NCBI GenBank assembly: GCA_045837725.1
Contig: JBEWZL010000123.1
Coordinates: 62,001-126,000 of the forward strand
From: Vermamoeba vermiformis
Lineage: Eukaryota
Length of the DNA: 64,000 nt
Direction of reading: 5' to 3'
The position numbers and the translations under genes were made by a program. Shown here piece by piece: positions 1 through 64,000 of this stretch (the first letter of the stretch is position 1; the number at the start of each line of letters is the position of its first letter). The notes beneath the pieces are model-generated. The model ran no database searches. It had not been told where the DNA came from and saw only the letters and a program-made list of their open reading frames with translations.

Positions 1-232
1 TGTACGGAAACAATTCATTGAATGCCTTCTGAATTTCTCGTGGGTGTTTTCGTGCAGGCATGTCAACGAAGGTTTTGGAATCAAAAAACAGATTCGCTGA
101 TTGAACCGTATCTAAAAGTCTGCCTCCGCAATATAATTCACTTGTGCATAGTGCGTTGCTAAAGCTCCAAAGAGCGGCGAAAAATATAACGGCAACCGCG
201 ATCCGCAATCGCGAGTGGATAAATTGTGACAT
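1..232 (-). CDS. TREH: Trehalase (GH37), 5' part; runs off the window edge
   Basis: Manual translation from ATG at 232: MSQFIHSRLRIAVAVIFFAALWSFSNALCTSELYCGGRLLDTVQSANLFFDSKTFVDMP. A signal peptide is followed by the trehalase N-terminal C-x-x-x-x-YC-x-G-x-LL..VQ..LF-x-DSKTFVDM motif. Not in the ORF track. Confidence 0.9.
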   Translation of the reverse strand, partial: MSQFIHSRLRIAVAVIFFAALWSFSNALCTSELYCGGRLLDTVQSANLFFDSKTFVDMPARKHPREIQKAFNELFPY

Positions 233-872
233 TTCCTACATTGATATCAATATTAAATACGATTACAATTAGTGATTGTATAAATCATTGTAATGACCAA
301 ATTAAATTATTTGAACTAATTTTCTGAAAACTCGTCAATGAAATTATGGAACCACCGATCGGGAATGCTTACGTTGTTTATAAAGAATACACGCTAGTGA
401 ACTATAATCTGCGTTGATAAAGTATTACCAAACGCGTTATGGTTTACTCTGCGCACAGTTCGATTTGACTCACACTTTGTCGGTTTTTGGTTTTGACTCA
501 TGCGGTGGCAATTATTATCAAAAATTCTGCACTACAACCACAACTTACAATAATAATTTGTTACCAACATCAGCACTTAACAAACCTTTCTATAATTAAT
601 TGGCCAATTAATGTCTTTTTTCAGCTGCTTAAATTATCTTCAGTTCTCGATCAAATAATAATGGCCGATGAACAAAACTGTGAACTGTAATTGTTAAGCT
701 ACTTTCTGCTCGTTCTCACGAAGGATGTGGTCTTGCCATAATGATAGGAATACCTACAAAACACGGTCTTGTTTGTTTTCGTTGAATTCGGTCAAACAAA
801 GTCAATCGTGCACGATTTATATGTTAAGGACTTCGAATATCAGTTCAATCAAAATTAAGAACAATCAACAAC

Positions 873-2255
873 ATGTTACATCATCAAAGAAGCGACGGGG
901 CAACTGCCGTCTTGAACAAAGTTTGTTCGATGGTCAACGATCAAGAGGCCAAGAAGTTGGCCGGAAAATACGGCTTGAATGTACAAAATGTATCGTGGGA
1001 AGATAATGCACGCTCGAAGAACAGTTGCTGGGGTCCTTGCATTTCGGACAGTAAGTACATTAAATTAAATTGTATTTTGAATTTTAAATTAAATTCTAAC
1101 TGCCTTGTAGTGACTTTGCAAGTTAATTCTTCAGCCCTGCCAGTTATTAGATCACCGAACTTCACCGACTTGACCTGGGACATCCCCATTGAAAAAATTC
1201 CCCTCGTTGTCGGCAACGAGAAAGGCTCCAACCTGCACGTGGTGACTTTGAAAGAGTATTTGGCCAACTTTAGAAACTACTTGCACAAGCCCAATGGTTG
1301 GAAGGGCAACAAGGTCTCGCTGCTCGCCCCTCGTGACACGCACGTGGTGACCTCGGCACAAGCTTGCTTCCTGCCGATCCCAGCCTCCGAAGACGCCAAG
1401 TTCAACGTGGCTATCTATAATTACCAAACTACAGCGAGCAACCCCGCAGTGCTGGCCATTGTAGCCTCGAGCAAAGGTACCTCGGCACAAGTCTTGGGTC
1501 AACACAGCGGCAAACTGTTCTTCAACAACAACGGTGAAAGATGCTCGTTTGTGGGTCAGCGACTGAGCGACTACCGCATAGAACAAGGCCAGACTCAGAA
1601 CTTGTCAGCACCCATGTCACAAGAAGAGAAGCAGCAGAACATGTTGCTCATCATTCAAGTACCGCTCAAGCAAAAACAAGCCCCACGAAGCTTCTTTGCT
1701 CAAAATGAGTGCTCGTCGTCAATGCCTGTGGTCAAATCAGCTCGATTATCATCAAAAAAGTCGTCCAATGTTGAAGACGCAATTATCAGCATTGGCAAAA
1801 GCGAAGGCCAATTCACTGAAATCGGTGACTTGGAGATTGAACGCGATGAAAGCTTTCCAGTCCGCGTCACAATGCAGTTCTACAAGGCCACTGACAATGG
1901 TGTGGTAAACGAAGAAAACATCAAACAGATCTCCGAACAGATCCAAGGTGCACGAAAGAACGCAGACTTCATTGGCTCACTTGTAGTTGCCGGCACTACC
2001 AACAGACCCACTGAACCCAACTTGCCCAGCAGAACTACGAACAATTACATCGTGCCCCCTTGGTGGACTGAGTTCTGGTTAGTCTACGGCCCTATCTACC
2101 CGCAATACTCCGAACAACAAGCCAAAGACAAGGTGTTCTCAGGCGGCAGATACTCGAATAGCTCTATGAACGATGTGCGCGAACAAATCATCGACATCTT
2201 GGGCTCGGAAAACGATCCAAACAAAAAGGTACAACCTCTTTGGAACGTATTCTAA
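873..2255 (+). CDS. Conserved-looking hypothetical protein (~440 aa) with a WEDxARxKxSCWGPxISDMTL motif; one 60-nt in-frame intron at 1051-1110
   Basis: Long ORF. GTAAGT..CTAAC..TAG at 1051-1110 is AT-rich, and its removal gives ISD-MTLQV. Confidence 0.75.
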   Translation: MLHHQRSDGATAVLNKVCSMVNDQEAKKLAGKYGLNVQNVSWEDNARSKNSCWGPCISDSKYIKLNCILNFKLNSNCLVVTLQVNSSALPVIRSPNFTDLTWDIPIEKIPLVVGNEKGSNLHVVTLKEYLANFRNYLHKPNGWKGNKVSLLAPRDTHVVTSAQACFLPIPASEDAKFNVAIYNYQTTASNPAVLAIVASSKGTSAQVLGQHSGKLFFNNNGERCSFVGQRLSDYRIEQGQTQNLSAPMSQEEKQQNMLLIIQVPLKQKQAPRSFFAQNECSSSMPVVKSARLSSKKSSNVEDAIISIGKSEGQFTEIGDLEIERDESFPVRVTMQFYKATDNGVVNEENIKQISEQIQGARKNADFIGSLVVAGTTNRPTEPNLPSRTTNNYIVPPWWTEFWLVYGPIYPQYSEQQAKDKVFSGGRYSNSSMNDVREQIIDILGSENDPNKKVQPLWNVF

Positions 2256-2469
2256 ACGATTCATTGTTAATACTTGTAAATAAAAATACTTTGTTAAACT
2301 TATACGGAGTGTACGAGTGCATTAATGCGTTTCTGATCTCCGGATCGTGAAGTTCACTACAATTTTCCAAGAATTGACATTACTCTCAACTTTTTGCTGC
2401 AAAGCACCACAACAGGTCAACCGATGTTATTGTAAATAATTATATACATTGTCAATTTATTATATTATC

Positions 2470-5400
2470 ATGGTAAGCGACAAAACAATTATTGGCTCGT
2501 AAATGTGTCAGATCATGGCTTGATTATTAATTAAATATTTTTTAAATAGTCAATTCTGGACGATGATGATGCTTTTTACGAAGAAGCATTTAAAATAGCG
2601 GATCAGCTTTCACAAAATAATGTGAAAAATACCAATAATTACCCAAAAATTTCCCAGCAGCAAACCAACCAATTCTATAACCAAAATAGACCACCCAATA
2701 ATTATTCAGCACCTCCAAAACGCCAATTTGTCACTCCAACTGTTTCAAATGTCAAAACGACCCCCGCGCCACCTCGATCCGTCGGTGCATTTTTCCCGCC
2801 CAGCTCAACTAACAATGCAACCCGCCCAGCACCTGCACCTACCAAAGTAAATCAATATGTACAGCAAACACCTTCCGTCAACAGACCAACACCCAGTTTT
2901 CCCAAAGCGAATCCGAAATTTGCATACAATTCGTTGCACAATAACAATGCACCGAACCCCAATGCAATCAACAATAACCCACCACCTGTTGTGAGGCCAG
3001 CATTTGCTTCGGGTGACAACATAATGAGCCCTAAAGCCTTTAAAGTGGGCACTAAAAAGAACACACAAGCTGGACCTGGCAGCGCACGACCGAAAGGCAA
3101 TCCAGCCATTCAAATTCAACAGAACAACACGCCAACCAAACAACGCGCTATACCGTCTGACTTTCCCGAAGAGGATGTCTTTGACATCGATCAGGACTTG
3201 CTACAGAGCAATAACAAACCGATGCGACAGCAACTGACCTTCAGGAGTGCGTATTCTGGTGACAACAATAGCAACTACACGAACAAGAAAGTCACTAATA
3301 ACAATGTAAATAACACCGCGCACTACTCGAACAACAGCACTGAAAGCGTATTCGATGCTGGTGCGATGAAGAAGGCAGCAACAAAACCACCGACCAAGAA
3401 GGACCCGTTTGGCACTAAATTATCAACGGACTTTCCGCGTGTTGTCGAGAACTATGATGACCCGCCAATAGTCGACGAAGAGGCTATTAAGTCGTGGATT
3501 TATCCGAGTAAGTCACGTGCTCACTAATGTCCCTGAGCCATCTAACTCGGCTTGTATAGGCAACAAACAAATGCGCGACTATCAATACGACATTGTGCAG
3601 AAAGGTCTCTACGAGAACACATTAGTTTGTTTGCCCACAGGTCTCGGAAAAACATTCATCGCCGCAGTTATCATGCTCAATTTCTACCGCTGGTTCCCGT
3701 TAGGCAAGTTAGTGTTCATGGCCCCAACAAAGCCCCTCGTCAATCAGCAGATCGAGGCTTGCCATTCAATTGCCGGTCTGCCGCAATCAGATATGATTCA
3801 GATGGTCGGTACGATGGCTCCAGCTAAGCGAAGAGATTACTGGGCACGAAAGAGAATTTTCTTCGTGACTCCACAGATCTTCGAGAACGATCTCAATTCT
3901 GACATTTGTCCGGGCAAGTCCGTTGTGCTGCTAATTATCGACGAGGCACACAAAGCTCAAGGAAACTTTGCCTATTGCAATGCCGTGACTAAGATGGCAA
4001 CTATCACACCGTTCTTCCGTGTAATCGCTCTTAGTGCTACTCCTGGCAGTAAGCTACTAATTACATATACCGTGGCATTTTAATGATTTTAACACGTGTT
4101 TCTTTCAGAAAATGTCGAAACCATTCAAAGTGTCATTTGTAACTTGCTGATCTCGGGCCTGTGTGTTAGAACTGATGAAGACGATGACGTCAAGAACTAC
4201 ATCCACTCAAAGCAGCTCGATGTGGTCAAAGTGCAACTCGGTCAGGCGATTACACGAGTGCGTGAGGCATTTTTGAAAGTAGCTGCAATCCCGATCAACG
4301 AGCTGGTGAATCAAAACTGTTTCTACACGCGCAATGTTTCAAAGGTACGTGATAGTGCAATTCATTAGCCCCACCTAACCTCCCTCGACAGCTCACTCGT
4401 GGTGCCATATTCAGTGCTTGTCAACGCTATCGTCAAAACCCGCCAAAGAACATTGAAGAGCATCACAAGCCTCAAATCGAAGCACTGTTCGGCGTCAGCA
4501 CCACGCTGTTCCATGCATGGGATCTGTTGAACAATCACGGCTTGTCGCAGTTCCACACAACAATTACTGACCTCAAAAACAAAGAGGCACTCAAGAAGGT
4601 GTCTCGCTTTCACAGGGAACTCGTGCGCACGGAAGAGTTCCAGCACTTAGTGGAAGTGATTGAAGAAGTTGTTGAGTCTGGCAGCATTGATCACCCCAAG
4701 TTAAAAGCAGTTGAAAAGATTATCAATGAGCACTTTGAGGAGAACGAGTCTGAAGAGACACGTGTCATGATCTTCGTGGAGTACAGAGAGTCCGTGGAAC
4801 TGATCACAAACCTGCTGAAGAACTACGAGCCGCGAGTAAAACCTTCACAGTTTATCGGTCAAGCCTCTGGCAAGACTAAAGGGCACGTATCCTCGATCGA
4901 TCTTCCAAATACAGCTTACTAACCGATGATCTAGTCTGTCTCAACGAGAGCAACAGGAAGTACTGCAAAAATTCAAGGCAGGCGATTTCAACACGCTGGT
5001 GGCTACGTGCATTGGTGAAGAAGGTCTCGATATCGGTGAAGTCGATTTGATCATCTGCTACGACGCTACCATATCACCTGTTCGAATCATTCAACGCATG
5101 GGTCGTACTGGCCGTAAACGAGATGGTCGTTGTGGTATGTATACACACCTCTTCACTTATTTTAGGGCAAGTGACTAACTTGCACTAGTGATGCTCATGA
5201 CTGAGGGTCAAGAAGAAGGTGCCTTCCTGCGCACTAACAAAAAGAAGAACACTCTGTTCAAGAGCTTGGTGAAGAATGCCGAGCGTACATACACTTTCTA
5301 CGCCAATAGCCCTCGCATGGTATTTATCCCTGCACCTTTGGAATTATATTCTAACGTGCCAGTAGGTTCCCGACGAAATTGACCCTGAAGTTGAGTTTCG

Positions 5401-8400
5401 TTTAGTTGATGTGGATGAATGGCAAGGAGGAAAAATGACACCTGTCAAAACCAAAACAGCGAAATCAGCTACGAGCGACAAACCTAAAGCCAGCAAGAAG
5501 AAGCTTGCTTTCGATGACCCCGCGAATAATAACAATAACAATAATGGCGATCCTTTAGAAGAAGAGCACGGCGATGACTGGCACTTGAATGATCGAGAAC
5601 ACCAAGTCTATCTGTCTAAATACGTCCCGCCGAACAACATCCGACCAGTGCTGAAGGTCAATCGGTTTATGGAGTACGTCATATCTTTTTTTCCCGTACC
5701 GTCATTAGTATTTAAGTGTTGCTTTGCAGTGACCAAGCGATACCTTCACCAACTTTCCACGTCGGCCATTCCTCGATGTCCCGCGCTCTGACACGTGCCA
5801 TACAATTCTCACAATACGGTGAAAGTGGTGAGGCCTACGCTGCACAGGTATGCCAATCTCAATTAGTTAATCTTCGTATTTGCTAACTCCTCTCAGGTGG
5901 AAGAATTTCTGCAATGGGAAGACGTTGAAATCACTGGCCTCAAGAGTCCCAAACCAGCCTCAAAAGTGTTAACTAAACTCACTACCACCGCCACTAAAAG
6001 ACCAATTGAAGATGTTGTTGATGTTGATGACGACTTCAAGACCTCTCTTCAGCCACCAAAGAAGAAACAAAAGACCGAGCACTCAAAATCACCCGATCCA
6101 GTCACTGTGCAAGATAAGCCAGCAGACACATTCAAAGTGCCCTCTAGTCTACCTAAGGCGACTGTTCAATCCACACTCAAACTCAACTCTAAGCCTGCTG
6201 AAGCAAAAGTACCTGAAAAACCTGTCGAGCAACCCGTTGAAAGCATGGGTGTGAGAAATTTGAAGTCGAAACTGTCAAAATTTGCTTTCAAAGGCGAAGA
6301 AGACTACGAGCCTACACCACAAGTTGAGCCGGTAGTTTCTCGACCACAACCAACGGCACCGCCCAAACCTGTTGTTCAACAAACAGCCATTGCATCGCCT
6401 GCCAAACCCAAACAACCCACGGCCCAACCCGCCCAGCCTCCCAAACAATCCGTCGTTGCTGTACCGATTGTTCAACCAGCACCCATTCCTGTGGTCAATA
6501 TCCCATCTGTGCAACTCGACAAGCCCAAGGACAACACGGAAGTTGCATTGGACCAAGAGCTCGACGACTTCTTCAATTCATCGCAAGACTTTGACCTCGG
6601 CAATATTGTCGACGTACCACCTCCAACATCAACCAACAAGCCCAGCACAAACCAAATTGTACAAAGTGTAAATACACCCCAACTCGCCAAACCCACGCCA
6701 CCCAACACTAACCAGCCAGCGAATACGAGCTTTGAGCTTGATGTCAATATCTCAGCCTCACTGGATATCTTTGACGACGACGCTGGCTACTCACTGCGCA
6801 TACCATCGCCACCGCAGTCACAGCTGCAATCAATGAATGTCGATTCTGAGCCTCCTGCCACGGACCGATCAGCCCTGTCACGAAAACAACAGACACCCAA
6901 GACTGCTCCATTAGCACAGAGCTCAGCACAAGCACCAACTCAGCGAGTCGAAGTACCCACTATGGTCTCTCCCGTCAAACCCCGTGCCCCAGTGCAATCG
7001 TCTCCCATCAAGCTGCCTTCACCGACAAAGTTGAACACCTTGCCACTGGCTCAAGGCAAGTCGTCACCTTTGGACGCAAGCTCCTCGCCCAAATCCAATT
7101 CTAGTCTCTCGCTTTCTCTGCCATCAACACCACAGCCCAAGGCACGACGCAGATTGCAAATGAGTGGACACACTTCCACTGCCCCGTCTCTCTTGACCGC
7201 AAACAAAAAGCGAATCGTTGCCGATGATAGTGATTTAGAAAGTATCTCGGATGTGGACGAAGATGAAGTCATGAAGGATGGCGAAGAGAGCAAAGATGAA
7301 GAGTTAGACGATGACATTGAAATGTCCGACAGTTCTGACAGTTCGCCCCTCAAGCCCAAAAAGCGAGCGTCTTTGAAAAGCTCCTCAGCTTTAATCGAAG
7401 CCGAAGCTGAAGAATCTGGTGAGGACGTTGACTCAGACGAGGAGCGCAGCAACAGTGAAGACGACAGAAACTTGTCTGGCTTTATCACCTCGGACGATGA
7501 CACGTCACCACCGTCGCAGTCAGGCAATGTCAACATGCAAGCCATCTACTTGCGATCCCTGTCAAGCCAGTCTTCTGTGCGACCATCCAGCTTTACCTCT
7601 CCGAAGCGAAATGGCTCCAAGTTCAAATTGAATGAAAAACTATTGAAGCAACGTGAGAAACAGAGAAAACAAAAGAAAAAGAAGCAAGAGATAGTCGACG
7701 ACATTGAAGATGACATCGAGGAAGTCGCAACCAAACCACAGTGGCTTGAGAAACTTGATGCAGCTCTGTAAGTACTATTGTGGGCTTAATGTGGTGTCTA
7801 ACCTCATCCAGTGAAATACAAACGCGCCTGCTAATGGACGAGCCGATCAACGCAGCTCCACTACCAGTCACACCTGTGAAAATTGCCCCAAAGATTGATG
7901 CCCCAGTTGCCTCGCCTGACATGTTTGAGTTCGAAGACTTGTGCTCCGACTCGCCCAAGAACAAGATCACTTCTATTCCCTCTGTGCCGAGCACACTGAA
8001 GTCAGATGTCTTTGTTGCCGTCAACAACGATAGCATTGCAGGACCATTATCTGAGTAAGTCACTTAAAACATGTTTGAGATAAATTTACTAACCACGAAC
8101 AGCTCCTCGGGGTTTATGGACGAAGATGTTGACATGGGTTTCGATGACTTCTCGTTGGGCTTGACATTTGGTGACATGAGTGTTCCCTCCAGCAATGTCG
8201 CTACGAACAACACCAACATACCGTTCCTCACGCCCACCGCACCAAGCACGAACACGCACTCTGCAGCAGACTTTGATGACATTGCTTCGAGTACTATTGA
8301 CTCAACTGCTAGACCACGCACCAAAGAGCCACCTCCAAAGAGAATTGCTGCGCCCGTCGATCACGTGACTGTTGTTTCTTCGCCTGAGGATTTTAACACT

Positions 8401-9095
8401 ACGGTAAGTAGCTCACCTGCGAGAGCGTCACATGTACTTATACGCGTTATAGCTCTCAGCACACTTCGCCTCAAAGAAATCAACAGTACTCACTTCATCG
8501 CTCTTGTCAAGCGAGTACATCCTAGCAGATAACATCGAAGGAAGCATCGCTTTACGACGTCAAACTAGTGGAGTTGATGATGCGAAGTTCTTGCAACGAC
8601 TCAGCGATGTGTCTCAAAAGTACAAGTATTGTTATCTCATCGTTGAAGCAGACGGCAAACTTAGGTAAAATAAGCTAAAGCCGAGGTTAACCTGTCTCAC
8701 ACATTTACTATAGCCCTACACACGAGCGTGTTGTCAATACAGTACTCGAAATCAAATCGAAGGATATCCGCGTCGTATTCTCGAATGACGCGTTGCATAG
8801 TGCCGTCATATTGCATGGTCTAGCCACGTACGAGTCTGGATGCGCCAAACCCATGTCCGATCTGTCAAGCGATTGGCTAATTAAGCACGAAAAATTCCTT
8901 AACTTCCTACTTTCGGTGCCCTCCGTCAACTTCAGCACCGCCGTTCGACTAATGACGCAGTTCAAAACAATGAAGGATGTAATCGCAGCGTCTGTCGATC
9001 TGTTACAAGAACGTATTCCTGGGTTGTCACAAGATACCGCTAAGACGTTATTTAATTATTTTAGACTTAGCATTAGCGGCAGTGTACATAATTAA
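2470..9095 (+). CDS. FANCM: FANCM/Mph1 DEAH helicase with C-terminal degenerate ERCC4 and HhH2 domains (multi-exon)
   Basis: [68 protein letters not shown]. An MM3-like [17 protein letters not shown] motif and a terminal [13 protein letters not shown] HhH are present. The first exon is ATG only (2470-2472). Confidence 0.95.
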
Positions 9096-9234
9096 TAATA
9101 TAAAACTTGAAAATTGACTTAGTTTGTTAAATCAAGCTCTTGCTCGATGGTTGATGCACTACAAGTAACATACACTAAGTGTTTGTATAGTGATAGTTAG
9201 CGTTGGTTTAAATTCCATAATTCAAAAAAAGTAA

Positions 9235-9273
9235 TTTGGCGCCAAATCGTTGCAAAATCCTTTGCGCGCCAAA
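9235..9273. promoter_or_regulatory. Two E2F-type sites (TTTGGCGC) upstream of RAD21
   Basis: TTTGGCGCCAAA at 9235-9246 and TTTGCGCGCCAAA at 9261-9273, 65-100 nt before the ATG. Confidence 0.5.
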
Positions 9274-9336
9274 ACTTTGTCCATCGATCTTGAGCTCCTC
9301 GAAGAACACAAAAGATTGTTATAACATCAATACAAA

Positions 9337-11261
9337 ATGTTTTATGAACAGATGGTCTTGGCCAAGAAAGGGCCTTTGGGAAAGGTCTGGCTGGCAGCTC
9401 ACTGGGAGAAGAAATTGACCAAAGCCCAGATTAAAGAAACAAATATCGTAGATACAGTCAGTAAGTATTATAATGCTATTATTTACAACGATATAATTTT
9501 TTGGTGGACTACTGAATTATAACGATTTTTTCCTCGATCAGAAAAAATTACAAACCCCAAAGCTCCTATGGCCTTGCGTCTGTCTGGCCATTTGCTTCTT
9601 GGAGTAGTCAGAATCTATCATAAGAAAGTCCAATTTTTATACACCGACTGCAGCGAAGCGCTTGTCAAAATTAAAATGGTAAGGCAGCTGATCATCTGTC
9701 GCCGAAATTTAATTTCCGTTTGATTTCAGGCTTTCCGACCTGGTGTTGTTGATATGGAGGAAACTGTTGCTAACTTGAACGCTATTACTTTGCCTGACGC
9801 TCAGTTCGGAACAGATTTCGAGATCACCCTTCCGGAGATTAACTTGGAGTATGTGCTGACGTTAAATTATTCTACAGTAGTACAAATTACTCATACTATG
9901 TAGTGCTTTGCCTGGAACTGAAGAAGGCGTCTTGCAATTGAACACTGCTCGCCGAAGAGAATTGACACTTGTCGCTGAAATTGGTGGTCAACGACGTGAA
10001 GGTAACTGAAATTCATTTATATTCGATACAAGAATCGCCACTAAGTCTCGTTCAGATATGGAGATTTCTCAAAACATTAGTCCCGATGATATTGCCCAAT
10101 TTGCTAACGAGGTAAGCGTCGTGAACATGTCTCCATTCGTTCATGGCCTAATAATTTTCTTTCTACAGGAATTTGGTATCGATTTTGAGCTGCAACCTGA
10201 CGAAGGCCAAGCATTGAATTTGGAAGAGGAACCTGCTACTGGCTTGAGCCGAAGCAGCATTGGTATCGATATCAGCAGCGAACAACCAGAGGAATTTGCT
10301 GCCTCCTTTGAACCTTCAATTGAACCAATGGCTTTGTCCGATGACACCATGCGCAGTCCTTTTGGTGCTACCTTCGGCATGATCGCTGGTACTGGTATGA
10401 AAGAAACATAATATCCGATTCAGCTCCAATAACATTCCTTCAGAGGGACCAATTGACATTCCCGCTATTGGTGAAATGACTCCCGAACAGAGACGTGGTG
10501 TGAAGCGAAAGTTCGTGGCCATCGATCGACGCACTCAACTCTCTTCTGAAGTCATGAAGCGCCGAATTGAAGACCCTTCTGACACTCTCAGAGAGCTTGA
10601 AATTGCTCCCGTCAACAAGAAGCAAATGCTCAGAAAAGAACGTGAAATCGCTGGTCCTGAAGACTTGTTCTTGCGTCCTAATGACGACGATTTGCCAGCC
10701 TTCTTGCGCGATGCATTCACTAGAAACATGAAAACCGACAAGCCCGATCTCCCTGAACTCGGAGAAGAAGAAGCAGGCTCAGATATTGCTCGTCGTGAAG
10801 AAGAGGAACTTATGGAAGCTGACTTTGGTGACTTCGGTGTTCCTCCTGAATTCGAGGAGCCCCGTCGCAGCCCCGTTCGCGAGGAAGAGCCTGAAGAAGA
10901 ACCCTTCGAGGAACTGCCCACTCAACAGAGGATCGAGGAAGAAGTCCAAGACAATATCTCAACTAGCGTCAGTCTTAAGACTCGCAGAATGCAAGCTTTC
11001 TTGGAGCAGTCCTTCTCTACTGACACTGCAGACCTTAACTTCAATAATATGTTCGCTAACAAGCCGCGACGAACTGTTGCATCTGCTTTCTTTGAACTTT
11101 TGGTGTTGAAGTCAAAGGGTTACATCGACATTAACCAACAAGAGCCTTACGGTCCTATCACCGTGACACGAAGTGTAAGTATTTAATAATACGTTAACGC
11201 TAACGCTCATCGCTAATTATCATTCGCGCTCCAGGATCTCTCCGTAAGCACATCCGCTTAA
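9337..11261 (+). CDS. RAD21: Cohesin kleisin RAD21/Scc1 (multi-exon)
   Basis: [45 protein letters not shown]-terminal [31 protein letters not shown]. Last short exon is 11235-11261. Confidence 0.95.
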
Positions 11262-11780
11262 TTTTTGTGTTTAGTGTTTGTAGAGTTAATAAATATTTTG
11301 TACATTATACTTCATGCGTCCTTACACTATTTGTGCACTCAACATCCATTTTGTAGTGGAACCAACCCCAGTTATTACTACATTGGTCGATATTTTTATC
11401 AATTTTATTATGAAGAAATTTCCAATCCGAAACGACTCCAATTGGTCCATTTTTTACAGCGCAGTTTTTTGCCCTTCCAATCTTATCAGAGCAAGTGTTG
11501 ATTCCTGCTCTTCTTTTTTGTCGCTGGTTGCAGAGTCCATAATTGCAATAATATATTATACAAGTATGTAGGAGGAATAGCGGATTACACGATTTATTGT
11601 AAATGCACGCAATCTACGAAGATTAGCACACTATGCTTCACAGCGTTACAACAATATCATAATAATATTGAAGATTTATAATATATCAATTATAATATCG
11701 TGTACACGTTGAATAGTGCTTTTGCGTGCGATTAATGCATTATTATTGAATTATTGAATTAATCCATTTATTTATTTAGA

Positions 11781-12523
11781 ATGAACGCTGAAAAACTTAA
11801 ACTTCTTCAAGCCTCAGTCCGTACTGGTGGCAAGGGTAGCGTTCGCAGAAAGAAGAAGGTAATTGTCTTTATTATTTACTCATTTTATCTTAATTGATCG
11901 TCACTGAGGATCCATGTCAACTGCGATCCTAGAGCTATTAATACCTTTTATTTAAATCCTAAGTGTTACTACCAATAAGCATACAATCCGATATCATAAT
12001 TAATTTCAGAATCTGATAATTTTGTAAAGGTTGTCCACAAGCAAGCCGTCGCTGACGACAAGAAATTGCAAGCCACCTTCAAGCGATTGGGTGTTACCAC
12101 TATCCCCGGAATTGATGAGGTCAACTTGTTCAAGGACGACGGAACCGTCATTCACTTCAAGAACCCCAAGAGTATGTATCTGGATCGTGCATACCATTCT
12201 AATCAGCTTTATTTTAAATTAATTTAAAATGCAATTAGAATTCGATTGATATTGTTTAAAATTTATAAGAGAACCGGATCTGACTTATTTATTTTTTAGT
12301 GCAAGCCAACTTCAACGGTAACACTTACGTTGTCAGCGGCAAGCCCGAAAACAAGACCGTTCAAGATGTTTTGCCCAGCATGATCACCCCCGACTTTTTG
12401 AAGAACCTCGCCGCTCAAATCAAGGAAGGCGGAGCTGGTAATGATGAAGTCCCCGATCTTGTCGAAAACTTCGAAGAAGCAGCCAACAAAGAGGACAAAC
12501 CTGCTGAAGAGAAGAAGGAATAA
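11781..12523 (+). CDS. BTF3: Nascent polypeptide-associated complex beta subunit (3 exons)
   Basis: [30 protein letters not shown]...[37 protein letters not shown]-terminal VPDLVENFE. Confidence 0.95.
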
Positions 12524-12784
12524 AATTGCGACTTTTCCCTTTATAAATAAAACCCAAAATTAACAAAGCAAATGGCGCGCATATTCACCTGAGAAGCGGC
12601 GATCGGGATCCCTATCAGAAGAACAAATTTCCGTCAGCTTCAAGCCCAGCAGCCAAGGCCTTGAGTTCTAAGAGATATGGCGAGGGAAACGTCGCGGACA
12701 ATGTACAACAACCGTAAGTGGATCGAAATTATTTTACATAGTTTACACGTTAAGACACAAATGTACAACTGCCCTGTGACTTCA

Positions 12785-14835
12785 TTAAGCGGTGTCTTTG
12801 TCGCTTAACTTCAATTTAGTCACGAGCAAGTGAGATTGATTCGGCACTGTGCCTTTATCCAGCCACTGCCTCAGCATGATCGGTGATACCGCGCCTTGGA
12901 TGGCTTGTTGCAGCGAATTTTGCAGATCTTGCTTGGAATTGAACACGGTGGTGGTGTGGGTCTGAGTGTTCGTCAGTGCGTAGCCGATGAACTTCCTCTT
13001 AGCTACGTGTGGCACGGCTGGGTTCTCAATCTTGTCTTGAGACAATCGCCGTTTAATGCCTTGAGGTTGATTGGCGATCAGTCGCTTGGCTGACAGGACA
13101 AAATTAGCCACGCTGGGGTACGCAGTGTAACCCTTGACCACACGCTTCAACAGTCTGAAGCAGCAATCGACGATTTGTGTTGAATTTCGCGGCTGTGGTG
13201 GTGCTTCACCGAATTGAATGCACAGCGCGGTGAGTGAGCGTGCTGAAGCTGAGACCAGTGACGGTGCAACGACCGCAAGTAATTGCGACAAGGCCACAGT
13301 GCTGAACGCTGGTGGTGGCATTCCTGCGCGACGGTAATTGGCAGCAATGCGGGCCTCGAATGTGGCAGGACGAGGTACGACAATGACGATATTTTGACCT
13401 TGCGCCGCTAACCACGACGAGAACTGTGCTCCGACCTCATTAAACGGACGCGCATTCAGTTCAGTCAAGTTCTTCTTGGAAAATCGGTGCTTGACTTTGA
13501 CGTCCTTGTCGATGACACCTGTGGGCATAATGTGCGCCATGAACACTCTGTTTGTTGTCACGCACATGGCACAGATCTGCACGAGTTCAGCCTCTTCAGT
13601 CTTGTTCGTCGGACTGGCGTGAGCAATGACCACAGAGTACTCGTCACTCACTGCACTGTTGACGCGCAAGAACGACATAGCTTGAGCACTGCTGTCCCTG
13701 GCAAGTGAAGTTAGTACGTGAGTTCCTGCCTGTCAATGCGCATGTCACTTACTTGGCCAGATCAAACACAGACTTGATGCGGTCGTCAGTGATGTTGCGC
13801 TCAAAGTTCTCAGTCACCACGAGTCCCGGTCCTTGTGTGGGCTTCTCGACTTCCATTTTAATCACTGGTCGGTCCTCGTGATTGAGCAGATCGAAGATCT
13901 TGTTCGAGAAGTGCATATTTGAAGAGGATACAGGGGGTGCAATGGGCGAGGCAATGGTGAGATTGATGGTAGGCAGTCTGTTGGCCATGCTGCTGCTCTC
14001 GTCCATCGCCTCTGTCTTCACCGCCGCTGCGTTGTCTTCGCTCTTCACGACCTCCACAATGCTCGGAGTGCTGGGCGCAGTGTTCGTGTTGCTCGGTGTG
14101 CCGGGTACACTCACTACGAGCTTGTCGCTGCTGTGCGTCAGATCTATCACGCCCGCTGAACTTTTTCGGGTCAGCAGTGGATCAGTCATGGGCTGATCAC
14201 GCTGCGTGCTCTCCAATTTGATTTGTTCTTGGCGCTGCTTTTGTCGCAGTTGATTCAACTTGGCTTGCAAGTCTTGTTGTAATTGCGCTGAACTCGCGGG
14301 TCTGTGTGGACCGGTCATGATCTGTTTCATGGCGAGGGCTATTTGCGTTGTGTCGCTGATCTTCATCATCATCACTTTGGTGAATTGATCTTCGCTCTTG
14401 CTCTTCATAAAGGTCGCGAGTTCAAACTGTAAAGCTGAGTCCTTGATCTGTCAAAACGGGAAAGGTAAATTATTTTGCATATTTAACGCTATGAATAGCG
14501 ACACTAGCATCATATTAATTATATTACAACGGTTGAATGGTCGTTGATTCGCAAGATTACAAGACAAAGACACGTGGAATTTTACAAGAACAAGTTGTGA
14601 TATTAATAGCGCTGAATTTACCTTGCGGTCAGATACTTTTGAGTCTTCGGTATGCGCGGCATTCAAATTTGTAATCGCTTCGACTCTAATTATTATAATA
14701 ATCAGTATTTTTAAGCATTAATTAGCGCTCGATCGGAGAAATAAAAGCTTACAATTTGTTTAATAATGTTGCTCGAAGCTCCGCCGTTCGAGGCTTTTGC
14801 TTCCAAGACATATTTGGCTGTTGTACCGCTTCCAT
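12785..14835 (-). CDS. KIX domain + low-complexity linker + degenerate DEDDh(DnaQ)-like domain + NUMOD1-like C-terminus (4 exons)
   Basis: Spliced N-terminus MEAVQQPNMSWKQKPRTAELRATLLNKL|VEAITNL..RK|IKDSALQFELATFMKSKSEDQFTKVMMMKI resembles a MED15-type KIX domain. Intron 13698-13752 joins ORF 13749-14408 in frame to ORF 12785-13678. Confidence 0.65.
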
Positions 14836-15353
14836 TGCTTGAGAGGAACAAAACGGATTTGCATCGAAGTTGTTACGCGGGTATAGCGGGGCGGACCGCG
14901 AATAAGTGATAATAATTCGCAAGCGTTGTGTGCTGCTTGTGTCAGGAGACGGGGAATAAGTTTTCTTTCTTTTTTTTCGCCCTTTGTCAATTTTCGTTTT
15001 TGCGTATTTGAATTTTATACGAAGACAATTTCCAACTGCTCCACATGGCTGTCCACGTTGATGTAGTAACCATAACTGCTGGAATTTAGGATTGCACATG
15101 CCTTACATGCTTTACAGCACGCCACCACCGCGTGGAAGTATTTTGAGTGGATCTACTATCTTTAACAATCCCCATCTCTCTCTCAATTATACTCACTTAA
15201 TTAATTTGATACCTAACCTGGCGCGTACCAGTGCTTACCTTGAGGAGTTTGACTTTGTTTGACCGCACTTTGTTCTGTCAGCAAAATTATCCCGTTTGAA
15301 ATGTTGCTATTTTTCATAATTAACAGAGAGCGAGCTCAATAACAAACTTTAAA

Positions 15354-16303
15354 ATGTCCAAGAGTGATAACGACGATTTTGCTGATATCCCAGTTGCTGC
15401 TGAAACCGAAACTGGTGCCAACGAGCTCATCGTGTTTTTCATCAACAGCGCTGTTGTTTCTGCTGTCCCTATCTGTAAGTAGTCCTATACCTCGATTTTA
15501 TTAGTTGCTTTTGAAGGCGTATTATTGATTAATATTGAATAATTACGTGTATTTCGATTTTATTTTTCAGATGGAAAATATTTCAAAAAAAATATCTTGA
15601 CCAAGCCTTTGCATTATTTAGCATTCAAATATTAATTATACGAATTATCGCAGATCTCTTCACCTCCATTTTCAAGTTCTCTCTCTCTGAAAACTTCCTC
15701 TACTATGCCGTCGTCACTCTGGTTTCTGCCGTGCTTTTGACCATGGCTTATAAGAATGTTGCCGCTGCCAAGCGAAGCAAGTATGTATTAATTCATTAAT
15801 GTTCATATTGACGATGATAACAGCATTAGAACTCGAATATTTAAATTAATTTTTTTTCAGATTGTTTGCTGCTCGATCTGGCCTCGTCAGCAGAACTTCT
15901 CTTGGTCTTCCTAAGACCGCCTCTGCTGTAAGTAAAAAATATTAAATATTTATTTGCGCAATATTTCCATTTGTAATCGCTGTACTCAAATATTGACCTT
16001 TTGACTCGTAACAGCAAGAAAAGAAGAAGGCCTTGTCTGAAGCTCGTGAAAAGCAAGCCGCAGTGACCTCAACTGAAGCAATGACCTACTCTATCCTCTA
16101 CAACAGCTTGTTCTTCTTCATCTTTGTTGCTTTCTTGTCTGCTTACATTTTCCACTCGATCCCCACTAACTTGTAAGTATACGACGTGTCTAATGGTGCA
16201 TATATGCATAATAAGTTACTAATATAACGCTCTTATTAGCAACTACGTCCTCTCTTACGGTATTGCCGCTGGATTGGTTTTCTACTCGTCAAACAAGTAC
16301 TAA
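15354..16303 (+). CDS. SSR3: Translocon-associated protein gamma (multi-exon)
   Basis: FFINSAVVSAVPIYLF..LLTMAYKNV..EAMTYSILYNSLFF..NYVLS; four hydrophobic segments. Confidence 0.9.
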
Positions 16304-16661
16304 GCTAGATAATAAGCAATCAAGTAGAATGGTCTACAACAGACTAACAACAATAACTTATAATGTCGTACTACTAGTAACTGAACAATAAAGGCTGTTA
16401 CAATAATTCAAACTAATTTTGATAATTTTTTTATTGATTACGCGAGGTCACGTTATCTGTCAGTGTAATTTGACTCGTTGAACAGTTATCACACATAAGG
16501 TAAGTCGTTAAAGTCTGCAAGAGTATTGCAAGGTCGAATTAAGCGCGGGCATTAAAGAAATTTGGAAGTGGATCCGTGTTTGAACTAAATCCAATACTTA
16601 TTTCAACTTGCACTGAAAATATTTTCTAAAATTTTATAATAAATATCATATTTTTTAGAAC

Positions 16662-17129
16662 ATGTTGTCGTTGCGCAAGAACCTCTGGTCGGCACTGACG
16701 TCCGTGTCGAGAACATCCGTCTCAAAAACGACTCGCAGCTCGTTGTTTATGACCAGCCGAAGACAATACAGCAATGAAAAACAAGACGAGATTACAATTA
16801 AAGTCAATTTACCGCGCAAGATGTACACTGAAGACGAGCCTGAAAAATTGAAACGATCCATCGAGTGGCGATCGAAAGAGCGTGGCATGTTAGAGACTGA
16901 GCTGGTATTTCAATCATTTACTAAAAAGTACTTGGGCAAGCTGTCCTTGGCACAGATGAAAGAATATCAACACGTGTTGAATGACTACGACGAGCCAGAT
17001 CTCTGGAACTATTTGACCGACACTGACAAGGTCCCTGAACGACTGCAACAATCTGAAATGTGGCATATGATTCGCAAACATATGAGCGAGAACTCTTTGA
17101 ACACCAAATTGAAGAAGGGCAAGCAATAA
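16662..17129 (+). CDS. SDHAF2: Succinate dehydrogenase assembly factor 2 (Sdh5), mitochondrial
   Basis: Arg/Ser-rich presequence; WRSKERGMLETELV..F..KY..L..Y..DEPDLWNY. Confidence 0.9.
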   Translation: MLSLRKNLWSALTSVSRTSVSKTTRSSLFMTSRRQYSNEKQDEITIKVNLPRKMYTEDEPEKLKRSIEWRSKERGMLETELVFQSFTKKYLGKLSLAQMKEYQHVLNDYDEPDLWNYLTDTDKVPERLQQSEMWHMIRKHMSENSLNTKLKKGKQ

Positions 17130-17249
17130 TCATTCAAACAGGACCGAGCTGAGCTTTGTACTGGATCTTGTAAATTAATACTATTTCGCTTATTTCGATA
17201 TATAAATCACTACCATATTCCCAATGTAATGAAGAGTGCTATTTATTCA

Positions 17250-19391
17250 TCAGTTTTCATATAAAACAAGAGATAGCCTTCACTGCGCAGCGCACTTTCA
17301 ACGGGCACTTGCACGACGTAATTGTCATCAGCCCAGTACCAACGATCACTGTGTCGTATATAACATGTGTAGTGCCCATTGTCGATGTTGCCAATGTGAT
17401 TTACAACTGCGCATAATTGATAGCCTTCGAGTTTCTCTTCGATTTGTTCATTGGCGGATCTGAAGACGCATCAGTTAGCAATAAGCAAAAGTGATAATAG
17501 ATAGCTACGTACTTTAATAGACTGCTGGCCATATAAGGGGACATATTGAGCTCTTCAGGGAACTCAACAAAAGTGTCAATTTTCTGACTAGTGCCGTTGA
17601 TCATTTGTTTGAACCGCTGTGACAGGTGTTAGCGCTATAGTAATAATAATATTCGGCTGTATATTGAGTACCTTGACATGAAAGGTGAGTATGCGCGGCA
17701 AGGACTTGAAAGACATCTGTTTGATAGACTCTTGATATGAATTACAATTTGTACATTTGATTTTTTGATCGCTGCCCAGTGACTCAGCTTGTGTGAATCT
17801 GATAGGGGTGTTAAATGATGCGTATAATATATAGATACGTACTTGTTGAGACAGTCCCATAGTGTGGTCATGCCTGCTTCAGAATCTTCTTCGTCATTTT
17901 TTTCTGCGAATAATACGAATTAGCACGAGAGCAGTACTGAGTGACTATGACGCTCTTACTTCGCTTTTTGAGCTTGGGGAAGTCCAATGACACGTCGAAG
18001 AATGGCTCGTACGTGGTCGATTTGTTGTTGCAGTGTTTGCAGGTCAGATCTGAGCGCATTGACCCGCTGAATAGCCGATGAATTATACATTGACAGTCAT
18101 TTGCCGAACCTGCAGGTGTCAGTTAGAGCGGCACTAGGGGTGTGATGTGACACGCGTACCTTCACAGTGCGAGTGAATGCCATCGAGACACGACATTAAG
18201 AACTCGTGTGCATCTTGTTGGTCATAGCCAGCCAAGTTGAGACTGTACTTCCAAATACTGTACATCTGTAGTTAGCAGTCAAGGAGTGATAACAGAGTAT
18301 AATAGGGGTGTTAGAGTGGCAGTTAGGTGCATCAACAGGATACAAAGTGGTGCGGTGAGAATGGAGTGGTGGCCCCGCTGAACATAGTGGTGAATATAGC
18401 GTCCATTTCACAGCCGAGACAGAACTGCTCGCGCTTGTTCTTGGTGACGGCACACGTGAGGGGATTGTGTTTGTCTGACAGGAAGTAGTCGCGCAGTTCT
18501 GGCAAGTGCACGAAGGTCTGTAGAATGCAGTTCATGAAGCACGTGTTGCCCATGTTGTAGAGGCCGCGCAGTCCTGTGGCAAGGTGCCAGGTGAGCTGCG
18601 TGTGAAACAGGTAAGTAGCGTGGTACTCACCAACATTCTGATTTGAGATGACGAGCCGTTTGGAGGCTGTCTTCAGTTCATCGAGGTCGCTAGATGTAGG
18701 CTGCCACACAGCACTCGGCGTGTCAGTCGCTGGATCTGCATTGAAGAGCGGTTAATTGCGCGGATCAACCGACCAATGCCACTGACAGTCAATGACTTAC
18801 CAACAACTTTCCGTCGCTTGGACGCGTGTTTATTATATTCTATTTGTGGTATTATGTCGAAATCAACGTCGTAAACGTAATCTTTGCACAGATGGCAGTA
18901 GATCTCGTTCACCGTGCCGTCCACAGCTTCAAAAAATACAACAAAAAAATCAGATTTAAGAAAAGTGGAAAGTTTCGATGAGCCATAATAAATTAATAAA
19001 TAATTTAATGCCAAATAATTTTCTTACCGAAGACGTGTTTCGTTTTGTCAAAGTGTTCGCGGATGTGTTTGCCCTGCCAACAGCCAATAAATACACAATG
19101 CAAACAGTATAAAAACCGACTGCCACCACTCTTGAAGCCACAAATATGGCATTTGGGGATTGGGACCTGCTATAATTATTGAGTTTTTGCACGTCGAATT
19201 TTAAACTTGTGATCTAGCTTGCAAATCCATACCTTTGTACGGTCGGATGTAACGGACTTGTATGATTTGATATAATTTACAACTGATTTATAATTTTGAC
19301 TGATTGCCTCTTTGTGTTCCTTCAGATGGGGGCAGCCTCGCCCAGGTACTGTTGATTGACTTGCACAACACTTGGTGTCCTCTAAATCCAT
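17250..19391 (-). CDS. USP22: SAGA deubiquitinase USP22/Ubp8 (multi-exon)
   Basis: ZnF-UBP (CPHL..CLHCVFIGC..IYCHLCKDYVYD), GLRGLYNMGNTCFMNCILQ Cys box, GYDQQDAHEF, His box GHYTC..W...DD, EGYL..YE. Confidence 0.92.
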
Positions 19392-19599
19392 TTACAATTA
19401 TTTACATAAGATATATTAACAGTTGTGTTGCTGCAGTGCGTGCAGAGGGCTACAAATAATCAACCAGGGACTTGTGTTTTTGAAATTCCTCCCAGTGCAG
19501 TGAAAAATTCAAAGAGCAAACGAAAAATTTGATGTCACGCTAAAAATTAACATTATTTGTTCTAAAGACTATAAGAGACTATTATATAGCACGGATATA

Positions 19600-21421
19600 A
19601 TGGCTGACGCTCAATTTAAAGACTTGTTGGCCACCGCCAAAACTTTGAAAGACAACAAAAAAGATGCCGAGGCTATTAATGCTTTAGAAAAACTTATTGC
19701 TACTGGTAATTATTACATTATACATACAAATATTTTTACGAAGCATTCCGATGATTTGGCTCATTATTATTTTCAGATGGACAAACAAACGAAATTATTA
19801 AAATTAAGGAAGGTGCAATTAAATCTTTGGCAGAATTATACGCTAAGCAAGGGTATGTATATGCATTTGCACGAATATTTACGCTTGAATTGATTGTTTT
19901 AAAAATTGAAAAATTTTCAATCTGAGTGCTAATCATTTTTACGCAGCAAAACACAACAATTGAGTTCTTTATTGGTTAATTTGCGCCCATTTTTCAATGT
20001 CATTACTAAGGCGAAAACAGCTAAAGTTGGTACGTAGACTCAGCCCTGCAATTAATTTTGAAAATTATTCAAATTTCTAATTAATTTTATTATGCATTTA
20101 GTGCGCTCTGTCATTGACTCTTTGTCGACTGTTCCTAATGCCGAGAAAGAACAAATTGCCTTGTTGACTGAAAGCATTGCCTGGACCAAGCAAGAGAAGC
20201 GCTCATTCTTGCGCCAAAGACTCGAGAGCCGATTGGCTGCTTGGTACGTGCCACGATCGATTATACTACCATATTAATATAGTCGATACATTTCATCACA
20301 ATGTGGGACTGACACTCTATTCCCAGCTATTTCAAGACACGCGACTACTCAGCCTCGCTCAATTTGATCACCAAGTTGTTGCGCGAGGTCAAGAAGTTGG
20401 ACGACAAGCCGCTCTTGGTTGAAATCTTCTTGCTTGAGAGTCACGTCCACCACGCCATTGGTCACTTGCCCAAGGCTCGCGTAAGTCCCCTCGCAGTCAA
20501 TATTATACTCACACGTGCTCACCTCCATTAATTGCCTCAGGCTGCATTGACCTCTGCACGCACAGCTGCCAATGCAATCTACTGCTCGCCCTCACTGCAA
20601 GCAGACCTCGATATTCAGAGCGGTACTCTGCACGCTGAAGAACGCGACTACAAGACAGGCTACTCGTACTTTTACGAAGCCTTTGAGAACTACACAGCTG
20701 CCAACAGTCCCAAGGCCGTGCTGTGCTTGAAATACATGTTGCTCTGCAAGATTATGACCAACAGCGTACGTAACACTCGTGCTTGATATGAGTGCAATGA
20801 CTGACACCTCGCACAGCCCGAAGACGTCTCTGGTCTCATCAACGGCAAATTGGCTCTGCGCTACGCCAGTGTAGAGCTCGAGGCCATGCGCGCCATTGCT
20901 GAAGCCCACACCAAGCGCAGTTTGAGACTGTTCCAAGACACCATTCAGAAGTACAAGAGCGAAGTCGATGGTGATCCCATCATTCACCGCCACTTGAACG
21001 AGCTCTACGACAACTTGCTCGAGCTCAACTTGAACAAGATCATTGAGCCCTTCTCCTGCGTGGAGATTGCTCACGTCGCCAGTCTGATCGAGCTGAGCGT
21101 GCCTGTCGTTGAAAAGAAGTTGTCGCAAATGATTCTAGACAAGAAGTTGGCCGGCATTCTCGACCAGGGCAACGGCTGTCTCATTGTGTTCGACGAACAA
21201 ACGCGTGATGTAAGTCACTTGTCGCTGCTCTGCTCGCATGTCATGGACTCGATGAGCTGTGGTGTGTTGGCATATGGACACGACTACTCTAGTGTTGTAA
21301 TTAGCAGGGGTATTAACAAGCTCTATTCTCATAGGAAATCTACCCGACCAGTCTCGACACCATCGATAACCTCGGCAAGGTCGTGGACAGTTTGTACAGC
21401 AAGGCCAGCAAGCTCTCTTAA
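19600..21421 (+). CDS. PSMD11: 26S proteasome lid subunit RPN6 (multi-exon)
   Basis: [51 protein letters not shown] domain [17 protein letters not shown]. Confidence 0.96.
21236..21321 (+). ncRNA. Candidate intronic box H/ACA snoRNA in the last RPN6 intron
   Basis: Hairpin (ATGTCA/TGGCAT), then ACACGA (ANANNA), then hairpin (TACTCT/GGGGTA; TGTTG/TAGCA), then ACA, inside a 125-nt intron. Confidence 0.4.
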
Positions 21422-21586
21422 GACTCAAAGTGACGTATTAAACGTCAATATATGTTAGCTCGTGTTGATATATTTAAGTAAGCAGCTCGAGTTATCAATA
21501 AAGCTTCACCTCAACATTATTTTTTTGTTTTAAATAATGTTCAACACCAGATCTGAGCAGTAAATCTGTTCTACTGAACATCAAAC

Positions 21587-22157
21587 ATGGATAATATGCG
21601 TACTATTAACAATGACATTACCTCCTTTGTTACAGGAGTTGAACAGATCAACAGTAAAGCTCTTGAAATTGCAGAAAGCTGTAACAAGCAAGCAGTATTT
21701 TATAAGGTAATTATACGCATTTCTACGCACGTATGATGTGCGGTTGAATTTTTTCTAATTACCGATAATAATTTTTTATTTTTGGATCTGTCTAAAAGAG
21801 CCTTTAGGAGCGAGACAAGTTCATTTTGGCATTTAGAAGATATATTAAAGAAAATAATCTCAAAATTAGCGCAGCACTGTTTAAAATTTCAGGCGTGGAT
21901 GTGGATATTTATGACTTCTTCTGTCAAATTAGGAAACACGGTGGACTCGCGGAGGTATGTAGGCCTATGTCTCGTTAATAGCACTATTGACATATGATGG
22001 CGTACTTTAGGTCTGTAAGATGTGCATGTGGTGCGAGATCTGGAAAGAACTAGCGAACACGAGCGATATGATCAGTGTTGAGACTGAGACGAAGCTGCGT
22101 GACTTGTACTGCGACTATTTGTTGCCATTTGAATACTATTTGAAGAAAGCTGAGTGA
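21587..22157 (+). CDS. Small stand-alone ARID/BRIGHT-domain protein, 137 aa (exons 21587-21706, 21808-21954, 22011-22157)
   Basis: Spliced: ERDKFILAFRRYIKENNLKI..ISGVDVDIYDFFCQIRKHGGLAE|VCKMCMWCEIWKEL..KLRDLYCDYLLPFE, matching the ARID consensus. Both introns are GT-AG and phase 0. Confidence 0.85.
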
Positions 22158-22320
22158 TTGGACGCACATGAAGAATAAGATAATCTTAAGGAATAGCACA
22201 GCTAGTTTGCACTCAGTACACGGAGCAGAGAAGGAGTTGAAATTGTATTGTACGTCATTAGATAGATGCATTGTTGTTCGTATTAAAGTGGTTTATTTGC
22301 TTCGCCTATTCACATGATGA

Positions 22321-25300
22321 TTACAGATCTGAGGTCTTCTTTCGCTTGTTTTTCTTTTCTTGTTTGAATTCGTGCTGCTGATCTTCCAAGAATCGCCAGA
22401 TCTCTTTTTGTTTCTTCTGCTTATCTTCTTGTTCTTGTTTCCAGCGCTCCATGCGTTGTTTTTCAATGAACACAGAGTCCTTCTTGAGCTCTCGTTCAGC
22501 GCCCTTGAGTTCGGCTTTGTATTTGCGCTGCAACAATTTGTGCTCGCGCTGTTCTTTGTTCTTGTCCTTGAGCTTGCCTGGATTGTATCTGCAAACAATA
22601 ATTAGCATCATGTTTGACAGGTGTCAAATCGAGTGTCACGTACTCGTCCTCTTTAAAGGCAGGTGTCAAGCTCTTGATTGGCTCGGGCTTGACTTCGTGC
22701 AGTGTGAGTGGCGAGCGCTTGCCTTCGAGCTCAGTGGCACTCTTGGAGATGAGATTGGCCGTGGCAGTGATCATCTTCATGATCGGTGTGGGCAACAATG
22801 TAGGCACTGCGCGCAACAGCTTGGTGGCAGTGTGCAGCAAGGGGACACAGCCACTCGCGTAGTCACTCTCAGCGGTGATCTTGCACAGTGTTTTGAGGGA
22901 GTGCACTGCTGCTGATAGTGCCACGCTCTTCACCATACGAGCACCGTGTGTGGTCTCAGGTGTGCTGTCACGCACCAACCAGCTGACATCTAAAGGAGGA
23001 ACAACTTCTTCTTGCTCTGGCTTGTCGTCTTTTTGATCGCTCTTTCGTTTTTTGTTCTTGTTATTTTCAGGGGTCTTAGCTTGAGTTTGTTTTGGTTCAA
23101 CTGTAACAGCTGCCTTGGCAATGAATGTGAGGGGTTGGAAGGGGACTTGAGTGGCGCTGTTGTTGACAACAAATGCGTGCACCACTGAGAGCAAGAACGC
23201 AAAGATTTCAGGCACAAATCTCTTGGCAGTCTCGATGTACTGAGAGGTGTTAGAGGGCGTCATTAAAGCGACGAAGAACAAAGACTTACGTGAATGAACA
23301 CATCGGCCAGTAAAAGCATATTTAACAACGTCTTAGTGTTGGTAACTGGCACGCGCGAGAGGTGATTGGCCATCATTAAAACGGCGGGAGTAACGACCAC
23401 GTGGCGCTTGTCAGTGATCGGCCAGATATTTGACAACATCTTCAACAACAAGACTTGGTCGAGTGTCACCCATTCTGCACGATCATTAGTTAAAAAGTAC
23501 TAATTTAAAATAGATGACGCTTACCAATATCCGCTGAAGCATCTTGGTCGAATTTGTTCAGTTTGTGCTGCAAATCAAGTTGCATTTTTATAATAAAATC
23601 ACGTGCAACGTGCGCAGCAAAGTCAGGGAATTGTTGCGAGAGTTCGAAGAGTGGCACGTTCAAAATGTCAATGGCTGACATTTGCACGGGGACTTGGCGT
23701 GCACACCACATGAGTCTCTTGATCAAATAGCCGTAGAAGTGCTGAATATCAGTGTTAATTAGCAGTCACATGACATTCATTCTCGTCTTACCTTCATGAC
23801 CTCTTTGTTCTCTGGCAACAAGGACACGTGATAGCAAGTGCGCAATCGCTTGATGATGGTGTATTGACGCACCACGGACTGGTTCTTCATCAGCTGATTG
23901 AACTCTTTGAATGAGGGCGGCATGCCAATAGTGAAAGGAATCTCCGCCGTGGGCTCAAGGTCCGTGATTTGCGTGTACTTGTTGTGCTTGTTCAACAAAC
24001 TGCTCAGTGGCGGCAAGGTGCTCAAGCCGCGCTGTTCAAACAGACTCGTGCCAGCACTCTCACTCGCTGATGCCTCGTCACTCATCGCGTCCTCACCGTC
24101 CTCTTGTTCACCGTCACCATTCTCCTCGTCACTGTTCACGTCATTGGCCTCGCTGTCTTCCTCACCAGGGGGCAAGATGTTGGTGTAGTCTTCATCGCCC
24201 AAGTCATCCGCTGACACGCGTTTGCTCTTGACAGCAGCCTGTTGAGATGCTTCTTCTTCGCTCTCCTCGTCCTCGTGCTCCTCAGGCTCTTGATTCATGC
24301 GCTTCAATCGTGCGCGTTCAAGTTGCTCGAGCCGTTCTCGTTCAGCCAAAGCAATCTGTTCTGCAGTGCGCAAGGCATTGGTGGGCTGAGCACGAGGCTC
24401 GAAGATCATTTGACGCATCAGCTTGTCGTACTCATCGACATTGGTGTCGTCTTTGAACAGCGGCAGATCGCCCTCGTGTTCTTCATCAGCCTCTTTGTCT
24501 CTGAACGACAATAAGTCGCGAATGCTCGTGAAGTCTTCGTCCAACTTCTCGGTCAGTTGACTGCGCTCTTCACGCGCACGAGCTTTTTGAGCCTATTTGC
24601 TGATTAGTATCGACTGATGCAGCAGTCATATCGCGCGGTGTACCTTGTAGAACTTGCTCTTGGCAATGATTTCTTCCATCACCTCTTTCTTGGTCTTAGG
24701 TCTGCCCTCTGGACCGTCGTCTTTCTTGCGCATCAGACCGCCAAAGTGATACTCGTCGACAATCTCTTCGTCAATCTCGCCGCGGTCATCGTCGTCTGAG
24801 TTGTAGTCGTCTTTGAAGTCGTCGAGTGTGGACAGCGATTGACCCATGTGCGTCAAATCCTCTTCGTCCAGATTGTACATTGATCGCTTCGACAATTGTT
24901 TCTAAACGATGCAAAATTAGCCTGAATTTATAAACTGGTGCGATCTGATCGCGATCTGAGGCCATGTATTGAATGTAACATACTTGTCTGGTCTTTTGGA
25001 AACGAGCCAACATCTTTTCTTCATAGCTCATATTGTTGTCATTTTCACCAATACGTCTGTCCACGAACTTGTTGTCCTTCGATCGCGCAGCAAATTCGAG
25101 ACCAAGAGTGTTTTTTCTCTGTTTAAATAATTTTAGAAAATATATCGTTATAGGGCCACTAATACAATCGGGTTTCTGAATTAATTACGTTCTCGTTAAA
25201 TTAACGATCAGATCCAATTTTTATATTTTGTATTGAAACGGTTAATAATCAAATATGCATAATATAAATATTAATATTGCACCATGTTATTCCTAATTAC

Positions 25301-25462
25301 CTTTTGCTCAGCTCGACTGCGTGACTGACTCAATCGGACATCTCGACCGATCACCTTCTTGCCCAGCACATCAAATTTGACTTTTTGACTGCGGTTTTCA
25401 AAAGGATTTTCCTTACGCTCATTATTCTTCTTTTTATTAATCACTTTCGCAACCTTGCTCAT
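22321..25462 (-). CDS. NOP14: Nucleolar protein 14 (multi-exon)
   Basis: NPFE..KFDVLG, FVDRRIGE, LTHMGQSL, KTKKEVMEEIIAKSKFYK, AQPTNALRT, D-x-RHVVVTPA, KRFVPE, ELKGAERELKKDSVF. Confidence 0.95.
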
Positions 25463-25751
25463 CTTGGATCTGGATGCGATGCGTTCTTGTTTCTGTAACT
25501 GTCGCTATCCACAAATTCACCACTCTAAAAGCAAGATCGTAGTGGTTGCAAGGAAAGATAAATACGAATGAAACGCGTCAAAAACTGTCCCAGGTGTGCG
25601 ATCCAAAAAAACCACGTGCCAACCAGGATCGAGAATACTACATTACATTTATTATCGTCTTATTATTACATGAGACGGATTATACGAACAAAATTGCTTA
25701 ATCGAGCCTAAAAAAAGACAAATTAGCACTTATGCCTCTGTGGATCCACAT

Positions 25752-27395
25752 CTAGTTGAGTACGTACTTGATGGTGAGATAATTAACGTCATTGAAGTAC
25801 ACTGATGAGCTCATTGTCACTGCGTTGTAGCTGCTAGAGCCACCGAACACGACAAGCTTGTGCGTGTTGCCTTCAGAGTTCCAGTGCGAGACTGTGTGGA
25901 AGCCACGCGGCTGGAATGTGCCCGAGACAGCAGGCTGATACCACGCACCTTGCTCACCAATGCGCGGGTCATAGATGTGCACCTCATTCAAGTGCGTGTT
26001 GCCGCGGTTAATGCCACCAATCAGCACCAACTTGTTGTCCACAGCCTAATGCAGCAGTGTCAGTAGCTGTCGTGCAATCACTTGTTGTGCAGTACTCACC
26101 GTAAGGGTCACAAAGGAGCGCGCCATTGGTGTGCGACCACTGCCTGTCAACTTCTTCCACTCCATCTTGCCTGTGACACGTGTCAGTCTGTGTCCTAGTT
26201 GTACGAACAACGCTACTTACCGAGATCCAATTTGTACAAGTCGCTCGTGCGCTTCTCCTTGTCCTTGCCGCCGAACAAGTAGATTTCATTGCTGTTCAAT
26301 GCTGCCATACCATAGCCTGCACGAGGTGTGGGTGCTGTGCCGATAGTGCTGAGCTGTGACCACTCGTTGGTGCCTATTTGACACGTGTCAGTACGTCGCT
26401 AGTCACTCAATGACAGGTGTCACTTACGAGTGTCAAATGCGTAGAGATCACCGAACCAGTCGAACAGCGTGGCAGGAGGTTCTTCTTCAGACTCGTAGTC
26501 GTCAGGGTTCTCCTCCTCGCCCTCATTGTCTGCTGCGTCCTCCTCGTCAATGCTCTCTTCTTCGTCGTCCTTCTTCTCCTTGTTGTTGTTGTGGCTGTCA
26601 GTCTTCTTGGGGGCAGGGGTCTCATCGCCTTCTTCTTTGTGCTCCTCGTCCTCCTGGTCCTCGCCGTGTTGATACGGCATCTTGGGCACGACACCCTTTG
26701 GAGGTCCGAAGCCACCAAAGATGTAAATTACTGGCCCAACCGCGACTGCTGTCAACTTGTCGCGCGGTGATGGCGCAGTGCCCTTGGCAGCGATCTTCTC
26801 CCACTCCAATGTGGCTGCACTTGTCGTCAGTACGCGTACTTGTGATATCAAACAGCGCCAATACCGCTACGTACTCAAATTGAGGGCCACGACGTCACTC
26901 AACCAGCCGTCCTCGTTCATGCCATTCAGCACGTAGAGCTTGTGACCGACTTGCGCGAATGCAGCACCACTACGAGTAGCGGGCAAGAACGAGTCGATGG
27001 GCAGATCTACTTTGGACCATTGGTGCTTGTCTGCAGTTACCGTTAGAAACACGTTGACACGACAGGATCCGCAAAATTAATTGTACAATTGAATACAATA
27101 ATGCAAAAATAATATGAAAATTAATGTTAAATAATAAGCAATATTTACCTAAATTAAACGAATAGACTGCGTTGGATTGACCAATGCTCTTGTCGTTATT
27201 TTGAATGGCACCGCAGCAGATAATAAGGTTGCCCTCAGATATAGCTGCGCAATGGCCTTCACGTGCAAGAGGCACATTGTGGTTCGGATCTACTTGGTTG
27301 TGTGGTTGGATGGTAGCCCATTGCGCGGTGAAAGTGGTGGGCAATGGTGTAGCGAGAGTGCTAGGGTCCTCGGGGCCTGAAGGATTGTTACCCAT
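25752..27395 (-). CDS. Kelch-repeat protein with acidic loop and possible N-myristoylation (multi-exon)
   Basis: Repeated PR..H..GG..ND/SD kelch blades; MGNNPS N-terminus; ~60-aa D/E-rich insert. Confidence 0.85.
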
Positions 27396-27670
27396 GATTA
27401 TTCGTGGTGTTGTATTGTTATTTCAGAAAAAATACTGAAAAAACCGTTTGTTCTTTTTAAATTTGAGCGGGAATTGGATGTGCTACAACACGACGTAATG
27501 AAGAGGAAGGTAAGCATAGGATATGTAAGGTGTTTATTTACAAAGACAAAAATACAAGGTAGCTTGTACTTGAAATTAAACAGAGACAACTGGATGTGGC
27601 TCGTTTAACTTCGCTGCGTATCCGCAGATAGATGGGGCATTTGACAACAGTATTAATTACATATTTACGA

Positions 27671-28715
27671 TTATTTTCTATGCACATTTTGAGTGACCCA
27701 ATCCATGCCAGTGTTGAGACTGAGAATTTAAGGTTAGCGATCGCACTCAAAGAGATAGTAGTGGAGCAGAGAGCTCTTATCAATACGTACCCCTCGCCTG
27801 TAAGTGCGCAACACGACTGAATATGCCATTGATGGTCTTTAACGCGATTCAAGCCAAGCAGATCTGATATTTCAGCGCTCGTCATTGCACCCTACAATTG
27901 CGCAATTAACACCGATTGTACGGCGCAATGAATATAAATGTGCGCGTATGATAGCAACTCTATATTAATCGCATCATAGGGCCTTTAATTACCTTCAAAT
28001 CGTTCTTATTTGCAAACACCAAGATCAACGCATTTTTTAAGCTCTGTTTGAACGTTAATGATATTGCAAGGGTATACTCAAGTATATTAGTGTAAGTACG
28101 CACCTCATTGCTCAACATCTTTTCAAGTTCGAGTTTGGAGACTGGCAGTCGTTCTCGATCAGTACTGTCGATCACAAAAATAACGACCTAGCAACCGAAA
28201 GAATCAATTAATACATTATTATGCTCTAATATGATGATCGAGCAAAATTAATTACTGTACAGCTGAAATTAAGGAAATGAATGGATTATTGCGAAATTGA
28301 CATACATCTGTTCCGGCGTAATAATTTGCCCAAGACGCACGCGTAGACTCTTGACCACCTATATCCCACATCAAGAATTTTATATTTTTATAATTCACTT
28401 CTTCCACGTTTGAACCGATTGTCGGGTTGGTAACAACGACTTCATCCAGCAATCTATTTTCAAAATTAACAATAAAATTAATTACTACTGCCAGTAAATT
28501 ATTTAGCATGAAATTAATACGTACAATTTATATAACGTCGTAGTCTTGCCAGCATTGTTCAGCCCAACAATCACCACTTTGAATTGATCCAAATTCCAGA
28601 CTTTATTCCACAACTTTGATATCCAAAATCCCTATTAATATACATATGAATAATCGATGCGAGATTTGTTTGATTTGATTTCACGCCGCTAACCAACGGA
28701 TCGGCAGCTTACCAT
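27671..28715 (-). CDS. ARL5: ARF-like GTPase ARL5 (multi-exon, ATG-only first exon)
   Basis: [65 protein letters not shown]. Confidence 0.92.
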
Positions 28716-29128
28716 AATTGCAATGAATATATGATACTACTGAGGTGTGCTCTACTAAGGGCTGGCTGGCAAATAAGGTGCTAATAATATATAAATAGAT
28801 ATTAGTTGTGCTCGCGTCAGCAACTTGTTTATTTGAAAAGTCCATTTACATTTTCTACTCTTTCACGGCCATTGCCTAATTTGGATATTGGAGCACGTGA
28901 CTTGGCGCCCTCCACCACGATATTGAATCACGCTCCTCGACCACGAACATATGTTACTCTGAAGGGAGGAAAGGCAGCTGATTGGCCAATCCAATGCAAT
29001 CAGTTTTGTAACTGAACGGGCACTGACAAGTTAGTGTCGCCGATTGGTCAGTTGAAGCACGTGCCCTGTGATTGGTCAGTTCAGTGACGTGCTCAGCGAG
29101 TGTCTGATCACCCATGCCTCTCGTGCGA

Positions 29129-30341
29129 CTAGTAGTCCTCGCGCATTCGTTCACCACCGCGCTCCACTCGTCTGGTGCCAGTGCTGTGGTGAGCACGTGA
29201 CTGGTACTGATCACGTGACGGACCACGTGATTGTCCACCAGGGCCCTGCACTAATCTTTGCAGTTGTGCCCGCTCTTCATTCTCCCTGGCCATTCTTTCA
29301 CGTCTCAATCGTTCCAAGGTCTCGAGTTTCTGCTGCTCCTTGTCCTTGCGCTTGTCTTTCTTGTCCCTGTGCTTGTCCTTGTGCCGCTTGTCTTTGTGCT
29401 TCTTCTCTTTGTCGCTCTTGGTCTCGCCCTCGCTCTTGCTCTCTCGCTCTTTGGCTCTGATCTTCTCTTCCATTGCGCGCTCTTGTCGCGAGTTGTCGAG
29501 TTGTGCCCGCACCACGGCGAGTTGTTGGTGCGAGGGACGTGTCAAGGTGTCACTGGTGGACTTGACGTGCAGGTACTTGTTCATCGCACTCAACGGATCT
29601 GCTTCGCTCTTCCTCCGCTCCATGCGCTGTTGTTTGGCCTCGCTGATCTCACTCGTGCCACCCTCGTACCAGGGCTTGTTTTCTAAATTAGGCTAGTCAG
29701 TACCACATCTCACGAGGCATACTAGTCAGTTATTAGTACTCACTCGTATACTCGCTAGAACTCTGGCCTAGATACGTTGTGAATTGTCTATTCAATCGCT
29801 CTTGTTTCGCGCGCTCTTCAGCTTCGTGTTCGGGATTTGTTTGTTTGCCAGTACGACTCAAGTCTACCACTTCACCGTTCTCTTTCTGCTAGATGTAAGG
29901 AATCACTCGTATTAGCATTAAATATGTTACTCACTGCCTCCAGCTCTGGAAATAAATTGAAGTGTTTCTGTTCTTCAGGCACATCTGACTTCTCAGTGCT
30001 GTTTCCGGTGAATAGTGCGGCAATAGTTTCAGCCGAATCAGCTGTGTTGCTATTATGTGTGATTTTTTGTCGTTTCAATCGCTCGAGGCGTGCTTCTTGT
30101 TCCTACGAACGAAGATCCAAATCAATAAAATAATTCGAATAATATTTTCTAAATTACAAATAATTCTCTATGCATTCTAATCATCAAATTGTATTTTAAT
30201 ATGGCGATATTTCCTTACATAACCTAATTTGCGCTTTTTCTCTTCCCGCTCTTTCTGTTCATGCTCGCGCTCGTCTTTGCGCACCTTGTCAATGTTCTTC
30301 TGACTATAAGGATTCCAACTCTTATGTGGCAGTAAGTGCAT
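29129..30341 (-). CDS. LENG1: LENG1-like (Cir_N domain) protein
   Basis: MHLLPHKSWNPYSQKNIDKVRKDE, HFNLF, KPWYE, DPLSAM..YL, LERLRRERMARE..ER. Confidence 0.8.
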
Positions 30342-30463
30342 GGTGCTATATTAATATGCTTCAACTGGTGCGTGGTGTTGAAGTGCTGTGGTAGTGCTCA
30401 ATAATTGACTTCTCAAATCTTTTTCAATTGTCACCACGAGCACACACGTGTCAAACACATAAT

Positions 30464-32036
30464 ATGAATGCTATCAGTACCTCATTAATAAGACGTATAT
30501 TAACGCGAGCCCGAAGTCCCACACATGTACTCTCGCGAGGTAAATAGTTCACTCAGATCCAGGGCGGGATCTTACTACTACAAATTCTGTTAATGCAGCC
30601 AATATTTTTAATATTATTGCCCATGCATATACTATTATATTTAATCCAATTATTGATCCTACGATGCAGGGCTATTTAAACAAAATTGGATCAACAAACG
30701 ACGCTCTTCCACTACACGCACGCCTGAACAAGTACGTGGTATAATGACAATACAGCTTAATTAATACACCTATGATCAGATGGCCTATATTCAACGACTA
30801 GTAGCGCCGTTGTCACCGCGCATCCAGCTCGCGGAAGTAGCAGGAGCAGGAGTGAGTACACAATGACAATGAGATGATAGCCCTAATATCACAACTAACT
30901 GGCGGCTAGGTAGGGCTGGTGAGTGGCACGCACTTCAACCAGGGCCAAGAACTGTTCAGTGAATCGCCGCACGTGCTGGCCCCCGAGGTAAGTGTGGCCT
31001 GTGACGCCATTGGTCGCTGATCACGTGACAGTACTCGCACCACAGCGACATCTGCGCGCACTGCTTGACACCGCTGAGCACTGTCAGTCAACAAGTGACA
31101 CGTGTCACTGGCCAGCCCGTGTCAGATGTAATGTCACAGCTCGAACAACAGCTGCAGGTCCTCTACCAGGGCCACTATGCCACCACACACGCGGAGTGTC
31201 AACACTGTCACGTGACTTATTGTTCCGCTGCGTGTCAACAAGCCGCGTGGCGTCAGTACCATCACGTGCTGTGTGAAGGACCGCGCAGTGACAGGTCCGG
31301 TACAAGTGTCAAAGCCCGCACTGCACTCGCTGACCGAGCACGCGCTGATTCAATGATTGCATTTATTTCGCGCATCTTTGCTGAAATTGCACTGCGCTAC
31401 GACAACACACTGCGGAACAATCCAGCGCTGATCGATCAGTCCGAGCACGTGTTCAATCACGTGGCCGAGCACGTGCTCAATTTGATGGCATTTAAGTTTG
31501 AACACGCCAAGCAATTCACTGAAAATGAGTTTTTCACTGAACGACTGGCGCTGATCGAACAAGCACTGCGAGAGGCGCAGACGAGTGGCGTGCTGCAACA
31601 CGTGCCAGCAATCTCGTACGGGAGATTTGTGCTGCTGTATCTCAAAGTGAATCTCAACTACCTCACCGCCTATTCGCTCACTGCGCCCGCCACACTGCTG
31701 CGCGACAACGAGCACCTGAGCGCGGCCCTGACACAGCTGCAAACAGCGCTCTATCGTGAACTCACACAGGTGCCGAGTGCCCTGGTAGAATATTTGCAGG
31801 GCTCTGGACCAGGGCTGTATCCGACCAGTGCGCTGCTCAATCACAGCTGCAAACCTTCACTGAACGCGAAATTTGGACTCAAAGGCCAAGTCACGTGGAC
31901 TGCAGCACGTGATCTGCCACCGAACACGCCACTCACCATCGCGTACGTGGATCCGACTCTGTCACGTGATGAGCGGAACAATTATTTAAAGGCTCGACAT
32001 TATTTTTCATGCGAGGGCTGCACGGAGTGTGACTGA
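30464..32036 (+). CDS. SET-MYND (SMYD-like) lysine methyltransferase with possible mitochondrial presequence
   Basis: GVGLVSGTHFNQGQELFSESP, CAHC..CQHC..YCSAACQ..W..YH..LC, GLYP..LLNHSC-x-P, AARDL..LTIAY, YFSC..C..C. Confidence 0.85.
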
Positions 32037-32220
32037 GGCAATAAATCATATGATTGGCCTTGTCTATATTTGGCAATTCACTTGCGTCGGAGTGCGAGCC
32101 CTGGTAGACGTTTTGCCTAATTTAGCACAACCCAACATTCTGCATTTTGAACTTGAAACATTAACGAGCACCAGAGCTCCAGGTCCTAGTCTCGTATATA
32201 CTAGCAGCTATTAATACACA

Positions 32221-35103
<2,883 letters not shown>

Positions 35104-35229
35104 GATGGCTGATGTTCATATTTTAAACCCTTCAACCTTGAATAAAAGTGCAAACAAGAAGGTCGTAGTAGTGATTTTAATATGTGCACTCACACATATG
35201 ATTTAGTTTGAACAAAAATTACAATTCAT

Positions 35230-38130
35230 TTACTGCGTGCTGCTCTGTGTGGCACTGGTTGCGCGCTCTCGTCTCTTGCGCAACAAATCTTCGCAGATCT
35301 TGTTCACCACCTGCGCGAGACATTAGTCGTATTCGTAGTCACCGTAGTGTTGTTACTTACACTCAAGTCCAAGTGCTGCGGGTCCAACGTGCGGTCAGCA
35401 GTGCCCGCGAGTACCTGATCCAACACCACATCGAGCAGTGTCTCGTCGTCGACATAATCAGCGAGGGCAATGCGCAAGAAGTGCGTGTCGACTTGGATCT
35501 GTTGATAGCCGTGCGTGCTGAATGTTCTCATGCGCACACTCTCCAACATGTTCTGCACGCACCGTTAGTCACTGCTATTCACAACACAAGCGACATGTGC
35601 CACTGACCTTCAAGCAGATCTTGATGACTGCTGCGATGATGTTGCTCTGATACATCTCCACGCTGCCAAAGTACTGCACGCGGCGTGAGAACAGTTGATC
35701 AATGTCTGCTGTCGCACTTTGTTGGCGCAATCGTCGGTTGTCGCGACGCACTTTGTTGCGCAGATCATCGTCGAACAATCGGCCCACCAAGCGATGCAGC
35801 GCGGCGAGTTCATCGACCACGAGATCAATCACCATCTCCACTGCTTGAGGCTCGCGTCGCTTCAACCAATTGCCGCTGTCAATGGCGCGGTGCAACATGA
35901 GTCCGAGCTGCTGGCCTGACAGTCGCACGAACTGACCCAACAAGCGCTGTGCTGGCTCGTACAGTGTCGCTGCGAGGTCTTGCACATTGACACCAAAGTC
36001 GAGACGCGTCTGATCGGTCAACTGCAACAACATGGCGAGCGAGGTCTGGATCTGCGGCAATGTCTTGCGGAGTTCGAGACAGATCTTGCTCAACAACAAC
36101 AGACCACGCACATGTCTGTACCGCTGTTAGTATTGGTACCAGTATAAGGATAGCGCGTGTCACTTACTGCTCGTCTTTGCTCTCCATTTCCACGAATTTC
36201 TGCAATGACAGAATCAGTACAAATAAGGTAATAAACACTCGATCACGTACCGAGAGCACGACACTAGTGGTGTATAAGAACAGCTGTTGCATCTTAATGC
36301 CAATCTTGGCCACGAATCCCGTGCAGTGCTTCTCCAAGAAATAACCTTTTTTGGTAACCACAAAGAAGGGCTGCACAAAATTCAGTGAATCGCGCATTCA
36401 GTGAAAGCACGTCACGTACCTTGAACTTGAGCAGCAGTGCATCAATGTCACCGCGAATTTGATTGACAGATCGGAGCACAATCTCCGAGAGATATCCCGC
36501 GTCATTGACCTTGCTGGCATCAGTGGCACGTGTCACACCTGTCAACAGCTGTTCGATGCGCTTCTGCAGCGAATTGAATTCTTGTTCGAGATAGCTGTTG
36601 AGCACGGACTGAATGAGATTGTACGACAGTTCGTTGAGCGAGATGTTCAGCGTGTCACTCTCGCGACCAAAGTGCAGCATGTCGAGCTCTTCTTCCACGC
36701 GGCCAAAGCTGTTCGCTTGTGTCTGCAGCGCTCCGAGCACTTTGACGGCACTGTCTGCACGCAACAGCTGCGAGCGCACAATGTCAAAGTAGTACGAGAA
36801 GAGGTGGTGGCGACTGGTCGTGTTGAACATGGAGGCTGCATTGGCGCGCTCAGCGGGGGACTTCTCTTTCTTGATGAACAGCTGCTCAAAGGACACTGCA
36901 AAGCCAATGAAGGTCGGGAAGAAGGTGCGGCTAATGTCCTTCACAAAGCTGCTGTACTCGTTCTGCTCGTCGCTGGCCAGTGACTGCAGCACATCGCGCG
37001 AGTAGACAGCAGGATTGTCGTCAGCACTCTCGCTCGGTGAGTTCTGCGGCTGTGGCTCAGCGGTGCCCTCCAACAACGTGCTCGCCTCGCTGCTGGGCTT
37101 GGTGGCACTCAAGAACTGATAGTCTTTGAAGGTCTCGAGCTTGCTGACCAGCACTTGACGGCGACTGTGACACGCGAGATTAGCACGAGATACACAGTGA
37201 CAGGTGACACTTACTTTTCGAGGTAATCAGTGCGCAGTGCAGCGGGGGACTCTTTGAGATCTATTAATAGACCAACATATTCAGCCAAGTCCTCTGAAGA
37301 GGTCTGTTGCAATGTCATTAGCACCCATCAGTCACGCGTTTGGATGTGGCTCACCTCTTTTTGTGCGAGTTTGTCTTTCAACAAGCCCCTCAATCGTTCT
37401 ACAATAGCAATGCAGGTGCTGTGTATGTTCTTGAAGGATTGAATCTGCGAGTATTTGACCAGGATCGGATCTGTGCGCACCCAGCGACGTACTGCCTCTG
37501 AATAGGCCTCTAATTTGATAGCTTGCTCTAAATTCTGCGGCAATTCGACCAAAAACTGCAACTTTTGCAACAGTCGATGCACTCCTGAGAGCTGTTCAAT
37601 CTTCTCTCGCTTGGAGGCCAAAGTGTCGGTGATCTGTGTACTGGACTGGCTGATCTTCTCTATATTCACTTTCAGCTTGCTCATCTCTTCTTCCATATTC
37701 TCAACATTGCCTTTCATCTGTGCAGCAAGCATTGTGAGCTCACAAATCATTTAAGCAGTGTGCTTGTAATTAATTACCTTCTTGATCGTGTCAGCAGCAG
37801 TAATAAATTTGCTGTAATTATCATACACTAGTGTTTTTACATTTCCATCCAATATTTTAATTTCTAACGTGCGTAATAATGACCGTTAATTAGATAATTA
37901 TTTGAAAATATTATTCAATTACCCTTAGCTAATTCACTGTCAACTTTCATTAAATCAGGCAGTGCTTTTGACCGCAATAAATCTTTAAAATAAGATTTAG
38001 CATCAAATGATTTGCTGTCCGGATTCATAGGATCATCTTCCGCAACTTCAGCTTGAAACTGTTGAATGAGTTGTCTGTTTCTCTCTCGCCTCGAGCGAGG
38101 TGCAGTCTGAGGAGTGCTCGTCCTCTCCAT
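35230..38130 (-). CDS. VPS51: GARP/EARP subunit VPS51 (multi-exon)
   Basis: [69 protein letters not shown]. Confidence 0.92.
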
Positions 38131-38440
38131 CCTCACTCGTTGTTATATTAATTAGCCCTTTGCAAAATTTCAAACTACTTTTATCGGTGGAAATTACCCG
38201 AACTCACGAACACTAGCACTCTACGCAATAAAGCGGCTAATTATCCCTCTAATAACAAACGCATCAATATCAGGCGTGAGGGCAGTATGTACAGCAATGA
38301 GGAAACGAATTTATTTCCGATCGAAATCTTTACAAAATGAGCGTCAGATCCAACGCATCGCGTAGCAGTTTAAAAAAAAATTGAGTTGGTCCCAGTGTTA
38401 GATAAGCGTTAATTTATATAAATAAAGCAGTGAGCAGCAC

Positions 38441-39359
38441 TTAGTGGTGAGTGAGCTTGGCGTCGCCAAAGAGACGTTGTCTGATCTCAGGCAGCGCGAC
38501 TTCAAAGGCGTATTTGAGTCGCATATCGAGGGTGTTGTTCACCATGATGCGACCTTCTTGCGCACTCAGCACCACACCACCAGCGCATGTCTCTTGACTG
38601 GCACCAGAGGGCGTGGCAGGAGCGAGGAAGTGCTTGACATCGAGTGTGAGCTTGCAGTCCTTCTTCTTGAGTGCTTTGTACTCTTGTTCGGCTTGGGACA
38701 GCGCGGCCTCCACCAGCGACTTGTCTTCTTGACGGCAACGCACTGAAATGGCGGGCTCGTCAATCTTGATCATACCCTGCACGAGTGATAGTGATTAGAT
38801 CGAATATGTCTCGATATTTGACTTATTATAATCAGTGTGGCAGATCGTGCATCCGTTATTATTGTCAATCTAGATTTACCTCGACCAACAATCGGCGCAA
38901 CAAGGTTGAGTATTGTTCAGTGTTTTTGGTGATAGAAGATAATTGGCTGCTAGCCTTAGTAACTGCGGCTTGAACAGCCTCTTCTTGGGTCTTCAAGATG
39001 CGCAAGCGAGATTTGTTGACTTCGTTTGAGAAAGCGCTATTATATAATTATAATTAATATAATATAATTAATGTTAATACGTATAAAATGGTATTAATAA
39101 CACCCACGATTAATTATAATTAAACGAAGAAAAAAACGTTACAAAAAGATAATTACATTTTCTTTTGGACTTCGACCTCTTTCATCTTTCGCTCAAATTC
39201 CTTCATTAACTTCAATTTTTGTGCTTGAACCTTTTTGGCCTTTTCAATGGTGAAGTCCTCCTCGGCCTTGGCTAAAATTTCTTCAGCCTTCTCTTCAGCT
39301 TCCTTCTTGATGAAGCTGACCATGTTTTCGAGTTGTTTAGCAACTGCTGCGTCGTTCAT
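38441..39359 (-). CDS. ATP6V1E1: V-type ATPase subunit E (3 exons)
   Basis: MVSFIKKEAEEKAEEI..EEDFTIEK; CAGGVVL..GRIMVNNTLDMRL..LPEIRQRLFG. Confidence 0.96.
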
Positions 39360-39740
39360 TTTTGTGTTATTTGTGAGTAAATGATACTACTGTCTCCTTC
39401 ACCACTGAATAAATACGGCAACAAATACCCGATCTGGAGTGTTCGTGTCGGTTTTCGTTGGTTTGGCTGAAAATTTTTGGCTCGTTTTTTTTGGCTGAAT
39501 TTTTTTGAACGAGCGAACCTAACTTAGAAATTCACAAAATACCAAGCTCTTTGCAACAATAGAATCAATTTAATAGAGAACAAGTATATATAGTGGCTCA
39601 CTGTATTTATTTATTTTGTTCTTCTTAGTTTTGTTTATTTGTGTCTTTGACACCAACTAAAAATTATACGGATCAGCAACTTCAAACACAAAAAAGTTAC
39701 AAAATATTCATTATCACACTATCAGACCGTATTTATTTGA

Positions 39741-42700
39741 ATGAGCGATATCCGGTATGTCATAAAACTATGATGAATAATTTAAATAAAAAGCATATCA
39801 ATTCGGATTGTGGCTTACCATCCTCCTTTTTTCTTGCAGTATTGATAGGGCGGTTCTTACCGTCAAGGAAGATAGACCAGCTAGAACATCTTCTCCTATT
39901 GGTATTAATGCCCTTTCGCCAAAAGAAGACGCAGTATTTAAACGAGAGGTTAGTAGCGGCAAATCCGCTTGATCACACCGTATTTTCTAATTCCCCTCGT
40001 TGCAGGACACTTCTCGTAAGTTGTATTCTCCAATTGGCTCACCTATGACCGAGAATACAGCTGCAGCGAATGACGGCAGCTTCTTCAGCAACAAACAGGC
40101 CCCGCATCACATTATGGGTTTATTTGGGTAAGTATCTATGCTTAAATAATACGCCACTATTTGAATAATAGCGTGCTAAGTACCTTAACAGTGGAACTAG
40201 TCACCAGTCAAGCATGTTTATTCGATCTCTTTCTCCTGCAACGAATCTTGGTCCAAACGGGAAAATAGGTAATTGATTGGTTTCATGGTTGCATATTATA
40301 GTAGTGTTGCTTATACTTACTCGAGATTTTCTGTAATTTCTTGATTCCGTTTCAATTTCGCTTCAAAAGACCTCCGCGTGTCCGTCGGTTGAACAAACCG
40401 ATGCCAATTGTGTAACATCCTTTAAAAAAATACTAATATGCTTGATTTATTTATTAGATGCGTCAAATCAAGCAGTTGTGCAGATCAACGACTTGGATGA
40501 AGCAACAAACGAAGATATCGCTCGGAGTTTGCCGGGATTAAGTCCGATGAATCCCATGAATCACGTCAACAAGATAAACAATGCCAAGCGCTTCGAACCT
40601 CCACGACGTCGAGCGATGAGCCTCGTAGGTACTGCAGGGGACAGATTTGCAAACTCGGACTGGAGCTTCGATCCGAACAACTTTAACAACGGCCAAAACA
40701 TACCATATGACCATCAAGTCTATTCTCGATCTATTGAAGCGAACAATCCATGGAGCAATGCCAATGTCCAGCAACAAGAGTACTATCAATACAACAACCA
40801 GCAGCAATATTACAACGAACAACAATATCGCGCGCAACAGCAGCAGTATTATCATATGCAACAACAGGCCTATCAACAGCAGCAACAGCACCACAATTAT
40901 CAGCAAGAATTGTCCGAGCAAGACGAGTGGATCACAGGCATGGGTGGCATGGACTTTGAGAACAGCACTGACAATCAGCCCAAATATGGTCAACACGTGC
41001 CTGGATTCTACAACGCCAGTCTCATGTCCTATCAGCACCGCACTGACACTGCCAGTCCGCAGCAGAGTCCGCGCTATGCTCCTGGCGTGACACGTGTCAC
41101 CAATCAAATGTCAAATTTGACACTCAACCAGGGCTCGCACCTGTCAACTTCACCAAATTATTCCGCACAGTCCCCAGCTCCCACCACCACAAGCACAACG
41201 AGCTGTCTCGTGCTCGGCGTGGGCTTCAGATCTGGCTGGATGGGTCCGCCCACTGGTCCTGCCAGTCGCTCGCTGCTCATCTACAACTTGCCGCAGGGCA
41301 TTCTGTTCACGGCTGCGCACAGTTACACGGCCATGTCGCGCTCAGGCTACGACCCCTCGACGAGCACCATGACCCTCACGGCCTCCACGTCCTCGTCCAC
41401 CACACCGAGCAGCACACCGCCCACCACGCCCTCCTCGTCCACGGCACAAAGTCCTATGATGTCGCCGTTCAGTTCACCGCGCATGACCTCCATCAATGCC
41501 CCGATGCTGAACCTCTCCATTGTGAATGCTGAGTCACTGACCTCGAGCTCGCCGTTCTCCCTCAACGCCAGCACTTCAGTCGCCGATCAGCTCATCTCGC
41601 TCTTGCTCAACTTTGGACCGATTCGCTCGTTGCAGTTCTCAGCGGGCAACACCAAGACAGGCATGAACAGCAGTCCTGGCAGCGAGCTGTTCAACAACAG
41701 TCCCTTCTTGATCGTGTCGTACTTTGACATTCGACACGCGCAGAATGCTGTCTTACATTTGCACGCGTGCAACTTCAAGAACAAGAAGCTCGAAGTGCAA
41801 TACTTCTTCCCCAAGGACTACACCTCGCTCAAAGAACAGAATCAGGGCACACTGGTCATATTCAATCTCGATCCCAACACCTCCAACGAGGACCTTAAGA
41901 GCATATTCGGCGAGTACGGCGAGATCAAAGAGATTCGCGAGTCACCGAACAAGAAGCACAAGTTCATCGAGTTCTACGATGTGCGCGATGCTGAACGTGC
42001 GATGAAGTACTTGAACAAGAGCGAGGTGAAGGGCAAGAAGATCAAGATTGAGCCCTCCAGACCTGGTGGTCCGCGCAAGAACATGCTGCATCAACTCACG
42101 CTCGATGTCGACGATGACTTGCAGACCCCGCACGCAGTCACGCCCAACAGCAACGCTGTGCCCGCACCTGTCCCTGCCCCTGCCGCCAACTATCAGCTCT
42201 ACCAGGGCAATGTGCACTATCCCAACTACGCGCCCAACACTGCCCCGAATTATTCTGCGGTGCGGGAACCCGAAGTGTTGAAGCCGTACTCGCCACTGCC
42301 CGACAAGCAGTACGCGACCCCGAACTACGCGCACCACAACAGCTATCACGCGACTGGACTGGTCCCGAACCCGAATCCACTCATTGCCCCGAATCCTAGT
42401 GCAGCCAATCACGTGCCAGCCAAGCCTTTCACCAATCACAGCGCAGCTCCGTCCAATCCGCTGTTCTTTGACGGCCCAGGACTGTTCTCACTCACCCCGA
42501 GCATCAGTGCTGCACCCAATCCCAGCACCGAGCACGTGCTCAATGCCAGTCTGTTGAGTGCCTCGCCACTCGATGTCTTCTCGTCACGTGATCGCAGTGA
42601 GTTCAAAGCACCCTCCAACACCGCGTCACCTGTCAAACCTGCGCCGAGTCACGCCACTGACGGTCAGCCGAGTCCGAGCGAGCACGTGCCCGCACCCAGC

Positions 42701-43700
42701 AAGGTCAAGTCCGAAGAGCGACCGATACCGAGCACTCGCCCTCGCGCACACAGCACCAATGCGGTGATGAAGAGCAGTCCCAGTCTGTTCGATGATCTGC
42801 GGCCCGTGCAGTACAATAGCGATGTGAATGAGGACAGCGCGCTGTTCGACGACACGGCCAGCACGGGCAGCGAGAGTCAGACCGCGAGCACTGGCAGCAA
42901 TGGCAGCACCACACCTGTCAATGGCGCGGCTGCTCCCATCACGCGCGGTCGTCGTCGCACGCACAGTGGTCGCATGTCGCGCGATGAAGACGTGGTGCGC
43001 TACGAGCTGTACGTGGACAAGGTGCTGAACGGCGAGGACACGCGCACGACGCTGATGATCAAGAACATCCCCAACAAGTACGATCAGGACATGTTGCTCA
43101 CCACCGTCGACAAGAAGTACCGCGGTCTGTACGACTTCTTCTACCTGCCCATTGACTTCAAGAACAAGTGCAATGTCGGCTACGCATTTGTCAACTTCAT
43201 TCAGCCCGTGACCATTGCGCAGTTCTACGAGGACTTCAACAACAAGAAGTGGGAGAAGTTCAACAGCGAGAAGGTGTGCAAGATTGCCTATGCGCGCATC
43301 CAGGGCAAGAATCAGCTGATCGAACACTTCAAGAACTCGAGTCTCATGTTCGAGGACCCCAAGTGCAGACCCATCATCTTCGCGGCCTCGCTCGATGGAC
43401 ACACCGCGGGACCGCAAGAACCATTCCCTATTGGTCCTAATGTGCGGCCTCGCAATCGCAAGGACAGTGGGGGTCGCAACTACAAGTACAACAGTGCGAG
43501 TGCGACTGCGAGCAGCAACAGCTCACCGCTCAGTGGCAGCTCGAGCACGGCGAGCACCAGTCACCATCACAAGAAGAACTCGCGCGACAACAGCGCGAAC
43601 TCTAGACCCTCTAATAAGGTACCGCACTGAGTGGCCATGTCACGTAGTGCTTAATTAATTGTCTCGAAAGCAGGATCTCAGTACGGACAAAGAGCCCTAA
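39741..43700 (+). CDS. MEI2: MEI2-like RNA-binding protein (RRM1, RRM2, C-terminal RRM3); multi-exon
   Basis: NQGTLVIFNLD, HKFIEFYDVRDAERA, DTRTTLMIKNIPNKY..YDFFYLPIDFKNKCNVGYAFVN..FNSEKVCKIAYARIQG. The 5' exons from 39741 splice in frame into ORF 40442-43630; probable last exon is 43674-43700. Confidence 0.92.
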
Positions 43701-44170
43701 ACAGATCCACCTCAAGCTGCGCTAGACTCAAAGAAGTTTTGGTGTCACTATATTTTTGAGCCTAGACTGCGCTTTTTCGGTGCCTCAATGCATCGAGTTT
43801 TGTCATTCTACAATTTTGAATTCTTTTTGCGAAGTCGAAACGGAGTTAAATATTTTATTTTTGTTTTTTTGTGTTAGTATAATAGCTTATAAATAGTAAC
43901 CCCGCTATATCTCAATAACTGTTCATAATACTTAACCGCTGACCATCTTTTGTACCACTCTGTTCACTTGTATTTAAATAAAACAAAAGAGGTCTAATGC
44001 ACACTGTAGCCGCTGTTGTAATGTGTTGCATCGAGTGCTCATAGAATATATGCTATTATTAATAGGACAATAGGTCAACCTGTAGGTGCATTGCAATGAC
44101 ATTCTTCGTTTAATATTCTAACAATAGCTCTACTATATCACAACTCGGACTATATACAACAAGAGTTCCA

Positions 44171-45326
44171 TTAGAACTTTGGTTTGCGTTGTCTGCCAGT
44201 ATATTTCGTGTCTGGCTTGACGCTCTTGCCTTGACGACGCTGACGTTCTTTTTTGAGCAAGATCCAGTCCCTGCTCTTCACTGAAGGACGGTGCTCACCT
44301 CGCTTGCGTTCTCGACGACTAATGATACCATGTTACTACACGCAGCACACTACCAATATAGGCCTCGCTACATACCGATCACGTTCGAATTTGATGCCAA
44401 TCGGATCCTCTTCGTCCACACCAATCGGACGCGGCATCTCTTGTGTCGGCAACATGCCCGCGAAGAGCACTAAGAAGTACTTCTTGGCGCGCGTCGAGTG
44501 CGGGAAATCAACCACCAAGCCACCTTGAAAGCCCTGACGCATGGCCGAGGAGGTGAGCAGCTCCATTTGCTGCGCGTTCTCAGGATAGACCTGCAACACC
44601 GCACGGGCCCCGCGACTGAGACTGGCGTAGAGTGTCTGGAAGAAGCGATTGATGCGCTGTATGGGATTGTTGGCCTTGCTGTCGGCATTGCACAGCCACT
44701 GCAGCGCCGAGACACTGATGGCTCCGTCGAATGTGCCGGGTCTAGTGCAGCGTTAGATCTGAGGTGCAATGGCAATGGCGTCAATTAATTCGCGCAGTAC
44801 GTGCCTGAATGAGAGACCGTGGCCCATGTCCCACAGCATCAGATCTTCGTTCTTGCTGCCCTCGCGTTGTGCGGCAATCTCCAGCATCGAGGGGGCAATG
44901 TCAAGACCTACCCAGACGTGACCCAGTTCAGTCAGTACATTGCCACTCAGACCAGATCCGCAGCCAATGTCCAACAAGAAGAGTGGTGGGCTGTCTTCGG
45001 GGATATTTAAGAGTTCAACGCATCGCTTCGTCATTGCTGTTTGAATTTCAATAATACGCGAGCTATTTACCCAAAATTAATACAGTGCACGTTTAATTGA
45101 AGGTAGTGAGAAATAACTTCGAATAAATTTTAATAATTAATTAGATCCGCGTAGTATTTTGCCTTGTAATGCCGAGACCACCAATAAAATAATACGTACT
45201 TTGATGTATATTTTCCTGCTTCATCCTCGTTGTAAAACTGTTAACGAAAATTAGATCGCGATCTGATTCGAAAAGAAACGATTAACATACGATTTCTGGC
45301 GGAGCTAAATGCTCTGGTCTTGACAT
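44171..45326 (-). CDS. BUD23: 18S rRNA m7G methyltransferase BUD23/WBSCR22
   Basis: [47 protein letters not shown]-x-GGLVVDFP, [14 protein letters not shown]. Confidence 0.96.
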
Positions 45327-45431
45327 GGTGTGCCTTTGTGTTAGTCAGTAAATTTGATCAATAACCACCTTCACACAGCGCAGATCCACTTTGATGCAGG
45401 TTAAGTCAGGGTGCAGTTAAGTCACAACTTT

Positions 45432-45449
45432 TTTCCCGCACTTTGGCGC
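45432..45449 (+). promoter_or_regulatory. Tandem E2F-type sites upstream of the Csm1-like gene
   Basis: TTTCCCGC (45432-45439) and TTTGGCGC (45442-45449). Confidence 0.5.
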
Positions 45450-45515
45450 CATTTTCAGTTTTAAATCATTCTCGCGTCGTTACGTCTGAACACAACACAA
45501 CTCGTCTACTTACAC

Positions 45516-46867
45516 ATGGCTAATCAACGCAAGGGCAAGGTAGATTATTCTACGTTTTTGAAGGTACGGATCGAACTAAGCGATGAAGTTCGTCGACTCA
45601 CTTTCGTGCTTAATTGCTAGAACGACGATGCTAAGGGCGGCTTAACTGCACTGCAATTGCCGAAGCTCAACGTCACTAAGAAGCGTAAGGCTGAAGAGCT
45701 AGATGCCGAAAATATCGATCCTCAAAGCGACGCCAAGACCGCGATTAAAAAGTTGAAGAAATCCAACTCGATGAAAGAGCTGCCATTGCAAGAGACGACT
45801 AACACCTCACGCGAGTCAGGCGATGAAGATGAATTGAAAACCAAGCTGAGCTCCGTTAAGAGCAAGTTCAAGCGCTTAAAAGCTAAGTACGACGAGCTGT
45901 TGGAGGAGAAGAAGAAGACTGGTGAGACTCAAGCGCGAGAGATCGAGTCTGCTGCTTCAGGTATGCACAGTGCGTACACAAGACCAATTCAATGTACTGA
46001 CATGCGTGCTCATCAGACTACAAGAAGAAGGTCAAGCAATTAGAACAAAAAGTCGAGCGTCTGACAAGCGAACTCGAAGAGACGCGTGCTGACAGTGAAG
46101 GTAAGCATCGGAATGCTATGCAAGCGAGTTGTACTGACTGAGCACGCAGCGAGGGCCAAGCAAGTCAAGAAGTTGGAAAAGGAGCGCGATCAACTGCTCG
46201 CTGAACAAAAGAAGAAGAGCAAAGACGATCGTAAGTGCTAACAACTCTCTGTCTGTCAACACGTATCTCATCATAACTAACTGGCTGTGCAGAAGAGAGC
46301 AGCACTCTGCGCAAACAAGTTGACGAGCTCAAAGCGCAAAACAAGAAGTTATTGGCCGCACAACAAGGTAACTGTTACTTCGCCTATGAATGTGATTCAC
46401 AGCAGCTAATGAGCGAATTATCAGCGCACGAGAATGAAGTGCAAGACTTGAAGCGCGACATGAAGCGCATGAAGCGCGAGCACGAGGAGCAATTGCGTGC
46501 CGCGAGTGAGAGACAGAGTTCACAGAGCGATGATGAGAGCAGCCGCGTGTTGGAGTTGTGGAGTCACATCATGCGCGTGAGTTCTGAACACGAGCACAGC
46601 TACAATTGTGTGTACACGAATGTGCAACAGACTCGTGCACTCATGTTTGAACTCACCACGGGCCTCAAAGACAACATGGTGCAGTACAAGCCCGTGTTCA
46701 CTGAGGATGAGGCGATTGAAGAGGTCGAGCAAGTCAAGCGCGAGGCACTTCCCGACTATCTGCGCAACGAGATCTACTTCAAGCAAGAGACGCTGTCAGT
46801 GTTTCTCTCCAAGCTGTTCGCCTTCTTGAACTCGCGAGCAGCCACTGACTCGAGTGACAGCGAGTAA
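45516..46867 (+). CDS. CSM1: Coiled-coil protein with C-terminal Csm1/Pcs1 (monopolin) RWD-like domain
   Basis: Long coiled coil followed by YNCVY..LMFEL..VQYKP..LPDYLRNEIYFKQETLSVFLSKL, resembling the Csm1 C-terminus (LPDYL...F..L..F..K). Confidence 0.7.
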
Positions 46868-46976
46868 TGCGCATTGCATTGCTGTCAACGGACTTATTAT
46901 AAACATGTATTATAGCTTTTATACCAGCTAGTGTTACAAGAGGTGTTTATTGTTCATATTATCTACATTCGGGGCA

Positions 46977-48380
46977 CTACTTGACGTCAATGCTCGCGCC
47001 TGTCAGCAGCGCATGGAGACGTGTCTCGCGGTTGAGGTGCTCCTCTTCGCTAAATGCGGACTGTACAGTGAGCACGACACGTTCACGACCATCATTCACA
47101 TCATCCGTGTCGTCTTCCATCTCTTCAGCTGCTCCTTGCGAGTTCTCTTCGCCCTCTTCTTTCTCCTCGCCTTCGTTGGTGCGCTGCTTGCTCTCTTCGC
47201 GCGCCTTCTCTTCAGCAGTCACAGCTTTGGTCTTCTTCAAGTAGACCGTGGAGTTGATGGGCACGTAGCTGATGTGATCGTCGCGCGTGATGAACATGTA
47301 GTCCTGCAACAGCTCGCTCTTGTGCGACTTCTCGTACAAGTACTCGCGGATCCACTGATACTCCATCTCACTCTCCGCTTGATTGGTGTTGTTGTCGTCA
47401 GTTCTTTGACGTTTGCGCGGTGCCAAGTAAGCGACGAATGAACCCCCCATGGCGTCTCTGAAGCCCTTCAAGAGTGCGTGCTGCATCATGTACTCCTGGT
47501 CCTCGGCTGACACTGCCACTGTGCGCTTGCGTTTCTTGCCGACCTTCAAATAGCTCGGCGTGGGGTCACTGTCAAACACCACCTCTTGATAGGTGTTGGG
47601 CCACAGTTCAAAGTCTGGAAACACGTCGTACACTTCCACTGGCGTCAGATGTGGATCCAAGGGATGCACTGGGGGCTCTTGCGCTGCTTGGAACGAGAGC
47701 TCTATATTGGCCTTGATAGTCTCCAGCGAGGGCATGTTCTGCAGCTCGCGATCGAGGGCAGATTGCGCGTCATCTTCGAGGGCCTGCAGCTTGTTGCCTG
47801 CCATCTTGTTGTGGCCCTCACCACCCAAGTACACCGTGCGACGCAGCCAGGGCACGACAGGCTTGGACTTGGAGATCATGCGACTCGATTTGTCCGCGCC
47901 ACCGAGCTCGGCACTCGTCGGCAACAAGGCTCGATCTGCCTCCAAGAGCGCACTGGACCAGTCCTTGCGATTGAATGCTGTGTAGGTCAGGGGGTCAGTG
48001 AGATCTATTTCAGAACCACGTGCTTCAATCGGCAAGTCGTGCGTCCACTTCTCTTCGAGCGTGGTTGATTTGTATGCGACGTGCGCGCGCAGATCTATCG
48101 GCACGTAGAGAAATTTCAGGTCAAATGGCAGCTCTGGGGGCTTATTTGTATATTGTAAATCTATGTGAAACTCTGTTTTGCCTGTTTTGGAGCTAACGAT
48201 ATTGTTAGTTATTGTGATAGCAGATCTCAAAATATTCATTTTTTAAAAAATCTTAAAAATCCTCAAATAATTATTTAATTACTGCCATATGAAAACAAGT
48301 ATCAACATGCGTCGTTAAAATATAATAATATACCTAGGCATTGTGGACGATTTGTCATTTTGTTTTGTAGATTGAGCCAT
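46977..48380 (-). CDS. PAF1: RNA polymerase II-associated factor 1 (2 exons)
   Basis: YTNKPPELPFDLKF, YKSTTLE, VPWLRRTVY, HP..PVEVYDVFPD, VVFDSDP, YQWIREY. Confidence 0.92.
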
Positions 48381-48449
48381 GACTGGTAGTGGCTCGCAGC
48401 ACTAATCAGAGGTGTATATGAATATGCTGCACATGTTCTGAGTGCTGTC

Positions 48450-50257
48450 TTGTGTTCGTCAAGTCCACGCGCCAACAACACTATTTTACTGCAGCTGAGT
48501 ACCGATCAACACAAACACAAACAAGGCACACGGTTGATTAACCGACAATACGATACTCATATTGCATATACAGCATGGCGTGTTAATGTGGCACTCAGAA
48601 TGTCCCTCATATCAGCTACAGTAATTTCAAAGTCCAATTTATTATTATAATTAATAATTTGCGCAATATCATGATGTATATTACAAACACCAATTTCCTC
48701 GAATAATAATAGTGTGACGTGGCACTAATGCGACATATTTAATTAGGAGCTCTGGACGAATGTGTCGCGTGCGTGCCATCGTGCCGCGCAAGGATTGGGC
48801 AGCAGTCACGTGACGCGCACCACACTGCAGATCACGTGTCAGGGTCAGGTGACACTCTCACAGCTCACTGGCACCTGGCACGACTATGTGCAGCAATTGT
48901 TCCGCACTGAACACGTGACTGAGTGTGAGGTGCGCGTGTTAGTTGCAGCCCTGATCGATCACGTGCTCAATGACCACCGCGCGCGACACGTGACTGATGT
49001 CATTGCGGGATTTCACCTCGCGAATCAGATTGCGCAGACTTTATTGCCAAATTTAGCAACCACGTGGGATCACAAGTCACCAGTGATTGGTCCGCACTCT
49101 CTGTTGACAGCCGCACTGAGCTGGACACGTGACACGAGTGACAGGTGTCAATTGGAGGATTGGATTCAAAATCTCGCGTTGAACACTTTCCGTGCAGTGT
49201 TCAGACCTCAATTACCATTTATGGAAAGAGTCAGATTTGTGGAAGGTGTTGGCAAATCATCACGCGACAGTGCAGTGCTGTCAGGGCTATTAATAGACAA
49301 GTCTCCCAGTGTCACATTGCCACCTGACACTCTGATGCATGACGCGCGTGTCATTGTCGTGTCTGCAAATATGCACGGAATGCGTACCAAGACACGTGTC
49401 AAACAGAGTGTCACAGTGGAGTCTGATCTGTCACGTGCTCAACAATTGGTCACGTGGTTGACACGTGCAGGACCACGTGTCATTCTGTGTGCGCAGTGGG
49501 ACATTCCCAGTGACGTGCTGTCACTCATTCGACTGCACAATTTCACTGAACGACATGTCAATCAGCGACCTCAGTGGATACTCGCGTGGAGTTATGTGCC
49601 TGGTGATCTGCTCGAGGATATTGCCTTATATAGCAACTGTCACATTGTTGCGCACATTGATCTCGACACCGATCTCGCACTTCCATTTATAGGCACTGTC
49701 GAACAGGTCGGTTGACGAGGGGACTTGAGCGTATCATTGATTAACTTGCCTAATTAGGTCATGGAATACCCCTTGACGCCTGAACGGGCACTGTACTGGA
49801 TGTCATCGCCGTCACGTGGTGCATCGTTGACGAGTGTGGTGGTACGCATGACACTCATTGCCAAATAAGGTAACTAATCCGTGCACAGATTAGAGGACCA
49901 TCACATGCCACACGTCAACATGTCAAACAGCAGCTTGTGTCACATCTGTCACGACTAGAACGTGTCATCGTGTCACGTGCCAGTACGCCACCAACAGCCC
50001 TGCTCGATCGATCGGAAGCCAAGTTGTACGAATTGTTGCAAAGCTACTGCTACGAATCACGTGATCCACAAGTGCTCGCACACGCCACCGACATTCGAGC
50101 TTGGTCACGTGCGCTGCTAAATTTGGTGCCTGACGAGCTCACCACTGATCTCCCCTGTCACGTGACAGTTGCGGAGAAAATTGACAGCTACACGCGAGCC
50201 ACGGAACTGGCGTGTCAAATTCTAAAAATAGATCAAGGCGTGGTGTACAGCGAGTAA
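48450..50257 (+). CDS. Divergent chaperonin-like protein (BBS6/MKKS- or BBS10-like); start codon uncertain
   Basis: GKSSRDSAVLSGLLID, VILCAQWDI, LLEDIALYSNCHIV and terminal EK...ATELACQILKID resemble group II chaperonin-like BBS proteins. No ATP-binding GDGTT motif is visible. Confidence 0.45.
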
Positions 50258-50297
50258 ATTAAACCTTTCTATTTACAACATGTTACAAAGCGTGCGT

Positions 50298-53200
50298 TCA
50301 ATGACGACGCGTGCGGTTCTCGAGCCGTTCAATGGCACTCACACCGTCCACCAGCTTGGTGCGGAACACGACATTGGCGTTGTTGAACATGCCCTCTTTG
50401 AGCGACACGACGATGAACTGCGAGTGCGTGAAGTGCGTGCGCAACATCTGACCAATGTTCTGCGTGTGCGAGAGATCGAGTGCCGAGTCAATCTCGTCCA
50501 GAATGTACATGGGTGCGGGCTTGAACAAGAGCAGCGCGAGAATGAGCGAGAGGGCCAGCAGCGACTTCTGACCGCCACTCAGCTCCGACAGACTGTCCTT
50601 CCAGATGCGGCGTTGAGGGTCGAAGGAGACACGCACCTCGAGTCCGTCCAATACCGTGCCACCCTCGGGCGGAGACAGCTGCGCGGTGGCACCAGGCAGC
50701 AGTGTGCCGAAGATGCTGCCAAAGTCCTTGTTGACCTTCTCGTGCGTGACTTTGAGTGTCTCGTTCTTGCGCTGATCGAGCTCCTTGATGACGGCACTGA
50801 TCTTGGCCTTGTCGTTCTGCACGATAGTCTTCTTCTCGAGCACATCTTGGTACTCTTGCTCGGCCTTGGAGAACATATTCATCACCTTCTTGTTGATCGT
50901 CTTGGCCAGTCTGTCCTGTTCCTCTTCCATGTTCTTCAGCTTGAGCTCCACTTGCTTAATGTCGCGGTTGTTGAAGTCGTAGTCGGTCTTGGGCTTGCCA
51001 AAGAACTGCTTCTCATTCGCAATCCACGCGTGTGACTCGAGCAGCTGTTTGTAGCGCTTTTCAGCCCCCTTCTTCTTGCCGTGGTGACTGCTGATGCGAT
51101 GTTCGAGGGTCTTGATCTGCACATCGTGATCGGCAATCAGCGTGGTCTGCTTGTCGCGTTGCATCATCAGCTCGCCAATCGTCTTGTCGCACTGCAAGAA
51201 CTTGCCGCGCTTCTTGTCCGCGTGCTTCTTGAGCTGTTCGTACTCGCTCTGCTTCTCTTCGAACTGCGCGGCACACTTCTCGACATCGCGCTGCAGCTTG
51301 TCAATCTGTGCCTCGAGTGCCGCGACTTGTTGCTGAGCAGTGCGCAGTTCAGCAGTCAGCTCTTCAATCTCCGACTCCAACTTGATCACGGCTTGTTGCG
51401 TCTTCTTCACGCGCTTGGTCACCTTGTCCAATTCAGCGCGCGTCTTCTTCAGCTGTTCTGCAATGCGCTTCAGTTGCGTGGCCTGATCAAAGTTGTTGAG
51501 CAGCTCTTCCAACTCCTCGCAGATGCGCGTGTTCTCTTGCTCGCGGACTGCGGCGTCTTTGATCAGCTGTTCGTCCTCGCGAATCACGCGCTCCAACTCA
51601 GCCACACGTTGCACGAGCTGATAGTGCTCCGTCTGAGCAATGCGTGCATTGAGCAGTTCGAGGGCGTGTGAAGCGAGTTCAATCTCGTGCTGCACTCCTG
51701 CGTACTTGGCTTTGAGCTCAGCACAGCGCGCAATCTGCTTGTCGAGCTCACGGCCCTGCTCTTCGTGTTGATGCAGCTGATCTTTCAACTGCTGCAGCTC
51801 ATTCAAGCGCACCAACAGCGCACCTTGTCCACCCTGATTGATCGAGCCACCCGTGAGTGTACCTTGTGGATCGAACACATCGCCCTCCAGTGTGACAGTG
51901 CGCGTCATCACTTGCGAGTCGAAGGTCACTTTCTTGGCCTGGTCGGGGCCCTGTGCCACCAACAGATTGCCAAATGCGTACTCCGCTGCAGGGGCGTGCT
52001 CGGACTTGTAGTCGATCAGACTCAGTGCGTGCGTGACATTCTCGCTGCCCACCAAGCTCTGTGCGCGCTTCAACACCTCGGCGCTGGTGACTTGACGCAC
52101 AATCTGCGAGAGCGGCACGAAGGTGACACGTTGCGCGAGTTCACCCTTCTCGAGCAAGGCACGACCAGTCTCTTGCGAGTCCACGACAATGTAGTGCAGC
52201 TTGGGACCAGCACCAATCTCGAGGGCGATGGAGGTCTTGGTGGGCTCTTTGACACGAATCAGACCCACGAGCGGACCACTGACCTTGCTGGCATCGAATT
52301 GTGGCGTGGGCGGTGTGTACTTGAAGTTGACGAGTCCTGCCAGTCTGATCGACAGGCCTTCAATTTTCTGAGGTTGCAAATGATGAGTACACGTGCGGTA
52401 TTAACGTACATCATATGACACAACTACGCACCTCTTTGACCGCTTGAATGTTGCGCTCAATGCTCTTCTTCTGCTTCAACAGCGCACTCTCCTGTTCCTC
52501 ATCGTACTCCACCAGCTGCAGCGAGTTCTTCAGCTTGTTCAGCTTGGCACTCAGTTCTGCGCGCTCAGTCTCCAAGCGCGTGTATTCAGCTGAGGCCTTC
52601 TGCGTCTGTTTGCTCTTAGTGCTCAATTCGCTCTTGTTGTGCTTCACGCGCAGTGCAGCCGATTGTTGCTCGCTGTGCGCGGCAATTTGTTGTCGCTTGG
52701 CCTCGCGGATCTGCTCTTGCAAGTTGTCACCCTGCACGCGTCCATCACCACCTGTCGCCACACCTGCTTGTGCCTGTTCTAACTGTCGCTCCAACTGTTG
52801 CACGCGGTCGCTGGTTCGCTTGCGCTCTTGCTCCTCGTTGTTCTCCTGCTCCTTGGTCTCACTCAGCTCGCGTGTCTTGGCTGCAATGGCCTCTTCGAGC
52901 TGTGCAGTGCGTCAATACTGCACTCATTATATAATGCAACGGCACTTACCTCGCGCGCACTCGCTTGCAGTTCAGCGAGTCGACGCTGTTCCGACGCCAA
53001 GTTGTCGCGCTGATTGGTGAGGGTGGTGTTGAGCTTGACCACGCCCTTGGAGACATCAGCCACTTGTCCCTCGACCTCTTTCAACTCGCCAGACATCTCG
53101 CGCTCCTTCTGCTCGCTCAGCGTGCCGATCTTGTCCACAATCTCCTTCAACTCCTCGCGCACGCGCTCTTGTTCAGCACGCAGCGCACGAATCTCCTCTT

Positions 53201-54024
53201 CTTGCTCGTGCAGCGTGCCTTCAGAGTCCTTGAGAATGCGCTCACACTCGCCGAACTCGTAGGCAATCTTGAACTTGCTCAAGCGCTCAATCTCCGTCTT
53301 GTTGGACAGCCATTGCATGTATTGCGTGCGTTCTTTGCGCAAATTCTCCAGCGTGGGCGTGATCTCTTCTTCGAGTACCTGCGAGTGGGACAGTCAGTAC
53401 TATACACATACACTGGAATCATGCAGCACTTACGCGATTGATCTCTTCGACTTTGCGGTCCTTCTTTTCAATTGTTTTGAGTGCGTTGGCCTTCTTCAGC
53501 TCGAACATTCGTGTTCCCGCCGCTTCTTCGATCATGGCCAAGATCTCTGGCGGTTTCATATTGAGAACTTTGGTAATGTGACCTTGCATAATCAAGAAGT
53601 GAGGATTGTTGACGTTAAGTTGAACGGAATGGAACAGATTTTGCACTCGGTTGAGTTGTGCATTGTGACCATTGATCAAATACTTGCTCTTGCCACCAAT
53701 AACGATCTGACGAGTGACGGTGATTTGTTCGTACTGCTCGTAGCCGACTGGCGACAATTTCTGATCTTTGTTGTTAAATACGATCGTCACGCTAGCCTTT
53801 CTGACACCAGCTTGACCTTGCTTATAGACCAATTCTTGTAAGCTGCTGGCACGCAATTGAGACCAATTTGTTATGCCAAGCACAAAGCAAATAGCATCCA
53901 CAATATTTGATTTTCCAGATCCGTTTAGACCCGTAATGGCATTGAAATTAGGGTCGAAACCTGAAATTACGGTACGATTGCCGTACGATTTAAAACCCTC
54001 GATAATAACCTCTTCAATATACAT
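50298..54024 (-). CDS. SMC2: Condensin subunit SMC2 (multi-exon)
   Basis: [32 protein letters not shown], hinge [37 protein letters not shown]. Confidence 0.97.
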
Positions 54025-54166
54025 TGTGGTGCTGTGTCGAGGAATTAAAAATAATACAAAAAAAACCGCGAAAAACTTCTTCGCGGAAAAAAAGCGCGGG
54101 CTTCCTCTGCCATTACTGCGAACAATGCAAATCGGTTACACTATTCATGTCGGTTTATTTACAAGG

Positions 54167-55924
54167 TTACTTGACAATTTTCAAGATGGATTTCTTCCTC
54201 TCAGGTACAGATGTAACTGTTCCAGCTCGGCTGTTGGCTTTGACGTTGTCGCTCTTTCGTTTTTGTGATTGATTCATGATGTGCTTAGTCTTTTGAATCT
54301 TATACACAACCTTAGGCAAATGTCGTCTGTACAAGCAGTCAGTATGGCCCTACATTCAAGTGAGTTTACGTACTTGCGGTGGATGCGTCTAATTTCGGGC
54401 ATGTGCTTGTAGCGCTCAATAAGCTTTTGTGAGTACTCGTTCTTCTCCATCTCACGCGGTGTTTGCTGCAAACAAGACATTAATACAACACTCCCAGACT
54501 ATCAAAGTACGTACAATGCCCAGCTGTCTGCTCGCATCTGACTTCCAAATACGAATGTTGGTGTCATCGCTGCCGCTGAACACATAGTGCGCATCACCGC
54601 TGTACTTGACGCAGAAGATCTTTTGCATGCGCTGCGTGTGATAAATCTCGCGACTGCGCCCCTCATCGACGGGGAAGATGCGCAGTGTCTTGTCGTACGA
54701 GCCCGTGACGAACTCCTTGCCCGTGGGGGAGTAGTCGACATCGAGACTGCGCGCATGAACTGTCAGTATACGAGTAGACATGACATGAGTAGTATGACAC
54801 GAGTACTTACACTGCAGACACGTGATCTTTGTGCACATTGAGCACCGCATCCAGCTTGCGCGCATCGAAGGTGTAGCAGTTGTGGTCTTCATTCGCCACG
54901 GTGAAGTTGAAGGTCTCCATGGGATTCCAACACAGCGCATTGGTGTTCATCTTCAAGATGACGCGCTTGATGGCCGTGCCTGATTTGACGTCGTACAGCA
55001 AGATCGAGCGGTCCGTGGCTGCTGCTGCGAGCACGTGTGTCTCGATGGGATTGAACTTGACCGTGGTGATGGTCTCGACGTCAAAGTTGTTGGACTGCGT
55101 GAGGGCATTCCACTTGAGTGTCTTGACGGCCTCGCTGTGGTGATGTTCCCACAGCTCCAGCACGGGACCACTGCACGTCACGAACTGCGAGGACTTGCGC
55201 TGATGATCGATGCCACTGAACGGGTACTTGCCTAAATAGGTCACGACTGGCACGGGGGTCTGGAACTGATTCTCATCGGTGATGTACAGCGACATGTAGT
55301 CTTGCGTCGGGTAGTGCCACATCTTGATCGACTTGTCTTCGCTGCACGACAGGATGAACTCGTTCTCTTCGTTGCTAGACAGATGCGATATGGACAAACC
55401 GCGGACAAAGCCTTTGTGTGCTCGCCAACTCGCAATAGTTTGTCTGATTTGAATCACGATCGCGATCAGATCTCAGATCGTTGTAAATTGACTTGAAAAT
55501 AATACTTACTTATTTGTAACATTCCATACTCGAATTTCTGTAGTAATGAAATTGTTAGTTACGGAAAATAGAAAAAGAGCTGCGATCCAGCCAGAATAAT
55601 AACAAAAATTTCTGAACAATAGAAAAACAAATGCAGCCTGCAACAATTATTATTACCTCCATCGCAAGCGCCTGAGACTAAGGAAGTTAAATTAGTGGGG
55701 TGCTTGGCCATGGAATAAATGCCATCTCGATGTCCACTGAGTGCGCCAAGGAATGGCTTGGCAAACACCTTATTCAATTTGACTGCATTGAGTGCGCGTG
55801 TATATTCGCGGGGCTTTTCAAACGGATGTAATTTCGGATCGACGTTACGCTGCACTTTGATCAAATCCGTTGGTTTTTCGCGCGTGTAATCTTGTTCACG
55901 TCGCGATATGACTTTAATACGCAT
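54167..55924 (-). CDS. DCAF13: DCAF13/Sof1 WD40 protein
   Basis: MRIKVISR..DPKLHPFEKPREYTRALNAVKL..FAKPF; WNPME..ANEDHN; DYSPTGKEFV; YHTQRMQ; SGSDD-x-NIR-x-WK. Confidence 0.96.
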
Positions 55925-56156
55925 GCTGTAGCTGAGGTGTGGTGCGGTGCTGGTGCGTGTTGCGGGTGTGTTGACTGGCCGTGGTGCAAATTAAATGACA
56001 TTGACAGCCCTGGTAGATGGATGCTGCGAACCAGGACACGACATATATACAGATATATAAATATAGAGATAGGGAATATAGTGATGGTACAAATGAAGTT
56101 GGATTTATTACAAATACTAGGAGCAGTGCCCCCCCAGGTCCAGTGGTGTGCGCCCC

Positions 56157-56951
56157 TCACATCTTGACGGCGTGTTTCTTGGTCCACTCCTTGGCAATCT
56201 TGTTGAAGTTGGCGCGGTTGTTGCGGAATTGTTCCGCCACTTCTTCTTCCAGCGGCGAGTCCACATTGGGCTCGGACAACATGTTGCGCAGAATCAACAG
56301 CACTGCAATCACCTGTCAGTACACGCGCACATGGCTAGCATCATCATCGCACACTACTACGTACCCTCGTGAATCTTGAGCTGAGGGCTCCACGTGTCAC
56401 CCAAGATCTGCGTGCAAATGCTGCCGTCTGGTGCAAGGTGTTAGTTAGGGCCCTGTGAACGGCGGTAAGGTGCGTACTGACCTTTCTGCAACACATTGGG
56501 GTGATAAGTCTTTGTCAAGAAAGTGACCTGCGAATAGGTAGGGTGAGTAATAATGGCAATTTTAAACTTCGGTTTTTTTTTTCGAATCCGATGTACCTTT
56601 GGGGGCTTGAAGGGATACTCTGGAGGAATTTCCAAAGTAACTGTAAAAATACCCTTTTCATAGGGGCTGTTTTCCTATTTTTAGAAATTACATTAATAAA
56701 TTATTTATTAGCTGAATAAAAGAGAAAAAATCAAGACCAGCGCCCGTCAGTATGAATCACGATGACTTACAGGTCCCTCAATAGTGCACTTCCACTTGTG
56801 TAAATTGTCATCAACGAGAGCGGTAGTGGCCCAAGGCAATGGTTTTTCCTGGAGTTCTTTAAATTCCTGATGCGCGAAAAAGAACGGAATAAGCAACGCA
56901 AAATACGGGCTAGTAGCAAACTAATTGTACCTTTTGCAAGCGCTTAGCCAT
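56157..56951 (-). CDS. Ubiquitin-conjugating enzyme E2 (multi-exon)
   Basis: MAKRLQK|EF..W..GP..SPYE-x-G-x-F..YPFKPPK|V-x-F-x-TKTYHPN..G-x-IC..W-SP. Confidence 0.92.
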
Positions 56952-57196
56952 GATGTGAGGTGTGTTAATAGAGTTGAATTTGAATAATAAATAAAAAAAA
57001 ATTTGTGTTTGTGGCTTTTGAAAGAAATTTTGACCCTGATTGACTGGCCCTAGCTCGAGTGTACTCGCAGCAGCATTCATCACCCCTCTTGATTCACTGC
57101 AGCACACACCTCAGCGCGCAGTATTGACTTCTGCGCAGACATATTGAGCTTGGTGGACGCTGAACTATTCACTGGACCAGTTAACGGATTTGATCA

Positions 57197-59273
57197 ATGT
57201 CGAAATGGACTAGACCTGCTGTCTATGGACCTGCACCGAGTCCACGCTGTGCACATAGCACTGTAATACACAACTCTAAGCTGTTTGTGTTCGGCGGTAG
57301 GGGCTGCATTTTAATTGTTGTTTGATCAAACTCTGACAAGTGCTTTGTTAGGCTGGAATGGCAACAGAATGTTAAATGATTTATATATATTGCATCCAGG
57401 TATTTATTATAGTGTTAAATGACAAAAAGCACAAATTCGAATATTGATCTTAAAAATTGAAATTTAATCCACTTTATCCCCGCGAATTTAACTGAAATCA
57501 AAGCGTCAAATGTGCCGAATAATAATATAGATATCAAATTTACCGCGGTGTTGGCAATCAGAGCTCGTACAATCAATCGAACACCACCAGATCTGCAGTT
57601 CGTCTGACACCTTTACAGATACCATGGTGTGGAGCAGACCAGTCACTACCGGTCCACTGCCCAGTCCTCGCGCAGGGCACGCAGCAGTCGTTGTGGGAGG
57701 TTCAAGCGGTGTACTGGGCGAGGAGTCGAGTCAGATGGGCAGCTGGAACGACGGGCCCGCGAAGATGTTGCTGTTCGGCGGTGGTGACGGCAACAGCTAC
57801 TTGAACGACGTCTGCTGTCTGGACCTCAACACGCTCTCGTGGTCCGTGCTGCAGACTGGTGGCACTGTGCCATCACCGCGCTCGCGACACACGATGACGC
57901 TGATCAACGAGGGCCGCAGTGTGCTGATGCTGGGCGGGGGTGGCGACACACACGTGTACAACGACGTGTACGTGCTGGATGTGGAGTCGATGAAGTGGAG
58001 CAGACCCGTGTGTCACGGTCAGGTGCCGTTCAGTCGCTGGGGCCACACCTCACTCATGCTCACCGAGCGGCACTGTCTCATCTACGGCGGACACGACGGC
58101 CAGGTGATGATGAACGACGTGCACGTGCTCGACACGCACACCTGGCACTGGTATCAGCCGCAGCACCTCGCACCCCTCACGCCTGGCCTTGCACCCTCCC
58201 CGCGCGCAGGACACACGGCCACACTGGTGCAGATTGGCACGAGTCGCAAGGTGTTTGTGTTCGGGGGCGGGGACGGCAACAAGATCTTCAACGACAGCTA
58301 TCTGCTCGATGTGGACACCTGTCTCGCGGCCTGTCAGTCACCTGTCACGGGCACGTCACCGCGCACTGGGCACGTGCTCTGGTCCAAGCCACACGTCAAG
58401 GGCAGTTTGCCAGCAGCGCGCTGTGCCCACACCACCACGACCATTGAAGGCGCACTCGTCGTGTTCGGTGGTGGGGACGGCAGTCGACGCTTCAAGGATG
58501 TGTACGTGCTGGACTTGAATGGCCTCGGTGATGAGAACACACAGGCCAATCTGCTGCTCTCTGACGGCACGCACCAGCCCTCCGCATCCATTGCCATCAA
58601 CACCGCCAACAACAGCGCTGCAGTCGTGCCCACCAGTCCGCGCAATCACTCGCCCAGCAACAACATCAACGAACAGTCGCCGCACAGTCCGCAGCCCAAT
58701 CGCAACAAGCCACTCAAGCGCTCCTCGTCCTCGTCCTCCATCTCGCCGCAGTCCAATCCCGCCCCCGCACCACAGCCCCCGAGTCCGCCGACTGATGTGG
58801 TGAGCTGGCTGGGCAAGATTGGCATGGGCAAGTACGCTGACATGTTCGTGAAGGAGGAGATTGACATGTCGCTGCTGCCACACCTCACCGAGAAACATTT
58901 GTCCGAGAACTTGCGCGTGCCCACACTCGGAGCACGCCTGCGCATATTGAATGCAATCAGTGCACTCAAAGAGCAGTCACGTGTCAGCACTACAACTGTC
59001 GTGACGAGTCCACAGCCGTCACGTGATCAGCTCAAAATACAGCAGTTGGAGACCACCATGAATAAATTGGTCTCGTTGATCAGCGAGGCGTCGACCACAG
59101 TGATGGATCGACTGGCTACACGGCCTAGCAACACGAATAGCACGAGTAATAGCAACAGTTTGAGCACGAGTGGTAGTCACGGTAGCGCTGTCAGTAATGG
59201 CACGACAAATAGTCTTGGCAGCTCAAATGGGACGAATATTGGACCTGGATGTAATGGTCCAGCTTGTAAATAG
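57197..59273 (+). CDS. Kelch-repeat + SAM domain protein
   Basis: Six blades PSPR-x-x-H..FGG..ND; C-terminal VVSWLGKIGMGKYADMFVKEEIDMSLLPHLTEKHL..TLGARLRILNAI is a SAM domain. Confidence 0.88.
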
Positions 59274-59372
59274 TTGTAAGAATAGTAAAAATCATTGTAA
59301 CTCTAAATCCCAGCAAGAGCTTGAGTGGGACACACATCAGCCCTCAGTCCACAGGTTCACTTTAACTAAACC

Positions 59373-60770
59373 TGTTCTGTATGCTGCAAAATTTTAAATT
59401 TTGGAAATGCATAGTACTATCACTATATGATTGGAAGATATGAGTAATCGTCAAAGATATTGTAGTGACAGCAATTGTAAATTTTCATTAAGAATGAACC
59501 AGCACGTGTTTGCTACCGCAACTATTCATATTTTATGCAATCCTGAACTTTGACTACAATTCATTGTCGCCTAACGGAGGATGGCCAGTCTGGCTCGGCG
59601 GGCTATCCAGAACGTTTTGGCTATCCAGAGGCAGGTAGTGGAAACTTGGGTTGGCAACCATGCAGAAGTCCAGGTTCAAATCCCTGCCAGCATACGATTT
59701 TTTTTTACTGTATGGCTCGGTACCTGCTCAAGGTGGACAGAAACCGTCAACCACACAGAGGTGATGGGTTCAAATCCCAGAGGTAGCAATTATTTGTATT
59801 CACATACTTGCATTACTTTGGTTTTTTTTCAGCTAATAGGTTAATAATTGCAGGAATAATGGTTACTCAGTGCATTATGGTCACCCATTACAAAAAGAAG
59901 TTCTTTGCAAACCCTCCACATACTTATCTGGAAGTCTTTACTTTTACAGGACATACAACTTGTCTGGGCCGGATAACTTAGCCAGGCTGGACATCTCACC
60001 CTGGCTGGCTATGTCATCCACACTGGCGGACGTCTCGTCCGCCAAAAATTGGACGTCTGCCATGGACCGCACGTCCGCCGACCATACATTATATAGTACA
60101 AAGTTTTTAATAGGATTTCTATATGCCATGTATGTGGTTAAGAATATTCCTTCCATATAAAAAGGTTTTCCATCATGCTGGACAAAGTTACAACATAAAA
60201 AAGTATGAATAATGCAAAAAAAATTGGACAGTTAGGTGACAATGAATTGTATCCAAAGTTCAGTGATGCATAAAATACGTATAGTTGTGTTGTGCCAAGT
60301 AAGTGCTGATGGATGGGTTCATACTTAATGCTGAAAATTAACAAATTGCTGTCACTACAATATCTTTGACGATTACTTATATTTTCTTGTTATATAGTGA
60401 TAGTTCTATGTATTTCCAAAGTTTAAATGGTTTTGCAGCATATAGAACAAAGTTCTAGTACTTAAGTTCTTTGCAGAACAATGACATTTTCAGCCTCCAG
60501 CGGTTAGCCCAAAGCCTCCTGATGCCAATAGTAGTCCTTCTTGGGTCCGTTGGTGCTAATGGCAAAGTTAGGTATAAGTTGGTAAATTACTAACATCAGC
60601 GGACGCAGCGACCCCGGACGGACGCAATGTCCACGGACGGACGAAAAATTTTTGGCGGACGGGACGTCCGCCACTGGATTGGCCATCCTCCAACTGTCCA
60701 AATTTTTTTGCATTATTCATACTTTATGTTGTAACTTTGACATTTTCAATAAGTTTTCATGCAAGGAAAT
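59373..60770. mobile_element. Nested non-autonomous DNA-transposon relics
   Basis: Repeat A copy 1 (59373-59575 plus 60692-~60770) is split by element B (59576-60691; TIR GGAGGATGGCCA, TSD AAC). B contains an inverted second copy of A (~60140-60449). Confidence 0.75.
59660..59790 (+). pseudogene. Two degenerate tRNA-like sequences
   Basis: B-box GGTTCAAATCC at 59673-59683 followed by a T9 run. A second unit reads GGCTCGGTA..GCTCAAGGTGG..TGGGTTCAAATCCCA (59714-59787). No intact cloverleaf. Confidence 0.5.
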
Positions 60771-61294
60771 TCCTGTTGAAATTAGTATTACGCTGCCCTT
60801 CCCAATCCTGCCACCCTGGTCAATTGGGCTTGGCCATCCCTTATGGGGGCTGGGGTGTAAAGCAATTTACAATGCTTCTTCACAGACCTCTCCTCTTGCT
60901 GTTCTCAGATTAGATTGTGGTTGGTATGGCGGTAACCTTTGTTATCATCCAATTGAACGAAAGATCTGAAACAGTTTGTCCAATTAAATTGATTTTACTC
61001 CTTAATGTCTGATTTTGCTCTCTGCTGTTAGCCTTACACCCAGAGCTAGCTATACCACATTTGTATGATTTGGTTAGTTTTGAAAGACCTCAATACTTTG
61101 ACTTTCAAGCATGTATGGTGAGAATCCCAACTCACGTTGCAATGAGAAAGAGAACACCTTGTTGGGATTTGCTTCCAACCATTGCCTGCTGGTACCGCTA
61201 GACCAAAGACAACAAAACAAATATTATAGATTATGCCAGCTTTTGCCTCCCCTTAGAACAGAATAAAATTTTAATTTACAGTTGTGTCGCTATT

Positions 61295-63212
61295 TTACAA
61301 GTCTGTCTGCACTCGCAGCAAGTTGTACTCGTTCTTCAGCGGTGTCAGCATTGCAAAATTGAACTCCACAGGGAATGAGCCTGGATTTACCACGTGACAG
61401 TCCTCATGTTCCGTTGTAAATTGCGTGAAGTGATCGCCCAGCAACAACTACCACACAGTTAGTCAGGTCCACGCAACACAACACCAGCGCTACTTACGCA
61501 GTCAGGGGTGGGATACAGGCGCAGGGCGTGGTCGTGGGGCCAGTAGATGGGCTGCACGGTGAGGGGCAGGGGACACAAGTGTCCGCACTCGAGCACTGTC
61601 TTGGTGAACTGTGTGTGACACGTGTCAACTATCGCACGCGACGAGTGGCTAAAAATAGACTTACGTGCTGCACAAGACTGGCCGTGTCTGCGTTGGAGGG
61701 CTTCATGACGCAGTGGCGCCGCAGTTTGTTGACCACATCGTCGCGGAACACGACCACTTCGCGACTGCCGCACGTGATGCGACACGGACTGGTGGCAAAG
61801 TACAAATTAGGCTCGGTCACGTGATCGCGTTGAAGACGCAGGCCAGACTGATTGGCGATCAGATCTTGGAACTCTTGCATGAGTGGAGCACGTGGCAACA
61901 CGCCAGGACTGCTGGGAACAAAGTCGTGAGGCCCTGGCACGATTACTACCTAAATATGGTCATGAGCACGGCTGTCGATCGATCGGAGTGCCAGCACTGA
62001 CCTTGACTTCTTTGGACGCCAGCACTTGCAACACTTTGCCTAATTGGGACATCAGCTGTGATTGTGCAGAGACAGCTAATTTTGGATCAGAAATGAAATT
62101 TCCCATGAGTACCAGCACACCAGGGCCCATGCCAGTGACACCTGTCAAAAGTGTCTTCAGCGCACTCAGCACAGCGGGCTTGTCGAGCCAGACATCGCTC
62201 AGGGCCATTATCCACGTGTCAGGCGAGCCCTTTGCCAAATTAGGTAAGTCCACAGCACGAGGCAGTCACGTGATCTTACCGGCACCGAGCGAGCAGCGCA
62301 ATTGAGCTGTGGATGCAGTGCCAGGGCCTTGCTGCGCGGTTGTGAGGGCGGATATGCCAGGGCTTTGACGTGAAATTTCTGCTCGTCACGTGACACTTCA
62401 CCCTCGACCAGCACGACGCTGTTTTCAGTGAACAGACCGGTCATTTTCTCCGCTTGACTCAGATCGAGTTCAATGTGGCTCTTGAGATCTGCGAGGAGAT
62501 TCAGTCACGTGCACTTTCCAAATTAGGCAATCGTACCCTCCAAGAAGTAGCGGCCCTCTTCGAGTTGCGTGAGTATGCCGAGCACGTACTTGGTGCCCGC
62601 AGCGCCAATGAGTGACTCAATGGGCGTCAGTTTGTAGTACTGGTGCTGATCGATGTTCGACGCGAGCACTGGCGGCTGAAACAGCGGATTCGACAGCAGA
62701 CGCTGCTGAACGGTCACGAATCGCTCGCGCAACATGTTTGTCTTGTCGAGTGCAGTGCCGTGCAGCGAGGTCGTGTTCGGTGCACTGAACAGCAGCAGAT
62801 CAGCGCTCTGACACTAGACGAGGCGTCGAGTACTTACGGATCGAAGGTCTTCTTGGTCTGATTGTAGACGTACTTGGGCAGGTCAAAGGCATTGATCACG
62901 CGTATAAAGTCCTCTTGTTCCTTGTCGTCGGAGCTCTTGCTCTGTTGCTCTACACAGCGCTCGATCGTGTGCTTGTCGATCATGCCTTGATTCACTGCGA
63001 AGAAGAGTACGGCATTATTATCATATACATCCACATATATATGTATGTATATGGGACTACGTACGCTTTTGGCTGTCAATAGAGTTCAAGATCTTATCAA
63101 TGAACTCCGTCGCATTCGGTTGTTGTTGGCACAGCTCTTGCAATACTTCAAGCGCATCTAATTGCAGCACTAAGCCACGCAATTTGAAGCTGTTAATAAT
63201 GACTTTGTGCAT
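61295..63212 (-). CDS. POLE2: DNA polymerase epsilon subunit 2 (multi-exon)
   Basis: [68 protein letters not shown]-x-[16 protein letters not shown]. Confidence 0.93.
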
Positions 63213-63539
63213 GTGGAGTGTGGTGCAGGACAGTGTGCAGTTTGAATAATGTTATCAAAAAGGGCGCGGAAAGCAGTTCCAAGCGAAATCTCCCGCCGTA
63301 GCCCTGGCCGAGGGTGCGCAGAGGTGGGCAGTGTAACAGTAGTTGATGATTGGATGGTTGAACACACCTGCTGCACTATGCTCTTGAATTAATTTCCGTC
63401 AACAAATAAGCTAGCAGAGATCAGATCCAGCTCGTGCGAACAGCTGAACAACACTACGACTAGCTGACAATACAATAATTATAATAATTATTCGTATATT
63501 TAACGCCACTATTTAATCAAGGCCAGCAGTACCATCACC

Positions 63540-64000
63540 ATGATCAGCACTTTAAAAATCAACAAAATTGCGGCAGTACTCTCAGCACTGTGGAACAACA
63601 GCGCGGAGCTGAGCAGCTACATATCCGATGTGCAATATAGAGCTGTAGTTGCACTCTGCATGCCCACGCTGATGCGCATCCACACTCACAACACGCGCGT
63701 GCTCGGAGCACATCTGCTCTCGTTCAGTGAATTCAACTTGGTCAAACTTGGTCAACAGATGCTCGACCAGGGCCTCGTTGCACAACTGCACACACAGCTC
63801 GCCCTGGAAGAGAAGACTGGTGCCGCACTCAGCGCGGAACAATTGTTGCGTCAGTACGAAGCGAGTGACACGCGCGATCGCGTACGGTGAGTGACACGTG
63901 TCATTTGCGCACCTCCACCACTGACCTGTTTCCCAGCATTGTCATTGACGCATTGGTGCACTTGTCGCGTGAGTCAGTGCCTGACACGTGTCACAGTGCA
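63540..64000 (+). CDS. Hypothetical helical protein, truncated by the window end; start uncertain
   Basis: ORF 63540-63886, then a GTGAGT..CTGAC..CAG intron, then an in-frame open exon running to the window end. Confidence 0.5.

What the first reader, a model, noticed from the sequence alone, without database searches (positions are those of the whole stretch)
48800..50170. Highly iterated palindrome CACGTG / TGACACGTGTCA saturating a coding sequence
Seen: by eye I count 17 CACGTG in ~1.4 kb of the chaperonin-like gene (e.g. 48807, 48833, 48912, 49061, 49393, 49432, 49451, 49462, 49474, 50159), against ~0.35 expected for a random hexamer. They occur in all three frames and visibly shape the protein (HV, TR/SR, TW/TC dipeptides). 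The extended 12-16 nt palindrome TGACACGTGTCA also recurs across the window (26174, 26379, 31096, 34051, 41088, ~61617, ~63893, ~63982) in both introns and exons. Inference: this is not ordinary E-box promoter use. It resembles cyanobacterial HIP1 or bacterial uptake sequences, where a motif accumulates wherever selection is weak through a methylation-, repair- or binding-driven process. A eukaryotic equivalent would be unusual.
Basis: partly seen in the sequence, partly recalled or inferred. Interest (0 to 1): 0.75.

Follow-up and report, generated by a model that had tools for sequence, protein, structure and literature searches.

The report
E-box palindrome saturating amoeba genes
In this amoeba DNA the short palindrome CACGTG is packed into a few genes, in all reading frames, and is kept in place in a related species even where the protein would allow change, so it is most likely a protein docking site built into coding DNA, although what it does is unknown.

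Summary
CACGTG occurs 87 times in the window against about 23 expected. Seventeen copies lie in the 1.4-kb chaperonin-like gene, against 0.35-3.5 expected. The excess survives codon controls: 17 observed against 5.4 (synonymous permutation) and 1.4 (codon shuffle). It is not confined to this gene: the other ORFs hold 49 against 21.8. It is motif-specific, because palindromes in general are not enriched. It is strongly gene-specific. In a syntenic locus of a relative with 74% protein identity, all 11 CACGTG lie in the orthologous gene and none in its neighbours. Ten of the 17 sites are conserved, against 26.5% of exonic hexamers. At motif codons amino-acid conservation is average (31/43 vs 296/396), but synonymous codon identity is raised (26/29 vs 188/287). 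The 12-mer is really TGACA-SG-TGTCA: 13 copies, strictly inverted half-sites with a 2-nt spacer, about half of them in 50-nt introns, and five identical to the MEIS3 (TALE homeodomain) SELEX consensus. My best reading (0.4) is that these are double-stranded DNA sites for dimeric binding proteins, held by nucleotide-level selection as arrays inside gene bodies. A HIP1-like drive (0.25) and an RNA-level role (0.15) are not excluded. All statistics rest on 64 kb plus one orthologous locus.

The parts
48600..50257 (+). Divergent chaperonin-like gene (Cpn60/TCP-1 family), 477 codons. Exons 48600-48620, 48747-49706, 49758-49841 and 49889-50257; introns of 126, 51 and 47 nt.
   Evidence: Pfam PF00118 scores 33.4 bits on the large exon and 48.6 / 44.2 bits on the full-length orthologues P0122 / P0123. 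The exon joins reproduce the 474-476-aa orthologues residue for residue across both junctions.
48807..50164 (.). Array of 17 CACGTG sites inside the exons of that gene: 5 in frame 0, 9 in frame 1, 3 in frame 2.
   Evidence: Ten of the 17 are conserved in L001.
49139..49150 (.). 12-mer TGACAGGTGTCA inside the gene, conserved in the relative (L001 2478).
50156..50167 (.). The only everted 12-mer, TGTCACGTGACA, near the 3' end of the gene.
30970..31968 (+). Second saturated gene: 12 CACGTG between 30970 and 31968, 10 of them in ORF 31029-32033. The product is SET-domain plus MYND-like zinc finger (SMYD-like). It also holds a 12-mer at 31096 and three CACGTG exactly 12 nt apart (31446, 31458, 31470).
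   Evidence: SET, 23.5 bits; 10 vs 3.7 and 0.7. The MYND reading is by eye.
29058..29229 (.). Cluster of 4 CACGTG in or next to a K/E/R-rich ORF on the minus strand (29129-29692).
   Evidence: (3 in the ORF vs 0.96).
61391..62511 (.). Cluster of 9 CACGTG over ORFs with no Pfam match, with 12-mers at 61616 (in an intron) and 62136.
42410..42688 (+). Four CACGTG within 280 nt of the linker between the two RRM regions of a Mei2-like gene.
26171..26220 (-). 50-nt intron of a Kelch-repeat gene. The 12-mer (26174-26185) overlaps the branch-site-like ACTGAC and the 3' splice site.
   Evidence: Reading across the junction gives a continuous Kelch repeat (read by me).
26374..26427 (-). 54-nt intron of the same Kelch gene carrying two 12-mers (26379, centre CG; 26411, centre GG/CC).
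34041..34092 (+). 52-nt intron of the cullin gene with the 12-mer at 34051. This is the only 12-mer-bearing intron confirmed by RNA reads.
   Evidence: Spliced reads skipping 52 nt in all three RNA runs.
61609..61664 (-). Predicted 56-nt intron with the 12-mer at 61616, next to the 3' splice site.
   Evidence: prediction only.
63887..63936 (+). Predicted 50-nt intron with the 12-mer at 63892 directly after the GTGAGT donor. A further 12-mer at 63982 follows another GTGAGT, but the window ends there.
   Evidence: prediction only.
41088..41099 (.). Exonic 12-mer in the Mei2-like ORF.
46980..48242 (-). PAF1 gene, the upstream neighbour and a negative control: 1 CACGTG here, 0 in the relative.
50298..54135 (-). 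SMC2 gene, the convergent downstream neighbour and a negative control: 1 CACGTG in 3.8 kb, 0 in the part held for the relative.

Best explanation
CACGTG, with the preferred context purine-N-CACGTG-N-pyrimidine and the extended form TGACA-SG-TGTCA, is a double-stranded DNA recognition site for one or more dimeric sequence-specific DNA-binding proteins of this amoeba. The hexamer has E-box (bHLH/bZIP-type) geometry. The 12-mer has the geometry of a TALE-homeodomain dimer site.

In a subset of genes many such sites have been built into the exons in every reading frame, and into the very short introns. The clearest case is the fast-evolving chaperonin-like gene. The sites are held there by purifying selection on the nucleotides themselves. 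The gene body thereby doubles as a homotypic array of binding sites, serving as a regulatory or chromatin element. This in turn skews codon choice (CGT, TCA, CCA, GTG) and the peptide sequence (HV, [T/S/P]R, TW/TC).

Shown here: the excess, its independence of frame and codon usage, its specificity to this motif, the strict half-site geometry, the clustering by gene, and the conservation at synonymous positions.

Inferred, not shown: that a protein binds, which protein it is, and what the arrays do.
For: 1. The excess is at nucleotide level. 17 observed against 5.4 when synonymous codons are permuted (max 12 of 5000), 1.4 when codon order is shuffled (max 6 of 5000), and 3.1 with the window's codon usage (max 8 of 3000). 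The orthologue in L001 repeats this: 11 against 3.96 and 1.02, with 0 of 500 permutations reaching 11 in either control.

2. The excess is specific to this motif. Palindromic 6-, 8- and 10-mers without an ACGT core and not AT-rich run at 0.93-1.10 of expectation. A general palindrome-making mutational process is therefore excluded.

3. The sites have the architecture of a dimer site.
- A purine stands at position -2 in 146 of 174 half-sites.
- TGACA..TGTCA occurs 13 times, only as inverted half-sites and only with a 2-nt spacer (0 for spacers 0, 1 and 3-8), with centres CG x8, GG x3 and CC x2.
- The GG/CC form is letter for letter the human MEIS3 SELEX consensus listed in PMC5449588 (table passage). 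The same table lists a HES5 bHLH consensus with a GACACGTG-type half-site.
- Graded flanks and a tolerated central S are typical of protein-DNA recognition.

4. The arrays are gene-specific and syntenic. In L001 (74% protein identity; introns cannot be aligned) all 11 CACGTG lie in the orthologous gene and 0 in PAF1 or SMC2.

5. The sites are maintained.
- 10 of 17 sites are conserved, against 365 of 1377 exonic hexamer windows (binomial P=0.005). 10 of L001's 11 sites are shared.
- Amino-acid identity at motif codons equals that elsewhere: 31/43 vs 296/396, P=0.71.
- Where the residue is kept, the codon is kept more often: 26/29 vs 188/287, P=0.0065. Against the same codon types outside motifs in the same gene it is 26/29 vs 47/78, P=0.0044.
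- Flanks that changed moved within the preferred set (GA to GT, GT to AT; read).

6. Sites also occur outside ORFs: 22 against 3.9-7.2 expected there (10.1 under the order-3 model), six of them in AT-rich surroundings.
Against: - A density of 12 sites per kb inside coding exons, and a four-fold excess over a whole 64-kb window, is far above what selection for transcription-factor sites usually produces. It points to a more pervasive force.
- The gene's own 5' intergenic region (48243-48599) and its three introns contain no CACGTG, which is odd if the array regulates this gene.
- Half-site words are also strongly enriched in the same genes: TGACA/TGTCA 30 vs 6.0 and GTCAC/GTGAC 22 vs 4.2. Single half-sites should not bind a dimer well.
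- Perfect palindromy of the flanks exceeds what independent half-sites give: 19 of 87 sites against 10.1 (P=0.004), and twelve 12-mers against 4.4. This needs several factors, or selection for self-complementarity.
- No bHLH, bZIP, homeobox or methyltransferase gene was seen among the 34 window ORFs and exons scanned, and no genome was available to search.
- The conservation tests rest on one gene and one other species. With only the four core codons the synonymous effect is not significant: 16/18 vs 87/126, P=0.098.
Confidence: 0.4

Rival explanations
1. A HIP1-like iterated palindrome in a eukaryote. A methylation-, repair- or gene-conversion-linked process creates or restores CACGTG wherever the sequence comes close to it. 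The word spreads and persists without each copy having a function, and it reshapes coding sequences as a side effect.
For: - CACGTG is the commonest hexamer of the window, at 1.36 per kb.
- It occurs in all frames, in introns and in non-ORF DNA.
- It exceeds both codon-shuffle controls in the other ORFs too: 49 vs 21.8 and 11.7.
- Sites are conserved beyond background, at synonymous positions as well. Evolutionary conservation is also stated for HIP1 in the abstract of PMC13756078 (listing).
- The saturated genes are full of one-off and half-site versions, as a birth-and-decay process would leave: 50 matches within 2 mismatches of TGWCACGTGWCA against 13.6.
- Two 20-nt units that are 90% alike are read in different frames (48951 and 49423).
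- The focal protein evolves faster than its neighbours: 74% identity vs 83% and 94-99%.
Against: - The distribution is clumped by gene, not even or quasi-periodic: variance/mean 3.2, 28 of 64 bins empty. HIP1 is described as quasi-periodic (PMC13756078 abstract).
- Long ORFs with no family match, and the AT-rich spacers, are almost free of the motif.
- Motif codons are not at less conserved residues.
- 10 of L001's 11 sites are shared with the window, and only one site is private to L001. That is little turnover for a drive.
- The flank preferences and the tolerated central S look like binding-site degeneracy, not an enzyme's fixed word.
- CpG is not depleted (observed/expected 1.01), so there is no sign of heavy CpG methylation.
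- No methyltransferase could be looked for.
Confidence: 0.25
2. The words act in RNA. Self-complementary CACGUG and UGACACGUGUCA elements in pre-mRNA and mRNA pair with one another or with the branch-site and 5' splice-site regions, and so shape splicing of the ~50-nt introns, mRNA structure or RNA-RNA association.
For: - About half of the 12-mers lie in short introns: 5 of 13 in the 59 predicted introns, which make up 5.1% of the window (P=0.0003), plus 63892 and probably 63982.
- There they sit directly after the donor, or overlap the ACTGAC branch-like site and the AG.
- Some introns carry the two complementary halves at opposite ends, for example 18110-18159.
- The arrays end at the borders of the transcription unit.
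- The exon RNAs of the two saturated genes fold better than dinucleotide shuffles (z = -2.98 and -2.17, 0 of 20 shuffles as stable). An SMC2 control folds worse (z = +2.20).
Against: - The z-scores are modest, rest on 20 shuffles each, and are expected from any palindrome-rich sequence.
- The focal gene's own three introns have no CACGTG.
- Sites occur in AT-rich non-coding DNA.
- The symmetric flank rule and the fixed 2-nt spacer suit a protein dimer on duplex DNA better than RNA pairing.
- A palindrome gives no strand information, so the direct test (sense versus antisense) is impossible. The related half-words show only a mild sense bias (TGTCA 21 vs TGACA 8), part of which is avoidance of the TGA stop codon.
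Confidence: 0.15
3. A by-product of composition: unusual amino-acid content or codon usage of a few poorly expressed genes produces CACGTG with no constraint on the word itself.
For: - The saturated genes are poor in K/E and rich in H, C, W, T, R and V (35% vs about 20-25%). Their GC3 is lower than that of their neighbours (0.49-0.53 vs 0.67-0.74).
- Under order-3 and order-4 Markov models the excess shrinks: window 87 vs 40.4 and 67.3, focal region 17 vs 10.3 and 17.1.
Against: - Keeping the protein and the gene's own codon set still gives only 5.4 against 17. Keeping the codon set alone gives 1.4. The relative repeats this.
- The word occurs in three frames and in introns.
- Synonymous positions inside the word are preferentially conserved.
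- The high-order models are trained on the motif's own pentamers: 87 of 130 CACGT continue to CACGTG.
Confidence: 0.05
4. Remnants of a tiny mobile palindromic element (a MITE-like or double-hairpin unit) that inserted in frame into genes and introns.
For:
- Flank similarity between sites exceeds a position-wise shuffle: 44 pairs with at least 12 of 20 matches against 13.9, with 0 of 200 shuffles reaching 44.
- Units of 15-21 nt recur in the gene.
Against: - No pair of sites shares 16 or more of 20 flank positions.
- The 12-mer copies have unrelated flanks.
- The protein (477 aa) is not longer than its family's profile (Pfam model of 490 positions) and shows no inserted blocks against its orthologues.
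- The 12-mer-bearing introns are not homologous to each other.
- No relatives were found in viral contigs.
Confidence: 0.05

Closest known systems
HIP1 (GCGATCGC), the highly iterated palindrome of cyanobacteria
   Same: A short palindrome far above expectation, inside coding DNA in any frame and outside it, conserved between orthologues more than the surrounding sequence. It is thought to be tied to DNA-level recognition and not to the protein. Source: abstracts of PMC4390886 and PMC13756078 as listed; the texts were not read.
   Different: - A eukaryote, with introns.
- A 6-mer core with graded flanks and several extended sub-forms, not one fixed 8-mer.
- About four-fold enrichment of the hexamer.
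- Clumped by gene, not quasi-periodic.
- No cognate methyltransferase known or testable here.
E-box / G-box sites (CACGTG) of bHLH-ZIP and bZIP factors
   Same: The same core, a symmetric flank preference, and neighbouring sites about one helical turn apart (spacings of 11 and 12 nt seen five times). A HES5 bHLH consensus with a GACACGTG-type half-site is listed in PMC5449588. That USF, MITF/TFE, Cbf1 and Pho4 bind this core is my recollection, not a call.
   Different: Those sites lie singly or in small groups in promoters and enhancers. Here 64 of 87 lie in long ORFs, at up to 12 per kb, in all three frames, shaping the protein. No factor has been identified.
Dimeric TALE-homeodomain site TGACAGGTGTCA (MEIS3 SELEX consensus)
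   Same: Five window copies are identical to the consensus printed in PMC5449588. All 13 copies share its architecture of inverted TGACA half-sites with a 2-nt spacer.
   Different: Eight of 13 have CG at the centre, which makes them E-boxes as well. About half lie in 50-nt introns, next to splice signals. That TALE proteins exist in Amoebozoa is my recollection only.
DNA uptake sequences (USS/DUS) of Pasteurellaceae and Neisseriaceae
   Same: An over-represented word that sits largely in coding DNA and biases the encoded peptides (recalled, not from a call).
   Different: Those are bacterial, not palindromic as such, tied to natural competence and spread evenly. None of this applies here.
Exonic transcription-factor sites ('duons') of mammals
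   Same: Binding sites inside exons that constrain codon choice (recalled, not from a call).
   Different: Those are scattered single sites of many factors. Here one word forms dense homotypic arrays in a few genes.

Membership tests
HIP1-type highly iterated palindrome | A palindromic word far above expectation across the genome | tested here: inconclusive
   Met for the window: 87 vs 22.8 and 12-mer 8 vs 0. No genome is held, so the genome-wide frequency is unknown.
HIP1-type highly iterated palindrome | Present in coding DNA in any frame, and in non-coding DNA | tested here: met
   Frames 5/9/3. 8 copies in predicted introns. 22 in non-ORF DNA vs 3.9-7.2 expected.
HIP1-type highly iterated palindrome | Sites conserved between orthologues beyond background | tested here: met
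   10/17 vs 26.5%. Synonymous codon identity 26/29 vs 188/287 and vs 47/78. One gene and one species pair only.
HIP1-type highly iterated palindrome | Even or quasi-periodic spread along the genome | tested here: not met
   Variance/mean 3.2 per kb and 28 of 64 bins empty. All 11 sites of L001 lie in one gene.
HIP1-type highly iterated palindrome | Cognate orphan DNA methyltransferase(s) | not testable with these tools
   No genome is held. None seen among the window ORFs and exons scanned.
E-box / G-box binding site (bHLH, bZIP) | CANNTG core, here CACGTG, with symmetric flank preference | tested here: met
   Purine at -2 in 146 of 174 half-sites. The flank dinucleotides GA, GT, AG and AT make up 110 of 174.
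E-box / G-box binding site (bHLH, bZIP) | Location in promoters or enhancers of regulated genes | tested here: not met
   64 of 87 lie in long ORFs. There are none in the focal gene's 5' spacer 48243-48599.
E-box / G-box binding site (bHLH, bZIP) | Bound by a bHLH or bZIP protein of the organism | not testable with these tools
   No genome and no binding data.
TALE-homeodomain dimer site | Inverted TGACA half-sites with a fixed 2-nt spacer | tested here: met
   13 copies at spacer 2 and none at spacers 0, 1 or 3-8. The everted arrangement occurs once at spacer 2.
TALE-homeodomain dimer site | Centre as in the published consensus (GG/CC) | tested here: inconclusive
   5 of 13 match TGACAGGTGTCA. 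8 of 13 have CG.
TALE-homeodomain dimer site | Bound by a TALE protein of the organism | not testable with these tools
   No genome and no binding data.
Cpn60/TCP-1 chaperonin family (the gene) | Pfam PF00118 at or above the gathering score | tested here: met
   Orthologues score 48.6 and 44.2 bits against a cut-off of 34.3. The window's large exon alone scores 33.4. A profile of the seven sequences finds no PDB chain at E<=0.01, so this is a very divergent member.
Miniature mobile palindromic element | Copies sharing sequence beyond the core, with empty sites or target duplications | tested here: not met
   No pair shares 16 or more of 20 flank positions. Flanks of the eight 12-mers are unrelated.

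The most novel reading that the evidence does not exclude
A eukaryotic counterpart of the cyanobacterial HIP1. In this free-living amoeba a DNA-level system (sequence-specific methylation, mismatch repair or biased conversion) creates and restores CACGTG and TGACA-SG-TGTCA. The word then colonises tolerant genes and introns, persists across species and rewrites protein sequences, without each copy having a function of its own.
Probability: 0.22. Interest if true: 0.85.

Novelty: new variant of a known kind. Interest (0 to 1): 0.62.

Why it matters
If the arrays are binding sites, this is an extreme case of coding DNA carrying a second, protein-docking code. One word occupies about 7% of a gene's length, dictates codon choice and dipeptides, and is kept across species. 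That would give a tractable system for asking how regulatory and coding constraints share the same bases in a compact protist genome.

If instead a drive maintains the word, it would be the first HIP-like element in a eukaryote that I could find in the held library, and a handle on an unknown DNA modification or repair activity.

Either way the motif is a strong and easily tested genome signature of a widespread environmental amoeba that serves as host to giant viruses and bacteria. The 12-mer in about half of its copies sits at the splice signals of ~50-nt introns, which raises a separate question about splicing.

Tried and rejected
- **Whole genome.** None is held, so every statistic is limited to 64 kb plus L001 and L002.
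- **Taxon from SMC2.** The 'longer' length class excluded most SMC2 proteins and gave no close named relative.
- **Earlier notes of this scan.** Nothing for this genome or sequence. The 'CACGTG' word search listed 8 of 27 notes, all from other genomes. One (e1-5502410) gave the mobile-element lead, which I tested and did not support.
- **RNA reads.**
  - The three RNA runs come from a strain whose reads are mostly 95-99% identical to the window, laid at a 95% cut-off.
  - Depth over the focal gene (0-1.5) and over 30.4-32.4 kb (about 0) may therefore be mapping loss. I do not use it as evidence of low expression.
  - Joints for the focal gene's introns were not among those listed.
- **General palindrome excess** (template switching, cruciforms): rejected.
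- **CpG-methylation decay or rescue.** CpG observed/expected is 1.01 and ACGT is at expectation, 255 vs 235-253. Only 2 of 8 site differences between the species are CpG transitions. No signal either way.
- **Viral origin of the two saturated genes.** No relative in viral contigs. The ESM Atlas neighbours are phage Cpn60-like clusters at 0.91-0.92, which I treat only as confirming the family.
- **PDB profile search.** No hit.
I replaced them.
- **Literature.**
  - No description of this phenomenon turned up in searches.
  - Search 78 was too loosely worded to be informative.
  - Search 79 found three papers holding both 'Vermamoeba' and 'CACGTG'. Going by their titles alone (I did not open them), they concern other topics.
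  - Supplementary files were not consulted.
Full report
**What the window is.** It is gene-dense eukaryotic DNA with 44-73-nt introns.
- Spliced RNA reads skip 51-59 nt with GT..AG ends.
- Pfam finds a DEAD helicase, Rad21, Sdh5, a UCH protease, a PCI protein, Nop14, Kelch proteins, a cullin, Sec5, V-ATPase E, a Mei2-like protein, Csm1, PAF1, SMC2 and WD40 proteins.
- The cullin exon is 97% identical to a protein whose 90% cluster holds a EukProt entry named Vermamoeba vermiformis. The next named relative is Acanthamoeba at 59%.
- The organism is therefore V. vermiformis or a very close relative. No whole genome is held.

**The observation.**
- CACGTG occurs 87 times. Dinucleotide shuffles give 22.8 (sd 4.5, max 36; 0 of 100 reach 87). 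It is the commonest hexamer of the window.
- The four commonest 8-mers contain its core.
- Markov expectations for the window are 13.5, 22.0, 24.6, 40.4 and 67.3 for orders 0-4. The shrinkage at orders 3-4 reflects the motif's own sub-words: 87 of 130 CACGT go on to CACGTG.
- ACGT itself is at expectation, 255 vs 235-253.
- Seventeen copies lie at 48807-50164. For 48800-50170 the expectations are 0.35, 1.8 and 3.5 (orders 0-2), and 2000 shuffles of the region itself give 1.78 (max 8).

**The gene.**
- The large ORF 48747-49706 matches Cpn60_TCP1 (33.4 bits).
- Six relatives with 74-99% identity exist in the protein collection. Two are full length (474 and 476 aa) and score 48.6 and 44.2 bits.
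- They fix the gene model: exons 48600-48620, 48747-49706, 49758-49841 and 49889-50257 (477 codons).
- A profile of the seven sequences finds no solved structure at E<=0.01. The protein is a very divergent family member.
- By eye I do not see the usual nucleotide-binding motif of chaperonins. That judgement is a recollection, not a test.

**Is it just codons or composition? No.**
- Permuting synonymous codons within the gene gives 5.4 (max 12 of 5000).
- Shuffling codon order gives 1.4 (max 6 of 5000).
- Redrawing codons from the window's usage gives 3.1 (max 8 of 3000).
- The observed count is 17.
- Both the order of residues and the choice among synonymous codons are therefore bent towards the word. 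The copies use all three frames, 5/9/3.

**Is it only this gene? No.**
- My other 53 heuristic ORFs hold 49 copies against 21.8 (max 33 of 1000) and 11.7 (max 22 of 1000). This ORF set is the longest non-overlapping stop-to-stop frames of at least 100 codons, and some may not be genes.
- Non-ORF DNA holds 22 against 3.9-7.2.
- The spread is very uneven: the variance/mean ratio is 3.2, and 28 of 64 kb-bins are empty.
- The saturated stretches are a SET plus MYND-like gene (12 copies at 30970-31968), 29058-29229, 61391-62511, part of a Mei2-like linker (42410-42688) and the focal gene.
- SMC2 has 1 copy in 3.8 kb and PAF1 has 1. Several long ORFs with no family match have none.

**Is it palindromes in general? 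No.**
- Palindromic 6-, 8- and 10-mers without an ACGT core and not AT-rich lie at 0.93-1.10 of expectation.
- The motif has structure beyond the core. A purine stands at -2 in 146 of 174 half-sites, and the flanks GA, GT, AG and AT dominate.
- Perfect 10-mer palindromes number 19 of 87 against 10.1 when half-sites are re-paired (P=0.004). Perfect 12-mers number 12 against 4.4.
- The 12-mer is better written TGACA-SG-TGTCA. It has 13 copies with centres CG x8, GG x3 and CC x2. It occurs only in the inverted arrangement at a 2-nt spacer, with none at spacers 0, 1 or 3-8.
- The GG/CC form equals the MEIS3 homeodomain consensus in a table of PMC5449588 (passage seen).

**Where the 12-mers lie.**
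- Five of the 13 fall in my 59 predicted short introns, which total 3254 nt or 5.1% of the window (P=0.0003).
- Two more (63892, 63982) lie in probable introns at the window's end.
- Only the cullin intron 34041-34092 is confirmed by RNA reads. I checked two Kelch-gene introns by reading the protein across the junction.
- In introns the 12-mer follows the donor directly, or overlaps the ACTGAC branch-like site and the AG.

**The relative.**
- A metagenome scan gave two loci of one species, identical where they overlap (L001, L002). They carry the same gene order, PAF1, chaperonin-like, SMC2.
- Exons are 78% identical. The introns barely align.
- L001 has 11 CACGTG, all inside the orthologous gene. 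This compares with 3.96 and 1.02 in the two codon controls, with 0 of 500 permutations reaching 11 in either.
- Ten of the window's 17 sites are kept, against 365 of 1377 exonic hexamer windows (P=0.005). Only one L001 site is private.
- Motif codons are no better conserved as residues: 31/43 vs 296/396, P=0.71.
- Where the residue is kept, the codon is kept in 26 of 29 cases against 188 of 287 (P=0.0065). Against the same codon types outside motifs it is 47 of 78 (P=0.0044). With the four core codons alone the figures are 16/18 vs 87/126 (P=0.098).
- Overall synonymous codon identity is similar in the three genes, 0.61-0.71. Protein identity is 74% (focal), 83% (PAF1) and 94-99% (SMC2).
- In the six protein relatives most motif-compatible peptides (HV, TRV, PRV, SRD and others) are shared (my reading of the alignment). 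The array is therefore old.

**Interpretation.** The points above are what is shown: the excess acts on nucleotides, is specific to one word family, has dimer-site geometry, is concentrated in particular transcription units, and is maintained between species at positions free to change. From there I infer.
- **Best reading (0.4).**
  - These are sites for dimeric DNA-binding proteins, kept by selection as arrays in gene bodies and introns.
  - Its weak points are the sheer density, the absence of sites from the focal gene's own spacer and introns, the enrichment of lone half-sites, and the lack of any identified factor.
- **HIP1-like drive (0.25).**
  - It explains the density, the many near-copies (50 within two mismatches against 13.6) and the reuse of one 20-nt unit in two frames.
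  - It fits poorly with the clumping, the stability and the normal residue conservation.
- **RNA-level role (0.15).**
  - It is suggested by the intronic placement and by fold z-scores of -2.98 and -2.17 against +2.20 for SMC2 (shuffles each).
  - A palindrome cannot be assigned to a strand, and the z-scores are what any palindrome-rich RNA would give.
- **Composition alone and a mobile mini-element.** I consider both close to excluded.

**Prior knowledge.**
- Searches of the held library found E-box literature for animals, plants and fungi, and HIP1 only in cyanobacteria.
- They found nothing on CACGTG or the 12-mer as a genomic feature of amoebae (one search was uninformative).
- PMC11702301 (passages) notes an unusually wide GC3 range among V. 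vermiformis genes and ascribes it to regional mutational bias. That is compatible with the gene-to-gene heterogeneity seen here, but the paper does not mention the motif.
- Supplementary files were not seen.

**Limits.**
- One 64-kb window, one orthologous locus, heuristic ORFs and introns, and small counts in the conservation tests.
- RNA came from a diverged strain, so I draw no conclusion on expression.

Noticed in passing
whole window: CCGG is strongly depleted: 25 copies against 189.5 (base composition), 97.7 (order 1) and 67 (order 2). CCCGGG occurs 0 times and GCCGGC twice. CpG overall is at 1.01 and GATC and GTAC are enriched (326 vs 223; 242 vs 171). A site-specific cause (modification, or avoidance of a nuclease) is conceivable.
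   Followed up: partly
window 1812, 30955, 31515, 31533, 31856, 36381, 36397, 44277, 49542, 62424, 63723: A second odd palindrome, TTCA-S-TGAA, occurs 11 times. Four copies lie in or beside the SET/MYND-like gene and one in the focal gene, so it co-occurs with the CACGTG-rich stretches.
   Followed up: no
window 31219, 31412, 31973, 48896, 56228, 63834: The 10-mer GCGGAACAAT (either strand) occurs 6 times, again mostly in the CACGTG-saturated genes. This suggests a wider shared vocabulary of words in those genes.
   Followed up: no
window 8359, 29209, 31019, 42583, 59018, 61816, 62265: An asymmetric extended form, GATCACGTGAC, recurs 7 times. The sites fall into several extended sub-families instead of one matrix (pairs with at least 12 of 20 flank matches: 44 vs 13.9).
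   Followed up: partly
window 24947, 45254, 55458; also AACATGTT (8 copies) and CAGATCTG (7 copies): A few other palindromes stand out: GATCGCGATC 3 vs 0.13, AACATGTT 8 vs 0.8-1.5 and CAGATCTG 7 vs 1.3-3.3. Palindromes as a class are not enriched.
   Followed up: no
predicted introns, e.g. 36116-36167, 26374-26427, 63887-63936, 18110-18159: Introns are mostly 44-73 nt, with GTAAGT or GTACGT donors and ACTGAC or ACTAAC branch-like sites. TGACAC often follows the donor directly or forms part of the branch site, and some introns carry TGACAC and GTGTCA at opposite ends.
   Followed up: partly
window 50257 / 50298: The chaperonin-like gene and SMC2 converge, with their stop codons only about 40 nt apart. 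Their 3' untranslated regions must overlap on opposite strands.
   Followed up: no
window 39009-39362: RNA reads over the highly expressed V-ATPase E region show several 'opposite strands' joints (e.g. 39206/39309 with 13+11, 9+5 and 18+13 reads in the three runs). They may be library artefacts at an inverted repeat or something real.
   Followed up: no
window 49126 and the aligned residues of P0122 and P0125: The TRD peptide encoded through a CACGTG became TCD or TCN in two separate relatives (Arg to Cys). In L001 the CACGTG reads CATGTA, a C-to-T change at its central CpG. A 99%-identical strain (P0121) has lost the site at 49451 through a Thr-to-Ala change.
   Followed up: partly
window 45062-45203: A non-canonical joint (CT..TT ends, skips 140 nt, with three extra letters between the sides) is seen in two of the three RNA runs.
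   Followed up: no
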